DNA from: an uncultured bacterium
GTDB lineage: Bacteria > Zixibacteria > MSB-5A5 > UBA10806
NCBI GenBank assembly: GCA_965541585.1
Contig: CBEUCH010000003.1
Coordinates: forward strand, 1-64,000
DNA: 64,000 bases
Direction: 5' to 3'
A program made the translations under genes and the position numbers. Positions 1 through 64,000 of this stretch are shown here, piece by piece (within the stretch, counting starts at the first letter, position 1; the number at the start of each line of letters is the position of its first letter). The notes under the pieces were generated by a model. It made no database searches and was not told where the DNA came from. It saw only the letters and a program-made list of their open reading frames with translations.

Positions 1-2
1 GT

Positions 3-575
3 GTCTATGCCATCATTCTTGACTCCGGCTATGTGGATTGGGATTACAATCTCGTTTTTGGGAACGGCGGCGGGGACTACATAGGCATCGAACCCGGCCC
101 TCATGATATTCAAGCCGATCCTTTATTCGTTGACAGGTTCTCCGGCGATTACCATCTGTTGCCAAATTCACCTTGCATAGATGCAGGTGATCCGGATTTC
201 CCATTAGATCCGGATGGCAGCAGGGCCGATATCGGCGCATATTATTTCGATCAGGCGGTTGGGATTGATGATCCGGGGGAACCGTCGGGGCCCTATCAGT
301 TTCAGCTTCATCAGAATTATCCCAATCCATTCAATTCTCAGACGATTATATCTTTTTATTTGAGTGAAGAGTCGATCGTTAGCCTGCATATATATTCAAT
401 CACCGGACATTTCGTTACGGCCATAATCAACAAGGAGACGCAAGCCTCTGGCGAGCATAAATATGTGTGGGATGGTAAAGATAAAAACGATAAGATGGTA
501 TCGACCGGTATTTATTTCTATGAGTTATACGTAGACGATTATCGCGAATCTAAAGCGATGATTATGATAAAGTAG
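3..575 (+). CDS. C-terminal part of a secreted protein (end of beta-helix region plus T9SS-type/FlgD-Ig C-terminal sorting domain); truncated by window edge
   Basis: Frame is open from position 3. Contains DPLFVD..DYHL..SPCIDAGDP..DGSRADIGAY and QNYPNPFNSQT...WDGKD..STGIYFY...KAMIMIK. Confidence 0.85.
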   Translation, partial: VYAIILDSGYVDWDYNLVFGNGGGDYIGIEPGPHDIQADPLFVDRFSGDYHLLPNSPCIDAGDPDFPLDPDGSRADIGAYYFDQAVGIDDPGEPSGPYQFQLHQNYPNPFNSQTIISFYLSEESIVSLHIYSITGHFVTAIINKETQASGEHKYVWDGKDKNDKMVSTGIYFYELYVDDYRESKAMIMIK

Positions 576-585
576 GGCTTTTGGC

Positions 586-3500
586 ATGAAGAATCTAACA
601 GGCTTTATATTGATATTGGCCGTCCTGGCGATTGCTCCCGTGGCCTCTGCTGTCGTCATAAACATACCAGCAGACTACCCCACCATACAGGAAGGCATAG
701 ACGCCAGCTCCGATGGCGACACAGTGCTGGTTCAGCCGGGGGCGTATGTGGAGAACATCAATTTCAACGGGCATAATATCGTGCTGGGGTCGCTGTTTTT
801 GACGACGGGGGATACGTCCTATATCTCGACAACAATTATTGATGGTGATTCGTCGGGAACGGTTGTGACTTTTGAAAGCGGTGAGGATAGCACTGCGGTT
901 GTTACTGGATTTTCGATGCAAAATGGTCGAGCATACTACGGTGCTGGCGGGGTTTATATTTCCGGCAGCAGCCCCATCGTTAGAAACAACACTATCAGCG
1001 GCAATTCAACCGATTACAGCGGCGCCGGGGGGATCTATTGCACCAATTCAAACCCCGCAATCATCAATAATACAATCAGCGGAAATTCAGCTTATTACGG
1101 CGGCAGGGGAGGAGGCATCTCTTGCGGTAGTAATTCCAACGCCACGGTGATCGGCAACGTGATAAGCGGAAATAGCGCCTATTCGGGTCACCATGAGGAC
1201 GGGGGAGATGGTGGCGGAATTTCTTGCTATAACTCCGATCCTACTATTATTGACAACATCATCACGAGAAATTCAGCTGTTTCTGGCGGGGGTATTCACT
1301 GCGTTGATTCCGATCCCGCAATCCTGGGCAACACAGTTATCAATAATTTCGGCAGTGCGATTTCCTGTATAAGCTCCTCTCCGACATTAACTAACAATAT
1401 CCTCTGGAAGAATGGCAGATCGGAGATTTACGCCGACGAATCCTCATCCCCGGCGTTTACCTATTGCGATATCTGGGGGGGGTGGGAAGGGGAGGGAAAT
1501 ATCGATATTGACCCTCTGTTTCTGGATCCGCTTAACGGCAACTATAATGTTTGCTCTCAATCCCCATGCATCGATGCCGGAGATCCTGATATGCAGGATC
1601 CGGACGGAACCCGAGCCGATATCGGTCTTTTCTTCCCGGAGCATCCGGAATGTTTCAATGGAAATGTCTGGAACGTCTCTATGGCAGGCAACGATACTAC
1701 GGGGGACGGTTCGCCTGAGAATCCCTTCCGAACGATTCAATATGCCATCGATACTTCTCTTCATGGTGACACAGTTCTTGTTCAAAATGGCACCTATGTT
1801 GAGAGTATCAATCTTACTGTTAAAAAAATCGTATTGGCTTCAAACCACATTTATTCGGGGGATCCGCTTGATATTCAGAATACTACTGTCGACGGTAATT
1901 CATTATATAGGACCCTAAGATTATGGTTGTGCGATAGCACGGTAGTTATAACAGGGTTTACATTCAGAAATGCAGCGGGGCCGGGTATTACCTGCTATTA
2001 CTCCGATGCCACCATAGTCAACAACATCATCACAGGAAATTCAGCTTACGTTGGAGCCGGGATCTTTTGCGGGTCGTTTTCCAAGCCCAGGATTACGAAC
2101 AATATCATAAGTGGAAACTCCGCCAGCTCTGGAGGGGGAGTTTATTGCTTCTATTTTTCCAGGCCGGTGATAACCAACACCATCTTATGGGCTAACACGC
2201 CGCCCGAGGTTGTCGTTAACAGCTCTTTGACGCCGATCATAACGTATTCTGACATCAGAGGTGGCTGGGAAGGAGAGGGCAACATCGATGTTGACCCTCT
2301 ATTTGTAAATCCATCTGACGTCAATTTTAACGTATGCTCTCAATCTCCATGTATCGATGCTGGAGATCCTGATATGCAGGATCCGGACGGAACCCGCGCC
2401 GATATCGGTCTGTTCTTCCCGGAGCACCCGGAATGTATTTTCGGAAATGTATGGAATGTTTCTGTTTCGGGCAGCGATACCACTGGCGACGGATCGCCCG
2501 AGAATCCCTTTAGGACTATACAACACGGTGTTGACGCTTCGCTATTCGGTGATTCGGTAATTGTTCAGAATGGCATTTATGTGGAGAATGTCAACATCAA
2601 AGGGAAGAGCATTTCGGTGGCTTCCAATTACATATTTTCTGAGGATCCTCTGGATATCGAAAACACAGTAATCGATGGCGATTCGGCGTCATCGGTGGTA
2701 ACTTTCGAAAGTGGTGAGGACAGTCTGACGATCATAACAGGCTTTACACTCAGAAATGGCTATGCCAGTGACGGCGGTGGGATCATTTGTTTGCGATCCA
2801 GCCCAACAATCAGGAATAACATGATAGCTGAGAATTCTACCGGCAGTGCTGGAGATGGCGGTGGGATTTACTGCGCCTATTCGAATGCCAAGATCGTCAA
2901 TAACAGCATACGCGGAAACTCAGCCGAATCATACGGCGGCGGCATTTCATGCTATCGTTCCAGCCCCCTAATCATCAACAACGCCATTGAAGAAAATTCT
3001 TCTGGATGGGGCGGTGGTGGAATTTCTTGCATTCAGTCCGGCCCTGCAATCATCAACAACGCTATAAAAGGAAATTTAGCAAATAAGGGCGGAGGAATTC
3101 GTTGCAGTGGCCTGCCTCCCCCCACTATCAGTAATAATGTTATTGCCGCGAATTTCGCATTTAACAGCGGTGGTGGAATTAATTGTACTTGGTGCGGTAG
3201 TGCAGCGATCAGTAATAATACCCTCATTGAAAACTCGGCCAACATAAGTGGTGGTGGGATTTACTTCTGGCAATCAACCCCGGCAATAAGAAACAGCATT
3301 TTTTGGGCAGATGACGCCCCGGAGGGTCCGGAGATCTATATAGAAAGTGGATCACCGTCGTTTATGTATTGCGACATCCAGGGTGGATGGGAAGGCGAGG
3401 GCAACATCGATGTCGATCCACTATTCCGAGACCCTGAAAATGGAGACTTTCATTTAAGGGCTATTGAATGCGGGGACGCTGGAGATTCCCCCTGCATCGA

Positions 3501-3900
3501 CGCAGGAGACCCGACAATCTTTGACAGCATTATCGATTGTGACTGGGGGTTGGGCGGTGAGAGAAGCGATATGGGGGCTTACGGAGGAAACGCGGAGCCT
3601 CCAACTGATATTGAAACGGATGAAGCCGGATTGCCTGCTCAATTCGCTTTATCGCAGAACTACCCGAACCCGTTCAATGCCTCAACGACGATTCAATACA
3701 GCTTGCTCGAAGCCAGCCAGGTCAAAATCGAAATCTACGACATCCTTGGCCGCAAGGTTGAGACGCTGGTTCAAGGGGAACAACCAGCGGGCTATCATCA
3801 AGTGATCTGGGATGCCAGTGATCAGTCTTCGGGCGTGTATTTTTACAGGATTCAGACGGGGAAAAATGTTGAGACGAAGAAGATGGTGCTACTCAAGTAG
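586..3900 (+). CDS. Secreted protein with three pectin-lyase-like right-handed beta-helix modules and T9SS-type C-terminal domain
   Basis: Signal peptide; TIQxxID..GDTVLVQxGxYVE occurs three times; GGGIxC/NNxIxxN repeats; C-terminal QNYPNPFN...SGVYFYRI..KKMVLLK. Confidence 0.85.
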   Translation: MKNLTGFILILAVLAIAPVASAVVINIPADYPTIQEGIDASSDGDTVLVQPGAYVENINFNGHNIVLGSLFLTTGDTSYISTTIIDGDSSGTVVTFESGEDSTAVVTGFSMQNGRAYYGAGGVYISGSSPIVRNNTISGNSTDYSGAGGIYCTNSNPAIINNTISGNSAYYGGRGGGISCGSNSNATVIGNVISGNSAYSGHHEDGGDGGGISCYNSDPTIIDNIITRNSAVSGGGIHCVDSDPAILGNTVINNFGSAISCISSSPTLTNNILWKNGRSEIYADESSSPAFTYCDIWGGWEGEGNIDIDPLFLDPLNGNYNVCSQSPCIDAGDPDMQDPDGTRADIGLFFPEHPECFNGNVWNVSMAGNDTTGDGSPENPFRTIQYAIDTSLHGDTVLVQNGTYVESINLTVKKIVLASNHIYSGDPLDIQNTTVDGNSLYRTLRLWLCDSTVVITGFTFRNAAGPGITCYYSDATIVNNIITGNSAYVGAGIFCGSFSKPRITNNIISGNSASSGGGVYCFYFSRPVITNTILWANTPPEVVVNSSLTPIITYSDIRGGWEGEGNIDVDPLFVNPSDVNFNVCSQSPCIDAGDPDMQDPDGTRADIGLFFPEHPECIFGNVWNVSVSGSDTTGDGSPENPFRTIQHGVDASLFGDSVIVQNGIYVENVNIKGKSISVASNYIFSEDPLDIENTVIDGDSASSVVTFESGEDSLTIITGFTLRNGYASDGGGIICLRSSPTIRNNMIAENSTGSAGDGGGIYCAYSNAKIVNNSIRGNSAESYGGGISCYRSSPLIINNAIEENSSGWGGGGISCIQSGPAIINNAIKGNLANKGGGIRCSGLPPPTISNNVIAANFAFNSGGGINCTWCGSAAISNNTLIENSANISGGGIYFWQSTPAIRNSIFWADDAPEGPEIYIESGSPSFMYCDIQGGWEGEGNIDVDPLFRDPENGDFHLRAIECGDAGDSPCIDAGDPTIFDSIIDCDWGLGGERSDMGAYGGNAEPPTDIETDEAGLPAQFALSQNYPNPFNASTTIQYSLLEASQVKIEIYDILGRKVETLVQGEQPAGYHQVIWDASDQSSGVYFYRIQTGKNVETKKMVLLK

Positions 3901-3920
3901 TATCTCCTAATAGAAACGCT

Positions 3921-3951
3921 AAAGGGGAGCCAATCGGCTCCCCCTTTTTTT
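3921..3951 (+). terminator. Rho-independent terminator
   Basis: GGGGAGCC-AATC-GGCTCCCC hairpin followed by a T run, just after the stop at 3900. Confidence 0.85.
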
Positions 3952-4019
3952 CGCGTCAAAACCGAATGGCATATCTTTCATACAACCAAACCCCAAGTCC
4001 ACAATAAGTCCACACTTGA

Positions 4020-4200
4020 TGGTTAAAGCGTGGTGTTTTCTGGTGTTTTGTGGTGCTTTCTGGTGTAGGTGAAATCAGAGTTAATTTATTGCTACGCTTT
4101 ATATTACAAGGCGCAACAACAACTTATCTGAAATCTCTTGTAAGGACTTAAAATCCCTCGGGCGGTTTCGTCCGTGCCGGTTCGATTCCGGCTTCCGGCA
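4020..4200 (+). repeat. Copy 1 of 181-bp direct repeat (att-like site ending in tRNA-Leu 3' half)
   Basis: Aligns without gaps to 6678-6858 at offset 2658; about 29 mismatches in 181 by hand count. Confidence 0.9.
4144..4200 (+). pseudogene. 3' half of tRNA-Leu(UAA) (att core fragment)
   Basis: GGA-CTTAAAA-TCC anticodon arm, long variable arm GGGCG-GTTT-CGTCC, T arm GCCGG-TTCGATT-CCGGC, acceptor 3' strand TTCCGGCA. No D arm or 5' acceptor strand upstream. Confidence 0.85.
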
Positions 4201-4220
4201 TTCTAAGACATTAAAAGATA

Positions 4221-4255
4221 ATGGGTTGCGAAATCTGGGCCGCAATCCATTTTTT
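4221..4255 (+). terminator. Terminator hairpin downstream of tRNA fragment
   Basis: ATGGGTTGCG-N10-CGCAATCCAT followed by TTTTT. Confidence 0.7.
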
Positions 4256-4309
4256 GGTGGGTTTGGAGTGAGTCCTGCATGAGTCTACACTTTTTGCAGT
4301 TTCTACCAG

Positions 4310-4452
4310 TCAGTAGGGAAGTTTCGCCACCATGCCGGTCTTATATTTTTCTGCAAGATGAGCGTATATTTCTGTGGTTTTAATGGAGGAATGACCCTGC
4401 AATTCTTTAACTGTAAAAGCGGAACTCCTACCATTACCTGAAGCCGAGCGAA
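4310..4452 (-). pseudogene. Tyrosine recombinase/integrase C-terminal remnant (frameshifted)
   Basis: Manual translation: FARLQVMVGVPL, then a frameshift near 4417, then FTVKELQGHSSIKTTEIYAHLAEKYKTGMVAKLPY*. Matches the box II (L)GH..TT..Y motif with the catalytic Tyr. Too short for the ORF track. Confidence 0.85.
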
Positions 4453-4690
4453 CCTACCGTCTAACTCATAAGATATTCAGGGTTATCCCGAAGGCCGTAG
4501 AGAGAAGCCAGGATTTGATTCTGACCTCCTTCTGGTGATTACGGGATTTTACTACCACTATAACCAGCTTGTCGATTACATCAGCTTCCTTCTTTTACAG
4601 TCCGCCATCGGTTATAGCGAAGATTGTTTTATAATTGGTTTGCATCTGCACCAGTATCTGCTATGAAGTAAAAATACTAGTTCTATACTC

Positions 4691-6511
4691 TTATTTAGGT
4701 TCTTTAAAATTAAAATCATTTTCGAGCAGATGTAATCGTAATATTACCGTCGCCAGCAAATTATACTGAAGTCTATTCAAGCCCTTATCATTGAGGATTT
4801 GGTAAATTTTTAAATCTAGATTGTCTTCTATTATTGATGATGATTTTACAATTTCATGAAGGTAGGGGTCCAGTATTTTACTTTTGTATCTTTGGTATAG
4901 ACTTGTTAAATGAGCTTTCTTGGCTTGATGAAAGACCCACATGTGTTTTTTTGCAAACGACCTCAACTGTCTGAATATAAATGCCCGTTTTGAATCGATA
5001 AGCAAACCTGTGTTTGCGTATTTTATTTTCAGAGCATCCTTATCCAACGACTTAAAATAATGTATAAATAGTGCTTGATGTTTTTTAAGCTTATCTGGAA
5101 TATTTATCATCGACCTGAGAACATCGGTACCCCAGAATGGAGCTTGCAGCCAGAAAAAGAATCTTGATCGATCCTCTCCTTCCATAGTGAAGCGGAAGCC
5201 TCTCCCAAGCATAATAAAGTGAGCGTATTTCCAATTAAAATCGGTCTCGGGAAAATCGTTGAATACTGAAGAAAAGGTTTCAAAAAAATCAGACTGATTT
5301 ATACCGAGGAGAGAGCACGCATCTTCGACTTTAAATATCCTAAAGATATTAGTAATCGTATGGTATATATTACGCATAGTGGTTAATTGGGCATCGGCAG
5401 ATAGCTCATTCATAACATTCCCGCCGAGATCTCCGGTAAATAGTGCAATGTCATGGCCAAATTCCTGTTGAACCTGACGATACCCATCTAAAGCAACAAC
5501 CATATAAACAGAACTGCCGCTTTCCTGATTATAGGCAATTTGCTTGTAATCATCTATGCTTATAGGTTTATGCTGATATACACGCCAATCGCATGGTATT
5601 AGATTTACCAGATCGCGTGAAACTTCCACATCAACACGGTTTGTTCTTTCAGGGTTTAGTGACGTGTAGGCGGAGTATTTTATCTGTGATTCATTCAGAG
5701 CTAGCATTATTACCCTTGAATCGAGTCCTCCGCTGAGCGCAAGGACCGGATACAGCTCGCTTAGTTTTTCTACCCTGTTTCTAGTCGCTGTCACTAAAGA
5801 GCTTTCAAGTTCACTTGCACATTTATCAAAATTGACATCCGGGTCAGCTCGGTCGGTAAAATCCCATTGATAGAGCACTTTTATCTCAAGTCTTTTTTCC
5901 CTTCTGGAAAATCTTACAAAACTGGCTGGTTGAAACCTCATTATATCTTTAATCATAGTGCGACCACCCAGATTGAACCCGAAAATCAGACATTCAGCAA
6001 TTCCCATTTTATCAACAGTTTTTAAATTCAGTGTCGAGATAATCAACTTCGGTTCACGACTAATAAATAGATAATCATCTGTTGTTTTATAATATAGCGG
6101 TAATCTCCCGAGGGAGTCGTTGAACAAAACGATTTCACTAGTCGATTTGCTAATAATCAGAACAATAAATTCTCCATCACATGACAACAGCCACCGCGTC
6201 ATTTCTGTATAATCATAAGTGCGAGCCGTTGAAAAAAACTGCTTCGCGAATTTCTTTAAATCGTCTTGGATGCTATCATCAGATTTGTTGTATATACATC
6301 CCTCTATAAAAATCAAATAGTCATCGGTATCGATTATGGTTCTTGGATATTGAGAATATCCAGTAAATTTGACAATAATATACGGATTTTGATACAGATC
6401 AATTGTTTCAAACCGTTTATTTATTTCCATTATCTTGGTTGCATAAAGAAGTTTATTTTGATCTGTTTCATTGATTCTATTAAATGAACAATAAAGACTT
6501 AAACCTGGCAT
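4691..6511 (-). CDS. Asparagine synthetase B-like protein (Ntn-type domain plus ATP pyrophosphatase domain); N-terminus MPG lacks catalytic Cys
   Basis: DGEF..FNDSLGRLPLYY, LSGGLDSR PP-loop, FTGDLGG. Markedly AT-rich compared with its flanks. Confidence 0.8.
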   Translation of the reverse strand: MPGLSLYCSFNRINETDQNKLLYATKIMEINKRFETIDLYQNPYIIVKFTGYSQYPRTIIDTDDYLIFIEGCIYNKSDDSIQDDLKKFAKQFFSTARTYDYTEMTRWLLSCDGEFIVLIISKSTSEIVLFNDSLGRLPLYYKTTDDYLFISREPKLIISTLNLKTVDKMGIAECLIFGFNLGGRTMIKDIMRFQPASFVRFSRREKRLEIKVLYQWDFTDRADPDVNFDKCASELESSLVTATRNRVEKLSELYPVLALSGGLDSRVIMLALNESQIKYSAYTSLNPERTNRVDVEVSRDLVNLIPCDWRVYQHKPISIDDYKQIAYNQESGSSVYMVVALDGYRQVQQEFGHDIALFTGDLGGNVMNELSADAQLTTMRNIYHTITNIFRIFKVEDACSLLGINQSDFFETFSSVFNDFPETDFNWKYAHFIMLGRGFRFTMEGEDRSRFFFWLQAPFWGTDVLRSMINIPDKLKKHQALFIHYFKSLDKDALKIKYANTGLLIDSKRAFIFRQLRSFAKKHMWVFHQAKKAHLTSLYQRYKSKILDPYLHEIVKSSSIIEDNLDLKIYQILNDKGLNRLQYNLLATVILRLHLLENDFNFKEPK

Positions 6512-6677
6512 TTCAAATCCCCTGGCCCGAGATATTGTAATGTATTTCCGCTACCCTCTCAAAAAAATATTTAGATTATCAAATATTTAGATACAATATA
6601 ATACTAATAAAGTCAAGTGGGAAACATTTATTCTCCATAAAGTACGGTAACAGGGAAAAGCGTACGTAGAAGCTTTG

Positions 6678-6858
6678 TGGTTAAAACGTGGTATCTTCTG
6701 GTGTTTTGTGGTGCTTTCTGGTGGAGGTTAAATCAGGTCTAATTCATCGCTACGCTTTGCATTCTGCAGCGTTGCAATAACTTATCTGAAACCTCTTGTA
6801 ACGACTTAAAATCCCTCGGTCCGTATGGACTGTGCCGGTTCGATTCCGGCTTCCGGCA
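6678..6858 (+). repeat. Copy 2 of 181-bp direct repeat (att-like site)
   Basis: Collinear with 4020-4200. Confidence 0.9.
6803..6858 (+). pseudogene. 3' half of tRNA-Leu(UAA) (second att core fragment)
   Basis: GACTTAAAATCC, variable arm GGTCC-GTAT-GGACT, GCCGGTTCGATTCCGGC, TTCCGGCA. No 5' half. Confidence 0.85.
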
Positions 6859-6895
6859 GCTATTTAACCCCCCCGGGATTGATTAAATATAAGAC

Positions 6896-8293
6896 ATGGC
6901 CCGCCTCTGCCTCTTCGCAGAAGGCGTGGGTGTTCAGTTGATAGTTTATTCAACCGATATTACTAAAGCAATGCAGGTTTTGCCAAAAACAGATGACTCG
7001 ACTGCGGGATCGCCGAATGAGCAGGGAATCACCGAATTAGAAGATAAACTCGCTGATCAAGCCAATAAATTCACCGATATTTCCCGTGTCGGCACTGTAA
7101 TCACTTCCATTATGGATCTTGATCGAATCCTGCCGGTGGTTATGGAATCGGCCCTGGCCATGGTGAAAGCCGAAGTGGGGCAGATGGTTACTTTCGATGA
7201 GCAGGGTCTGGTAGAATCCTCGGTTTCCTGGGGGATCTCGGAGCAGGTGACCGATGAAATACAGAATCAAGAGGGAGTCACTCTCTGGAGTTTTATGGCG
7301 AGGTCCGGAGATCTTCTTAGAATTGATGATATTTCAAGCAGCGCCGAGTGGAGTCTTTCTTCCAAGATAGCCCATATTACTTCTCTTGTGGCAGTGCCCC
7401 TGATTGCGCAAAGCCAAATCATAGGGGCTCTGGCTGTCGCTAACAAGATAGAAGGGTGCAGTTTCGATGATGACGACCTTTTCGCCCTTGAAATATTGGC
7501 CAGGTTCGCCTCGGTCGCTATGGTAAACAGCGCCCTGTATGAGCAATCGTTGGCAAAACAGAAGCTCGAGGCGGATATTGAGATGGCCCGGCAATTGCAG
7601 GACACCCTGATGCCGGATAAGGTTATGGATTTTGGAAATCTCGCGGTTCATGGCTATAACACCATGGCCATGCAGGTCGGCGGAGATCTTTACGATGTCG
7701 TTCAGCTCTCCCGAAATAGATTCATGCTTGTGGTCGCGGATGTATCCAGCAAAGGTTTCCCAGCTTCCCTGCTTATGACCTCAACCAGAAGTCTTATACG
7801 GGCCTACGCTATCGAAAAATTCTCATTAGCCGAAATCGTCACAAATGTGAACGAGCAACTCTGCAGCGATTTCCGGGGGCTTAGCTCGATGTTCGTAACG
7901 CTGATTCTGGTCTATCTTGATTTCGAGGCCGGCGTGATAAAGTCCGTCAACGCCGGACATCCGCCCGGACTGGTCAGCTATCCCGATGGTAGTATCGTCA
8001 ATCTGAAATCGGGCGGACCGTTCATTGGTCAATTCGAGGGGCTCAACTATAGCGAACAGGTTGTTCCCATGCTGCCCGGAACCAGAATCTTTCTTTATAC
8101 CGACGGAGTCTTCGAGTGCGTCGACGGGAGAGGTCAGATGCTGGGCTTATCAGGATTGAAAGGATTTTTCGAAAAGCATCACAGAAATTCACCTGAAGAG
8201 TTTTTATGTCTCATGTCCGAGAAACATGAAGAATACAGCGTCGATCCCGACCGGATAGACGATACGACCTATATCATTGCGGATACGAGGTGA
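6896..8293 (+). CDS. GAF plus PP2C (SpoIIE/RsbU-like) serine phosphatase; start may be ATG 6971
   Basis: GAF region, then VGGDLYD, VADVSSKG, NAGHPP, YTDG, DDTT motifs. Confidence 0.9.
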   Translation: MARLCLFAEGVGVQLIVYSTDITKAMQVLPKTDDSTAGSPNEQGITELEDKLADQANKFTDISRVGTVITSIMDLDRILPVVMESALAMVKAEVGQMVTFDEQGLVESSVSWGISEQVTDEIQNQEGVTLWSFMARSGDLLRIDDISSSAEWSLSSKIAHITSLVAVPLIAQSQIIGALAVANKIEGCSFDDDDLFALEILARFASVAMVNSALYEQSLAKQKLEADIEMARQLQDTLMPDKVMDFGNLAVHGYNTMAMQVGGDLYDVVQLSRNRFMLVVADVSSKGFPASLLMTSTRSLIRAYAIEKFSLAEIVTNVNEQLCSDFRGLSSMFVTLILVYLDFEAGVIKSVNAGHPPGLVSYPDGSIVNLKSGGPFIGQFEGLNYSEQVVPMLPGTRIFLYTDGVFECVDGRGQMLGLSGLKGFFEKHHRNSPEEFLCLMSEKHEEYSVDPDRIDDTTYIIADTR

Positions 8294-8748
8294 TCATGGA
8301 AAAGTATACCTTCTCGTTTCCAAATACCTCCGGAGCCTACGAGATATCCGCAGATATATTAAATCCCGTTATTGAAAGCCTGATTGTGGATGTTTCTGAG
8401 AAGCAGAGGCTGAAGCTGATCGTCTCGGAGCTTGTCATGAACGCCTATATTCACGGCAACAAAGGAGATCCGAACAATACAATTGACGTCGCTATTCTAA
8501 TTGATGATGAGAATTTCGATGTTACGGTAAAAGACCAGGGGGAAGGTCTCGACGAGGGAAAATTCAGGGATATTGTGATGTCTGTTTCGGAAGAGAAAGA
8601 TGAAAGCGGTAGAGGAATGAAAATCGTGAACAAATTGTGCGATAAGGTTCAACTTTTTAGAGATGAGGACGATAAATTTTGTATCAGGGTAACCAGAAAA
8701 ATAAAACCCCACCCGGCCGATATTAAGCAGGGTGCCGGCAGGGATTAG
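8290..8748 (+). CDS. RsbW-like anti-sigma factor/serine kinase
   Basis: SELVMNAYIHGN, VKDQGEG, SGRGMKIV (HATPase_c_2 type). Confidence 0.85.
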   Translation: MIMEKYTFSFPNTSGAYEISADILNPVIESLIVDVSEKQRLKLIVSELVMNAYIHGNKGDPNNTIDVAILIDDENFDVTVKDQGEGLDEGKFRDIVMSVSEEKDESGRGMKIVNKLCDKVQLFRDEDDKFCIRVTRKIKPHPADIKQGAGRD

Positions 8749-8762
8749 TCGATGGAGGAGAT

Positions 8763-9095
8763 ATGAATATTACTCAAAAAGACGTTGGCGATGTAAGCAT
8801 TATCGGTCTTCAGGGAAGACTTGATTTGACCAGTGCCGCGGAATTGAAAAGTGCCTCGCGCAATATTATCGACAGGCAAAACTGCAAATTGATCCTGAAC
8901 ATGGAAGCGGTAGAATTCATAAACAGTTCCGGTCTGGGAGCGCTGGTCTCTATTCTGAAGGATGTTCGGAGCTCACAAGGAGCGCTGAAGATTTCAAATC
9001 TTGCGCCCTATGTCAAAGAAATTTTCGATATTACTCAGCTCTCGAATATCTTCGATATCTGTGAGAACGACCAAATCGCAAAGAACAGCTTCTGA
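8763..9095 (+). CDS. STAS anti-anti-sigma factor (RsbV-like)
   Basis: GRLD..., FINSSGLGALV phosphoacceptor motif; 110 aa. Confidence 0.9.
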   Translation: MNITQKDVGDVSIIGLQGRLDLTSAAELKSASRNIIDRQNCKLILNMEAVEFINSSGLGALVSILKDVRSSQGALKISNLAPYVKEIFDITQLSNIFDICENDQIAKNSF

Positions 9096-9186
9096 TCCAG
9101 ATTATCGCCGGAAATAGATTCAGGCACTTGATGGGCGCGGTAACCGGTGTCGTTTGTTGAGTTATCGCCGCTAGTATCGGGGGAAA

Positions 9187-9792
9187 ATGAAATCGGAAAA
9201 TGCCGGAAGGAAATCTTCAGCAAGGGGAGGAAAAGATTCCGCTGTTGAAAGCTCTGTCGAAGTCATGGTTATTGACGATGATGCTTTTGTTCTCGAACTC
9301 CTGAGCGAATTCCTGACCGATAGCGGCTATGATGTTTTCACCATAGATTCCGGTGAGGCGGCGCTCGACCAGATGAAGATTGCCAGCCCGGATGTAGCTC
9401 TGGTGGATTTCAAATTGCCCGGCATGGATGGGCTGGAGACTATCCGGCGAATTAACGAGATGTCCTCAGATACCGTGACCATAATCATGACAGGATTTCC
9501 CACACTGGATTCCTCCATAATGGCTATAAAGCTGGGGGCTTCGGATTATATCTTAAAACCTTTCAAGCTCGACGAGGTCTCGCTTTCTCTGCAAAAAGCC
9601 GTTAAAGAGCGGAGAATGAAATCTGAAATGAACCAGCTGCGAGAAAAAGTCTCGCAACTCGAAAGCAGCATTTCCGAAAAAAAGGATAGCATCAAAATTC
9701 ACAAAAACGTGGGAGTTATTCCGGGTCCGCACGGCTATTCCGCCAAATATGCCAGGCCGAAAGATACCGGGAATGCAAAGCCCGGCTCCTGA
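9187..9792 (+). CDS. Response regulator receiver with C-terminal coiled coil
   Basis: VIDDD, DFKLPGMDG, MTG, YILKPF. Confidence 0.85.
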   Translation: MKSENAGRKSSARGGKDSAVESSVEVMVIDDDAFVLELLSEFLTDSGYDVFTIDSGEAALDQMKIASPDVALVDFKLPGMDGLETIRRINEMSSDTVTIIMTGFPTLDSSIMAIKLGASDYILKPFKLDEVSLSLQKAVKERRMKSEMNQLREKVSQLESSISEKKDSIKIHKNVGVIPGPHGYSAKYARPKDTGNAKPGS

Positions 9793-9892
9793 TAGAGGAT
9801 TCGGCTAAGTCCGTCTTGTTCTCTGTATCTTAGAAAATCGCTTATATTTACCGGTAGTCCGACGGTAGCGAGGTCAGAAAATCTACAATTTT

Positions 9893-11188
9893 GTGTTGAA
9901 TTTTCGGCAGGCTATGGTAAATTTCCCTGAAATGGGAAGCAAAGAGAGCGAATTAGAGAAGCTCGAGAAACTGGCCGAATCGTTCGGCAATATGGGAAGC
10001 GTCACCCAGATGATGCGTGATTCCTATTCCAGGCTCGAGTCTAAATTCGAGGATCTCCACTCTCGCCTGGCCAGGGTCAATAAACTGCTGCGGAGGTCTC
10101 TGGCTGAGCGAAACCGTCTCGCCAACTATATGAACAGCATCCTTGAAAGCCTCGATTCCGGGGTTATTGTCACCGACCGATCCGGGATTATAAATATATT
10201 TAATTCCGCTGCAGAGAGATATACAGGTATCGAGGCGCAGGTTGCTCTGGGAAAAGACTATTTCGATGTCATGGGCGAAGCTGCATCGAGGGAGGCAACA
10301 GAGATACTCCAGGGTCGGCGAAGGTCCGTCTCGGGCGAAAGGGAATTTCAGTTACCGGATGGTTCGACAATCCCGGCGGGATATTCCATTACCCGGTTGC
10401 GTCAGCATGACGATAACGAGATGGGCGGCCTGGTCGAAATTTTGTATGACCTCACGGAGATTAAGAAACTCGAGGGTAATTTAAAGAGGATCTCGACCCT
10501 TGCCGCGCTTGGCGAAATGGCGGCAACGGTAGCGCACGAAATCAGGAATCCGATCGCCGGAATTTCCGGGTTTGCCTCGCTTATGATGCGAGATTTAGAT
10601 CCCGGCGACAAGAATAGAATATCGGCGGAGAAAATAAAAAGCGGGGTGGCTTCTCTGGAGGCTATAGTTGAAAATCTTCTCGATTATACCAGGAGCGTCA
10701 GCCCTGATATTCAGAATACTGAGCCAACCAAGCTGGTGGAGGAGGCCGTTAGAGATTTCCGGGAGGAAGAGATAAAGGACAGTCATTCTATATCGGTTGA
10801 GTACGGCTCGAGAAGTTTGGTGGCGCGGCTCGATCCCTATCTATTCAAGCAAATCGTCATAAATCTCGTTAAGAACGCGGTGCAGGCACTGCCCGATGGC
10901 GGCCAAATCAGGCTGAAACTTGACAGCAGCCCATCCTCGACCCTGATTTTGAAAGTCGAAGATACCGGGCCGGGGATTCCGGACGATATTTTCGATAAGC
11001 TCTTCACGCCTTTTTTTACGACGAAGGCAAACGGCACGGGTCTCGGCCTGGCCACCGTCAAAAAACTCGTTGAGCTCCACGCGGGGCAGGTGACAGTTGC
11101 GAATATCCCTGGCGGCGGAGCAGTGTTTACGATTGAAATCCCTCATATCGAAGGAGGCCCGAATGAAGCCCAAGATACTCATCGTTGA
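9893..11188 (+). CDS. PAS sensor histidine kinase (FleS/FlgS-like); start uncertain (possibly 9932)
   Basis: AHEIRNP H-box, NLVKNA N-box, [19 protein letters not shown]. Confidence 0.9.
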
Positions 11189-12521
11189 CGATGAAGCAAT
11201 TGTCCGGGATTTCATCTCGGAGGTCTTGATTCGCATGGGGCATGCTCCGCTGGCAGCCGATGGCGGAGAAAAAGCTATAAAGCATCTTGAACGCACCGAG
11301 TTTGACGTTGTAATTACCGATTTTAAGATGCCGGGCCTCACCGGCATCGATGTTCTGAGAAAAGCTCTCGAGCTTTGGCCTGATTGCCGGGTGATCATAA
11401 TTACCGCTTTCGGCACCATTGAGCATGCAGTCGACGCTATGAAGATGGGAGCGCACGATTATATCACCAAGCCGATCAGCCCCGATCATCTGGAAATGGT
11501 GGTCAGCAAGGCCCTGGAATATAAAAAGCTGAAGACCGAAAACCGCCTGTTACGAAATGAGATAATCGATAAGTTCTCGTTCGAAAATATCATCGGAAAA
11601 GCAGCCAATATGAAGGCGGTGTTCGAGCTTATCAGGAGAGCCAGCCCCTCAGACGCAACCATCTTGATTAACGGTGAATCGGGCACCGGGAAGGAGCTTG
11701 TAGCGAAGGCGATTCACTATAATTCGTCGCGCGCTAACGGCTCTTTTATAAAAATGAATTGTGCGGCTCTACCGGAGGGATTGATCGAATCGGAATTGTT
11801 CGGGCACGAGAAAGGAGCGTTTACCGGCGCTATCCGTGCCACAAGGGGTCGCTTCGAATTAGCCGATGGAGGCAGTCTGCTTCTGGACGAGATCTCTGAA
11901 ATTCCACCTGTCCTGCAAGCCAAGCTGCTCAGAGTTCTGCAGGAAAAAGAGTTTGAACGCATCGGCTCCGGCCAGACGATTAAGGTCGATGTCCGGGTTA
12001 TTGCCACATCCAACCGTGATTTGAGGGATGAGGTTGCCGGGGGGAATTTCAGAGACGATCTCTTTTACAGGCTTAACGTCATACCGATAGATATTCCGCC
12101 CTTAAGGCAAAGGCTCGAGGATATACCCCTTCTGTGCAACTATTTCCTGGACAATCTCTGCCTGAAATCCGGTGTCCCCATTAAGATATTATCCGAGAAG
12201 GTGATGCAGATATTCATGTCTTATTCTTGGCCGGGCAATGTAAGGGAACTTGAGAATCTGCTGGAGCGGGCAGTCGTAATATCCAAGAATCAGGAATTAA
12301 AACCGGTGGATTTTCCGCCCGAGATCACATCCGGCATAGCCGCCATCCCGTCCGGCACGATGGATGTGGGTATGAGTGTTAACGAGGCCGAGAAGATCCT
12401 GATTCTGAAAACCTTAAAGGCTCATGCGGGCAATAAAACGAGGGCGGCTGAGGTTCTGGAGATTTCAACTAGAACATTGCGCAATAAACTCCATGAATAC
12501 GGCTATACCGATAAAGGTTAA
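11163..12521 (+). CDS. Sigma54-dependent activator (REC-AAA+-HTH; FleR/FlgR-like)
   Basis: GESGTGKE, GAFTGA, LLLDE, WPGNVREL, Fis-type HTH; start [11 protein letters not shown]. Confidence 0.92.
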   Translation: MKPKILIVDDEAIVRDFISEVLIRMGHAPLAADGGEKAIKHLERTEFDVVITDFKMPGLTGIDVLRKALELWPDCRVIIITAFGTIEHAVDAMKMGAHDYITKPISPDHLEMVVSKALEYKKLKTENRLLRNEIIDKFSFENIIGKAANMKAVFELIRRASPSDATILINGESGTGKELVAKAIHYNSSRANGSFIKMNCAALPEGLIESELFGHEKGAFTGAIRATRGRFELADGGSLLLDEISEIPPVLQAKLLRVLQEKEFERIGSGQTIKVDVRVIATSNRDLRDEVAGGNFRDDLFYRLNVIPIDIPPLRQRLEDIPLLCNYFLDNLCLKSGVPIKILSEKVMQIFMSYSWPGNVRELENLLERAVVISKNQELKPVDFPPEITSGIAAIPSGTMDVGMSVNEAEKILILKTLKAHAGNKTRAAEVLEISTRTLRNKLHEYGYTDKG

Positions 12522-12591
12522 TCTCGAGCCTCTGATCTCCGGCGCTTAAATCGGTATCAAATAGCCAATATCCAGCCATTATCCCCCTGAT

Positions 12592-12618
12592 TAAGGGGCT
12601 CCCTTAGTTTGCCGATAT
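12592..12618 (+). promoter_or_regulatory. Sigma28 (FliA) promoter for motAB
   Basis: TAAG-N15-GCCGATAT, about 30 nt before the motA ATG. Confidence 0.75.
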
Positions 12619-12648
12619 TTGCAAGTGAGGGAGCTTGTCTACAAGCAA

Positions 12649-13410
12649 ATGGATATTGCTACAATCGCAGGTTTAATAATCGGCATAGGAGCCGTGGCAG
12701 TTGCCTTTCTGATGGAAGGCGGCGCCATTTCTTCTATACTTCAACTGCCGGCTATGATCCTGGTGATCTTCGGTACCATAGGGGCGGCCATGGTCACCAC
12801 CTCACTTGAAACATTAAAGAATCTACCTAACCTATTGAAGATCATATTCTTCGGTAGAATTGAACAGCCCCAGAATCTAATTGTCAGAATAGTGAGAATG
12901 GCGGAGAAGGCTCGTCGCGAGGGGATTCTCGGCCTTGAGAGCGATCTGAAAGACAAGCACAATCCCTTCTTCAAGAAAGCCCTGCAATTGGTAATAGATG
13001 GCACCGAGGTTACCGTCCTGCGCTCCATCCTTGAAACAGAAATGGCTTACATCTCGGAGCGGCATACCACGGGGCAGACTTTTTTCCAGAAGCTTGGCGG
13101 TTTTTCCCCGACTCTCGGTATTATCGGAACAGTCTTGGGCCTTATCAACGCCTTGAGCAATACCGAGGATGTCTCCTCCATGGCGATCCACATAGCCTCG
13201 GCCTTCATCGCAACGTTGTGGGGAATATCTCTGGCCAATCTTCTCTATCTGCCCATCAGCGATAAACTGAGATACCGCAATCGGGAGGAGATGCAAGGCC
13301 TTGAACTCATAATCGAGGGACTGATCTCCATCCAGTCGGGCGAGAATCCCCGGGTGATAAGAATTAAACTCTTGTCTTTCATCACACCCAGAGATCGCGG
13401 AGGTGAATAA
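12649..13410 (+). CDS. motA: Flagellar stator MotA
   Basis: MDIATIAG..., ARREGILGLE, PTLGIIGTVLGLI, ATLWG, GENP. Confidence 0.95.
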   Translation: MDIATIAGLIIGIGAVAVAFLMEGGAISSILQLPAMILVIFGTIGAAMVTTSLETLKNLPNLLKIIFFGRIEQPQNLIVRIVRMAEKARREGILGLESDLKDKHNPFFKKALQLVIDGTEVTVLRSILETEMAYISERHTTGQTFFQKLGGFSPTLGIIGTVLGLINALSNTEDVSSMAIHIASAFIATLWGISLANLLYLPISDKLRYRNREEMQGLELIIEGLISIQSGENPRVIRIKLLSFITPRDRGGE

Positions 13411-14229
13411 TTGGCCCGCAACTCTGAAAGAAATCCCGAACGGGAAAATCTGGAGCGCTGGCTGCTTACTTATGCTGATCTGATCACTCTGCTTCTGGCA
13501 TTTTTCATAGTACTGTATTCCATGTCAAAGGTCGACATAGAGAAATTCCATGAAGTCACCGTGGCGCTTCATTGCGTCCTTCAGGGCAAGAAACTCCCTT
13601 CCTTGCCACCCGGTTCGCGATTCGTTTATGATGAATCAGGCAATAGCAACCTCAAATTGGGAGATTTGGTGACGCTCAAGCGTGAGATTGAGACAAAATT
13701 GGAAGAACTGGGATTTTCAGATAATATAAGGGCAACTCTTGATCGACGCGGCCTGATCATCCGCGTATCGGAATCCGCTTTTTTCGATCTGGGATCCGCC
13801 GACCTGAGAATGGAGGCCACGGGTATCCTCGACCTGATAGCGGAATTTCTTCTTAGAATCCCGAACCATGTACGTATCGAGGGGCACACCGATAACCTGC
13901 CCATAAAGACCAGCAAACATCCATCGAATTGGGAACTATCCGTAAATCGCGCCACCATCTGTGTCCGTTATCTTATAGTCAAGCATAAGTTTCCTCCTGC
14001 ACGGATATCAGCATTGGGATATGGTGAATACCGTCCAATTGCCGGCAATGAAACCCCCGATAGCCGTATCAAAAACCGCAGGGTGGATATAATAGTCTTG
14101 AGCTGGGAGGAAAAACGTAAAGAACCTCCAGCCGAAACAGAAGATATTTCACAAACAGTGGAAAAAAATTCCTCCCTCGGGGATGAAATAATTGCCGATG
14201 TCAATCGAGTCGAGTTTCTAACCGACTGA
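13411..14229 (+). CDS. motB: Flagellar stator MotB
   Basis: WLLTYADLITLLLAFF; OmpA-like EGHTDN..NWELS..RA..NRRV. Confidence 0.95.
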   Translation: MARNSERNPERENLERWLLTYADLITLLLAFFIVLYSMSKVDIEKFHEVTVALHCVLQGKKLPSLPPGSRFVYDESGNSNLKLGDLVTLKREIETKLEELGFSDNIRATLDRRGLIIRVSESAFFDLGSADLRMEATGILDLIAEFLLRIPNHVRIEGHTDNLPIKTSKHPSNWELSVNRATICVRYLIVKHKFPPARISALGYGEYRPIAGNETPDSRIKNRRVDIIVLSWEEKRKEPPAETEDISQTVEKNSSLGDEIIADVNRVEFLTD

Positions 14230-14269
14230 ATCTAAAGATATTAGACAGTTATATTTCACGGATCGGCTG

Positions 14270-14285
14270 TGGCATACTCTTTGCT
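14270..14285 (+). promoter_or_regulatory. Sigma54 -24/-12 promoter for flgB operon
   Basis: TGGCATACTCTTTGCT with canonical GG-to-GC spacing. Confidence 0.8.
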
Positions 14286-14389
14286 CAATGCAGGTCAGGC
14301 AGGGTTTTTAGGTTTGGTTTTATGGCAGGAATTGAGGACCAAGAATTTCACAAAAGAAAAGTCACATCTGTCCGCCCGAGCAATAGCAT

Positions 14390-14806
14390 ATGCTGATTAA
14401 GGGAAAACTATTCGATAAGGCGGGAATCCCGCTCTACGAGAAACTTTTAAGGGTTGCTTCGTCAGCACAAAAGGCCACGGCATCTAATATCGCCAATGTC
14501 GCCACGCCGGGGTATAAGACTAAATCCGTTGATTTTAAAAGCGAGATGAAAAGACTCCTGAATCAAAAATCATCCGTTCCCCCGGCAACTACGGACTTCA
14601 GGCATATTGCCACGGGGATTTCCCGCGACGTTGTTAGAATAAAGGAGATTCAAGACGACAATCAAGCATCGGGTGTCAATAATGTCGACATAGAACGGGA
14701 AATGATGAATCTATCAGAGAATGAACTAATCTATAAATTCGGCGCCGGCAAGCTGGCCAGGACCTTCGGATTGCTGAAAATGGCTATCAGGGGCAGGGCA
14801 CAATGA
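14390..14806 (+). CDS. flgB: Basal-body rod FlgB
   Basis: SNIANVATPGYK..VDF; NNVDIEREM. Confidence 0.92.
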   Translation: MLIKGKLFDKAGIPLYEKLLRVASSAQKATASNIANVATPGYKTKSVDFKSEMKRLLNQKSSVPPATTDFRHIATGISRDVVRIKEIQDDNQASGVNNVDIEREMMNLSENELIYKFGAGKLARTFGLLKMAIRGRAQ

Positions 14807-15297
14807 GCGGCGTTTTCGGCATTTTTCAGATAAGCGGATCGGGCCTTTCGGCGCAACGAAAGAAGCTTAACGCTGTAGCACAGAATATTGCCAACGTGGA
14901 GACTACCCGCACGCCGGAGGGTGGCCCTTATCGTCGCAAGCATGTAGTTTTTACCGAAGATAGGGCAGGGGGTGGTTTTTCATCTACTCTGAATCGAGCC
15001 GTGACGCGGCTGGCGCGTACCGACAGCAAACATATCGGAAGCTCCGGAGCGGTTTCCTCGCGGAGAAACAATAATCCGGCGGTGCAATCTCAGGAGATAG
15101 AGATCGAGCCGGAATCGTTTAAAATGGTGTATGATCCTACTCACCCCGACGCCGATGAGAACGGTTATGTGGCTATGCCTGATATCAACATAATAGCCGA
15201 GATGGTCGAGATGATGGCCGCCTCGCGGGCCTATGAGGCCAATATCTCAATCGCCCGGGCGGCCAAATCGATGTTCAAAGAGGCGCTCAATATTTAG
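14803..15297 (+). CDS. flgC: Basal-body rod FlgC
   Basis: NIANVETTRTPEGGPYRRK; YDPTHPDADENGYV; SRAYEAN. Confidence 0.95.
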   Translation: MSGVFGIFQISGSGLSAQRKKLNAVAQNIANVETTRTPEGGPYRRKHVVFTEDRAGGGFSSTLNRAVTRLARTDSKHIGSSGAVSSRRNNNPAVQSQEIEIEPESFKMVYDPTHPDADENGYVAMPDINIIAEMVEMMAASRAYEANISIARAAKSMFKEALNI

Positions 15298-15307
15298 AGG
15301 ATAGGTT

Positions 15308-15595
15308 ATGAAAATCAATCTTGTTTCAGAAGCCACGTATTACCCGGCCAGGGTAGTACAAAAGCCGGAGACCAACGCAGGGCAACCGGTTGACCGCAAA
15401 ACACAATCCCCGGAATCCAGCAGCTTCGAAAAACTGCTTCTGGGAAAACTGAGTCCCGACGAAGCCGCCTCAATAAATAAGCTTTTCGGTGATTTCAAGG
15501 TCAATTCAGCAGAGGAGTCAAAGCCTGGCGGCTTGAATTCCAGCGATAAGGCGGGATCCGTCCTCCGCGGCAAATTTGTCGATATTACAATCTGA
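15308..15595 (+). CDS. Small hypothetical flagellar-locus protein ending RGKFVDITI
   Basis: GAGG RBS; fills the flgC-fliE gap; stop overlaps the fliE start. Confidence 0.7.
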   Translation: MKINLVSEATYYPARVVQKPETNAGQPVDRKTQSPESSSFEKLLLGKLSPDEAASINKLFGDFKVNSAEESKPGGLNSSDKAGSVLRGKFVDITI

Positions 15596-15897
15596 TGACT
15601 AAGATTTTACCAGGATATTATCCATTCAATCTACCCGACTCGCGAGCGGTCAAGCTACCGGCGACGAAAGTAGAATCTGAATCTTTCGGGCAGATATTTA
15701 AGAATTTGATTTCCGAAACCAATCAGCTCCAATCGGAAGCCGGGAAAATTGCAGAGAAATTCGCACTCGGGGAGATCTCGGATTTACATGAGGTCATGAT
15801 CGCGGCGGAGAAAGCCGGTGTGGCATTCGAACTGGTGCTGGAAATTAGGAATAAGCTCATAGAGGCATATCAAGAGATGATGAGGATGCAGGTCTAA
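15595..15897 (+). CDS. fliE: Hook-basal body protein FliE
   Basis: LHEVMIAAEKA..EIRNKLIEAYQEMMRMQV. Confidence 0.95.
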   Translation: MTKILPGYYPFNLPDSRAVKLPATKVESESFGQIFKNLISETNQLQSEAGKIAEKFALGEISDLHEVMIAAEKAGVAFELVLEIRNKLIEAYQEMMRMQV

Positions 15898-15900
15898 ACC

Positions 15901-17439
15901 ATGGATTATTTATCGGATATCTTTAAGAGCCAGTTCAAACCCTGGTGGGACGATTTAAACGGCGGTGCCAGGTTAATGTATGTCGGCACAACCCTGGCGT
16001 TGCTGGTGGCGGCAATTGTCACTTTGGTTTTCATATTCAGTCCCACTTATGAAACGCTGTATGTTGGCCTTGATGCCGCGGAAGCGGGCCAGGTCGCTGA
16101 AAAGCTGAAAGAGTACAAGGTGGGCTACCGTCTGGAAAATGGCGGCACAACTATAGCCGTTCCGCGCAGCGATATATATGACGTCAGGCTTAAGCTGGCC
16201 TCCGAGGGCTTGCCCCGTTCGGGAAGCGTTGGCTACGAGATATTCGATGAATCTAATCTCGGCATGACCGAGTTCCTGCAAAAGGTAAATTACCGGCGCG
16301 CCCTGGAGGGCGAGATCGCCAGATCCATCAGCAGCATTCGAGGCGTACAATCCGCCAGGGTACATATCGTTATACCCGAATCGAGGCTATTCAGAGAAGC
16401 TCAGAAGGAGGCCACGGCATCCGTGGTGCTGTCTCTCGGTGGCGCCGGAGGAATTTCATCGAGCCAGGTTGAAGGCATCGTCTACCTGGTGTCATCGTCG
16501 GTAGAAGGATTGATGCCGGACAAAATTACGATTCTCGACTCATCCGGCCGTTTGCTTTCAAGGAAGCAATCTGGAGGCGCGCTCGGCGCTTTGTCGGCAT
16601 CCCAGCTGGACCTGCGAAAGCAGGTCGAGAGTTATCTGGAGGAAAAGGCGCTCAGTATGCTTGATCCCGTGGTCGGCTCCGGTAAGGCGGTCATCCGTAT
16701 CTCTGCCAAACTGAATTTCAAGCAGGTCGAGGAAACCATTGAGAGCTTCGATCCCGATAATCCGACGATCAGGTCCGAGGAGAGGATCACGGAGAACTCT
16801 TCCGAGGAAAATTCCAATCCCGATGATAGAGGAAAGAACATCACAAACTCTATTGAAAATGTGGTGACAAATTACGAAATCAATAGAACTGTTCAACACG
16901 TTGTAAACAGTGTGGGCAATATCGAAAAGTTATGGGTATCAATACTTGTCGACGGCGTCTATAAGGAAGTCGAAGGCGAGGAAGGTCTACAGGAGCAGTA
17001 TGCGCCTCGATCACGGGAGGAGCTAGACCAGATCGCCAGCATCGTGAAAGGCGCGGTGGGATTCGACACCCGGAGAAATGACGTGCTGGAGATCGCCAGT
17101 GCTCCTTTTACGCGGCAGGATTACGACTATTCAGAGCCCTTCTTCAACAACCAGAGAATCGACGAATGGCTTCGCATAGGTGGTAAAGTGGTCTTCCTGG
17201 CGCTTGCAGCCATAATATTCTTCAAAGCCAGAAAGAGGTTTGCGGAGTTTATGAAGCGGCAGAGCATTGAAGCCAAAAGGCGCGCCGCCCATAGAGAGAC
17301 ACAGCGGAAAAGGGAGGAGCTTATACCCAGGCTCCAGGATGAACCCCAGCTTGCCGACCATCTAAAAGAAATTGCCAAGCAAAAGCCGGACGAAATAGCC
17401 AAGGTGGTCAAAACCATGATGGCCGAGGAACCCGAATAG
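15901..17439 (+). CDS. fliF: MS-ring FliF
   Basis: GYEIFD..GMTEF, RALEGEIARSI, ARVHIVIP, ATASV. Confidence 0.95.
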   Translation: MDYLSDIFKSQFKPWWDDLNGGARLMYVGTTLALLVAAIVTLVFIFSPTYETLYVGLDAAEAGQVAEKLKEYKVGYRLENGGTTIAVPRSDIYDVRLKLASEGLPRSGSVGYEIFDESNLGMTEFLQKVNYRRALEGEIARSISSIRGVQSARVHIVIPESRLFREAQKEATASVVLSLGGAGGISSSQVEGIVYLVSSSVEGLMPDKITILDSSGRLLSRKQSGGALGALSASQLDLRKQVESYLEEKALSMLDPVVGSGKAVIRISAKLNFKQVEETIESFDPDNPTIRSEERITENSSEENSNPDDRGKNITNSIENVVTNYEINRTVQHVVNSVGNIEKLWVSILVDGVYKEVEGEEGLQEQYAPRSREELDQIASIVKGAVGFDTRRNDVLEIASAPFTRQDYDYSEPFFNNQRIDEWLRIGGKVVFLALAAIIFFKARKRFAEFMKRQSIEAKRRAAHRETQRKREELIPRLQDEPQLADHLKEIAKQKPDEIAKVVKTMMAEEPE

Positions 17440-18455
17440 TGGGTATCCAGTACGCGGATTTAACGAGCTCGCAGAAAGCGGCGATCCTGGTGGTCTCGCT
17501 CGGCCAGGATATAGCGCCGTTAGTCTTGAAGGAATTGAATGAGGCCGAGATCGAGCTCCTTACACTGGAAATTGCAAATCTGCGTGATATCCCTCCCAAT
17601 ATAGAAGAGAAAGTCTTAAACGATGCTTCCACCATTATCATGGCCAACAAATATATTTCTCAGGGTGGCGCCGATTACGCCCGGGGGCTGCTGGAAAAAG
17701 CTCTGGGGCGGGAAAAAACCAATGAGATATTGAGAAGACTTGAGGGTTCTTTAACGATGAGCGGCTTCGGCATGATTAAGAACGTAGATCCCAAACAGCT
17801 TATAAATTTCATACAGAATGAGCATCCCCAGACAATCTCGCTCATTCTTACGCAGCTGGCATCAAGTTCCGCAGCCGATATTCTCTCGGAGCTTCCATCG
17901 GAACTGCAGGCCGATGTTTCCTACAGAATCGCCACCATGGAGAAGATTTCCCCGGATGTCATTAAGGAATTGGAAGTAGTTTTAGAAAAACAGTTCGCCG
18001 ACGTCGGAGCGCGCGATCTTTCAGTATCCGGCGGAACCAAGATTATAGCCGAGATACTGAATCTAATTGAGACCTCCTCGGAGAAAGGGATAATGGAAGC
18101 CTTCGAGGCTGAAAATCCCGATCTGGCCTCCGAAATCAAGAACCTGATGTTCGTCTTTGAAGATATAATCCTGCTCGATAATCGTTCCATTCAGAGGGTG
18201 CTGAAAGAGGTCGAAACCAAGGATCTGGCTATCGCTCTCAAGGCCGCTTCAGATGACGTCAAACAGAAGGTATTCTCCAATGTGTCCGAGCGCGTGGCCA
18301 CCATGATAAAAGAAGAGATGGAGTTTATGGGCCCCATGAGACTTTCAGACGTTGAAACAACCCAGCAAAAAATAGTTGAGACGATCAGAAGGCTCCAGGA
18401 AGAAGGCCAGGTTATTATCTCGGGCCGTGGTGGGAAAGAAGAGCTTGTTGTTTAA
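17439..18455 (+). CDS. fliG: Rotor/switch FliG
   Basis: QKAAILVVSLG, EHPQT, MFVFED, MGPMRLSDVE. Confidence 0.95.
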   Translation: MGIQYADLTSSQKAAILVVSLGQDIAPLVLKELNEAEIELLTLEIANLRDIPPNIEEKVLNDASTIIMANKYISQGGADYARGLLEKALGREKTNEILRRLEGSLTMSGFGMIKNVDPKQLINFIQNEHPQTISLILTQLASSSAADILSELPSELQADVSYRIATMEKISPDVIKELEVVLEKQFADVGARDLSVSGGTKIIAEILNLIETSSEKGIMEAFEAENPDLASEIKNLMFVFEDIILLDNRSIQRVLKEVETKDLAIALKAASDDVKQKVFSNVSERVATMIKEEMEFMGPMRLSDVETTQQKIVETIRRLQEEGQVIISGRGGKEELVV

Positions 18456-19248
18456 TAAAGTGATAAAAAAAAACGCTCATGATCTTGAGACCCCGGTTCG
18501 GTTAGAGTTCGATTTACCCCGGCGCATTATTCCTGCCGACGAGGTCGTAATTGAATCACTTGAAGCCCCGGTACCCCGGGCCACTATTGTGAACGACAAG
18601 ATCAACTTGCCCAACTCCCCGGAAAGCTCTCAATTATCCGAGCGGTTGTCGACGCTCCCCGGCCGGCCGCAGGCCTTCCCTGAAGACGTCGCCCTGGTCA
18701 ATAGTCTCGTTGAGGAGAGGGTACGTGCTTTCGAGCAAAGATTTCAGGACGAAAAAGAACTTGCATACAAAGATGGTTATACTCAAGGTAAGACCAAGGG
18801 CTATCAGGAGGGAATTTCCATAACTCAACCAATCGAGAACTTGCTGAATGAAATTCATAAGGATATCAAGTCTCAGCATGAAGCTTTTACTACAAGAGCA
18901 AGTGAGACCCTGGGCAAGCTGGCCCTGGAAATCGCTCAAACCGTCATCGGCGAAGCCGTGATGAAATCATCCAGGGAGCTTTTTGAATACAACCTTAAAA
19001 GGTGTCTCGATATCCTTGCCGGTGCAGGTGCGGTTCGCATCAGGATAAACCCCGGCGAATATGAACACGCCCGCGAATATCTACGGGCCGTCAAGCCCGA
19101 GGACAGCGATAGGTTTTCATTTGAATTTGAGCCGGATCCCGCGATTACTCCCGGCGGTTGCTTTATCGAAACCTCCAGCGGAGCCATCGACGCCCGCATA
19201 GAATCCCAGTTCGAACAGATCAAAGGCAGTTTTTTACAGTTGGTGTAA
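18448..19248 (+). CDS. fliH: Export protein FliH (likely TTG start at 18448)
   Basis: GYxxGxxxGYxEG repeats; GGCFIETSSGAIDARIE; position between fliG and fliI. Confidence 0.85.
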   Translation: MFNKVIKKNAHDLETPVRLEFDLPRRIIPADEVVIESLEAPVPRATIVNDKINLPNSPESSQLSERLSTLPGRPQAFPEDVALVNSLVEERVRAFEQRFQDEKELAYKDGYTQGKTKGYQEGISITQPIENLLNEIHKDIKSQHEAFTTRASETLGKLALEIAQTVIGEAVMKSSRELFEYNLKRCLDILAGAGAVRIRINPGEYEHAREYLRAVKPEDSDRFSFEFEPDPAITPGGCFIETSSGAIDARIESQFEQIKGSFLQLV

Positions 19249-19249
19249 G

Positions 19250-20572
19250 ATGCCGGAATTGCTACCGGATATAGATAAGATTACGCAGCGCATTCGTGCT
19301 GTTCAACTTATACGTCAAAGCGGTGTGGTGGAGTCTGTGGTAGGCTTGATTATCGAGGCCTCGGGGCCGGCGGCACAGGTGGGAGAACATCTAATAATCG
19401 AACGGGGGGTTGCCTCCGGCGGACCATTGATGGCGGAAGTTGTCGGCTTTAAAGAAGGTAAAGTCCTGATCATGCCCCTGGGGGAAATGGGGGGAGTTTC
19501 CCCGGGGGCAAAGGTCTGGGCCTCAGGCCATCAGCTATCGGTGCCGGTCGGCGAGGAGTTACTCGGACGCGTCGTAGATGGATTTGCTGAGCCATTGGAT
19601 AGCAAAGGCCCGATACTGGCAACGACCCGGAAGCCTCTTAACGGCCAGCCGCCTCATCCCCTCGAAAGGCGGAGCATCACCGAGCCGCTCTATACCGGTA
19701 TCAGGGCTATCGATTGCTTTGCCACCAGCGGCAAGGGACAGAGAGTTGGAATATTTTCCGGTTCCGGTGTCGGCAAGTCGACCCTTATGGGCATGATCGC
19801 GCGATCTTCCAGCGCCGATGTCAACGTCATCGGATTGATAGGAGAAAGGGGCCGCGAGGTTCGAGACTTCATTGAAAAAGATCTCGGCCCCGAAGGTCTC
19901 AAACGTTCCGTAATAATAGCGGTAACCTCCGATAAGCCCCCTCTCCTTCGTGTCAAGGGAGCGCTGGCCGCCACCTCCATAGCCGAATATTTCAGGGATT
20001 GCGGTAAGGATGTCGTCTTGATGATAGATTCGCTGACGAGAATCGGGACGGCCCAGAGGGAGGTCGGGCTGGCCGCAGGCGAGCCGCCGACCACGAAAGG
20101 ATATACACCTTCCGTATTCTCACTTTTCCCAAAACTTCTGGAAAGGGCCGGTCTATTCGGTAAAGGGAGCATAACCGGATATTATACTGTGCTGGTTGAA
20201 GGCGATGACATTAACGATCCCATAGCCGATACCAACCGGGCTATACTCGATGGCCATGTGGCCATGTCCAGGACTCTCGCCGCCAGGAACCATTATCCGG
20301 CAATCGATATCCTGGGCTCGATATCGCGTCTGATGATCGATATTACCACCGGGGAGCATCAAGAGATCGCCGCCGCCGCCAGACGATTGATATCGGATTA
20401 TACTCAATCAGAGGATCTTATCAATATCGGGGCCTATACAAAAGGATCATCACCCAAAATAGATTTCGCTCTCGAAAGAATAGAACCGCTGAATAATTTC
20501 CTGATGCAGGCGATAGAGGAATCAGCAGATTTCAACGAATCTCTCGAGAGACTAAAAAACATTCTGGTATAA
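19250..20572 (+). CDS. fliI: Export ATPase FliI
   Basis: GSGVGKS, GERGREV, DSLTR, GEPPTTKGYTPS. Confidence 0.95.
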   Translation: MPELLPDIDKITQRIRAVQLIRQSGVVESVVGLIIEASGPAAQVGEHLIIERGVASGGPLMAEVVGFKEGKVLIMPLGEMGGVSPGAKVWASGHQLSVPVGEELLGRVVDGFAEPLDSKGPILATTRKPLNGQPPHPLERRSITEPLYTGIRAIDCFATSGKGQRVGIFSGSGVGKSTLMGMIARSSSADVNVIGLIGERGREVRDFIEKDLGPEGLKRSVIIAVTSDKPPLLRVKGALAATSIAEYFRDCGKDVVLMIDSLTRIGTAQREVGLAAGEPPTTKGYTPSVFSLFPKLLERAGLFGKGSITGYYTVLVEGDDINDPIADTNRAILDGHVAMSRTLAARNHYPAIDILGSISRLMIDITTGEHQEIAAAARRLISDYTQSEDLINIGAYTKGSSPKIDFALERIEPLNNFLMQAIEESADFNESLERLKNILV

Positions 20573-20580
20573 GAGCAGTT

Positions 20581-21042
20581 ATGAAGCCGTTCAGATTCAG
20601 GCTCGAAAGAATTCTTCGCTTCAAGGGGCAGGTGGAACAGCAGAAAAAGCTGATTCTATCGGAAAGAAATGAAGGTCTCAGGCAGGAAAACAACCGTCTC
20701 TCGGATCTGACGACGAAAAGGCAAGAGCATTCGAGAAAATACGGGCGGTTGTTTAAAGGTATAATCGATATTAACAGCTTGAAGACCGCCCTGAGTTTTC
20801 TCAATAAGATAAAAGGAGACGTGGTCCTGCAGACGAAGAAGGTGGAGAATTCTGAAAAAGAGGTTGAAAATGCCAAACTCCATCTGCAGGATTCTATGCG
20901 TGACAGAAAGAAGTTTGAGAATCTGAAAGATAGGAAACGAAGAGAATACGATTTCGAGGCCAACCGCGAAGAACGCAAAGAGCTCGACGAGTTTGCCTCT
21001 CAATCGCGATTAATGAAACTCTCCAATCCGCAAACCAGATAG
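20581..21042 (+). CDS. fliJ: Export chaperone FliJ
   Basis: MKPFRFRLERIL...ERKELDEFA; follows fliI. Confidence 0.88.
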   Translation: MKPFRFRLERILRFKGQVEQQKKLILSERNEGLRQENNRLSDLTTKRQEHSRKYGRLFKGIIDINSLKTALSFLNKIKGDVVLQTKKVENSEKEVENAKLHLQDSMRDRKKFENLKDRKRREYDFEANREERKELDEFASQSRLMKLSNPQTR

Positions 21043-21052
21043 AAGACGCCAC

Positions 21053-21082
21053 GCTCTCAAATCCCACAGGGATTTGAGCCAC
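21053..21082. repeat. Palindromic repeat, copy 1 (REP-like)
   Basis: GCT-CTCAAATCCC-ACA-GGGATTTGAG-CCAC; second copy at 21611-21640. Confidence 0.65.
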
Positions 21083-21097
21083 AAAACGTCCCTATGG

Positions 21098-21127
21098 GTA
21101 GGTCACGACCCCTGTGGTCGTGACTAC
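21098..21127. repeat. GTAG-type REP-like hairpin
   Basis: GTAG-GTCACGACC-CCTGT-GGTCGTGAC-TAC. Confidence 0.55.
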
Positions 21128-21131
21128 AGAA

Positions 21132-21452
21132 CTAAATACAATCCGGGCATATCACCGGCGGGTGCCAGCGGCCTAATGCATAGACAAGATCGGCCAGCTC
21201 AAAGGGGATGCAATTGCCGTTCGGGTCGGCAGATACCGGGAAATTCTCGCCGTAAATCCCGCAATCGCAAAAATAGCAGGGAAGGCGAAATCCCCTGTAG
21301 ACACCAATAAAAGCTATGCCGTCGGTGAGTTCAAACGGTGTTCCGTTGCAGTCCCAATCTCCGTACACAAAATCGCAATCCGCTTGCGCCTCGATATTGC
21401 TGAATAGAGGAACGCACAGTCCGATTAAAACGATTGTTGCAAACTTTTTCAT
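21132..21452 (-). CDS. Small secreted Cys-rich dockerin-like protein
   Basis: GGAGG RBS, signal peptide MKKFATIVLIGL..AQA, two Ca-loop-like repeats GDWDCNG..ELTD and ADPNGNC..ELAD. Confidence 0.7.
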   Translation of the reverse strand: MKKFATIVLIGLCVPLFSNIEAQADCDFVYGDWDCNGTPFELTDGIAFIGVYRGFRLPCYFCDCGIYGENFPVSADPNGNCIPFELADLVYALGRWHPPVICPDCI

Positions 21453-21610
21453 GAGCCCTCCTTTTTTATCACAACAAGTCATACCAGATGCCCTTTAATG
21501 CTATGCTTGCAGATTCTGAGTATGTCCGGGCAATCCCTTTGTATATGATATGCCGTTTGCCCTAATATATGTCAAGCTCTTTCTGTATTGACGGATCTTG
21601 GATAGGCGAT

Positions 21611-21640
21611 GCTCTCAAATCCCGGGAGAATTTGAGCCGC
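21611..21640. repeat. Palindromic repeat, copy 2 (REP-like)
   Basis: GCTCTCAAATCCC-GGGAGA-ATTTGAGCCGC. Confidence 0.6.
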
Positions 21641-21660
21641 TTTTCCTAATAATAATAGCA

Positions 21661-21691
21661 AAGCTGCGGGAAATGAAATCCCCGCAGCGTT
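21661..21691 (-). terminator. Probable terminator of the protease operon
   Basis: GCTGCGGG...CCCGCAGC inverted repeat with short T run on the minus strand. Confidence 0.55.
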
Positions 21692-21734
21692 GATTTTCAG
21701 TTATCGCGAGTCACGAAATATGGATTTTACAATT

Positions 21735-24566
21735 CTATGCGTCTTCTGCAGCGATCGCCTTCCGCCTGCGAACAACAGCCACTGTAGCAAAAGCTAACAA
21801 CAGGAGCGTCAGGATTATCATCCCCCATTCGGATAGCGTGGGGATATCTTCCGTATCGCAGGCATCTCCCACTCCGTCATCGTCGGAATCCTCCTGTCCA
21901 GGATTATAAACATCAGGACAGTTGTCGCAGAGGTTTCCATGACCGTCGCCATCGTTATCTTCCTGCCCGGGATTTTGAACATCAGGACAGTTATCGCAGA
22001 CGTCTCCTTGACCATCGCTGTCGGTATCTTCTTGCCCGGGATTTTGAATACCGGGACAATTGTCGCAGACGTCCCCAAGACCATCGCTGTCGTTATCTTC
22101 CTGCCCGGGGTTGTAAACATCGGGGCAATTATCACAGGTGCCGTCGAAATCATCGCCATCGGCATCACCGAGGCATGTGGTGCCGCTGCCTTTAAAGATT
22201 CCTCCACCTGACTGACATTCTTCTTCAGTCAATTCAGCACAGGAGCCATCCACCGGATCGCAGCATGCGCCGACAACGTTCAGGTCGCATGTATATCCAT
22301 CAATGCTGATATCGTCGATATTCCATCCGCAATATAGCCATGCTTGATCGGTAGTGCCCATCACGAATCGAACCTGAAAATTGGATTCACCGTCGGCCCA
22401 TTGTGAAACATCATAGACTTGCTCCAGCCACGAATTGTCCGTAATTTCAGTAGCATTCGCAAATATCGTAACCCAGTTGCTGCCATTGTTGGAAACCCGA
22501 ATATAGGCGTGATCGTAAGTAGGTTGCTCCACTCCGAGCCACTGGTAGAACGTCAAGGTCACGCCGACGTAATCCGAGCAATCTATCACCGGAGATGTTA
22601 CGGCACGCTCGGGCATATAATTTTGATAGTCGCCCGAGAGGTTATAACCGAGGACTTTATTGTCGGAACCGGGTGTATGATCAATTGACGGATCGGGGTA
22701 TCCGTATTGACCACCCCCTCCGGTAGGCTGCCCTCTACGCCATTGAACGGTGGTTCCATAGCCGCTCCAGCCGAGATCTGTGGAGAAATCATCGGAAAAC
22801 AAGATATTGTAAGTCCCCACGAAAAATGTGTGTGTCTCCGGCTCAAGAGGATCTCGCCGACTGTTGCCCTCATCGTCCGTGGCGTAGATATAATAATCCA
22901 ATGTTGTGCAAAGCGGCTGGCCGGGTATAAAACCGCGGTAATCATCGCCGCCGATATTGGTCATATTCACGGGATTGAATCCACCACCGGTTGACCAATA
23001 GATAACCGCAGAATTTATATTCCCTTCAGAGGATGTTATAACGGCATCGACCTGGTAAGGATCGGTTGACGGGGTATTCTCAAGCGGTGTATGAGTTATG
23101 CGCACTCCGCCCATGGCAAGCATGACAGCCTCGTAGGCATCGACAATACCCATGCCGTAGGCGTTATCCTCGCCATTCTGGCCGAGATCCGTAGCCGTCT
23201 CCAGCAGTATATCGCCTATCTGATCAGTAGTGAGATTGGGATTGGCTTCTCTCATCAGGGCTACAACGCCGGCCACGTGCGGGCAGGCCATGGAAGTACC
23301 GTTCCAGCCGCCCTGGTACCCGCCGCCCGGGATGGAGCTTCTTACACCTACGCCGGGAGCCGAGACTTCCGGCTTTATAGCATTGCCACCACCGGGAGTG
23401 CACTCTGAAGGTCCACGAGAGGAGAAACTTGCTATCGGAAAGTTGGGGTTGTTCCCGTCGACAGCGCCGACCGCGAAGCTTTGAATGTCCGTCGTCGCCC
23501 TGGTAGCCGGATTTCTTATGGTTCGCGATCCGGAGCCTTCGTTGCCTGCCGCAAAAACCACAAAAACCCCGGCCGCCTCGCAGCCATCAAGGACGGTCCA
23601 GAACATCGGATCGCAATAAGCATAACCATGGTAGATCTCGGAAATACCCCACGAATTTGAGCAGACATCCGGAACATCCCAGGCAGTCCCGGGATTGCCA
23701 TCGGGATCCGCTATCCATTGGAACGACAGGATCGCATCCGATATGGTTTGAGGAATACTGACTCTATCTATGACCCCGGCTGAGATCCATTCCGCGCCGA
23801 AGGCGACACCGACAGTGTCTCCGGTGCCCACGCCCAGACCGCAAATGGTACCCATAGTGTGGGTTCCGTGTGAACCGGCATCAAACGGAAACTGAGTGTT
23901 GGTTACGGGATCAAACCATGCCCATCCCGGATTGCCGGCATACCGGGAATCGTAGCCTCTCCAGCGCGCATTCAATGCCGGATGGTTGCCGTCGACACCG
24001 GTATCGAGATGGCTGACGAGCCGTCCGGCGCCTGTAATACCCATGGCCCAGACCTCGTCGGCCCGGATTGCGCTGAGGCCGGCCTCGACACCGGCTATCA
24101 AGGGAGGGCTATCATCGCCTTTGCTTACAGGTTGTATGCTTTCAATCTCATAGTCGAAACTGATCTGCAAAACATCCTCGCGCTGAACCAGAATATCATA
24201 AGCCTCGCCAGTGGCGGTCACCAGAATCAGATTACCGATCCAGACGCCCTGATAATCTCTAACCAGCCCCTGGTCGGCCAGACCCGCCAAGCGGGACAAA
24301 ATGTCCGCCTGCGAAACGGTCGCCTTATCCTGTAGTGCCAGGACTACAGTCTCATGCCATTCGCGGCGGTCGGCGCGCCTGGCGGAAAGCTCCTGCTTCA
24401 AGGCATCTAAGTCTACTCTATCGGCCATTACTATAACGGCACCGATAGATTCACTGGCATCGGACTCGGCGATTATCTCATCCAGAGGCGGCTGAATAGT
24501 ACCTGCCTCGGCCAGAGCCGCAAACAGAAAGGCGCCTACCAGCATTCCAGCGATGGTTTTCAACAT
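21735..24566 (-). CDS. Secreted S8 subtilase (bacillopeptidase F-like) with thrombospondin type-3 repeats and IPTL-CTERM tail
   Basis: Catalytic triad HLDTG / HGTHTMG / GTSMACPH; DNCPxxxNPGQEDxDxDGxG repeats; IPTLSEWGMIILTLLL-TM-RRRK. Confidence 0.9.
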   Translation of the reverse strand: MLKTIAGMLVGAFLFAALAEAGTIQPPLDEIIAESDASESIGAVIVMADRVDLDALKQELSARRADRREWHETVVLALQDKATVSQADILSRLAGLADQGLVRDYQGVWIGNLILVTATGEAYDILVQREDVLQISFDYEIESIQPVSKGDDSPPLIAGVEAGLSAIRADEVWAMGITGAGRLVSHLDTGVDGNHPALNARWRGYDSRYAGNPGWAWFDPVTNTQFPFDAGSHGTHTMGTICGLGVGTGDTVGVAFGAEWISAGVIDRVSIPQTISDAILSFQWIADPDGNPGTAWDVPDVCSNSWGISEIYHGYAYCDPMFWTVLDGCEAAGVFVVFAAGNEGSGSRTIRNPATRATTDIQSFAVGAVDGNNPNFPIASFSSRGPSECTPGGGNAIKPEVSAPGVGVRSSIPGGGYQGGWNGTSMACPHVAGVVALMREANPNLTTDQIGDILLETATDLGQNGEDNAYGMGIVDAYEAVMLAMGGVRITHTPLENTPSTDPYQVDAVITSSEGNINSAVIYWSTGGGFNPVNMTNIGGDDYRGFIPGQPLCTTLDYYIYATDDEGNSRRDPLEPETHTFFVGTYNILFSDDFSTDLGWSGYGTTVQWRRGQPTGGGGQYGYPDPSIDHTPGSDNKVLGYNLSGDYQNYMPERAVTSPVIDCSDYVGVTLTFYQWLGVEQPTYDHAYIRVSNNGSNWVTIFANATEITDNSWLEQVYDVSQWADGESNFQVRFVMGTTDQAWLYCGWNIDDISIDGYTCDLNVVGACCDPVDGSCAELTEEECQSGGGIFKGSGTTCLGDADGDDFDGTCDNCPDVYNPGQEDNDSDGLGDVCDNCPGIQNPGQEDTDSDGQGDVCDNCPDVQNPGQEDNDGDGHGNLCDNCPDVYNPGQEDSDDDGVGDACDTEDIPTLSEWGMIILTLLLLAFATVAVVRRRKAIAAEDA
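21856..22165 (-). repeat. Intragenic 69-bp tandem repeats (thrombospondin type-3, 23 aa)
   Basis: About four copies of CDNCPxxxNPGQEDxDxDGxGxx. Confidence 0.85.
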
Positions 24567-24616
24567 TACATCTCCTTAGGTTTGAGCATAGGAACAATCT
24601 TGTGTAGTATTGTCTT

Positions 24617-27580
24617 TTACTTCGTTTCTTCAATTGCAGGGTTGCGCCTGCGGATAACGGCAATAGTGCCGGCTGTAATCAACAGGAGCGTCAGGATTAT
24701 CATGCCCCATTCGGATAGTGTGGGGATTTCCTGGCTCGGTAGCGGCTCCATCTCGACATCCAGCAATGTATTCCCGCCGTCGGTTACACTTACGCCCGGT
24801 ATTGTGGCATCATAGTGATTTGCGTGTGTGAATAATACGGTATAGGTACCTGGAGTGAGAGAGATCGAATAACTCCCGTCCCCTGCGGTAACATCCGAGC
24901 CGCTATTGCCGCCGCCATCGTCCGCGTTAACCTGGACACCGCTTATGGGATCGCCCGTGTCGACATCCGTCACGGTGCCGTAGATGGTGCCGACCGGTAA
25001 CAGCTCACATTCAATGCTTAATATAGATACAGCATCGATTCCGGCCTCAACAATCGATCCGGAATTGAGGTCGGAAGCCTCGAATTTGATCTTTACCTGG
25101 CTCGACGGGGCTATGTAATCACCCACCGTAAAAGAATGTTCTGTCCAGCCGGATTGCGTCACCGGCCCGAATGTCTCTACATGAATCCAGTTTGCACCGT
25201 TATTGCTGGAAATCCAGACTTTAAATAAGTCATTGTAAGGATCATCGCCATAGTAGTTCGTATACCAGAGAGCATATTGAAATATCTGCTCGCCTTGACT
25301 CAGATCAAAGGTGGGTGAAATAAGATTAGTATACCCATCGTCGACATCCGAGTTTCCGTCAGCATTATCCGTTACATAGCAATAGCCTGAGCCATCATAA
25401 TCAGTCGCAGGATCACCTCTGTCGCCGCCTCCCGCAGGTATAGCGCGTTCCCAGGCACCGTCGTTTAGCCCGCCTGAGTTCTGAACCGTCCAGCCCTGGT
25501 TAGTGTTGAAATTATCCTCGAAGGTCGTCAGAAGATCCACGGCGCTGAATACTGAGAAGGTTGTTGAGGGAGCATCGCGAGGATCATTCACTATAGTTCC
25601 CTGCATATCTTCAGCGCTGAAATAATAGCGAATCTCTCTACCACAATCAAATCCGGGGAGGATCGCATCGTAGATATTCGGTGACACTACTTCCATGGAC
25701 TGACTTGCCCAGCCGGAACCATCATCGTAATACACTATCCCGGTCCCCGGCTGCGGAGTGCCGGTGACTGCATGAACTTCCACGCGGATGGGGGTGCTGG
25801 TCAATGGATCAAGCCTTTCCGGAAGACCATTCGGGTATTCAAAACTGATCAGGTCTAATTCCGGACAATCCATGTTATGAGCGCCGAAACCGGCGCAGAT
25901 CTCGTTATAGTGAGGCGTACCGTTGTAAATATTCCCATCATCATCGTCAAGCGTCAGGTAATCGATGGTGATGTCGGGAGCAATATTCGAGCCGCTATGC
26001 AACAGGATGGCATTGATCGCCAGGCTGGCGATGATATCTCTATATGTGGACGGATTGGTAATAGCCAGCTCGTTGCGGGTGTCCCAGACACAACCGGAGA
26101 TAAGCTGACCGCAATAATGTATTTCACCGCTGCACGGGTATTGCATGCTATTATCTGCATCACGCAAAGGTTGGTTGCAATTACCCAGGAATCCCCAGCC
26201 GGTCCCCGGGTCATCGGTAATCAGCACACCCATAACATCGCCCATGCCCTCACCATACGCGCCTTGTCCGCTTCCGCCCACGGCAACCAGGTGATGCCCG
26301 TATTCATGGTGGACAACGGTTGAGAAGGCCGTGTTCGGGTATCCTGAACCCGTACGGCAGAAAGTTATGGAACTGCCATCGTACCAGGCGTTGCCCGGGC
26401 AGTATCCACCAACCGCATTGACGTAAACCGGGAACGACGTTTGAGTCCGGATTACAGGATATGATGGGTTATGCAATAATGTCAGGTCTCTGACTAGATT
26501 GGCATGAACGTATCCATTGACCTCAGCCCGGGTAAATTCCGTGTTGTTAGGATTGTGTAGAAAATTAGCCGGCCCGGGCGGCGTTACCGACTGAGAGAGC
26601 AAGGCATCGTTGCCCGCATCGTTGTATACTCTGAACCATTCTCCCCAAACACGAGATTCCACTGTGACCGGCGAGCTGCCACCGTTGGGAATTATAAAGT
26701 CGGCGTTTTCATCAGCATACACAGTGTTACCCCCAACGACATTAATCCGGGCGTACGGCATGGGAGTAATCTCCTCGGGCCCGCAAAAGTCCGCTTTAAT
26801 TCCGGTCGTGGCCAACCCGTCAACTCGCCCGATTATATCTTCAAAAATAATGAGGTTTTCTTCATAAAGGGGAGTGCCTGTCTGTGGATCGATAATATAT
26901 AGAAATTTCTCGGTGGCAGGCATGCCGTTATCGGCGATGAACTCCACGCCCAGAGTCGGCGTGACTTGCATGTCATCGATACCGGCCCAGATTACCATTC
27001 GGGGCTCGCTGAAATTTTGCATCTGAGGTATCCGGACCGCATAAGACTGTTGTACTTGAAGAGGATCGATGGCGGCAATCGCGGGATCGACTCCAAATTC
27101 TTTTAAGTCTTTAAGGGCAGAGGCTGCCATAACCAGCGGAAAGCCGGGTTCATTGCGAACCAGAAGCCGTAGATCGGCCCGGAATACAGGAATACCGCCA
27201 TTAAATTGAGAGTAGTAGACTAACGTGAACTTATAATCCCCCGTGACACTATTATACATCAGCGGCTGGGTATGACGTCCATCAAAGAGTAAACTCACCG
27301 GCATCAGATCATTCGGTTCGACGCCGAGAGCCTGTGAGTATTTTATCCTGAACTGTTCAGCGACATCATCGATGCTGCCGCCGGAACCGAATGGCTTACC
27401 GTAGATTCGAGTAATGCGCTCCCCGTCCTTATAAAACTTCACTTGAGGATATTCAGCTTTCAGCCGATCAAATGCCGCTACCGATTCTTCGCTGCTGGCT
27501 GCGTTTGCGGGTAGTATTAATCCCTGCAAAAGTAAACACGAGATCATCACCAAAAAATACCTTCTCATAGCTACTCCCAT
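24617..27580 (-). CDS. Secreted zinc metalloprotease (M4/M36-like) with carboxypeptidase-regulatory-like domain and IPTL-CTERM tail; start may be 27568
   Basis: Signal peptide, propeptide, NAWYDG, HEYGH followed by EGMGD; IPTLSEWGMIILTLLL-TM-RRR. Confidence 0.85.
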   Translation of the reverse strand: MGVAMRRYFLVMISCLLLQGLILPANAASSEESVAAFDRLKAEYPQVKFYKDGERITRIYGKPFGSGGSIDDVAEQFRIKYSQALGVEPNDLMPVSLLFDGRHTQPLMYNSVTGDYKFTLVYYSQFNGGIPVFRADLRLLVRNEPGFPLVMAASALKDLKEFGVDPAIAAIDPLQVQQSYAVRIPQMQNFSEPRMVIWAGIDDMQVTPTLGVEFIADNGMPATEKFLYIIDPQTGTPLYEENLIIFEDIIGRVDGLATTGIKADFCGPEEITPMPYARINVVGGNTVYADENADFIIPNGGSSPVTVESRVWGEWFRVYNDAGNDALLSQSVTPPGPANFLHNPNNTEFTRAEVNGYVHANLVRDLTLLHNPSYPVIRTQTSFPVYVNAVGGYCPGNAWYDGSSITFCRTGSGYPNTAFSTVVHHEYGHHLVAVGGSGQGAYGEGMGDVMGVLITDDPGTGWGFLGNCNQPLRDADNSMQYPCSGEIHYCGQLISGCVWDTRNELAITNPSTYRDIIASLAINAILLHSGSNIAPDITIDYLTLDDDDGNIYNGTPHYNEICAGFGAHNMDCPELDLISFEYPNGLPERLDPLTSTPIRVEVHAVTGTPQPGTGIVYYDDGSGWASQSMEVVSPNIYDAILPGFDCGREIRYYFSAEDMQGTIVNDPRDAPSTTFSVFSAVDLLTTFEDNFNTNQGWTVQNSGGLNDGAWERAIPAGGGDRGDPATDYDGSGYCYVTDNADGNSDVDDGYTNLISPTFDLSQGEQIFQYALWYTNYYGDDPYNDLFKVWISSNNGANWIHVETFGPVTQSGWTEHSFTVGDYIAPSSQVKIKFEASDLNSGSIVEAGIDAVSILSIECELLPVGTIYGTVTDVDTGDPISGVQVNADDGGGNSGSDVTAGDGSYSISLTPGTYTVLFTHANHYDATIPGVSVTDGGNTLLDVEMEPLPSQEIPTLSEWGMIILTLLLITAGTIAVIRRRNPAIEETK

Positions 27581-27844
27581 CTGTCTTCGGATTTCCCCAT
27601 CGATTTGTCTGTTTTCTTCAGCGGCCGTGACATCATTACCGCGTAGACGCGAGAAGTCAAAGAGACCAATTACATTATATTGGAATTATGTCAACAATCA
27701 AAGGCAAATCCGGAAAAAAATACCCGATGGTATGGAAAATTCGCCCTCCTGAATCTTGGGGACCCCGAACAATCACACTTTCCGCATATATTTAACATAC
27801 CACAACATAAAGAATTATGACTGAAATAGCAGTCTGGAGGGGAT

Positions 27845-27860
27845 AGGCATACATATTGCT
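27845..27860 (+). promoter_or_regulatory. Sigma54 promoter for motE-like/fliK operon
   Basis: AGGCATACATATTGCT, canonical spacing, 20 nt before ATG 27880. Confidence 0.75.
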
Positions 27861-27879
27861 TTGAACTCGGCGGGGAATT

Positions 27880-28416
27880 ATGAAAGGTGCAATTAAAATA
27901 GCAGTTCTTGCGGCCATCGCCGTGGCAAGCTTCTTCGGATACCTGGTATTGTTCGGGATGGTATTGGGAGTCAGCACCAGCGATGCCGTTTCGGTTTTGA
28001 CGACGGGCACGGTTGAAGGCGCAATAAAAGCGGTAGAGGAGCCGGTTAAGGCCGATTCTGCCGGCGTGGAGCAATTGCAATCTGCCGAGGCTGAGATTCA
28101 GTCTAAGTCCGATTCCCTTGCTCAGCAAATGGAAACCATAAGAACAGAAACAGCAGAGCTTGAAAAGCTAAAAGCTGAACTGCAGGAGCTCCTCGCGGCA
28201 AAAAACAAGGACGAAGAGGAAAAACTTTATAATCTCGCCAAAATCTACGATGGCATGGATCCGGTTCAATTGGCCGGCGTAATGTCCGGAATCAATGATT
28301 CTATTGTGGTGGCAATACTTCCCAAAATGAAAAGCCAGAAGGCCAGCAAGATCCTGGAGTCCATGCCGGCCGATAGGGCGGCAAGAATCTCAACCAAGCT
28401 TTTAGGCAGGAATTGA
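27880..28416 (+). CDS. MotE/YlxF/FlbB-like flagellar protein (TM, coiled coil, MgtE-N-like)
   Basis: LAKIYDGMDP..AILPKMK..ASKILESM..RAARIS; position before fliK. Confidence 0.8.
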   Translation: MKGAIKIAVLAAIAVASFFGYLVLFGMVLGVSTSDAVSVLTTGTVEGAIKAVEEPVKADSAGVEQLQSAEAEIQSKSDSLAQQMETIRTETAELEKLKAELQELLAAKNKDEEEKLYNLAKIYDGMDPVQLAGVMSGINDSIVVAILPKMKSQKASKILESMPADRAARISTKLLGRN

Positions 28417-30101
28417 TGGGATATTTCTTTCAAAATGTTACGGATCTGGCCAGCTTTCTTGTAAGCCAGTCTAAGACCGGCAGGAATGCATCTCCGCTCG
28501 CAGAGAACGGATTCACTGATTTTGGATCGACCATGGAAGCGGTATCCATCAGTTCGAATGAGGATACTGCCGGCATTGAAAATACCCTGGGACAATTCTT
28601 GGCGCATGGTGCTGGCGAAACAGAGGCGGATGCAATAACAACCTATAAGACAGCCGAGCCCGCGGAGCTGGATCACCGGATGGTCAGTTTACTCTTAAGT
28701 AAAAGCGAAAGTAAGGTATCAGTGGAGATATCCTCAGATGATCTGGCACTTTTGCTGAATAATCATGGCGCCGGAAAGCCCGTGCCGCCTCGATTATTGG
28801 AGCCTCTCAATCCACTCCACTACCAGGCAAAGCATCGCATTACCTTTTTACCGGCGGGCCTGTTATCTCCAGGTAACAGTGAGAGGATCTCTGTCAATCT
28901 GGAATCACCCGGTTTATCTGCGCCAGCGAAGTATGTAAGTATCTCAGAATTGGTATCTCTTATAAAGGACTATCCCGATCCTGTACGAATGGAAGTGTCA
29001 ATCCCTCTGGAGAACGATCCTACTCCGAATCTCAACGCCTCTATGCAGGATTCGAATATAAAGCAAAAGGGTGCATTCTGTTTCGATCTTCGTCAGCTAT
29101 TTAAGACTGATAATACAGGCAATAATACGATTCGCGGGATAATCATGCTCTCCGGAAAACAGTATTCGGCAAATATTCTCGAAGCAATGGAAGCCTCGTT
29201 GCTTCCGAAGCCTATAGTTGCTGCTGATCTCCCTGGGAATAATCTTAATTCTTCACTGCTAAAAAATAGCATGGACCTTTTGAAGACTCCGTTAAATTCG
29301 CATAGATCGTCCTTATTCGGTTTCGGCGCTGGTTTCGGGATTCGCCCGGCCGGGAAACTGTCGAATCCGACCGCAGATCTGGCCCTGGCGGATTCATTAA
29401 AAGGAACAGCATACTATTCAACTGAGTCTGATAATGGAGGCGCCCCTGAAAACCGCGGCCGTCTCCATAGCAATACTCTCAATTCCAGGTTACCCGATGA
29501 GGTGTCTGGTTCGAAGAACGTTTTCAATGGCACTTTACGGACGAAGGGCGCAAATGTTATCAGCGAATCGATTTCTTCATACGCTGAAGGGGAAACAGGC
29601 ATTTCAAAAACACCCACAATCGAACTGACCGAGCCGCGTCTCCGTCCAATCTTGGATACGAGCGAACTCAGGTCCGGGATCCTGTATGCCGCAAGAAAAA
29701 ACCTGACCCATGTCACGTTGAAACTACACCCGGAAAAACTCGGAAGAGTCAGTATCAGACTTATCTGGAGGGGAGATTCGCTCTCGGCTCATTTGAAAAC
29801 AGCCAACGCGGAAGCGGCAAAAATCTTAAGCGCCGGTTTAACAGAGTTGAAATCCGGCCTTGAATATGCCAGTCTCAAGGTGGAAAATCTCAACGTAATA
29901 TTGGATGATGATAAAGGGGCCGGAGCATTCGGTTCGAGCAACGATGCTCGCTCGCAAAAACACGGCGCCGAATTGAGAGATAATAATCCTGATGGAAACC
30001 GACGGTTTTCTGCCGTATCCACAGATGGCAGTCGTCGCAAAAACACAGATAAAATCATGCAGCCTTCCACCCACAGGGGGTGGATTGATTTAAGAGTATA
30101 G
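28413..30101 (+). CDS. fliK: Hook-length control protein FliK
   Basis: C-terminal TLKLHPEKLGRVSIRL domain; long low-complexity N-terminus; precedes flgD. Confidence 0.85.
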   Translation: MMGYFFQNVTDLASFLVSQSKTGRNASPLAENGFTDFGSTMEAVSISSNEDTAGIENTLGQFLAHGAGETEADAITTYKTAEPAELDHRMVSLLLSKSESKVSVEISSDDLALLLNNHGAGKPVPPRLLEPLNPLHYQAKHRITFLPAGLLSPGNSERISVNLESPGLSAPAKYVSISELVSLIKDYPDPVRMEVSIPLENDPTPNLNASMQDSNIKQKGAFCFDLRQLFKTDNTGNNTIRGIIMLSGKQYSANILEAMEASLLPKPIVAADLPGNNLNSSLLKNSMDLLKTPLNSHRSSLFGFGAGFGIRPAGKLSNPTADLALADSLKGTAYYSTESDNGGAPENRGRLHSNTLNSRLPDEVSGSKNVFNGTLRTKGANVISESISSYAEGETGISKTPTIELTEPRLRPILDTSELRSGILYAARKNLTHVTLKLHPEKLGRVSIRLIWRGDSLSAHLKTANAEAAKILSAGLTELKSGLEYASLKVENLNVILDDDKGAGAFGSSNDARSQKHGAELRDNNPDGNRRFSAVSTDGSRRKNTDKIMQPSTHRGWIDLRV

Positions 30102-30114
30102 GGGGGAAGTTAAA

Positions 30115-30837
30115 ATGACAGAAATTCCTACCATAGGTGGCGCTCCGGTTTTCGATCCATCCGCCACCAGAGCTTTCGGCAACTCCAGATTGGGAAAGGA
30201 TGATTTTCTAAATCTTCTGGTGACCCAGTTGCGCTATCAGAATCCTCTGGAACCGCTTAAGGATTCGGATTTCGTTGCTCAGCTGGCGCAGTTTTCCTCG
30301 CTGGAGCAGCTTGAAAGTATAAACTCCAGCCTCGGATATTCGGCCGAGCTCGATTATATCCTGAGCCAGACTATTGCCAATACCATGGCGACCACTATTA
30401 TCGGCAAAGAGGTAGTGGCTGAGGGCAATACCATTCATCATTCCCATGATTCAAACGATGATCTTCATTTCAAGCTCGATGCTGACGCCGCAGATATTAA
30501 GATTGATATCTATAATGACAGCGGCGCACTGATCAGAACCATCAAACTCGAGGATCTTGAAAAAGGGATGAATTCCTATAACTGGGATGGCGAGGATGAT
30601 TCGGGGACGAAGGTAGGAGGCGGCGAATATACATTCTCAGTCTCCGCCACCGACACTGCTGAAAACGTCGTGGGAGTCCAGACCCGTATTGTCGGCATAG
30701 TGGAATCCGTTCGCTACGAGAACAGCCAGGGATATCTGGTTATCGGCGGTCAGAAGATTTCCATGTCCGATATCATACAGATCAATCTCCCGGGCGAGTC
30801 GGGCGGCGACTCTGAAGAAGATGAGGGCGATTACTAA
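30115..30837 (+). CDS. flgD: Hook cap FlgD
   Basis: GKDDFLNLLVTQLRYQNPLEP..QLAQFSSLEQL; WDGED. Confidence 0.95.
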   Translation: MTEIPTIGGAPVFDPSATRAFGNSRLGKDDFLNLLVTQLRYQNPLEPLKDSDFVAQLAQFSSLEQLESINSSLGYSAELDYILSQTIANTMATTIIGKEVVAEGNTIHHSHDSNDDLHFKLDADAADIKIDIYNDSGALIRTIKLEDLEKGMNSYNWDGEDDSGTKVGGGEYTFSVSATDTAENVVGVQTRIVGIVESVRYENSQGYLVIGGQKISMSDIIQINLPGESGGDSEEDEGDY

Positions 30838-30877
30838 TAAGTAATTGCCTTAAAGAGGCTCAGGAGAAGGAGGTGAT

Positions 30878-31267
30878 ATGAGGAATATACCTATCGGGGG
30901 CGTTGGTCCCGGTCAGATTAAGTCAGCGGACGATGGAATCAGGCATGTACAAAGACCGAAACCACAAAAGCCCCATTTCCAGGAGCAGTTTCAGGGCTCG
31001 TTAAAGCGGCTGGAGAGCCTGCGGTTCTCCGACCATGCTGTTAAGAGATTGATGGATCGCGGCGTCGAACTCACATCGGATAAAGCTCAGCGACTTGTTG
31101 ACGCTGTTGAAACCGCCAGGGAAAAAGGGGCGCGGGATTCCTTGATCCTTTTAGATGAGTTAGCTTTCGTCGTTTCTGTAGGCAACAGGACAGTCATTAC
31201 AGCCTGCGACATAAATGGTCTTAAAGAGGGAGTCTTTACTAAAATTGATAGTGCGATTTTTGGATAA
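30878..31267 (+). CDS. Flagellar operon protein, TIGR02530-like
   Basis: LRFSDHAVKRLMDRG..AREKGARDSLIL..VVSVGNRTVITA..VFTKIDSA; position between flgD and flgE. Confidence 0.85.
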   Translation: MRNIPIGGVGPGQIKSADDGIRHVQRPKPQKPHFQEQFQGSLKRLESLRFSDHAVKRLMDRGVELTSDKAQRLVDAVETAREKGARDSLILLDELAFVVSVGNRTVITACDINGLKEGVFTKIDSAIFG

Positions 31268-31274
31268 TTCAAAC

Positions 31275-31333
31275 GGCTGGACCCCGAAAGGGGAGGCCTC
31301 AACCCGCGTCCGACAGACGCGGCGTATGAGAGG
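31275..31333 (+). ncRNA. Candidate cis-regulatory structured RNA in flgE leader
   Basis: Hairpin 1 GGCT-GGA-CCCC-GAAA-GGGG-A-GGCC; hairpin 2 CCGCGTC-CGACA-GACGCGG; no U tract; directly precedes the SD GAGAGG. Confidence 0.55.
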
Positions 31334-31342
31334 AATCAAAAA

Positions 31343-33649
31343 ATGATGGCATCACTTTTCGCCGGCGTATCGGGCCTGCGAAATCACCAGGTTAAAATGA
31401 ATGTGGTTGGCAACAATATCGCCAATGTAAACACCTTAGGATTCAAAGCCGGGAGGGTGACTTTTCAGGAGGCCTTGGTTCAGACATTCCGAGGGGCGGG
31501 TCGGCCTACCAGCACCTCGGGCGGCACGAATCCGCTGCAGTTAGGTCTGGGAATGAGCCTGGCTACAATAGACAATCTATTCCTGCAGGGTGGACTGGAA
31601 ACCACCGGTCAAACAACCGACCTGGGCATACAGGGCTCGGGATTTTTCGTGCTCTCCGACGGACAGCAACAGTATTTCACAAGGGCCGGGGCGTTCGGTT
31701 TCGACTCCAACTCCAATATGGTGAATCCGGCTAATGGTTATGTCCTGCAGGGTAAAATGGCCGATGTCGATGGTACAATACCTGCCAGTGCGCCAGTAGG
31801 CAATGTCAGCCTGCCCTTCGGCCAGCAGGATCCCGCCAGGATGACATCCGAGATCCAGATGGGCATGAATCTCGATGCCGCCGCTACGGATGCTGCGGCA
31901 TCAATTAACTCAGCAGGTACGTCCAATGTCTCGACCGTTACAGGCAGCGCAGCTAACGGCTCCGGCGGTCAGCACGTCTTAACCATCACGGGCACGAATG
32001 CTGTCTTCTCGGAACTTTCAGGTTCCCACGCTCTGGTTCTTGACGACGTAACCGCTGCCGATATAGCTACCTTAATAGGTGGCGGTGGGTCGGGCACGCT
32101 GCCCGCGGATGATTACGTATATACTGTGATCGCCGTAAATTCCCTCGGGAAATCTCTGGGGGAGGAGGTCACAGTCAGTCCTGTACCGGCTAACGGTTCC
32201 GTACAGCTGACCATGACCTATGGCGATCTTGATGTTACTCAGATCGAGATTTACAGGCGTCCTGCCGGCGGAACGTATGGAGGCACACTCGGCGGCAAAA
32301 TTGCAACACTTGACTATACTGCGCCCGGTCCTCTCGTTTTCACCGATGACGGATCAGTTCCCGGGGGAGGCGAGATACCGCCTTCGCTAAACTCCACTAT
32401 TTCCCTGACAGGTGATGAAAGGCTCGGCACGCAGCTTGGTGTCACGGATGTGTCCGGGTTCAGGATTTCCGTGGATAACGGTTCATGGATTACCCTGAAT
32501 CAATTAACTCTAGATTCCTCGATAAATGATTTTATCTCGGCCTTCAATTCTGCAATCCAGGGCGCAACCGCTTCCCTGGAGAACGGCCAGATTCAAATTC
32601 GGCGCGACTATGCCGGCAACCCTTCGGTATATAATGTTCGGATCGAGGATACGGGTACTTCGGACGTCTCTACCCTGGTTTTTGGCGCGGCAATTTTCAA
32701 CGTTAACAATGGCGCTGCCTCGACTCTACAGGCCGTCGACGTATTTACGCCAACGGACCGGGCTGCGCTGGCAGCCGAGAGCCTGGAGTTAATCGTCGAT
32801 CCCAATACCGGTATCGTTACAGGGATTTCAGGAGTTGGCGGTGGAGGCGTGACAATATCTGCAGGAACCGGCGGGCTCGTGGGTGACCCGGACGGCGCCG
32901 GCCCGCTGACGTCGTCGACCTTGATAATTGACACCGAGGAAACCCAGCATTCCACATCGATCACGGTTTTCGATTCGCAGGGCGGCAAGCACACCATGAC
33001 CATGACTTTCACCAAGAGCTGGCTGCCCAACCAGTGGTTCTGGGAAGCATCTCTCGGAGCCGAAGAGGTTATTCGCTCCGGTGGCTCGGGTACGGTCAAT
33101 TTCAATTCCGATGGCTCGCTGAGCTCATTTGATTATGATGGTGGCGCCACCAGTCTAAGCATCGATCCTAACAACGGCGCCTCCGACATGATAATTGAAT
33201 TGATGACCGGCACCTCGGGCGGTTTCGATGGTATAACCGGATTTGCGTCGCGGTCCACGGCGGCGGCCAGAAGCCAGGATGGTTACGGGGTTGGTATCCT
33301 CTCCAATATCAGTATCGATCCCAGCGGAACCATCACCGGCATGTTTACCAACGGCGTATCGCGTATTCTGGCGCAAATATATATAGCCGAATTTAACAAC
33401 ACGGGCGGTTTGTTGAAGGTCGGAGAAAATCTCTATCAGACCTCGGCAAACTCCGGTTCGGCAATCCTGGGCATAGCTGGTGAGACATCATCCTCGACTA
33501 TAACGTCAGGAGCGCTGGAAATTTCCAATGTCGATCTGGCGCAGGAGTTTACCAATATGATCATCGCTCAGCGCGGCTTCCAGGCTAACGCCAGGGTGAT
33601 CACTACCTCAGATGCAATGTTAAATGAACTGGTTAACTTAAAGAGTTAA
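31343..33649 (+). CDS. flgE: Hook protein FlgE, enlarged (768 aa)
   Basis: GNNIANVNTLGFK, FTRAGAF, LEISNVDLAQEFTNMIIAQRGFQAN. Confidence 0.93.
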   Translation: MMASLFAGVSGLRNHQVKMNVVGNNIANVNTLGFKAGRVTFQEALVQTFRGAGRPTSTSGGTNPLQLGLGMSLATIDNLFLQGGLETTGQTTDLGIQGSGFFVLSDGQQQYFTRAGAFGFDSNSNMVNPANGYVLQGKMADVDGTIPASAPVGNVSLPFGQQDPARMTSEIQMGMNLDAAATDAAASINSAGTSNVSTVTGSAANGSGGQHVLTITGTNAVFSELSGSHALVLDDVTAADIATLIGGGGSGTLPADDYVYTVIAVNSLGKSLGEEVTVSPVPANGSVQLTMTYGDLDVTQIEIYRRPAGGTYGGTLGGKIATLDYTAPGPLVFTDDGSVPGGGEIPPSLNSTISLTGDERLGTQLGVTDVSGFRISVDNGSWITLNQLTLDSSINDFISAFNSAIQGATASLENGQIQIRRDYAGNPSVYNVRIEDTGTSDVSTLVFGAAIFNVNNGAASTLQAVDVFTPTDRAALAAESLELIVDPNTGIVTGISGVGGGGVTISAGTGGLVGDPDGAGPLTSSTLIIDTEETQHSTSITVFDSQGGKHTMTMTFTKSWLPNQWFWEASLGAEEVIRSGGSGTVNFNSDGSLSSFDYDGGATSLSIDPNNGASDMIIELMTGTSGGFDGITGFASRSTAAARSQDGYGVGILSNISIDPSGTITGMFTNGVSRILAQIYIAEFNNTGGLLKVGENLYQTSANSGSAILGIAGETSSSTITSGALEISNVDLAQEFTNMIIAQRGFQANARVITTSDAMLNELVNLKS

Positions 33650-33658
33650 ACTTGATAA

Positions 33659-33687
33659 AGGCGGGGGGGGAGCAATCCCCTCCGCCT
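33659..33687 (+). terminator. GC-rich hairpin after flgE (terminator or stability stem)
   Basis: AGGCGGGGGGG...CCCCTCCGCCT; weak U tail. Confidence 0.5.
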
Positions 33688-33706
33688 GATTAAGATCGAA
33701 TGAAAA

Positions 33707-33931
33707 ATGATTAACGTGACCCGATTGGACAGCAGCGAACTGGTCATCAATTCGGATCTGATCGAGATCCTCGAGGCCATTCCCGAGACTATCATCCATC
33801 TCACCACTGGTAAAAAAATCATGGTCAAAGAGACGGTGGACGAAATAGTCGAGCGTGTTACTGCTTTTAAGAGAGGTTCGCAGGAAATAGTGATCCATCG
33901 GGATGAGGAAAGACAGGTGAAAAATGCCTGA
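33707..33931 (+). CDS. flbD: FlbD/SwrD-family flagellar protein
   Basis: MINVTRLD..INSDLIEILEAIPETIIHLTTGKKIMVKE. Confidence 0.85.
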   Translation: MINVTRLDSSELVINSDLIEILEAIPETIIHLTTGKKIMVKETVDEIVERVTAFKRGSQEIVIHRDEERQVKNA

Positions 33932-34466
33932 AGCAGCAGTTCAAGACCAGGAAGCGGCGGTTGAGGAACAACTCGACGAAAAATCGGAGAGCGAGGCTCC
34001 GGAAAAGGAGAAGAGCTCCGGGGGATTCAAAAAGACCCTGATCTTTTTCGTCGGGTTACAGGTTCTTATGGCAGCCGGCGCGTTTCTCTTCCTTAAGATG
34101 TATTTGTCGCCGAAGATAGAGGCGGCATACCAGGAGCCGGCGAAAATTGAGAAAAATGAACGTGGCCAGATCCATCTTATAAAAGATATTCTCGTTAATC
34201 CCGCTGGCACCAACGGAACGAGATATCTTTCCGCGTCAATAGGACTCGAGACATCCGATTTTGGGGAGGAGACTGATCGATTCGAGGAATTGACTCCCGT
34301 CATCAGGGATATTCTTTTAGCGATACTGTCTTCAAAGACAATGGAAGAACTCAGCTCGATAGATGGAAAGGAGCGATTGCGTGACGAAATCCTGGCTGAG
34401 GTCAATAATGCTACCAGGCCTGATTCTGTCCACCGGGTTTATTTCGTCGATTACGTATTGCAATAA
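33924..34466 (+). CDS. fliL: FliL
   Basis: TM, ILVNPA..RYL, IRD..LSSK..GKERLR..VYFVDYVLQ. Confidence 0.92.
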   Translation: MPEAAVQDQEAAVEEQLDEKSESEAPEKEKSSGGFKKTLIFFVGLQVLMAAGAFLFLKMYLSPKIEAAYQEPAKIEKNERGQIHLIKDILVNPAGTNGTRYLSASIGLETSDFGEETDRFEELTPVIRDILLAILSSKTMEELSSIDGKERLRDEILAEVNNATRPDSVHRVYFVDYVLQ

Positions 34467-34468
34467 TC

Positions 34469-35461
34469 ATGGCCCAGGTTTTATCTCAGGATGAAATAGA
34501 TGCCCTTTTGACCCAGGTCGAAGAGCAAACAAAGTCGACTGCACCGGAGGCGCCTCACATAACCGGTGCGCACAAAGCGGTCCTGTATGATTTTAAGCAT
34601 CCAAACAGGGTTTCAAAGGACCAGCTAAGATCCTTAGAATCGTTGCATGACAATCTCGCTAACCAGTTTGGCTCGACGCTTTCAGGATTTACCAGGTCCG
34701 TGGTCGATGTCGACCTGATTTCTGTCGATCAGATAACCTACTCGGAGTTCATCATGTCGCTGGCAACGCCCTCCTGCACCTACGTATTCGGGCTTGACCC
34801 GCTGGAAGGCGCTGGCATTCTCGACTTCAACCGATCAATTGCACTGGCGTTCGTAGATCGAATGTTCGGCGGGCGGGGGAAGGCCATCAATACCGAGCGG
34901 GAGTTGACCGGAATCGAAAGATCGGTTATGGGCAAGATTATTACCAGGTTGTTCCAGGCGCTCAATAAATCATGGGAGCATATCGCAGGTATCGATTTCC
35001 GACAGACTGCTTATGAGAGCAATCCCCAGTTTATTCAGGTCGTCCCGCCGGGCGAAACAGTGATCGTGGTCTCGCTGCAGATAAAGATGATGTCTGAATC
35101 CGGGCTGATGACATTTTGCTACCCTTATTTGACCCTCGAACCGATCATGGAAAAATTATCCGCCCAGAACTGGATAGATGCGCGCCAGAAAAGCGATAAT
35201 ACCAGATATGAGATGAATGGCAGGGAGCTCTCATCGGTCCGAGCTGATCTTATTGCGTATCTGGGCTCGGCGGAACTTTCGATCAGGGAGTTACTTGATA
35301 TAAGTCCGGGTGACGTCATCCGTCTGGACAATCTCAAAGACGATTTTGTCACTGTTATGGTCAGTGATAGAACAAAGTTTCTGGCTAAACCCGGCCGCTC
35401 GGGTAACCAGAAGGCCATAAAAATTGCCCACATATTAACGGGAGTTCACGATGAAAGATAG
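34469..35461 (+). CDS. fliM: Switch protein FliM
   Basis: VLSQDEIDALL, YDFKHPNRVSKDQLR, ESNPQF. Confidence 0.95.
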   Translation: MAQVLSQDEIDALLTQVEEQTKSTAPEAPHITGAHKAVLYDFKHPNRVSKDQLRSLESLHDNLANQFGSTLSGFTRSVVDVDLISVDQITYSEFIMSLATPSCTYVFGLDPLEGAGILDFNRSIALAFVDRMFGGRGKAINTERELTGIERSVMGKIITRLFQALNKSWEHIAGIDFRQTAYESNPQFIQVVPPGETVIVVSLQIKMMSESGLMTFCYPYLTLEPIMEKLSAQNWIDARQKSDNTRYEMNGRELSSVRADLIAYLGSAELSIRELLDISPGDVIRLDNLKDDFVTVMVSDRTKFLAKPGRSGNQKAIKIAHILTGVHDER

Positions 35462-36092
35462 TGAAATTAAAACCGGCGATGACGAATCGACCGATCCTCG
35501 ACCTGAAAATGTCCAGCAGGAAGATTCGCCGGCGCCGGACGAGGCTAAAACTGAATCAACCGACGAAAATGAAACAACAGAGCCTTCTATGAAGGAGACT
35601 GAATCTTCGGCGGGTGATCATATTGAAGAAGCGCCGGCGCCGGACGAGGCTAAGGCTGAATCAACCGACGAAAATGAAATAACAGAGCCTTCTACGAAGG
35701 AGACTGAACCTTCGGCGGATGATCATATTGAAGAGGCACCGGTGCAGGATGAGTCGGCTGATTCGGATGATATCAATAAGGTCTCGTCCATGGATTTCGA
35801 ACAGTTTCCCAAGACTCAGCAAACGGGAGCGCCGCATAATATTGATATGCTCCTCGATGTTGCACTGCCGATCTCTATTGAATTGGGACGAACCCATATG
35901 CCCATCCAGGACATACTGAAACTCGGTCCCGGATCCGTTGTCGAACTGAGCAAACTTGCCGGTGAACCGGTGGATCTTCTGGTAAACAATAAGATGATTG
36001 CCAGAGGAGAGGTCGTTATAGTTGATGAGAATTTCGGGATCAGGGTCACGTCGATGGTCTCACAGGAAGATCGTATCAAAAGTCTCGGATGA
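35451..36092 (+). CDS. fliN: Switch protein FliN with acidic repeat N-terminal extension
   Basis: C-terminal SpoA domain IDMLLDV..ELGR..LAGEPVD..GEVVIVDENFGIR. Confidence 0.92.
   Translation: MKDSEIKTGDDESTDPRPENVQQEDSPAPDEAKTESTDENETTEPSMKETESSAGDHIEEAPAPDEAKAESTDENEITEPSTKETEPSADDHIEEAPVQDESADSDDINKVSSMDFEQFPKTQQTGAPHNIDMLLDVALPISIELGRTHMPIQDILKLGPGSVVELSKLAGEPVDLLVNNKMIARGEVVIVDENFGIRVTSMVSQEDRIKSLG
35527..35736 (+). repeat. Intragenic 2 x 105-bp tandem duplication in fliN
   Basis: PAPDEAKTESTDENETTEPSMKETESSAGDHIEEA / PAPDEAKAESTDENEITEPSTKETEPSADDHIEEA; about 7 nt differences. Confidence 0.95.
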
Positions 36093-36562
36093 GAAAGATA
36101 GCGCTTACATTATTGATTCCTGTCGTCTTGCTGTCAGCAGGCGACATCCTTTCGCAAACCGTCGAGACGGATAGCGCCTCGGTTTCGCCCCCGAATATAT
36201 ATTCTCCTTCGCTTTTTGGAATCGTGGTAAAATTGCTTATCTCAATGGTCGTTATTATCGGCCTTATCTACTTATCCATGTATTTTTTGAAAAAGATCAA
36301 TTCCCGGGCCGCCGGCGGCGGCATTATCGGCGATACCATAAAGATCATCGGCCGTACCTTTCTCTCGCCAAAACAATCGCTGTATCTGGTAAAAATCGGC
36401 GATCGGTATGCGATTATCGGTGCCACCGAACAGAGCGTCAGTATGATCGGTGAACTGAGCGAAAAAGAAGCCGCAAAATTCGAAAGCCAGGGTAAAACCC
36501 CGGGTGATACATCGCCACGCTCGAGATTCGCAGAGGTATTAAAAGGAATTATAAGGCAATGA
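36089..36562 (+). CDS. fliO: FliO
   Basis: TM plus IKIIGRTFLSPKQSLYLVKIG; position between fliN and fliP. Confidence 0.85.
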   Translation: MRKIALTLLIPVVLLSAGDILSQTVETDSASVSPPNIYSPSLFGIVVKLLISMVVIIGLIYLSMYFLKKINSRAAGGGIIGDTIKIIGRTFLSPKQSLYLVKIGDRYAIIGATEQSVSMIGELSEKEAAKFESQGKTPGDTSPRSRFAEVLKGIIRQ

Positions 36563-37308
36563 AAAAGCTCGTGCTTTTAGCCCTATCTTGCGCGTTGATC
36601 ATTATGTTGATGCCGCATAATTCGGGGGCACAGGCAATCCCCAAGATATCGATAGAGCTCGATAGTGCCGATTCGCCTGAGGATTTCTCAGTGGCTCTGC
36701 AGATTCTCATTATGCTTACCGTCCTGACTCTGGCACCGGCTATTATTATCCTGCTTACGTCGTTCGTCAGGATAATCGTGGTTTTCTCATTTTTGAGACA
36801 GGCGGTGGGAACGCATCAGATGCCGCCCAACCAGCTTCTGATAGGCCTGGCGTTGATCCTGACCGTCTTTATAATGGCCCCGACAATCGAACGTATCAAC
36901 ACAGAAGCGATTCAGCCTTATCTTAAGGGAGAGGTCGACCAGCAGGCGGCTTTCGATATGGGAATAGAGCCCCTTCGCGAATTTATGCTCAAACAGGTCA
37001 GGGAAAAAGATCTGGCTCTTTTCGTTTCACTGGCCAATGTAGAGCAGCCGGAAACCCCTGATGATCTGCCGACTCATCTTATCATTCCGGGCTATATTAT
37101 TTCCGAATTGAGGATCGCATTCCAGATAGGTTTTATATTGTATATACCGTTTCTTGTGATCGATATGGTGGTTGCATCCGTGCTGATGTCCATGGGCATG
37201 CTGATGCTGCCTCCGATTATGGTCTCTTTGCCGTTCAAAATATTACTTTTCGTTCTGGTCGACGGTTGGTATCTGATCGTAAAATCGATAGTAGCGAGCT
37301 TCCATTGA
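36559..37308 (+). CDS. fliP: FliP
   Basis: TSFVRIIVV..PPNQ, PFLVIDMVVAS, LPFKILLFVLVDGW. Confidence 0.96.
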   Translation: MKKLVLLALSCALIIMLMPHNSGAQAIPKISIELDSADSPEDFSVALQILIMLTVLTLAPAIIILLTSFVRIIVVFSFLRQAVGTHQMPPNQLLIGLALILTVFIMAPTIERINTEAIQPYLKGEVDQQAAFDMGIEPLREFMLKQVREKDLALFVSLANVEQPETPDDLPTHLIIPGYIISELRIAFQIGFILYIPFLVIDMVVASVLMSMGMLMLPPIMVSLPFKILLFVLVDGWYLIVKSIVASFH

Positions 37309-37361
37309 CGAATCCAGGCAGTTTAGATGGTAAAATCTGTTAATATGAGAGAGAAGGTTTA

Positions 37362-37628
37362 GTGGATACGCAATTAATAGTCGAATTGGCGCGGAATTCG
37401 ATATACACCACCTTGCTTGTATCATCTCCGATGTTGCTACTGGCGCTTATCGTGGGTCTTTCCATTTCACTGTTGCAGTCGATAACCCAGATTCAAGAGA
37501 TGACTCTCACCTTTATTCCGAAGATCGTGGCCGTGGCCATGGCCCTCATCATCTTTCTGCCATGGATGATCACGACCGTTGTCGGCTTTACCAGCCGGCT
37601 GTGGTCGATAATCCCGACATTATCCTGA
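37362..37628 (+). CDS. fliQ: FliQ
   Basis: QSITQIQEMTLTFIPK. Confidence 0.95.
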   Translation: MDTQLIVELARNSIYTTLLVSSPMLLLALIVGLSISLLQSITQIQEMTLTFIPKIVAVAMALIIFLPWMITTVVGFTSRLWSIIPTLS

Positions 37629-37760
37629 CAGGTATTTTTGTATGGTTCGCCGGGAATATTTTTCCCATTGTTAACGAATCGGCCATGTCCGAATTGCGAT
37701 TTATAATCATAACATATTAAAAGATAACGAATTATATCATACCGGCCAATAAATCCTGGG

Positions 37761-37776
37761 CGGCATACGCCTTGCT
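37761..37776 (+). promoter_or_regulatory. Sigma54 promoter for fliR-flhBAF-flhG-fliA operon
   Basis: CGGCATACGCCTTGCT, canonical spacing. Confidence 0.75.
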
Positions 37777-37802
37777 TTAAGTAGCGAATTGGCGGGAGCC
37801 GT

Positions 37803-38597
37803 TTGTTTATGTCGATATTTGAAATTTCAGCGGGGCAATTTGAGAAATTCCTTTTGATCCTTCTCAGGGTCGGTGGGATTATGGCGGTGGCGCCCTTCTT
37901 TGGCCATCGAAACATCCCGGCCACGGTCAAGATCGGATTTACAGGCATTCTCACTATTATCCTGATGCCGGTAATACCCATACCGGAACTCAGCCTGAAC
38001 GCCGGCCTCGGTTCGATTCTCGTCATAGCCGCCAAGGAGCTGGCCATGGGTCTTCTAATCGGCTTTTCTGCCATGGTCCTTTTTATGGGTGTTCAGATGT
38101 CGGGCCATATCATGGGCTTCCAGATGGGATTTCTGGTGGCCCAGGTTATCGATCCCTCCAGTGGACAGAAAATGTCAATTCTGGGGGAGTTTCAATTCAT
38201 TCTCGCCTTGTTGATATTTCTGGCAATCGATGGCCATCATCTATTGATAAACGCCATTGCGGGGAGTTTTTCCATAGTCCCTTTGGGGGAGGTTGCTTTT
38301 AGCGCCGCTTCCGCCGAGATTCCTATCAGGATCTGTGTCGATATATTCGCCATCGCGGTAAAGATCGGCGCCCCCATGATTGTAACGCTGTTTCTGACCG
38401 ATGTCGCCCTGGGGATAATAGCCCGCACCGTACCTCAGATGAATGTTTTCATAGTCGGATTCCCCCTTAAGATTGCGACGGGATTCACCGTTCTGGCCAT
38501 CTCGTTTCCGTTCATCAGCTATGTATTCGCCAAGCTATTGCACGGGATGGATCGCAATCTCACCGATCTCATCTTTGCTCTGGGCAGGAGGATATAG
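37803..38597 (+). CDS. fliR: FliR (start TTG 37803 or ATG 37809)
   Basis: Hydrophobic; QMGF..DP, DGHH, RTVPQMNVFIVGFPLK. Confidence 0.95.
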   Translation: MFMSIFEISAGQFEKFLLILLRVGGIMAVAPFFGHRNIPATVKIGFTGILTIILMPVIPIPELSLNAGLGSILVIAAKELAMGLLIGFSAMVLFMGVQMSGHIMGFQMGFLVAQVIDPSSGQKMSILGEFQFILALLIFLAIDGHHLLINAIAGSFSIVPLGEVAFSAASAEIPIRICVDIFAIAVKIGAPMIVTLFLTDVALGIIARTVPQMNVFIVGFPLKIATGFTVLAISFPFISYVFAKLLHGMDRNLTDLIFALGRRI

Positions 38598-39662
38598 TTG
38601 GCCGAAGAGTCATATCAAGAAAAAACGGAACGAGCTACCCCCAAACGGCGGGAGGACGCCCGCAAAAAGGGGCAGGTAGCACGCTCCATGGAACTTAATT
38701 CCGTGGCCATTCTCTTCTTCGGACTCGTTTCCCTGTCGTTTTTATCCGGCTGGATCTTTCAGCAGGTCTCGAGCGGCTTCACCTCAAATTACGCCTTGAT
38801 CCCCGATCTCGATCTCACACCCTCCAGCGCCCATGCGATATTCAAGGCAAATGGTTTCAGAATCTTACGCACCGTTTTCCCGATGATGGTCGTTATCATT
38901 ATCGGGGGCATTCTGATCAACTTCGCTCAGGTCGGCGCTCTATTCACCCTGGAGCCGATAACACCGAAAGCCGAGAAATTAGATCTGACTAAGGGAGTCA
39001 AGCGAATCTTCTCCAGGAAAACGGCAGTTGAGTTTCTCAGGGACATTTTGAAGGTTACCATCATAGGAACCGTAGCATTTCTGACCATTAGAGCCGAGTT
39101 CCCGAAGATATATCTGCTGGTCGATCAAAGCGCAGGCCAGGTCCTGGTTTTTTGTGCCACCACCACCCTGAAACTCGGGTTGAGGATCGCTCTGGCGCTC
39201 CTGTTTCTCGCTATCCTGGATTACGCTTTCCAGAGGTTCGAACAGGAGAAAAACATGCGCATGACGCGGCAGGAAGTTAAAGAGGAACTGAAAGAATACG
39301 AGGGCGATCCGCAAATCAAATCCCGCGTCAAGAGAATCCAGCGGGAGATGTCTCGCAAGAGGATGCTCAAGGACGTTGAGACCGCCGATGTGGTGGTCAC
39401 CAACCCGACTCATGTTGCAGTGGCTTTGCGATATGATATGGAAAAAGACGAAGCGCCGTTGCTGGTCGCCAAGGGTGAGCGGCTGATCGCTGAAAAGATA
39501 AAAGAGATCGCCAGAAAATTCGATATCCCGATTGTAGAAAATAGGCCCCTTGCCAGATCGCTCTTCGAACTGGCCGAGGTCGGAATGCAGATACCGGACA
39601 GGCTCTATCGGGCTGTGGCAGAGGTTCTGGCCTATGTCTATAACCAGAAGGGTAAAATCTGA
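38598..39662 (+). CDS. flhB: FlhB
   Basis: EKTERATPKR, EGDPQIK, NPTH autocleavage site. Confidence 0.96.
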   Translation: MAEESYQEKTERATPKRREDARKKGQVARSMELNSVAILFFGLVSLSFLSGWIFQQVSSGFTSNYALIPDLDLTPSSAHAIFKANGFRILRTVFPMMVVIIIGGILINFAQVGALFTLEPITPKAEKLDLTKGVKRIFSRKTAVEFLRDILKVTIIGTVAFLTIRAEFPKIYLLVDQSAGQVLVFCATTTLKLGLRIALALLFLAILDYAFQRFEQEKNMRMTRQEVKEELKEYEGDPQIKSRVKRIQREMSRKRMLKDVETADVVVTNPTHVAVALRYDMEKDEAPLLVAKGERLIAEKIKEIARKFDIPIVENRPLARSLFELAEVGMQIPDRLYRAVAEVLAYVYNQKGKI

Positions 39663-41773
39663 TGGCCGATGCAGCCGCCATGATTCGTGAACGACAGCAT
39701 TTCCTGGTGAAAATCAGTCAGCATTCCGATGTTGTGCTGGCGGTGATGATCGTCTTTATAATCGCCATTCTGGTTCTGCCTCTGCCACCTATGTTTCTCG
39801 ATTTTCTTCTGGCGTTCAACATAACGCTGTCTCTGATAGTCCTTCTGGTCACCATGTATATCACGCGTCCGCTGGAGCTTTCGGTTTTCCCGGGCATGCT
39901 TTTGATTCTGACTCTCTTTCGCCTGTCGTTAAACGTTGCCTCTACGAGATTGATACTCGGAACGGCATATGCAGGCGAAGTGATTGCGTCATTTGGTAAT
40001 TTCGTGGTCGGTGGGAATTATGTCGTTGGATTCATAATCTTTGCCATTCTGGTCATAATCCAGTTCGTCGTCATCACCAAGGGCTCCGGCAGGGTAGCCG
40101 AGGTTGCTGCTCGTTTCACGCTCGATGCCATGCCCGGCAAGCAGATGGCCATCGATGCCGACCTTAATGCCGGCCTTATTACGGAAGATGACGCGCGTAA
40201 CCGCCGCGATCTCATTTCCCGAGAGGCGGATTTCTACGGAGCCATGGACGGAGCTTCCAAGTTTGTACGTGGTGATGCCATTGCCGGCATCTTGATTACC
40301 CTTATAAACGTCGTGGGCGGTTTGGTTATCGGAACCCTGCAGTTAGGTTTGCCCTTACCCGATGCCCTCAGAATCTACACCTTGCTTACGGTGGGCGATG
40401 GTCTCGTCACCCAGATTCCCGCATTAATCATTGCTACCTCTGCCGGTATTCTTGTGACCCGGGCGGCGTCCGATTCTAACCTGGGTAAAGATCTATCATC
40501 TCAAATGACCTCCCATCCAAAGGCGATTTTCATCGCCTCGGCATTTCTCTTCGGCTTCGGTATGGTCCCGGGCTTGCCGACTTTACCTTTTATGCTCCTG
40601 GGAGGCTTAACTGCCACTGTAGCCTATGCTGCCATTAAAAGCAACAAGGCAGAATCTCAAGAGGAGAAACCATCTCAGAAGCCCGAGGCCCCGGTAGAGC
40701 GCATCGAGGATTTTCTTAAAGTGGATACGCTTGAAGTAGAAATTGGATATGGCCTCATACCCCTGGTCGATGATTCCCACAGCAACGATTTGCTCGATCG
40801 CATCGCAATCATACGGCGGCAGATGGCATCCGAACTGGGTTTGATAGTGCCGCCGATCAGGATCAGAGACAATGTTAGCCTCAGGCCAAACGAATATCAC
40901 ATAAAAATCAGAGGGATCTCCGTGGCGACGTCGCAACTCTATCACGGACAAATGCTGGCAATTGATCCGGGGACGATTTCAGATCCGATAGCCGGCATAA
41001 AGACAACCGAACCGGCATTCGACCTGGAGGCAATATGGATAGAGGAAAGTCAACGGGCCCTGGCGGAGAAACGCGGCTACACGGTGGTCGAGCCGACCGC
41101 AGTATTGGCCACTCATCTGACCGAGATTATCAAATCTCACGCCGCCGAGCTATTAAGCCGTCACGAGGTCGCCAGATTAATAGATAATATCAAGACCGAA
41201 CACCAGGCATTGATAGATGAACTCATTCCCAATCTCCTGAATATAGGGCAGATCCAGCATGTCCTGCAGAACTTGCTGGTGGAGAAAATACCCATCAAAG
41301 ATCTGCCAACGGTGCTGGAGGCTCTTGCAGATTATGCACCCAACACCAAGGAACCGGACGTCCTGAGTGAATTCGCCCGTCACGCGTTAGCCCGCACTAT
41401 ATCCACCCTCTATCTCGATGATGAAGGCGGCATGAAGGTGACTATTTTAGATCCTGAACTCGAAACGCTCGTGGCGGAGTCCATTCAGAGCACCAAGCAG
41501 GGCATAATAGCCGTCGTACAACCGGAACTGGTGCAAAAAATCATCCAGGAGGTTTCTGATGCTGCCCACGAGATGTCAATAGCCGGTCATGCGCCGGTGA
41601 TACTTACCAGCCCCAACATAAGGCTGGCATTCAAGAGGATCATAGCTGCCGCTCTGCCAAAAGTGGCTGTGATCTCGTTTAACGAACTAATTCCGAATAT
41701 CGAAATTGAAAGCATAAAAACCGTGAGGATGCCCGATGTTGATCAAAAAGTTCATAGCTCAGAGCCTGCCTGA
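39662..41773 (+). CDS. flhA: FlhA
   Basis: RVAEVAARFTLDAMPGKQMAIDADL, FYGAMDGASKFVRGDA. Confidence 0.97.
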   Translation: MADAAAMIRERQHFLVKISQHSDVVLAVMIVFIIAILVLPLPPMFLDFLLAFNITLSLIVLLVTMYITRPLELSVFPGMLLILTLFRLSLNVASTRLILGTAYAGEVIASFGNFVVGGNYVVGFIIFAILVIIQFVVITKGSGRVAEVAARFTLDAMPGKQMAIDADLNAGLITEDDARNRRDLISREADFYGAMDGASKFVRGDAIAGILITLINVVGGLVIGTLQLGLPLPDALRIYTLLTVGDGLVTQIPALIIATSAGILVTRAASDSNLGKDLSSQMTSHPKAIFIASAFLFGFGMVPGLPTLPFMLLGGLTATVAYAAIKSNKAESQEEKPSQKPEAPVERIEDFLKVDTLEVEIGYGLIPLVDDSHSNDLLDRIAIIRRQMASELGLIVPPIRIRDNVSLRPNEYHIKIRGISVATSQLYHGQMLAIDPGTISDPIAGIKTTEPAFDLEAIWIEESQRALAEKRGYTVVEPTAVLATHLTEIIKSHAAELLSRHEVARLIDNIKTEHQALIDELIPNLLNIGQIQHVLQNLLVEKIPIKDLPTVLEALADYAPNTKEPDVLSEFARHALARTISTLYLDDEGGMKVTILDPELETLVAESIQSTKQGIIAVVQPELVQKIIQEVSDAAHEMSIAGHAPVILTSPNIRLAFKRIIAAALPKVAVISFNELIPNIEIESIKTVRMPDVDQKVHSSEPA

Positions 41774-42956
41774 GGCTCTGTCGAAGGTAAAAGCAGATTT
41801 CGGAGAGGAGGCCGTTATCCTCAAGACCCGTTTCAACAACAAAGGCAACGGTAACGGTTCAGCCAAAGAGTCTGCGTCTGTTGAGGTGACGGCGGCAATC
41901 GACAAAGTGGATAAGAAGACTGACAGCCGTAAGAAGACTGCCGTTCAGACCCCGGCTGCCAAGAATAGGATAGCTCTCAAAACGCAGCCGAAGACTGAGA
42001 GATCGAAGGTGTCGGTGGAAACGGTCGAAATGAAAGAACCACCTCAAAGCCCGAGCGAGATTCTAATCGACATTAAGAGAGATCTGAAGCGCCTGCGTTC
42101 GGATGTAATGGCTGGCAGGACGGAGTCGCTGTTCGGACAGCCGACCGGGCTCCAACTCGAGTATGCAAGGAGATTGGTTCAGAAACATCTGCCTGAAGAT
42201 CTGGCTATCGAATTGGTCAGGAATATTCCCGCCGTCCTGTCGGATGATGATCCCGATTCAGCCTGGAATCAGCTGTTTGAGTCTCTCTCCAGCAAGCTCA
42301 GTCCCGGCGAAGCGACAAAGATCGTCGAGAGCGGCGCTACGGTGGTCATGCTCGTGGGGCCTACCGGAAGCGGGAAATCATCGGCGGCCGCGCGATTGGC
42401 GTTTAGGTTCATTGCAGAAGAAGAATGCCCGGTTACTCTGGTGACCACAGATAACTTCCGTGCCGATTCACGGGAGCAATTGATGTCGCTGGCCAACGTA
42501 ATGGGATGTCGTTTCCACGCGGTAACGTCTCCGGAGGAGTTGACGGTACTGCTGAAGACTATTAAGCAGGGCGTCGTCATTATCGATACCAGCGGGATCT
42601 CAACCAGCAGTGATATGGCCGAACTGGTTACCCTGGTGGGCGCTGCCAATCCTCATGAGGTAAACCTCGTTATTCCGGCATCGATCCCCGCGCAGGATAT
42701 ACATAATTTCATCAACGATTGCCCGGACCTCGGCGTTGACAAGCTTCTGGTTACAAAGCTCGACCAGAGCCGTCACCGCGGTGGTGTCGTCGCCGCGGCA
42801 ATCGAGCATGGGTTAGGATTCTCTTATCAGAGCGCATCGCGAGAACTTCCCGGGAATTTTGATCTGTTCGATCCTCGACTATTCGTCTCGGCCTTCAAAC
42901 CGGATGAGAATCCCATGGTGCAGGATGCTCCTGTCAGGGGTGAGGAGGCGAAATGA
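41736..42956 (+). CDS. flhF: SRP-type GTPase FlhF
   Basis: MLIKKF.. N-terminus; GPTGSGKS, DTSG, TKLD. Confidence 0.88.
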   Translation: MLIKKFIAQSLPEALSKVKADFGEEAVILKTRFNNKGNGNGSAKESASVEVTAAIDKVDKKTDSRKKTAVQTPAAKNRIALKTQPKTERSKVSVETVEMKEPPQSPSEILIDIKRDLKRLRSDVMAGRTESLFGQPTGLQLEYARRLVQKHLPEDLAIELVRNIPAVLSDDDPDSAWNQLFESLSSKLSPGEATKIVESGATVVMLVGPTGSGKSSAAARLAFRFIAEEECPVTLVTTDNFRADSREQLMSLANVMGCRFHAVTSPEELTVLLKTIKQGVVIIDTSGISTSSDMAELVTLVGAANPHEVNLVIPASIPAQDIHNFINDCPDLGVDKLLVTKLDQSRHRGGVVAAAIEHGLGFSYQSASRELPGNFDLFDPRLFVSAFKPDENPMVQDAPVRGEEAK

Positions 42957-43747
42957 TCAGCCATTCGATAGCGACAGGGATAACTTTTCTGGCAGGCTCC
43001 GGCGGTTCAGGAAGAACAACTGCGGCCACAGGCCTGGCGGCCAGGCTGGCTAAGATGAATCGCAAGGTTCTGCTCTTTGACCTCTGTTTCGGATGGACCG
43101 GTCTGAGTATCGATAAAGACAATATCCCGACCTACGAACAATTACTGGCAGCCGATGAGGATACCGAAGAAATGACGCTACCCACAGATCACGGTTTCGA
43201 TCTGTTGACCACTGTCCCTCCCGGAATTTTGAACCCTGGCGAGGATGACCTCAAGAATATCGCCTGGCTAATTCACAATCTGGCCCGGCAATATGATTTC
43301 ATAATACTCGATCCGCCCTCAGGAGCCCAGCCGCTTGGTATGCTGGCGGCCGCTCTGTGCGACGGGATATTCCTGGTGGCGAGACCCGACGCTGCCGCCG
43401 TGGCCTCATCATACTGTCTGCTCAAAACCCTCGTAGGCGAAAGTCTGAGTGATCGTATAAAGGTCGCCTTCAGTTTTGTGAATTCGCCCGAGCACGCCTC
43501 CTCTTTGAAAGCGAAATTCGATTCGCTCACGGAGCAGTTCCTGAGTCTGAAATTCCAGGATGGTGGATTTATTTATAACAACGCCGGATTCGATTCCGAG
43601 GACTTCTGTGTCGGCAGGAGCACGGATGACTTGCTGGTTCTGGCCAGAAACTTACGCCTGAACGAAACCGGACTGTTTCAAAATGAAACAAAAACCGAAA
43701 CTACGGGTGCGGCTCATCAGATGCCGTTTTTGAGAGACGATAATTAA
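42953..43747 (+). CDS. flhG: FlhG/MinD-like protein with degenerate P-loop
   Basis: Position between flhF and fliA; GSGGSGRTT, VLLFD, YDFIILD. Confidence 0.75.
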   Translation: MISHSIATGITFLAGSGGSGRTTAATGLAARLAKMNRKVLLFDLCFGWTGLSIDKDNIPTYEQLLAADEDTEEMTLPTDHGFDLLTTVPPGILNPGEDDLKNIAWLIHNLARQYDFIILDPPSGAQPLGMLAAALCDGIFLVARPDAAAVASSYCLLKTLVGESLSDRIKVAFSFVNSPEHASSLKAKFDSLTEQFLSLKFQDGGFIYNNAGFDSEDFCVGRSTDDLLVLARNLRLNETGLFQNETKTETTGAAHQMPFLRDDN

Positions 43748-43774
43748 CAGGATAACATTCAAAATATAGGTAGG

Positions 43775-44542
43775 ATGAAGAAAATGGCAAATTTGGCAAC
43801 CTGGGAGCGCTTCAAGAAAACCGAGGACACGGGCATGCGGACCAAGCTGCTGTCGGATTATCTGCCGCTTGTAAAGAACGTGGCGGGCAGGATGGCAGCG
43901 GGATTTCCGAAGTCTGTTGAACTTAACGATCTTATCAACACTGGCGTCATCGGATTAATTGAGGCATTCAACAATTTTGATCCTGGCCGCGGCGTAAAGT
44001 TCGAGACCTTCGCCGTGCCTCGAATCAGGGGAGCGATACTCGATGAACTCAGGGCGCTGGACTGGGTGCCCAGATCTACCAGGGCGAAGGCGAGAAGCAT
44101 CGATAAAGCCCTGATGAAGCTGGAAAACGAGCTCGGACGCGGCCCATCGGATAATGAATTGGCCAAGAGGATGAGTATTTCGGTCCACGAACTCTTCTCC
44201 GCACGGAAAGATGTCAACGTATCGACCCTATTATCCCTCGATGAGTTGATCTGTCGCGAGGATGATAACCGCCAGGTCCCTCGAATCGAAACTGTCCAGA
44301 ATACGACCACTATAGATGTCTTAAATGACATGGAGAAAACCGAACTCAGGGTGTTCGTCATCGAAACTATCAGCAGCCTCACCGAACAGGAACGGCTCGT
44401 GGTATCGCTGTATTATTACGAGGAACTTACTTTGAAAGAGATTGGAGATATAATGCTGATCTCGGAGTCAAGAGTATCGCAGATTCATACGAGGGCCGTT
44501 ACGCGCTTGCGGAGTTCAATCAGGGATAAGTTCGGAATTTAG
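43775..44542 (+). CDS. fliA: Flagellar sigma factor sigma28 (FliA/WhiG)
   Basis: DLINTGVIGL, RIRGAILDELRALDWVPRS, LYYYEELTLKEIG..SESRVSQIH. Confidence 0.96.
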   Translation: MKKMANLATWERFKKTEDTGMRTKLLSDYLPLVKNVAGRMAAGFPKSVELNDLINTGVIGLIEAFNNFDPGRGVKFETFAVPRIRGAILDELRALDWVPRSTRAKARSIDKALMKLENELGRGPSDNELAKRMSISVHELFSARKDVNVSTLLSLDELICREDDNRQVPRIETVQNTTTIDVLNDMEKTELRVFVIETISSLTEQERLVVSLYYYEELTLKEIGDIMLISESRVSQIHTRAVTRLRSSIRDKFGI

Positions 44543-44554
44543 CGTCTTCTCAGT

Positions 44555-44887
44555 TTGAGGATCGGGAGATTCGTTGTGAATGAACGTATCGAGCGAAATA
44601 GTGCCCTGACCAAGGCCGAGCCGGTAAGGGAGGTTCGGCAGCCGAAGGAGAGTACCGCCGGAAAGCCGAATAAGAAATTTGTGGCTGAGATAGAAAAAAG
44701 GATTTCCCGGGAAAAGGACCGGAAAAAACAGGATAAAGAAAAGGACGAGATAGTTTTGCATGATGAAGATGAATCGCCCGTCGAAGACGACAGCAAAGAC
44801 GACGATAGCAACATGGATCGAAATAGCCAGCCACCGCCGCCGTCTCCCGACGGTCGGAGAGGGAAGAAGATCGACGTTCTGGCATAG
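44555..44887 (+). CDS. Charged hypothetical protein ending RGKKIDVLA
   Basis: Fills the gap after fliA on the same strand; start uncertain (TTG 44555 or GTG 44576). Confidence 0.65.
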   Translation: MRIGRFVVNERIERNSALTKAEPVREVRQPKESTAGKPNKKFVAEIEKRISREKDRKKQDKEKDEIVLHDEDESPVEDDSKDDDSNMDRNSQPPPPSPDGRRGKKIDVLA

Positions 44888-44896
44888 GTTGGAGGA

Positions 44897-45292
44897 ATGA
44901 TGTATTTAGTAGTTTTAGCGATCTCAGCTCTGAATTTGATGATCGTATCCGGAATGTTTCTTCTTTTATTTCGCGATTCCAGAAAGCGGGAAAAAACAGC
45001 GGCCGAGGACAGGCAGTCATTATACTTACTGCAATCGAAATTGCTGGAGAAGTTAAAAGGTGTCGAGCAGGCACATTCCTCGCTGTCTCAGGGCGAGCGA
45101 GTTTTCGATCCTATCGTAGCTCCCGGCCCTGACAAGAATAGAATAAAAGCAGCCATAGACAAATTGAATAGCGGGATGGCTCCGGATATTGTGGGTCGAG
45201 AATGTGGCTACTCAAGGTCTGAAATGGGAATAATTCGCGCTTCTGCAAAGATGAATAGTATGGCCCCCGGCCGGTCTTCTACGCCCCTTTAG
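44897..45292 (+). CDS. Single-TM protein with C-terminal HTH-like motif (SwrB/DUF2802-like)
   Basis: GGAGG RBS; N-terminal TM; GMAPDIVGRECGYSRSEMGII; lies just downstream of fliA. Confidence 0.6.
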   Translation: MMYLVVLAISALNLMIVSGMFLLLFRDSRKREKTAAEDRQSLYLLQSKLLEKLKGVEQAHSSLSQGERVFDPIVAPGPDKNRIKAAIDKLNSGMAPDIVGRECGYSRSEMGIIRASAKMNSMAPGRSSTPL

Positions 45293-45314
45293 TAAAATGG
45301 GCATTTGCCGATAA
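45289..45314 (+). promoter_or_regulatory. Possible sigma28 promoter
   Basis: Perfect -10 GCCGATAA at 45307-45314; -35 weak. Confidence 0.5.
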
Positions 45315-45345
45315 AATATATGTCTATTACCGCGTGAGGGGCTAA

Positions 45346-46527
45346 TTGATGTCAAATAAACACGAACCTTTCTTTAAAATCAAACTCGAATGCCCGGTCT
45401 GCGGGCAGATAAATAACTTCGAGGTTGTCAAGCAGGGTGAATATACTGAATCGGGCCGGGACACCGATTTTGCACCGGTAGGGCGGATCTGGAAAAATCC
45501 GGCCTATCAGAAATATCATCCACTTCTGTTTTTCACGGCCACCTGCAAGAAATGTTATTATACCAGAGAACTTAACTCTTCATATAAAGAATGGCAGAGC
45601 GACTCGAATTTCAAATCTTACCGCTTACCGTCGCAAAAAAAGAAACATTTAGCGGAATTCAAAAGCGATGACAGCATTATCAGATTATTGGGCGATCAGA
45701 TTAATATCGATTCTTACCCTTTTGAATCGGCCATAATCAAACTGCTGTTGGCAATATATGATGATAATCTGCATGATCGATGCTCGTCGCTGGATATCGC
45801 CAGGTATTTTATTCGCATCGGCTGGGTTTATCGCGATCACGACCATGATGATGTTGGCCAATCCGCAGCGCAGCTGATGCTGAACAAAATACAGATAGAG
45901 ATCGATCGGCTCAAGAATGAGGCGGGCAAATTCAAATCCAGTATCTCTCCGCTGCATCGCCTCATTTCTCAGGATTTTGATAGCGTTGTTGGCTCGCCTT
46001 CCGGGAACGCCTCTTCATCAAAATTGAAATCAACCATGGAAAACATTCCGAAGGTCTGGAGCTCTCTTCTAAATAATGTCGAACAGCTTCAGACCGAATT
46101 CGACGAGGTCAAAAAGGAGATGCACCAGCCTCACTCGGATTCTCCTGAACCGCCAGGGTTCGGCGAATACCCCGGGTTTTGCGATTTTCTCTACAAGGTT
46201 AAGGAAAAATGGAATGAAATACCAATCAATGAGACCGAAGCCCTGGCGCTGGCCCTCAAATATTATATGAAAGCTTATCAAGACAGCCGCGAAATAAAAG
46301 CGGGCCTGCAGCAGCTTCAGGCGGCATATCTGATTGCCGAGCTCTCACGACGGGTCGGCGATCTCTCGCAAGCCGCCGAATATTTTAAAATTTCCAGCAA
46401 GTTAGCGCAGGAATTAATGATGAAAAACAGAAACGACAAATCGATATTCTCCAATGCCCGGAAAGTTTTTGAGATGGCTCTCGAACAAGGGCGCAGCGCC
46501 AAAGAGGTAGCTCGGGTATCTTCATGA
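45346..46527 (+). CDS. DUF2225-like Zn-binding/TPR-like protein
   Basis: ECPVCG..DTDF..CKKCYY; RIGWVYR; YLIAELSRRVGD..A.EYF. Confidence 0.75.
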   Translation: MMSNKHEPFFKIKLECPVCGQINNFEVVKQGEYTESGRDTDFAPVGRIWKNPAYQKYHPLLFFTATCKKCYYTRELNSSYKEWQSDSNFKSYRLPSQKKKHLAEFKSDDSIIRLLGDQINIDSYPFESAIIKLLLAIYDDNLHDRCSSLDIARYFIRIGWVYRDHDHDDVGQSAAQLMLNKIQIEIDRLKNEAGKFKSSISPLHRLISQDFDSVVGSPSGNASSSKLKSTMENIPKVWSSLLNNVEQLQTEFDEVKKEMHQPHSDSPEPPGFGEYPGFCDFLYKVKEKWNEIPINETEALALALKYYMKAYQDSREIKAGLQQLQAAYLIAELSRRVGDLSQAAEYFKISSKLAQELMMKNRNDKSIFSNARKVFEMALEQGRSAKEVARVSS

Positions 46528-47273
46528 GAAAAAAACAACTCAAAAAAGACGATTCCTTGGAGCTCTGGGAGAGGCTCCTACTGGTGATCGAAAAAGACGG
46601 TATTCGCTCGGAGTTCATAACCCGCCTCGAGGATATCAAACAGAGTTCGTATATTCTTGAAATGCCGATCAGGCAAAGCGGGAATGCGACTCTTTCGAAA
46701 GGAGATGTTGTGAAGGTAAGTTATAATAAAAAGGACGCCGCCTATACGTTTAAGGCCAGCATCAAAGATTTATTTGAGGGAGAGAGTAGCTCAATCGAGG
46801 TGGGAAAACCGACTGATGTCAGCCGGATCCAGAGACGGCAATTCGTCAGGCTCGATATATCCGGCAATCTTGGCTTCAGGATTCTGGAATCTCCTGAAAG
46901 CAATGAAGGCAGTATAAGCCAGAAATTTCAGGGGTCCCTTTTGAATATCTCTGCCGGAGGCGTGCTCTTCGAAACTGAAACTCCAATCAAAGCCGACAGC
47001 TTATTGATATTGGATTTCACTTTGAAAGGCCATCAGACGCTCAGCAACGTCCTCGCAGTGGTGAAACGGGCGGAAGCTATCGATGATGAAATGTATATCG
47101 TAGGATCGGAATTCATTTCCAATGACAACCGTGCTCAATACGGTCTCGAGACGCTGGGGGATTTTCTTCCGCCGGGTACCGGCACCTTCGATGACAACCT
47201 TCAGAAACTCATGGTTCAGTTTATTTACAAACAGCAGGTTGCTCGCAGAAAGAAGGGGATGCTTCAACCATGA
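46524..47273 (+). CDS. PilZ-domain flagellar brake (YcgR/MotI-like), c-di-GMP effector
   Basis: QRRQFVR (RxxxR) and NISAGG motifs after an N-terminal PilZN-like domain. Confidence 0.85.
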   Translation: MRKKQLKKDDSLELWERLLLVIEKDGIRSEFITRLEDIKQSSYILEMPIRQSGNATLSKGDVVKVSYNKKDAAYTFKASIKDLFEGESSSIEVGKPTDVSRIQRRQFVRLDISGNLGFRILESPESNEGSISQKFQGSLLNISAGGVLFETETPIKADSLLILDFTLKGHQTLSNVLAVVKRAEAIDDEMYIVGSEFISNDNRAQYGLETLGDFLPPGTGTFDDNLQKLMVQFIYKQQVARRKKGMLQP

Positions 47274-47827
47274 AAAAAGTCGCCTCGATATTCTTTTGCG
47301 CCCTTGCGGCCATTTTATTGACGGCGAGTTCATCGGAGTGCAGCAGCGTTCCCTCGGTGAATATGGCGCTGTCTTTGAAAGCCGAGGACGGTACCTTTCC
47401 ATTTTCGCGGGATCGTCTTGCATCCTCGCTTGATAAGCAGCTTCGTCTGATGGGTTTCACGGGACTGTTGAGAATTCTCGATTGCGGCACCGAGGACAAA
47501 GCGCCGGGTGAATCATTGGTTCGCATTACCGTTTGCAGGTCGTTCTGGCAATCACAGAAGGCTCTTTCTATCCCGTATCTGCTGAATCGTTATCGTCGCG
47601 TTTTCGTTCTGGAGGTGTTTCTGGAAATCCCCGCCGGGATTCATGGGACGTTTTCGGAAATGATAAAGTTGGAACGCTCGTCGGCTGCGCGAAGCCAGCT
47701 TATGTCCAATGACAGATATGATCCGGGGCTGCTTTTAGACCAGAGCGAGCGCATAAGGTTAGAAGAGATCGTGCATCGAAAATTGGCAAAACGGATTGCG
47801 AAACGTCTTTCTGAAAATCTGGAATGA
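47270..47827 (+). CDS. Hypothetical exported protein
   Basis: Signal-peptide-like N-terminus; ATGA overlap with the upstream stop. Confidence 0.6.
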   Translation: MKKVASIFFCALAAILLTASSSECSSVPSVNMALSLKAEDGTFPFSRDRLASSLDKQLRLMGFTGLLRILDCGTEDKAPGESLVRITVCRSFWQSQKALSIPYLLNRYRRVFVLEVFLEIPAGIHGTFSEMIKLERSSAARSQLMSNDRYDPGLLLDQSERIRLEEIVHRKLAKRIAKRLSENLE

Positions 47828-47952
47828 GCGAACCGTGCCAGTACAATTTCGGGAATGGCGGCGAGGATCTCGCCGCATACAGGGTATTTTTGCAGATTAA
47901 AGAAATAACGAAGGTCTTCATAGCGGGCGATTAATTGCCCGTCTGAAAATAG

Positions 47953-48831
47953 ATGGGTGGTATAAAACACAGGGAGGGAAATGTGCCCCGAGTTCAATTA
48001 AAAACCGGTCAGATCAGCCTTCGAGAAGAGCTCAAAGAGTTATATAAGATTTCAAGCCTGGTTCAGGAATCCCCGGTGGAGATTAGCTCTTTAGAGGAAA
48101 TCTTGAAGCAAATCGGAAACTTAGTAGACTATAGATCGGCGTCTCTTTTCATCATCCCCAGAGAGAGCGGAAAGCTGGAGGAGGTCTGCACCATAGGAAG
48201 AACGGTTGAACTGATTGATTTTGTGAATTTCAATATGGGAACTGGTATTTCGGCATGGGTTGCGCAAAAGAAAAGACATATAATCTTAAATAACCTGAGA
48301 AAATCCCGGGGCGGAACTCATACAAAATCGTTTTTGTCGGTGCCCATCGTTCTTGGCGGCGAGGTCACAGGGGTGATTAACCTGGCTCACGATGAGCCGG
48401 ATTCTTTCACCGAATCCGATGCCGAGATTGTCAGAATCACATTATCGTCGATTGCGCTTCTGGTCGAGAGAATAACCCATGAGAAATCGGAGAGAGGACT
48501 GCGAAAAGAAGTAGAGTCTCTGTCTGAGAAGCTGACATCGACCAGAGAGAGATTGGTCGAATTTGAGAAATTGCATTCTTCCGGTGAAGTTGCGGACGCG
48601 TTGAATAAGAAGATTAAGAATCCGCTGGCTATCATCGCGGGGAACGCACAGTTCCTTTTGATGACAATGAAAAATCCGGGAAACTCGGTATTAAACAGGC
48701 TCAAGGCCATCGATAGGGAAGTCTGCAATGTAATAGAAATGACAAAAAGTCTTCAAGCTTCCTATCCGCTTTCGGGCTCCAGTCATCTATTCGCGATAGA
48801 AAGTAGCAAAGCTCGTTTCGAGAGGGAATAG
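47953..48831 (+). CDS. GAF plus degenerate HisKA-like domain, no HATPase
   Basis: GAF (GTGISAWV, SFLSVPI); LNKKIKNPLAIIAGNAQ with His absent. Confidence 0.8.
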   Translation: MGGIKHREGNVPRVQLKTGQISLREELKELYKISSLVQESPVEISSLEEILKQIGNLVDYRSASLFIIPRESGKLEEVCTIGRTVELIDFVNFNMGTGISAWVAQKKRHIILNNLRKSRGGTHTKSFLSVPIVLGGEVTGVINLAHDEPDSFTESDAEIVRITLSSIALLVERITHEKSERGLRKEVESLSEKLTSTRERLVEFEKLHSSGEVADALNKKIKNPLAIIAGNAQFLLMTMKNPGNSVLNRLKAIDREVCNVIEMTKSLQASYPLSGSSHLFAIESSKARFERE

Positions 48832-48851
48832 AGCCTCGGGAGCATAGATAA

Positions 48852-50579
48852 ATGCAGTCAATCTCCAGAGAGGCAAGCCCTCCAGAATTAAGCGAACCGC
48901 CTGCCTTATTCTTTGCGCTTGATCGGAATATGAAAATCGAGAGTGTAGGCAGCGACAGCCCGTCGTTCGACAGGCATTCGCATGGAGAGAATGTTCGAAT
49001 AGTCGAAGATGTTCTCTCTTCGAGAAAAGAAGATGTCGTCAATTCATTGAACGCCGCATTCAACGGACAGCCATCGGAAATCTGTATTAAACAGGAATCA
49101 GAAGGACGGGTATTCCATTACGAGCTGCATTGCCTTCCGGATGTCCATGGCGTCGGACGCTCTATCGGATGTCTGCTCATTAATAGAAGCGCTCAGGAAA
49201 CATATCGTTCGAGGACCGACGCCAGGATCTACGAGCTGGACTTAATAGGCCAGGCCGTCAGGGCATTTGGCGAGACCAGAGATCTTACCGAGATTCTAAG
49301 GATCATTCTGCTGGCGGTTACTGCCGGCCCGGGCCTGGGATTCAACAGGGGTTTTATTCTCCTGTCAAACTCATCCGACGAGTGTTTATGGGGTTGCATC
49401 GCCACCGGACCCTCATCTGCACAGGAGGCGGGGATTATCTGGCAGGATTTATCGAAAAAACCGCATTCGCTCGATGAAATTTTCAGGATGTACAAATCGA
49501 GTGATCACATGAAGGATATTCATGTCAATAAACTTATCTCGTCTATAAGAATTCCTCTTTCCGACGATTCTAATGTCATCGTTCGAGCGGTCAGGAATAA
49601 ACATCCTGTAATTCTCGGACCGGAAGTCACGCAGGATGAATCCAACAGGGATCTTCACGATAGATTTGGAGTCGATTATATGGCGGTTATACCGCTTTAC
49701 TCGCAGGAAGCATTGCAGGGTGTTATCCTCGCCGACAACATGATCACCCGAATACCGATTTCTAATTCCGATCTGAGAATTCTGGAGATATTGGCCCGCT
49801 ATGCCTCCGATGCCATCGAGAACTCGAGGCTTTACAGTGAGCTGGAACAGCAGATCGGTTTATTGAAAGAGGCCAACGAAAAAATCATAAGGTCCCGGGA
49901 GAACCTGGTGCGGGCCGAAAGACTCTCAGGCGTGGCTGAAATGGCCCTGGACGTTGCTCACGAGGTCCGGAATCCCCTGACGATAATAGGCGGTTATGCT
50001 AATGCCCGCTTGAGAAAGATTCCCCCCGATGACGACTCTCGGGATATTCTCGAACTGATTTCAGAGCAGGTCAGTCGTATTGAGACCGTTCTGGATCGCT
50101 TCTCCAGCGTGGTAGCCTTCCGCGAAAAGGAGGAAAGAGAAATCCCGCTGGATCATCTGATTCAGGAGACTCTGGGGATGCTCTCCGGCGATGAAAACCT
50201 CAACTCACCTTCTCTTATAATGGCCGATGATATTCGGGAAATGACAGTGTTAATCGATAAGGATCTGTTTCATCAAGCTCTGATGGTCGTTTTGAGAGAG
50301 GCGGCGCGAATAGCCGGCGGAATGAATAATATCGCTATTAATGTGGAGAAACATTTTGATTCGGCCATGATTTTTATTTCCGGCGGTGATGATTGCGAAA
50401 AATTTGCCGAAATTTTCTATAGCGGTCTGAGATCGAGTAATGGAGATAATAGATGTCAGGAAATGGCTGTTGCCCTTGAGATATTGCAGCATTATGGAGG
50501 AGACGTCGGCATCGGATCATCCGGGGGACTTCATGGTCGTCTATATGTGGAGATCCCCCTGTGCAGGGAGGAAGCATGA
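48852..50579 (+). CDS. GAF histidine-kinase-like protein with intact H-box and degenerate HATPase
   Basis: GLGFNRG..; AHEVRNPLTIIGG; no recognisable N, G1 or G2 boxes. Confidence 0.8.
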   Translation: MQSISREASPPELSEPPALFFALDRNMKIESVGSDSPSFDRHSHGENVRIVEDVLSSRKEDVVNSLNAAFNGQPSEICIKQESEGRVFHYELHCLPDVHGVGRSIGCLLINRSAQETYRSRTDARIYELDLIGQAVRAFGETRDLTEILRIILLAVTAGPGLGFNRGFILLSNSSDECLWGCIATGPSSAQEAGIIWQDLSKKPHSLDEIFRMYKSSDHMKDIHVNKLISSIRIPLSDDSNVIVRAVRNKHPVILGPEVTQDESNRDLHDRFGVDYMAVIPLYSQEALQGVILADNMITRIPISNSDLRILEILARYASDAIENSRLYSELEQQIGLLKEANEKIIRSRENLVRAERLSGVAEMALDVAHEVRNPLTIIGGYANARLRKIPPDDDSRDILELISEQVSRIETVLDRFSSVVAFREKEEREIPLDHLIQETLGMLSGDENLNSPSLIMADDIREMTVLIDKDLFHQALMVVLREAARIAGGMNNIAINVEKHFDSAMIFISGGDDCEKFAEIFYSGLRSSNGDNRCQEMAVALEILQHYGGDVGIGSSGGLHGRLYVEIPLCREEA

Positions 50580-50932
50580 AGAATATCTTAATTGTCGATG
50601 ATGAGGAAGGGATTCGCGGCTTGTATGAAAGCGAACTGCAGACGGAAGGCTTTACAACGCATGCAGTATCGTCAGGCGAGGAAGCGCTGCAGTATATCGG
50701 TGAGAATCGACCGGTCGATCTGGTGATACTCGACATCAAAATGGAAAACTTGAATGGCCTCGAAATCCTCGAAGAGCTTCGGGCCAAAACCGACTCCGTT
50801 CCGGTAATTCTAAATTCGGCCTATTCTACCTATAAGAATAATTTCACCTCCTGGCTGGCCGACGCCTACCTGGTTAAATCCTCGAATCTAACGGAATTGA
50901 AAGATAAAGTTAAGGAGCTGTTAGCCTTTTGA
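50576..50932 (+). CDS. Single-domain response regulator
   Basis: ILIVDDE, LDIKM, NSAY, YLVKS. Confidence 0.9.
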   Translation: MKNILIVDDEEGIRGLYESELQTEGFTTHAVSSGEEALQYIGENRPVDLVILDIKMENLNGLEILEELRAKTDSVPVILNSAYSTYKNNFTSWLADAYLVKSSNLTELKDKVKELLAF

Positions 50933-51300
50933 AAGTTCAAAATAAAAACGAAGGTCCCGAGCTTCTGGATCGCATTGAATGCGTCTCCAATGACATCCAG
51001 CTTCTGGCATTGAATATCGCCGTGGCGGCAGCCAAGATGGCCCAGAAGAAAGATCCCGGCCTGGAGGTGCATCACAAGCTCTCGCAATTAGTCAATCGGG
51101 CCACTCAGACCGTCAAACATATGACCCAGATTATCAGTGCTGCAAAAACCAGTAATGACACTAAAAGCGTCATCGCGGATCGCCAGAATATCCAGGTCGA
51201 TCAAGACCTTATAGAAAGCATCGAAGCCGCCATGCAGGGTATTATCGCAGATTCGGAAAAGATTACCAGTCTTCTGGGCAATCTGAAGCAAAGGCGATAG
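50929..51300 (+). CDS. Small protein resembling a chemoreceptor signalling-domain tip
   Basis: IECVSNDIQLLALNIAVAAAK resembles MCP IxxIAxQTNLLALNAAIEAAR. Confidence 0.6.
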   Translation: MKVQNKNEGPELLDRIECVSNDIQLLALNIAVAAAKMAQKKDPGLEVHHKLSQLVNRATQTVKHMTQIISAAKTSNDTKSVIADRQNIQVDQDLIESIEAAMQGIIADSEKITSLLGNLKQRR

Positions 51301-51304
51301 GCCA

Positions 51305-51703
51305 ATGCCTGCGGGAACCGTTTTGATCGTGGAGGATTCTCAGGACGTCAGAAGCGTCATGGCCGAGATCGTCTCTCTATTCGGATATGACGTTTCTGTG
51401 GCCGAAGATGGTCTCGAAGCCTTACGCAAACTTGCTTCCCACACGTATAACCTCATAATTACCGATATGGGGATGCCGAGAATGGGGGGAGAGGACCTCG
51501 TTAAAAGTATGAGACAGGGCGGTATCGAAACGCCGGTAATACTTATCGCGGGCGTCGATATCCAGAGGCGAAAACTCACCGACAATACTTTGACGAATTG
51601 TAGTTTCGTTAAAAAACCATTCATTATAGAGGACATCAAAGAGACGATATCGGAGCTCCTAAAAATCGATGCGGAAAAGGAAATAAACGAAAAAACTAAA
51701 TAG
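51305..51703 (+). CDS. Single-domain response regulator
   Basis: VLIVED, TDMGMPRMGG, KKPF. Confidence 0.88.
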   Translation: MPAGTVLIVEDSQDVRSVMAEIVSLFGYDVSVAEDGLEALRKLASHTYNLIITDMGMPRMGGEDLVKSMRQGGIETPVILIAGVDIQRRKLTDNTLTNCSFVKKPFIIEDIKETISELLKIDAEKEINEKTK

Positions 51704-51792
51704 ATGGCCTGTATGAACGATATAATAGCATAGTTGACAAATAACAAGATTATGGAACTTAATTCATCGAGATTAAACAAAGGCGTGGTAAA

Positions 51793-52227
51793 ATGAAAGA
51801 GTATGCAAAAATCCTGGTCGCCGACGACGAAGCCATGATGCGCAATCTGATATTGAAGATATTGGAGTCGGAGGGTTACCAGGTCTCAGTTGTCTCGTCC
51901 GCAGATGAGGCGCTGGAAAAGCTAAAGGATGAAACTTACGACTTACTCCTGACAGACGTAAAAATGCCCGGTATGACGGGATTCGACCTCTTGAAACAGG
52001 TCAAGGTCGAATGGCCGGGAACGGCAGTCATCATAATGACGGGCTACGGCGACGCATACAGCGTTAAAGAAGCACTGCTGCTGGGGGCGGACGAATATCT
52101 ATCCAAGCCTTTCAAGCGGCAGGAGGTTACTCTCATTGTCGAGCGGGCATACTGGCGTCTCCTCTCAGCCCGAAATATGGAAAAACAAGAAAACTCGACT
52201 CAGCCGATTACCGAGCTCTCGAAATAG
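51793..52227 (+). CDS. Single-domain response regulator
   Basis: ILVADDE, TDVKMPGMTG, MTG, YLSKPF. Confidence 0.9.
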   Translation: MKEYAKILVADDEAMMRNLILKILESEGYQVSVVSSADEALEKLKDETYDLLLTDVKMPGMTGFDLLKQVKVEWPGTAVIIMTGYGDAYSVKEALLLGADEYLSKPFKRQEVTLIVERAYWRLLSARNMEKQENSTQPITELSK

Positions 52228-52303
52228 CGGGCGCCTGTGTAGCGGGCAGATCAAAACTCCCGACGGATCTGGCCCTTTAGCCGATCTCGCGCTATGATCA
52301 ACC

Positions 52304-52330
52304 AGCCTTCCGAAAGGGAGGCTTTTTCTT
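52304..52330 (+). terminator. Rho-independent terminator
   Basis: AGCCTTCC-GAAA-GGGAGGCT followed by T-rich tail. Confidence 0.8.
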
Positions 52331-52536
52331 TTCTGCAAACGCGGGGGCATAGAAAAATATTCATTCCTCATAAGAAAGAATTTCCCATCAATTGTCCATA
52401 CCAGAGCCGGATCTAAACGGCAGGGTTTTAGCAACGACCTCGCCTTGAGCATCAACCGGTTGAGTATTAATAAGTTATAGCCGACCAACCGAAGGCTCAT
52501 TTCTTCCGGGGGAAAATCTTGAGGGTCTTTCCCATA

Positions 52537-52552
52537 AGGCATGGGAATTGCT
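52537..52552 (+). promoter_or_regulatory. Sigma54 promoter for flgF operon
   Basis: AGGCATGGGAATTGCT, canonical spacing. Confidence 0.75.
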
Positions 52553-52592
52553 TTGTACGGGCCGGGTTCTGATATCGATTTGGAGGTATTTG

Positions 52593-53324
52593 ATGATAAA
52601 AGGCATTTACGATTCGGCTTCCGGGATGCTCCCGCGGATACTCAAACAGGAAATCTATGCCAACAACATGGCCAACGTTAACACGCCGGGATTCAAGAAA
52701 GACGGCGTTTTCCTTCAGCATCTCAAGGATGCCTCCGAGGGATCCCTGATCACCGATCTTCCCTGGGAAACTCCGATGGTTAACGATATCTATATAGATT
52801 TTAGCCAGGGCGCACTGGAAAGAACCGATAACCGGCTGAATCTTGCCCTGGAGGGCGATGGTTTCTTCGTAGTCCAGACAGAGGCAGGGATAAGATACAC
52901 ACGTAACGGGAATTTCTCTATATCACCGCAGGGAATATTAACCGATAATAACGGGAATCCAGTACTCAGCGATTCCGGGCCGCTTACGGTTTCCGGCGAT
53001 GATGTAGTCATTGCCGCGGATGGAACCGTCTCTGTCGACGGTGCCGGCGTCGGTACCATTAAAATCGCCGATTTCGACACGCCGTATCGATTAAGAAAAG
53101 CTGAAAGCTCATACTTCGTCCCCGCTGATGAGACGGTATCGGAGAAAGCAGCCCAGGGCGTCCAGGTGATGCAGGGGTATCTTGAGAAATCCAATGTAAA
53201 CGTCATTGACGTCATGGTTGATATGCTTGTTTCATTTAGAGCATATGAGGCCGGACAGAGAGCTATCCGGGCCCAGGATGAGACCCTTGATAAAGCGGTC
53301 AACGATCTCGGGCGCGTAATATAA
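52593..53324 (+). CDS. flgF: Rod protein FlgF
   Basis: MIKGIYDSASGM..ANNMANVNTPGFK, YTRNGNF, LEKSNVN; GGAGG RBS. Confidence 0.9.
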   Translation: MIKGIYDSASGMLPRILKQEIYANNMANVNTPGFKKDGVFLQHLKDASEGSLITDLPWETPMVNDIYIDFSQGALERTDNRLNLALEGDGFFVVQTEAGIRYTRNGNFSISPQGILTDNNGNPVLSDSGPLTVSGDDVVIAADGTVSVDGAGVGTIKIADFDTPYRLRKAESSYFVPADETVSEKAAQGVQVMQGYLEKSNVNVIDVMVDMLVSFRAYEAGQRAIRAQDETLDKAVNDLGRVI

Positions 53325-53336
53325 GAGGAGGATAAG

Positions 53337-54125
53337 ATGATAAAAGCCATGCGGACTGCGGCATCCGGGATGTTCGCGCAGCAACTGAACGTGGATACCA
53401 TAGCCAACAACCTGGCCAATGTTAACACCACCGGCTATAAAAAATCAAAAGTCGAATTCCAGGATATTCTATACCAGCGATTGAGGGCGCCGGGATCAAA
53501 ATCGGCCGCAGGAACCAGTGTTCCTACCGGTCTCGATGTTGGTTATGGCGTCAAGCCGGTGGCGACTCAAAGGTCATTCAACCAGGGGAACCTTCAACAA
53601 ACGGGAAATCCGCTCGATCTCTCTATCGAGGGCACCGGCTTCTTCCAGATCATTTTACCTGACGGAAACACTGCTTATACCCGCGACGGTTCGTTCAAGC
53701 TTTCGGCCGATGGCGAGCTGGTCACCTCCGATGGATTTTTCCTGGAACCCAGCATAACGATTCCATCTGATTCCGAGTATGTTTCTATCAGCACCGATGG
53801 CATCGTCGACGTTCGGATCACCGGCGATTCCGAGCCGCAGGAAATAGGCCAGATAGAAATGGCAAACTTCATCAACCTCTCCGGGCTGGAGGCCATCGGG
53901 CACAACCTCTTTCTGGAGACCAGCGCCTCGGGTTCCCCGATTCTCGGCAACCCCAGTCTCGAGGGCTTCGGTCGGATTAATCAGGGCTATCTTGAGATGT
54001 CCAATGTGGAGATCGTCGAGGAGATGGTCAACATGATAATCGCCCAGAGAGCTTACGAAATCAATTCCAAGGCCATTCAAACCTCCGAGGAAATGACGGA
54101 GATCGCCAATAACCTGAAGAGATAA
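53337..54125 (+). CDS. flgG: Distal rod FlgG
   Basis: ANNLANVNTTGYKK..FQD, YTRDGSF, AQRAYEINSK. Confidence 0.95.
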   Translation: MIKAMRTAASGMFAQQLNVDTIANNLANVNTTGYKKSKVEFQDILYQRLRAPGSKSAAGTSVPTGLDVGYGVKPVATQRSFNQGNLQQTGNPLDLSIEGTGFFQIILPDGNTAYTRDGSFKLSADGELVTSDGFFLEPSITIPSDSEYVSISTDGIVDVRITGDSEPQEIGQIEMANFINLSGLEAIGHNLFLETSASGSPILGNPSLEGFGRINQGYLEMSNVEIVEEMVNMIIAQRAYEINSKAIQTSEEMTEIANNLKR

Positions 54126-54126
54126 G

Positions 54127-54801
54127 ATGAGATTATTCCTGCTTCCATTTGTGCTTTTCTCCATGACCGGCGCCGATGTGGAAAAATCGATCATGGGTCA
54201 TCTCGAGGCTAATTACCCTCTCGATGGCGCTGAATATGCGTGCGATTTTTCGCGGCTCAATCTGAATCGTTTAACTGAATTCGACAGCGTCGCCGTGGAC
54301 GGGTACGGCAAGGACATTCCCCGGGGAAACGTGGTTGTGCGACTGTCACTCTTTCAAAAAGGTGAGAGGATACATCGGACGGCCGGCACCGTCAAGATCG
54401 GGGTCCTCAAACAGGTGTTGACCGCTGCCGTTTCCGTAAAAGCCGGTGAAGCGATTGATCCAGGCAAGGTTGCCCTTCAATTAAGAGACATTTCATCACT
54501 GGACCAATCGACATTTGAATCTCTGGATCAACTTGGTAATATGATCGCCTCCAGATTTATTCCGGCGGGCAGAATAATTACCGGGTCATCGGTGTCGGAG
54601 CCGCCTGTTGTGAGCATCGGCGACGTAGTTAAGATCCACTACAATAAAGGTCCGCTTTCGCTGAATACAAATGGAATAGTAAGGCAAGCCGGAGCGAAGG
54701 GCAGCTATGTTCGGGTGATGAACATGGATACGAACAGGACAATCTCCGCCACGGTCGTCGATTCCGCAACCGTGGTCATCGCCAATAGGGAGGAAATGTG
54801 A
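54127..54801 (+). CDS. flgA: P-ring chaperone FlgA
   Basis: SAF-like region, PPVVSIGDVV, G..VRVMN; position between flgG and flgH. Confidence 0.85.
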   Translation: MRLFLLPFVLFSMTGADVEKSIMGHLEANYPLDGAEYACDFSRLNLNRLTEFDSVAVDGYGKDIPRGNVVVRLSLFQKGERIHRTAGTVKIGVLKQVLTAAVSVKAGEAIDPGKVALQLRDISSLDQSTFESLDQLGNMIASRFIPAGRIITGSSVSEPPVVSIGDVVKIHYNKGPLSLNTNGIVRQAGAKGSYVRVMNMDTNRTISATVVDSATVVIANREEM

Positions 54802-55388
54802 GAAAACTGATTTTATTCCTTATAACGATCATAATGATAATGTCGTCATCGGTGTTAGCCGGACCATTCCAGGAGGCCAAAGGCAGATCGATGTTTACTG
54901 ACATAAAGGCGCATCGGGTTGGCGATGTCATAACGGTTCTCATCGTGGAGGACGCCCGCGCATCCAATGAGATCGAGGTCACAACCAAAAAGGAAACCAG
55001 GGCCGAGACGAAAGGTGGCCCCGCTGTGGGTGGAGGACTCTGGAAATACATCGGTGAGTGGGGGCTTTCCGGGGGAAATAAAAGCGAATTTGATGGCGAA
55101 GGGACCGTTGAAAAGTTCGGAAGCATACGTGCCAAGATGACCGTCAGGGTGGTAGGCGTTGAGGAAAACGGCGATCTTGCCATCGAGGGCAGCCGCGTGA
55201 TGTCGATCGACTCCGATAAGGAAACGCTCTTTTTGTCCGGCATCGTCAGGCCGAAGGACATTTCCACGAATAACACCGTCTATTCCTATCAGATTGCCGA
55301 TGCCCAGGTGTCGTTCAAGGGCAAAGGGCAGTCCTATGAAGCTTCACGCCCGGGGATATTAACCAGAATTATAAACTGGATTTTCTGA
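54798..55388 (+). CDS. flgH: L-ring FlgH (no lipobox Cys)
   Basis: FTDIKAHRVGDVITVLI, NGDLAIEG, SGIVRPKDI..IADA. Confidence 0.92.
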   Translation: MRKLILFLITIIMIMSSSVLAGPFQEAKGRSMFTDIKAHRVGDVITVLIVEDARASNEIEVTTKKETRAETKGGPAVGGGLWKYIGEWGLSGGNKSEFDGEGTVEKFGSIRAKMTVRVVGVEENGDLAIEGSRVMSIDSDKETLFLSGIVRPKDISTNNTVYSYQIADAQVSFKGKGQSYEASRPGILTRIINWIF

Positions 55389-55390
55389 TT

Positions 55391-56506
55391 ATGAAAAAAC
55401 ATAAAACTCTAATATCGGGCCTGCTTTTAGTGTATTTGCTCCTATGCCAGAGTGGCCTGACATCGGGGGTAAGACTCAAAGATATCGCCTCTTTCCAGCT
55501 TGATAACGATATACAGTTGATCGGTTACGGCCTGGTGGTTGGCCTCGACGGCACCGGTGATTCCAGAAGTACTATCTTCACCATCCAATCCCTCACAAAC
55601 ATGATGGAACGGATGGGAGTTACGCTGCCCCAGAATCAGGTCAAGGTCAAGAACGTGGCAGCCGTTATGGTAACAGGGCGACTCTCATCATTTGCGAGAG
55701 TGGGTTCGAAAATCGACTGCACCGTTTCATCCATGGGCGACGCCTCGTCGCTTCAGGGTGGAATGCTTCTGATTACACCGCTATCCGGCACCGACGGCAC
55801 CGTCTACGCAACGGCCCAGGGTCCAATCTCCATAGGCGGCTTTAACATCCAATCCTCTGGTGGGGACAAGATAACCGAGAATTATGCGCTTGTGGGGCGG
55901 ATTCCGAATGGCGCTATTGTCGAGGTACGGAGGCAGGTCGAAATGGACTCAGATGTTCTCACCGTAAGTCTCATCAACCCCGATTTTACGACGAGCCAGC
56001 GGACCGCAGGCAAGATCAACGCTGTGGTGGACCCGGGAATAGCCATCGCAGTCGACGAGGGGAATGTCCAGGTGAGGATTCCGGCTGTTTATCGCACTCC
56101 CGGCGGTCTTGTCGATCTCATATCGAGGATCGAAACGTTGGAGATCGTCCCGGATGCGGTGGCTCGCGTGGTAATAAACGAGAAAACCGGAACCATCGTC
56201 GCCGGAGAACATGTCTCCATATCGGCGGTGGCGCTGGCACATGGCAATCTGAAAATTGAGATAAAAGCGACGCCGCAGATTTCCCAACCCCAGCCGTTTT
56301 CCGGGGGAAGAACAGTGCTTACCCGGGATTCAGAGATAACTGCCGAGGCCGAGCCGGCGCGGATCATAAACATGGAAGAGAAGGCAAGAATTAAGGATTT
56401 GGCTGTGGCTTTAAATGAAATCGGCGCCACGCCGCGTGATATTATCGCCATATTCCAGGCGCTGAAATTGGCCGGGGCGCTCAGAGCTGAACTTGTTATC
56501 ATGTGA
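55391..56506 (+). CDS. flgI: P-ring FlgI
   Basis: RLKDIA, LIGYGLVVGLDGTGD, KNVAAVMVT, GALRAEL. Confidence 0.96.
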   Translation: MKKHKTLISGLLLVYLLLCQSGLTSGVRLKDIASFQLDNDIQLIGYGLVVGLDGTGDSRSTIFTIQSLTNMMERMGVTLPQNQVKVKNVAAVMVTGRLSSFARVGSKIDCTVSSMGDASSLQGGMLLITPLSGTDGTVYATAQGPISIGGFNIQSSGGDKITENYALVGRIPNGAIVEVRRQVEMDSDVLTVSLINPDFTTSQRTAGKINAVVDPGIAIAVDEGNVQVRIPAVYRTPGGLVDLISRIETLEIVPDAVARVVINEKTGTIVAGEHVSISAVALAHGNLKIEIKATPQISQPQPFSGGRTVLTRDSEITAEAEPARIINMEEKARIKDLAVALNEIGATPRDIIAIFQALKLAGALRAELVIM

Positions 56507-57369
56507 TGAAGATTTCCAACCCAGACATAATCCCGCCGGTTCCACGGGCCAATGTTGATCGCATATCTCCCGCAGCCGGCAAAGAACAGGATAAGCTTCA
56601 ACTCCAGAAGCTTAAAAAAGCGTGCAGGGAATTCGAAGCCATATTCATCTCTTATATCCTTAAGAGCATGCGGAAGGCTACCCAGAAATCCGATCTATTC
56701 GGTGGCGGTTTTGGGAGCGATATATATCAGCAGATATTCGATGAGAAACTGGCCGGCACGATGTCCGAATCGGGCCAGCTCAAAATCGGCGATCTGCTCT
56801 ACAACAGGTACGCCCGCTTGTTGGGCAATCATCATGAGCCCATCCGAGAATCTGATACCAGGATCGTACGAGCGCCTGAGGTCCCCATCGAACAGAAGGG
56901 GGACGCCACCGGGAATTTTATCCCCGTGCCGGAACGGCCCGACGGAAAGCAAGAGAATCATACATTGGTAAGCAGTATCGACAGGCTCATCTCCAGGTTT
57001 GATAACACCATCAATGAGGCCGCTGAGAAGTTTGGCCTTAAGCCGGGATTGATCAGAGCCCTGATAAGACAGGAGTCCGCCGGCGATCCGGAAGCCATAT
57101 CCGGCAAGGGCGCCAAAGGTCTGATGCAACTTATGGATTCCACCGCAGCTATGCTTGGCGTAACCGATCCCTTCAACCCGGTACAGAACATCATGGGCGG
57201 AGCACGATACCTGTCTCAGCTCCTGAAGAGATTCAGCGGCGACCTTGTAAAGGCCGTTGCGTCGTACAATGCAGGCCCCGGAGCTGTGGAGAAGTATAAT
57301 GGTATCCCGCCGTATCCCGAAACCCGAAAATATGTCCGCAATATATTATCATCGATGGTGATCGAATAA
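56503..57369 (+). CDS. flgJ: FlgJ rod-binding domain fused to SLT lytic transglycosylase
   Basis: LKKACREFEAIFISYILKSMRK; QES, GAKGLMQLM, YNAGPG, PPYPETRKYV. Confidence 0.85.
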   Translation: MMKISNPDIIPPVPRANVDRISPAAGKEQDKLQLQKLKKACREFEAIFISYILKSMRKATQKSDLFGGGFGSDIYQQIFDEKLAGTMSESGQLKIGDLLYNRYARLLGNHHEPIRESDTRIVRAPEVPIEQKGDATGNFIPVPERPDGKQENHTLVSSIDRLISRFDNTINEAAEKFGLKPGLIRALIRQESAGDPEAISGKGAKGLMQLMDSTAAMLGVTDPFNPVQNIMGGARYLSQLLKRFSGDLVKAVASYNAGPGAVEKYNGIPPYPETRKYVRNILSSMVIE

Positions 57370-57392
57370 ACCTTGTTATCGAATAAGCCCTT

Positions 57393-57914
57393 ATGCCGAT
57401 TCAAATAATGATGGATAGAGAATTGAAAGAATTGATCAGCATACTCAACGCTGAGTACGAGGTTTTTGTCAAATACCTCGAGAGTCTAACCGAACAGCAG
57501 CAGCACCTGATCGAAAATGACCTCGACGGGATAAAGGCCAGCGTCGAGAAAATAAACATACTGGCACAGGACGCTGTGAATTTAGAAACCGGTCGTCGCA
57601 GAATTATCGAGAGATTGTCAAAAAGACTTGAGATGAATCCGGAGGACATCACAATCGGAAAACTCATCGAGAACTTCAAAGGACCAAATTTCGAAGAGCT
57701 CGAAGGATTGAAAAATACTATCCTGGATATACACGAAAAGGTTAATAATCAGAAGACACGCAATGAACTTCTCATCGAGCAGTCTATGGGCATCATCAAA
57801 CAGACGATGGACTATATCCACCAGGTAAATAATCCAAAAGCCATCTACGACAATCCGGTCACGGCATCCGGTGGCACTGTCGATGGAGGCAGCCTTTTAA
57901 CAAGGATGGGTTGA
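57393..57914 (+). CDS. flgN: Chaperone FlgN (start may be 57408/57411)
   Basis: Helical protein, N..LIEQSM..Y; precedes flgK. Confidence 0.8.
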   Translation: MPIQIMMDRELKELISILNAEYEVFVKYLESLTEQQQHLIENDLDGIKASVEKINILAQDAVNLETGRRRIIERLSKRLEMNPEDITIGKLIENFKGPNFEELEGLKNTILDIHEKVNNQKTRNELLIEQSMGIIKQTMDYIHQVNNPKAIYDNPVTASGGTVDGGSLLTRMG

Positions 57915-57915
57915 T

Positions 57916-59310
57916 ATGTACGGAGCTAACGTAGGGTTGGAGATCGGCAAAAGGGCGCTTATGGCCCAGCAGTTATCCTTAAACCTCACGGGACACAATA
58001 TAGCCAATGTAAATACCCCGGGGTTTTCCCGTCAGAGCTCCATTATGGAAGCCAATATACCGATGGTTCTGCCGTTCGGCAGCGTTGGCACCGGTGTTGA
58101 TGTAGGCGATATACGCCGAATAAGGTCGTTATTTCTAGATCAACAATTCAGGAGTGAATCGCATAAGCTCGGCAAATGGAGGTTCTTAAACCAGACCTGG
58201 AGCCAGGTGGAATCGATCTACAACGAGCCCGAAGAGACCGGCCTCTCAGCCCTTATGGATAAGTTCTGGAATTCCTGGCAGGACCTGGCTAATAATCCCG
58301 AAAGCGAATCGGCCAGGGTGGCTGTTCGCGAACAGGCTTCCATACTGGTAAACTCGTTCCATCACCTCTCAACCCAGTTAAGAGATCTCAGAGAATCTCT
58401 CGATGCCGATATCAACACCATGGTGCAACAGACAAACAATATGGCCGCCCAGATAGCCGATCTAAATCAATCCATAGCTTCGGCGGAATTAACCGGGAAC
58501 ACCGCCAATGATCTCCGTGATAGGCGAGATTATCTGGTGGATCAGCTCTCACGATATGTGAATGTCGGCGTCCTGGAACAATCTAACGGATCGTACACCG
58601 TGTTTTTGGGCGGCATGGCGTTAGTCGACGGTTCCACGTCTCTTCAAATAGGGACCGAAACCCAATCCGGAGGAGCATCTGTAACAACCAGGATTTTCTT
58701 TCAGGGAACGGGGATCGATATTGAACACTCCGGCGGAGAGCTTGAAGGCATTCTCGAAGCCCGTGACACCATAGTCGTCGAGCGTCAGGCAGAGATGGAT
58801 CTGCTCGCCAGGGAGCTGGTGGTGGCAGTTAATGAAATCCACCGGGCAGGATATGGTCTGGGGGGCGACACGGATATCGATTTCTTCGATCCCGATACCA
58901 CTGGAGCAGCGGATATAGAACTTAATTCACTGATCCTGCAGGACGTCAATTATATCGCTGCCAGCCTGAATGGGGAAATCGGGGATAATTCGAACGCCCT
59001 GGCCCTGGCTTCCCTGAGGGAGACGCTCATACTGAAGAACGGCCAGGCGACCTTCAACGAATATTACTCATCTGTTATCGGTAAAATAGGGATAAAAGCA
59101 CAGGAGGCGCAAAATCTCGAGCAGAATCAGCTGGCGCTGATGTTCCAGATAGAAAATGCCAGGCAATCGACCAGCGGAGTATCCCTCGATGAGGAGATGG
59201 CAAATATGATCAGATATCAACATGCATTCGAGGCTGCCGCCAGGGTTATTTCGGCCATGGATTCGGCCCTCGATACGATCATTAACCGCATGGTTTCATT
59301 CACGGGCTAA
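57916..59310 (+). CDS. flgK: Hook-associated protein 1 FlgK
   Basis: GHNIANVNTPGFSRQ, NDLRDRRD, SGVSLDEEMANMI. Confidence 0.95.
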   Translation: MYGANVGLEIGKRALMAQQLSLNLTGHNIANVNTPGFSRQSSIMEANIPMVLPFGSVGTGVDVGDIRRIRSLFLDQQFRSESHKLGKWRFLNQTWSQVESIYNEPEETGLSALMDKFWNSWQDLANNPESESARVAVREQASILVNSFHHLSTQLRDLRESLDADINTMVQQTNNMAAQIADLNQSIASAELTGNTANDLRDRRDYLVDQLSRYVNVGVLEQSNGSYTVFLGGMALVDGSTSLQIGTETQSGGASVTTRIFFQGTGIDIEHSGGELEGILEARDTIVVERQAEMDLLARELVVAVNEIHRAGYGLGGDTDIDFFDPDTTGAADIELNSLILQDVNYIAASLNGEIGDNSNALALASLRETLILKNGQATFNEYYSSVIGKIGIKAQEAQNLEQNQLALMFQIENARQSTSGVSLDEEMANMIRYQHAFEAAARVISAMDSALDTIINRMVSFTG

Positions 59311-59341
59311 TGACGGATAGATCGGAAACAGGCAGATTCGG

Positions 59342-59590
59342 ATGTTGATTCTGGCAAGGAAATCGGGCGAGGCGATAGCGATCGGAGAGGATATAAAAAT
59401 AACAGTCCTGGGGATCCACGGTAAACAGGTGAAACTCGGAATTGCGGCTCCGGATAGAATCGCCGTTTATCGCGATGAGATTTTCAAAAGGATTCAGCAG
59501 GAAAATATCAGGGCTTCAATGTCAATGAAAGAGGATATCCAGGAATTGGCCAGGGTTGTAAAAGCCGGCAAGAATAGGAAAAAACAGTGA
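59342..59590 (+). CDS. csrA: Carbon storage regulator CsrA
   Basis: [29 protein letters not shown], with C-terminal extension typical of FliW-partnered CsrA. Confidence 0.95.
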
Positions 59591-59788
59591 TATCCCGGAT
59601 GAAGCAAAGAATGGATCGAAAAATGAGCAATACAGAGTTTTTGCATCGGCCGATGTCTCGGACGCATTACGGGCGAACATCCCTGTGGAAGACGACCGGG
59701 GAAACCGTGAGTCCGGCCGGCATCCCTGACGATACGATAAAGTAGTCTGGCCGGAGATAAGGCAGAGATAGATTACCGGAGGAGTACC

Positions 59789-61702
59789 ATGCGTGTTACC
59801 ACGAATATGATAATAAATACGGTATCGAGAAATCTGGCTCTTTCCCAGGCCCGGTTTCTCAGACTCCAGACCATGGCCAGTTCCGGGCGGAGAATCAACA
59901 GGCCGTCCGATGATCCTATCGGAATTACCAAGGCTCTCGGCTTTCGCTCGACATTATCCGATATATCGCAATTCAGAAAAAATATAGATCAGGCCACTTC
60001 ATGGTTGGCCTTTTCAGACCAGGCGCTGGCAAACATCAATGAACTCATTATCGATGCCAAGGAAGTTGCCGTACAGCTTGCCAACGATACCTATGACGAT
60101 GCTGCCCGCGAGGGAGGAGCAGTCCAGATTCGAGATCTGTTCGACCAGATAATCGATGCTGCTAACACCAGGTTCGAGGGCAATTATATATTCTCAGGTA
60201 CGCGGACGAATATCAGGCCGTTTCTGGTGACGCCGATTGGAATCGTGTACCAGGGCGATTTTTCAAACATTCTGCTTGAAACGGAATCGTCGTCTCATCT
60301 TGCGATAAATAGTATAGGCGCGAATTTCCTCACCAATGCGGTTGGAACGCTGGGAGATGGCCATGACCTGAATCCGGGTCTGCAATCCAACCTGTGGCTC
60401 GATTACCTGAATAATGGCGAAGGAGTTGACCTCGGAGCGGGCCAGTTCACTCTAAGAACGCTAAACGGCGAGTTCAACATCGATGTATCGGCAGCGCGCA
60501 ACGTTCAGGATATTCTCGATGCTATTAATGGCTTGGGTATTCCGAACTTCACGGCCGGTATTAGCGATACGGTGGGCGGCTTTCGCTTCGAAGACAGTTC
60601 AGATTATCAGATTACGGCCAACACTCCCCTCGGAATTTTGAATCAAGGCCTGGGCGTCGATCAAACCGGTACCATTCGTTTTACCACGGGTGGAGGGACC
60701 ACTGTTGATGTCGATGTCTCCGCAGCCTCGAATCTGGGTGACGTTATTAATGAGATCAACAATCAGCTTGCTGCCGGAGGAATCAACAACGTTACGGCGT
60801 CAATTGACCCTGATAAGAATACTCTCGTAATCACCGATGCTAACCTGGCTCCCCTGAATATAACCATATCGGAGGGGGTTGCGGGCTCACAAACCGCGTC
60901 GGATCTGGGTCTGATAGGCGAAGTTATATCAATATTCGAAGGAGGGGATCTCAATCCATACTCAATGCAGGTCGTGGAAAGTGCCCCGGGCGAGAATACC
61001 GCGAAGTCACTCGGACTTTTGCATGGAACTTCTTACGGGACTCTGGAAGGCGACGACCTTAATCCCCAGCTTGCCTACTTTACCCTGCTTTCAGCCTTAA
61101 ATCACGGACAGGGATTTCCCCTGGGCAAGTTCAGGATAGCCAATGGAGATGATCAGCAGGATATCGACCTCTCAGTGTTAGCGTCCGATCCCGGCGCTAC
61201 TGTTATGGATGTCATAAACCTTATCAATTCCTCGGGCATCGATGTCGAGGCCAGGATAAATGATCAGCAGACGGGGTTGATCCTATTCTCTAATGTCGAG
61301 GGCCGTACATTGACGGTCATGGAAGCCGATGGTGGACGCACGGCCAAAGATCTCGGGATATTCGGTTCGCCCGACCTGCTGGGGAATATGATGGTTTTGG
61401 AAGATGCTCTCGAAAGAAACGACACCGAGGAGATAAATTTATGTCTGGAGATCTTTGACGATGCTCTGGATCGGATCCTGATTGAACGTGCTGATGTCGG
61501 CGCCAGAGTTAACAGAGGCGAGACCGCCTCCTACAGGCTCCTGTCTTTCGAAGTTCAGGTTACCTCTCAGCTCTCCAGGGTAGAAGATGCCGATATAACG
61601 AGGGTCATCACGGATATCGCATCTGCCGAGGCTGCCTATCAGGCCGCCCTGGCGTCGGCGGCCAGAATGCTTCAACCATCGTTATTGAATTTTCTAAGAT
61701 AA
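59789..61702 (+). CDS. flgL: Hook-associated protein 3 FlgL, enlarged (637 aa)
   Basis: MRVTT..SSGRRINRPSDDP, ANTRFEGNYIFSG, C-terminal QPSLLNFLR. Confidence 0.9.
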   Translation: MRVTTNMIINTVSRNLALSQARFLRLQTMASSGRRINRPSDDPIGITKALGFRSTLSDISQFRKNIDQATSWLAFSDQALANINELIIDAKEVAVQLANDTYDDAAREGGAVQIRDLFDQIIDAANTRFEGNYIFSGTRTNIRPFLVTPIGIVYQGDFSNILLETESSSHLAINSIGANFLTNAVGTLGDGHDLNPGLQSNLWLDYLNNGEGVDLGAGQFTLRTLNGEFNIDVSAARNVQDILDAINGLGIPNFTAGISDTVGGFRFEDSSDYQITANTPLGILNQGLGVDQTGTIRFTTGGGTTVDVDVSAASNLGDVINEINNQLAAGGINNVTASIDPDKNTLVITDANLAPLNITISEGVAGSQTASDLGLIGEVISIFEGGDLNPYSMQVVESAPGENTAKSLGLLHGTSYGTLEGDDLNPQLAYFTLLSALNHGQGFPLGKFRIANGDDQQDIDLSVLASDPGATVMDVINLINSSGIDVEARINDQQTGLILFSNVEGRTLTVMEADGGRTAKDLGIFGSPDLLGNMMVLEDALERNDTEEINLCLEIFDDALDRILIERADVGARVNRGETASYRLLSFEVQVTSQLSRVEDADITRVITDIASAEAAYQAALASAARMLQPSLLNFLR

Positions 61703-61712
61703 GGGGGATCTG

Positions 61713-62171
61713 ATGGAATTAAACGCCACGCGATTCGGTAACATAGAATACGATAAGTCGGATATCATCTGGATGGTGAGGGGATTTCTGGGATTTGAGC
61801 ACTTGAAGCGATTCATAGTGGTCTCCCTTGAAGGCCAGGAACCTTTCAAATGGTTCCAGTCTATTGAGGATCATAATATTGCTTTCCTTATGATCGATCC
61901 CATGTTTTTCAAGCCGGATTACGTGGTCGACATCACTCCCCAGGAGATAGCCTCTCTTCAGGCTTCCGCTCTGGAAGATATAGCGCTGTTTGTCCTGGTG
62001 TCGATTCCTGTCGGCCAGCCGGAAAAAATGTCGGCCAACCTGCAAGGTCCGCTGGCGATTAACATGAAAGACAACTGCGCCGCCCAACTTGTTTTAAGTG
62101 AAAGCGACTACGTCCCGGAACATTCCATATTTGAGGAAATTGAGAAGAGACTGGCAGAAGTGGCGACCTGA
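61713..62171 (+). CDS. fliW: Flagellar assembly factor FliW
   Basis: TRFG..GFLGFE..WFQS..ANLQGPLAIN. Confidence 0.93.
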   Translation: MELNATRFGNIEYDKSDIIWMVRGFLGFEHLKRFIVVSLEGQEPFKWFQSIEDHNIAFLMIDPMFFKPDYVVDITPQEIASLQASALEDIALFVLVSIPVGQPEKMSANLQGPLAINMKDNCAAQLVLSESDYVPEHSIFEEIEKRLAEVAT

Positions 62172-62261
62172 TGGACGTATCAAGATTCTGTGATAATATG
62201 ATTTCTTTCCGGACTATTGTAACATAATTGAAAAACAGATAACAAAATAAAAGGCCGAATT

Positions 62262-63959
62262 ATGTCAGAGATTGCAGATGTCAAGAATGCCGCCGGAGAA
62301 TCCCGGCAGGTTATTGCCAGATTGATGGATGAAGGCGATGAGGATCAGGCGTTAGAACAGCTTCAATCGCTCCTGAACGAAGAGCCTGATGATCCCGAAC
62401 TGCAGAATACGCTGGGTTCAATTCATGCCCGCAGGGGGGACTATGCTAAAGCGGAGTCGATATTCAATGAGGTAATCCGTCTGGATCCGGAATATGCGGA
62501 TGGATATTATAATCTGGGATTAGTGCACAGCCGTCAGAATCGTAAATCGGAGGCGGTGGAGAACTTCCTCCGGGCTGTAAAGATAAATCCGGGCGACTCC
62601 GCGGCGCACAACGATCTGGGAGCGATCTACCATTCCCAGGGGAAAACGCATCTCGCCAAAGGACACTTCATTAAGGCCCTGGAGGATAATCCTCTCTACA
62701 AGAGCGCTCTTTTGAACCTCTTCGAGGTTTGCTGGGACGACGGCGCTTATACCGAGGGCATGAGCTGGATAGAGAAATTCTTGAAAGCGGCTTCGGATGA
62801 CCAGAAGCCACCTGCAGACGATAATAGCGTCCCTCCGATATCGGAACCAATGACGATGGAGCAATCCGTCGCTCCTGACGCTTGTTCTTTTCCCGGAGCG
62901 AATACAAAAAGCACTCTGACCTTGAAGAAGAAACAATCGTCTCTGGGGGATGAACTGTTCTTAAAACACGTCCCGGAAGAATTGCGGGATAAGAAAAACG
63001 GCATCAATATCGCAGTGGTGGCCGACTTCAATATCGCCGGACAACTATCACTACTGTTCAGAATGATCAATCGCTACACGACTCATAAAGCCCGGCTGGT
63101 TATTCTTCAAGGGGATTACCTGTCGTACGATAGAGATCTGATACTTTCGTCCGGCGATCAGAATGATTATGAGGAAGCAGTCAGGGTGATTGAGAACGCC
63201 GATTTTTACCATATCGGGAGATTCCCCAAGAACTTCAACGATATTAACTGGGCGGGTATTCTGAAGCCCGATAACTGCCTGGTTCAATATTATGGTTCCG
63301 AGATGCGAAATAACGCCGCGCAGATATACAAGTGGCATTCCGAAAATAAGATAGCCGGGTTATCGGCCTGGGATTATACGATGATCGAGAAGGCCCCGCT
63401 CTTTTACCATGTAAATATGATGTGCGATTTCTCTCGCATAAAGCAGTGCTCGCCGCCCAGGGACGTTATAAGAATCTGCCATCCGCCGACCAACCGGCAG
63501 TTCAAAAAGACCGATATGCTGCTTGACGCCTTCGAAAAGCTGAAACAGAGATATCCTGTCGAGCTTGAGCTTATAGAGGGAAAATCAAACGAGGAATGTC
63601 TTGATATCAAGAGCCGATGCCATATCACTTTCGATCAGGTCTCGGTCGGCATTTACGGGCTCTCGGCTATAGAATCGATGGCGGCCGGGCATGCGGTGCT
63701 CAGCGGAATCTCCAATTTTGCCGCCAGCTACCATCCCGATAATCCCGTCGTTTACGTCACCGGGGAGAATCTTTACGATAAGCTGGAAAGCCTCCTCAAG
63801 AGCAGAAAAGAAATTACAAGGGTCGGCAATAGCAGCAAGATCTGGGCGCGAGTGCATCACGACCCGATGAAGATTATTCGCCAGTATCTCTGGATGTACG
63901 ATTTCGTTTTGCATGGTCACAGGTACGCGGAAGACCCGAATTCGTATCTGTTAAGCTAG
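62262..63959 (+). CDS. TPR-repeat plus GT-B (family 4-like) glycosyltransferase
   Basis: N-terminal TPRs; HPPTNRQFKKT, FDQVSVGIYGLSAIESMAAG. Confidence 0.8.
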   Translation: MSEIADVKNAAGESRQVIARLMDEGDEDQALEQLQSLLNEEPDDPELQNTLGSIHARRGDYAKAESIFNEVIRLDPEYADGYYNLGLVHSRQNRKSEAVENFLRAVKINPGDSAAHNDLGAIYHSQGKTHLAKGHFIKALEDNPLYKSALLNLFEVCWDDGAYTEGMSWIEKFLKAASDDQKPPADDNSVPPISEPMTMEQSVAPDACSFPGANTKSTLTLKKKQSSLGDELFLKHVPEELRDKKNGINIAVVADFNIAGQLSLLFRMINRYTTHKARLVILQGDYLSYDRDLILSSGDQNDYEEAVRVIENADFYHIGRFPKNFNDINWAGILKPDNCLVQYYGSEMRNNAAQIYKWHSENKIAGLSAWDYTMIEKAPLFYHVNMMCDFSRIKQCSPPRDVIRICHPPTNRQFKKTDMLLDAFEKLKQRYPVELELIEGKSNEECLDIKSRCHITFDQVSVGIYGLSAIESMAAGHAVLSGISNFAASYHPDNPVVYVTGENLYDKLESLLKSRKEITRVGNSSKIWARVHHDPMKIIRQYLWMYDFVLHGHRYAEDPNSYLLS

Positions 63960-64000
63960 GAGGCGTGTTGCCACTTTTCGGCAAAAATATTTTCATCTCC

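Follow-up and report, generated by a model that had tools for sequence, protein, structure and literature searches.

How did 2.66 kb of DNA with one intact gene come to lie between two copies of the 3′ portion of a tRNA-Leu(UAA) gene in an uncultured Zixibacteria lineage, and is it a gene-capture system or what is left of a genomic island? The stretch analyzed here, termed the window, comprises 64,000 nucleotides, and an initial annotation of it had proposed an integron-like platform at which the tRNA gene collects cassettes sharing an end sequence. A repeat search over the 64-kb window yielded an ungapped direct repeat of 186 nt (4015–4200 versus 6673–6858, offset 2658), for which a recount gave 155 of 186 identical positions (83%). 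This agrees with the ungapped 181-bp repeats of about 84% at the same offset described before (152/181, or 84%, on 4020–4200). Identity is at chance level just outside the repeat (9/32 on the left, 13/60 on the right), and copy 1 compared at all other offsets in the window gave a mean of 24.9% (sd 3.2%), with 38.2% at the runner-up offset. As had been described, each repeat joins non-tRNA sequence to a tRNA-Leu 3′ part, namely a 130-nt arm (4015–4144 in copy 1; 105/130 identical between the copies) followed by the final 56 nt of tRNA-Leu(UAA), spanning anticodon stem through A73 (4145–4200; 50/56 identical). The features of the locus are the following.

586–3900, plus strand: beta-helix surface protein of 1104 aa with a T9SS C-terminal sorting domain (Pfam Beta_helix 8e-35, Por_Secre_tail 2e-12).
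3983–4144, plus strand: P arm of the putative left element, with two tandem AAGTCCACA (3995–4003, 4006–4014) and four TGGTG at 10-bp spacing (4031–4065).
4145–4200, plus strand: tRNA-Leu(UAA) 3′ portion, copy 1 (3 nt of anticodon stem, anticodon loop, variable arm, T arm, acceptor 3′ strand, A73).
4201–4309, plus strand: P′ arm of the decayed element, with a hairpin and T-run and degenerate copies of the AAGTCCRCA pair (4270–4289).
4310–4476, minus strand: tyrosine-integrase C-terminal remnant, a pseudogene with its last 35 codons in frame, the catalytic-Tyr motif included.
4691–6511, minus strand: intact asparagine-synthetase-B-like (AsnB-like) ATP-pyrophosphatase of 606 aa, the lone cargo gene (GC 0.365; Pfam GATase_7).
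6673–6802, plus strand: P arm of the decayed element (copy 2), with the phased TGGTG block kept and without the AAGTCCACA pair.
6803–6858, plus strand: tRNA-Leu(UAA) 3′ portion, copy 2, which with the flank forms attR (P-O-B′).
6859–16925, plus strand: native chromosomal flank with GAF-SpoIIE phosphatase, anti-sigma-type kinase, STAS protein, two-component and sigma-54 regulators and MotAB (Pfam), the flagellar regulon following next.

Both 56-nt tRNA parts lie on the plus strand, begin in the anticodon stem and, save for the variable arm, equal the intact tRNA-Leu(UAA) of eight Zixibacteria loci, in line with the displaced 3′ portions claimed in the initial annotation. They are identical to each other over 17 nt of the anticodon region and 27 nt of the T arm and acceptor; the 27-nt stretch is found at two sites only in the window with up to three mismatches permitted, where 100 shuffles gave an expectation of 0. 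All six differences between the tRNA parts fall into the variable arm, and the alignments, read by eye, indicate that its 6-bp stem is kept: two pairs are altered on both sides, one G-C is replaced by G-U, and one difference concerns a loop base. Such pairing-preserving differences are expected if each half once served in a working tRNA. An intact tRNA-Leu had been reported as missing from the window, and indeed ARAGORN called 0 tRNA genes in the 64 kb and Rfam gave 0 matches at gathering score. At a permissive threshold, a lone sub-threshold tRNA-like match was obtained at 4125–4200 (23 bits against 47).

To relate the locus to its surroundings in other genomes, we used the eight intact tRNA-Leu(UAA) loci (labelled L001 etc.), which derive from seven Zixibacteria MAGs; L007 is the closest, and one MAG carries two tRNA-Leu(UAA) genes on separate contigs (L001 and L002). 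Window 6803–14285 corresponds to L007 1501–8995 at 82.4% over 7.5 kb of blastn alignment, with a further segment at 84.3% over 2.6 kb, and the GAF-SpoIIE flank protein is 84% identical in amino acids. In L007, the sequence orthologous to the window from 6859 on starts immediately after the intact tRNA-Leu, a junction that was aligned nucleotide by nucleotide. L004 is likewise collinear with the native flank, and in L008 and L003 the downstream genes are located at the expected spacing; collinearity over 6859–16925 was found for L007, L004 and L008. Relative to the empty sites of L007 and L004, the DNA between the copies is an insertion, as the initial annotation had proposed for this islet with its dead integrase. 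Its content is also as described there, consisting only of a broken integrase tail and one 606-aa ORF, the AsnB-like gene, which is the sole intact ORF of at least 50 aa in the unit that is not nested in another. The unit (4201–6672) has a GC content of 0.374 versus 0.495 for the downstream chromosome and a trinucleotide distance of 0.0597, with 0 of 219 core windows equally deviant. Phage and plasmid collections yielded no blastn match to 3960–4700, the sole stretch queried.

The integrase remnant was delineated by tblastn with the L001 integrase, which aligned to 4414–4310 with 71% identity over 35 aa (E 5e-11). Three-frame translations read by eye indicated a frameshift near 4415 and a missing HxxR box, and from the same translations comes the extent past 4414, giving about 55 codons in total. 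Judged from these reading frames, the integrase of the 2.66-kb unit is dead. The L001 ORF itself contains a Phage_integrase domain (9e-26) and scored best with the Xer/integron-integrase model (106.7 bits, cut-off 220), the integron-integrase subfamily model giving 83.6 bits against 265; the Xer-like family call thus refers to a truncated ORF of 190 aa that stays below every NCBIfam cut-off.

The section of the left P arm from 4015 onward is the part that recurs at copy 2. Exact sites of the tandem AAGTCCACA pair number two in 64 kb, both within 3995–4014, and the pair is also present at two other loci, within the L001 P′ arm and the L002 arm homolog. Matches to the phased TGGTG block are confined to the two arms (0 expected from 100 shuffles), and the exact phased pattern was found in 0 of the eight relative loci. 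The arms of copies 1 and 2 share an identical block of 28 nt, and with n = 2 arms this strong conservation is inseparable from recent common descent. Searching the relatives with the arm by blastn, a check suggested in the initial annotation, returned a partial arm in L002 only (5407–5467, 84%), which lies beside a different, Ser-like tRNA-like fragment. The short repeated motifs of the arms may be protein-binding sites. RNA structure was not indicated for the arms in comparison with shuffles (z −0.40 for copy 1 and −0.30 for copy 2), the predicted folds differ between the copies, and the repeat search reported no inverted repeat inside either arm. On the other side of copy 1, the P′ arm contains a hairpin read by eye (stem 4223–4230/4241–4248, then a T-run to 4255), which the terminator scan, given the 10-nt loop, did not call; hairpin and T-run would terminate a regenerated tRNA, and counterpart hairpins are present after the intact tRNA-Leu of L001 and L005. 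The degenerate AAGTCCRCA-pair copies were likewise read by eye. Window 4144–4444 aligned with L001 9998–10298 at 77% over 303 nt (blastn), a segment that forms an attL-type junction in L001 (tRNA-Leu, P′ arm, integrase tail).

These homologies define the two junctions. Since the L007 tRNA-Leu directly precedes DNA homologous to that after copy 2, copy 2 is an attR. Copy 1 has a left arm homologous to the copy 2 arm and the L002 arm, and on its right come a P′ arm and an integrase tail with homologs beside the intact tRNA-Leu of L001 and L005, which makes it an attP-like P-O-P′ hybrid of attR and attL where two related elements meet. This internal succession of P arm, tRNA fragment and P′ arm is the trait of a tandem array and the architecture expected where two tandem elements join, in support of the array claimed initially.

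We conclude that the locus is probably a decayed mobile-element remnant in tRNA-Leu adjoining the end of a second, related element, and thus a product of tandem accretion. The tRNA-Leu(UAA) gene would be hit repeatedly by integrative elements of one family, which encode an Xer-like tyrosine integrase and whose attP would have three parts: a P arm with short repeated motifs, a tRNA copy running from the anticodon stem to the 3′ end, and a P′ arm that brings the terminator and is continued by the integrase gene. Recombination in or near the anticodon loop would rebuild the tRNA from the copy that the element brings, so that the earlier 3′ portion ends up beyond the P arm at the distal end of the element. 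Two related elements would have inserted in succession, with the right-hand one (4201–6858) subsequently decaying through deletion of everything but the integrase C-terminal remnant and the foreign AsnB-like gene. Both of its att sites would have survived, copy 2 as attR and copy 1 as a joint in which the tRNA part is flanked by the P arm of the left element and by the P′ arm that belongs to the decayed one. On this reading, position 1 would be preceded by the intact tRNA-Leu and by the main part of the left element. As with a CIME (cis-mobilizable element), the 2.66-kb unit could still be cut out in circular form by a related integrase supplied in trans.

The relatives carry further traces of such elements. 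L005 has the same P′-arm hairpin beside its intact tRNA-Leu, together with a weakly matching trace of an integrase (22 aa, tblastn E 0.098), and its locus is longer by some 5.4 kb containing other genes. Remains of related elements are thus present in three of the nine loci compared (window, L001 and L005) with different cargo in each; relatives with the identical arrangement and no variation in cargo, named in the initial annotation as counting against its reading, were not encountered. A right-hand repeat (attR) was found in none of L005, L001, L002 and L003 within the locus DNA searched, and a second displaced half or tandem array in 0 of the eight relative loci, so that the array is documented only in the window.

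The general features agree with systems described previously. According to the Islander paper (PMC4383910), 3760 of 3919 islands have a 3′ tDNA fragment; attP is centred on the anticodon in 2083 cases, and 125 tandems comprise at least two members. Tandem tDNA islands are, like the proposed elements, tyrosine-integrase elements in a tRNA gene that is restored by their own tRNA copy; they also share with the window the displaced 3′ fragment at the far end, the anticodon-centred attP and the same orientation of the fragments for each island. In the window, the displaced fragment of the target tRNA is located at the island end in tRNA orientation, with copy 2 abutting the native flank, whereas the integrase gene is represented by a C-terminal remnant only. 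The window differs in that its visible island has only an integrase pseudogene, for which the Islander filter, requiring an own integrase per member, would reject it, and in that the intact tDNA lies outside the window and the host is an uncultured Zixibacteria lineage.

Likewise, a review on IMEs (PMC5704250) describes decay to a CIME followed by accretion, with CIME and ICE/IME accretion exemplified by the ICESt1-related elements of Streptococcus thermophilus and Pavlovic 2004 and Bellanger 2011 referenced as primary papers. Like these CIMEs, the window unit keeps both att sites, has lost the integration genes (and any transfer genes), and stands in tandem with a related element, whose putative integrase could in principle mobilize it. 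In contrast to them, the unit contains no conjugation or mobilization genes and may descend from an ICE or IME, a prophage or a simple integrative element, and it targets the anticodon region of a tRNA instead of the 3′ terminus of a tRNA or protein gene. The 2.66-kb unit is in keeping with a known type of locus, the decayed CIME-like island that tandem accretion leaves behind.

The left-hand 4 kb bear on the main alternative, according to which the right-hand remnant is as described but the left element is gone. Here, a deletion, inversion or other rearrangement with one end at the att site would have joined chromosomal beta-helix DNA to the P arm, and a working tRNA-Leu(UAA) would reside elsewhere. 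In agreement with this, Pfam identified two surface-protein (beta-helix) genes and no mobile-element gene in the left 4 kb, its composition is host-like (GC 0.481; 19/219 and 57/219 core windows equally deviant in trinucleotides), the P arm starts 30 nt past the terminator of the 586–3900 gene, and the occurrence of L001 and L002 in one MAG implies that extra tRNA-Leu(UAA) copies tolerating such a loss occur in the phylum. However, the arm of copy 1 is better preserved, having kept the AAGTCCACA pair lost in copy 2, which fits a younger left element, and no IS or breakpoint signature was seen at 3900–3983. The gene order kept in the relatives is T9SS protein, tRNA-Gly, tRNA-Cys, tRNA-Leu and GAF-SpoIIE, with tRNA-Cys preceding tRNA-Leu in 6/8 relative loci and absent from the window; losing this conserved cluster would require compensating copies. 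We consider such a rearrangement unlikely, if still conceivable.

In a tblastx comparison, the T9SS sorting domain resembled the gene that L007 and L004 carry upstream of tRNA-Gly. The 586–3900 gene as the conserved upstream neighbor, implying deletion of the tRNA cluster, was rejected, as the similarity amounts to 41% over the sorting domain only, compared to 64% over 137 aa, pre-domain part included, between the L007 and L004 proteins, and 84% for true flank orthologs. The initial annotation had placed the beta-helix genes in another element: they are indeed not the conserved upstream neighbor, but their membership would follow from position alone and their composition is host-like. The 586–3900 gene may have been carried as cargo by the left-hand element (island 1).

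A farther-reaching proposal, which we regard as rather doubtful, is that Zixibacteria elements with Xer-like integrases use a modular attP, combining a conserved arm with an exchangeable class II tRNA segment, that their decay products are single-gene units mobilizable in trans, and that tRNA-Leu acts as a slot for accessory genes. The arm may consist of the tandem AAGTCCACA pair plus TGGTG at 10-bp spacing, and the segment may be Leu-UAA in the window and Ser-like in L002. If this holds true, the AsnB-like enzyme with its N-terminal proline would be one gene swapped at a slot by the flagellar regulon.

The integron-like platform proposed initially, with purpose-built, non-autonomous single-gene cassettes sharing an end and an integrase encoded elsewhere, appears highly improbable. 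The window unit resembles integron cassettes as a promoter-less or single-gene unit that occupies a fixed place in the chromosome, is bounded by an end sequence found repeatedly and would be moved by a tyrosine recombinase, and the strongly conserved arm blocks, the one gene without a working integrase, the different tRNA-like fragment adjoining the L002 arm homolog and the best, albeit sub-threshold, model of the L001 integrase would be compatible with such a system. In contrast to integrons, the window has no intI, attI or Pc arrangement and the region no intact recombinase, and its ends are attP arms of 130–160 nt plus a tRNA fragment instead of the folded attC that bounds the units of a multi-cassette array, the arms being devoid of an attC-type hairpin or structure signal. 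Furthermore, there is a single cassette, whose own dead integrase indicates a once autonomous unit and thus decay and not design, the displaced half or arm motif is found in 0/8 relative loci, and the L005 remnant has lost its right-hand repeat, as predicted by random decay and not by a maintained cassette system. The platform claim is therefore not upheld: the locus is an ordinary genomic island remnant and not a new gene-capture system.

Finally, the idea that the 186-nt units are functional RNA genes with a tRNA-like 3′ end, or split or intron-containing tRNA-Leu halves, draws on the pairing preserved by every difference in the tRNA parts and the weak tRNA-model match, but was rejected as extremely unlikely, since the window contains no 5′ half, no ARAGORN call and no Rfam family match, the arms fold like shuffles and differently per copy, in both copies the 5′ strand of the anticodon stem shows mismatches, and the att-site architecture fully accounts for the flank homologies.

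For the preferred reading of decay and tandem accretion, little is added to general biology, as both processes are well described for tRNA-targeting islands. Within the lineage, tRNA-Leu(UAA), directly upstream of a partner-switching, sigma-54 and flagellar regulatory block, emerges as a recurrent integration hot spot. The anatomy of the att sites should aid in recognizing a still-active element in Zixibacteria metagenomes, and a widespread, uncharacterized family of AsnB-like enzymes is flagged as mobile cargo.

The cargo protein retains all invariant residues of its family alignment, including the PP-loop LSGGLDSR, which is invariant in 18/18 sequences. Its NCBIfam matches are all far under the cut-off, and the best of them, TIGR01536 with 54.9 bits versus 267, assigns it to the AsnB superfamily only. 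As a defense-system candidate it was discarded, PADLOC giving 0 families for the 606-aa protein. The AF2 model (pLDDT 89.7) was matched by Foldseek to the two-domain AsnB fold with E values of 1e-18 to 1e-15 and just 11–14% identity to solved structures, with TsnB9 (E 1.5e-18), carbapenam synthetase, beta-lactam synthetase and AsnB 1ct9 (E 8e-15) among the matches. Beta-lactam synthetase and lasso cyclases are not known to possess the N-terminal Cys nucleophile. With superfamily enzymes devoid of glutaminase activity (beta-lactam and carbapenam synthetase, TsnB9, lasso-peptide cyclases) the cargo protein shares the two-domain fold and the SGGLDS PP-loop and, as in several of them, it is without an N-terminal Cys. 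It differs from the superfamily enzymes in having no partner genes in the unit and in its own conserved N-terminus, MPGLS, in place of the Met-Cys start providing the nucleophile of glutamine-hydrolyzing AsnB; Pro-Gly follows the initiator in 17 of the 18 aligned family members, these being the 17 with an N-terminus.

A repeat search of the window returned an ungapped direct repeat pair (4015–4200 and 6673–6858, offset 2658, 83% identity), reproducing the position and identity of the paired tRNA-Leu 3′ halves with shared non-tRNA sequence that the initial annotation had described. Recounting yielded 155 identical positions out of 186, comprising 105 of 130 in the non-tRNA arm and 50 of 56 in the tRNA part; over the 181 bp considered originally, 152 are identical, matching the earlier estimate of about 84%. 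The delimited features are the following:

4015–4200: copy 1, a 130-nt arm and a 56-nt tRNA-Leu(UAA) 3′ portion
4310–4476, minus strand: integrase remnant
4691–6511, minus strand: AsnB-like ORF of 606 aa, the sole intact gene between the copies
6673–6858: copy 2, with the same arm and tRNA portion

Outside the repeat, identity between the copies falls to chance level at once (left 9/32, right 13/60), and the second-best alignment of copy 1 to the rest of the window reaches 38%. Alignment with intact tRNA-Leu(UAA) genes shows that the final 56 nt of each copy begin at the third-last base of the 5′ strand of the anticodon stem, take in the anticodon loop (UAA), variable arm, T arm and acceptor 3′ strand, and end at A73. 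Neither ARAGORN nor Rfam at gathering score detected a tRNA gene in the 64-kb window, and the sole tRNA-like match in a permissive Rfam search was one of 23 bits over copy 1. Comparing the two tRNA parts in the alignments, we read all six of their differences as confined to the variable arm with its stem kept, which would fit each half having once served in a working tRNA.

Scanning the genome collection with a half-tRNA pattern (anticodon region plus T arm/acceptor) yielded eight loci in seven Zixibacteria MAGs, each with an intact tRNA-Leu(UAA), directly preceded by tRNA-Cys in six. One MAG has two tRNA-Leu(UAA) genes with differing variable arms on separate contigs (loci L001 and L002), and tRNA-Cys precedes the gene in L001 only. 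The locus of a close relative, L007, is collinear with the window beginning at the tRNA portion of copy 2 (82.4% identity for 6803–14285, 84.3% for 14374–16925), with a base-for-base alignment starting at the tRNA 3′ end and a first flank protein 84% identical. Locus L004 is collinear with the same flank at 64–70% identity, and in L008 and L003 the downstream genes are present at distances matching those of the window. Since collinearity with these genomes begins only at the tRNA part of copy 2, all DNA left of 6803 is an insertion relative to them, and copy 2 is therefore an attR, consisting of element arm, tRNA part and native flank. Immediately downstream of the integration site, 6896–12521 encodes a partner-switching module (GAF-SpoIIE phosphatase, HATPase_c_2 kinase, STAS protein) as well as a PAS histidine kinase with a sigma-54 activator, and motAB and the flagellar genes come next, so that insertions at this tRNA-Leu adjoin a motility regulatory block.

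DNA to the right of copy 1 bears no relation to the chromosome and is homologous to the sequence following the intact tRNA-Leu in L001 (window 4144–4444 to L001 9998–10298, 77%). That L001 sequence is made up of a hairpin with its T-run, two tandem copies of AAGTCCGCA, and the terminal part of a Phage_integrase ORF (9e-26) on the minus strand. Another relative, L005, has the same hairpin beside its tRNA-Leu, together with an integrase remnant that tblastn matches only weakly (E 0.098, 22 aa); there, the native genes resume after some 5.4 kb of additional DNA with genes for TPR, VanZ/DUF498 and peptidyl-arginine-deiminase-like proteins. In the window, the integrase alignment is limited to the last 35 codons (71%, E 5e-11, tblastn), upstream of which we read a frameshift and a missing HxxR box from the translations. 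Left of its tRNA part, copy 1 carries the arm common to copy 2, here continued by 32 nt to 3983; this extension contains a tandem AAGTCCACA pair with no other site in 64 kb, and a homolog of the extended arm is present in L002, next to another kind of tRNA-like fragment. TGGTG motifs at 10-bp spacing occur in both arms, the only places where this pattern matches, with none expected by chance, and a search of the arms for an RNA-structure signal found none. With a P arm on the left and a P′ arm with the integrase tail on the right of the tRNA-derived segment (O), copy 1 is organised as P-O-P′, like an intact attP, an arrangement that within a chromosome is the signature of a joint between two tandem-integrated elements. 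Both the insertion and the tandem displaced tRNA halves proposed initially are supported, the former by the empty site in the relatives and the latter by copy 1 as P-O-P′ joint and copy 2 as attR.

Within L002 5407–5680, the P arm homolog (AAGTCCACA/AAATCCACA pair, partial TGGTG block) is located about 150 nt upstream of the tRNA-like fragment, which we read as a class II tRNA-Ser(GCU) lacking its 5′ third; neither ARAGORN nor the Rfam tRNA model called this fragment, its only Rfam match being on the complement to a plastid 3′UTR model. This arrangement suggests that the same arm may be used with a different tRNA target. L002 also contains 95-nt direct repeats (2712–2806 and 5195–5289, 73% identical) flanking a prolyl-oligopeptidase gene. 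Downstream of the L001 tRNA-Leu come an integrase truncated to 190 aa, a 1357-aa protein with AAA_16, TPR and cyclase domains, a cNMP-binding histidine kinase and the C-terminal fragment of a Cas3 protein.

The best-supported history of the locus is tandem accretion followed by decay. An element family would target tRNA-Leu(UAA) at its anticodon region, and every element would supply a terminator and a 3′ portion of the tRNA of its own. Two related members, with arms 81% identical, would have integrated in tandem, and the distal member would have lost its integrase and nearly all else while keeping both att sites. The unit between the copies may still be excisable in trans. Such a history corresponds to the CIME, a decayed element that is still att-flanked, and to accretion as described for ICEs and IMEs (PMC5704250), and likewise to the arrays of tandem islands and the attP sites centred on anticodons in the Islander catalogue (PMC4383910). 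Decayed tandem islands are a kind already known, and this case comes from an uncultured phylum.

Under this history, the predicted intact tRNA-Leu and the left element's body and integrase would be located beyond the window. A rearrangement that orphaned the copy 1 junction is a real, albeit unlikely, alternative to tandem elements, because the left 4 kb, encoding two beta-helix T9SS proteins, is host-like in composition and a search there for mobile-element genes found none. However, this DNA does not correspond to the neighbour that the relatives conserve upstream of their tRNA cluster, which fits inserted DNA. The 1104-aa beta-helix gene contains internal direct repeats (1459–1758 versus 2242–2541; 300 nt, 79%) and many shorter repeat units, in 45–63-nt families across 1022–3292, which would fit a recent expansion of beta-helix coils.

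That the tRNA-Leu acts as an integron-like platform gathering non-autonomous cassettes, the remaining part of the initial interpretation, is highly improbable and was not sustained, as there is one cassette only, carrying its own dead integrase, the arms are ordinary attP arms without attC-like folding, none of the eight relative loci has a second displaced tRNA half, and the right repeat of the L005 remnant is gone entirely. This is the pattern that random decay at a hot spot of integration leaves, not that of a maintained cassette array.

The unit is compositionally foreign, with a GC content of 0.374 compared to 0.495 for the downstream chromosome and a trinucleotide distance exceeding all 219 core windows. 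Its 606-aa protein is a member of the asparagine synthetase B superfamily, based on a GATase_7 domain (Pfam), an invariant LSGGLDSR PP-loop and a confident AF2 model (pLDDT 89.7), the closest solved structures being TsnB9, carbapenam synthetase, beta-lactam synthetase and AsnB. The N-terminal Cys nucleophile is lacking; among 18 aligned relatives, hand-picked from 120 listed of 243 matches, all 17 having the N-terminus carry Pro-Gly after the initiator. It is unusual for an Ntn-type pocket to have proline at the N-terminus. PADLOC defence models gave no match for the protein, and its NCBIfam scores were all far under cut-off. As every family-invariant residue is kept, the protein is probably functional, and from its fold we read it as a putative ATP-dependent carboxylate-adenylating, amide-forming enzyme. 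The family is spread over many phyla (243 matches at E ≤ 1e-3), with a conserved Met-Pro-Gly-Leu-Ser where glutamine amidotransferases have Met-Cys-Gly.

Within the otherwise plus-strand flagellar cluster, two large minus-strand genes with IPTL-CTERM sorting signals lie between fliJ and fliK (21735–27580), one encoding an S8 subtilase with thrombospondin-type repeats and the other a protein with a CarboxypepD_reg domain; this is the compositionally most deviant stretch of the core region.
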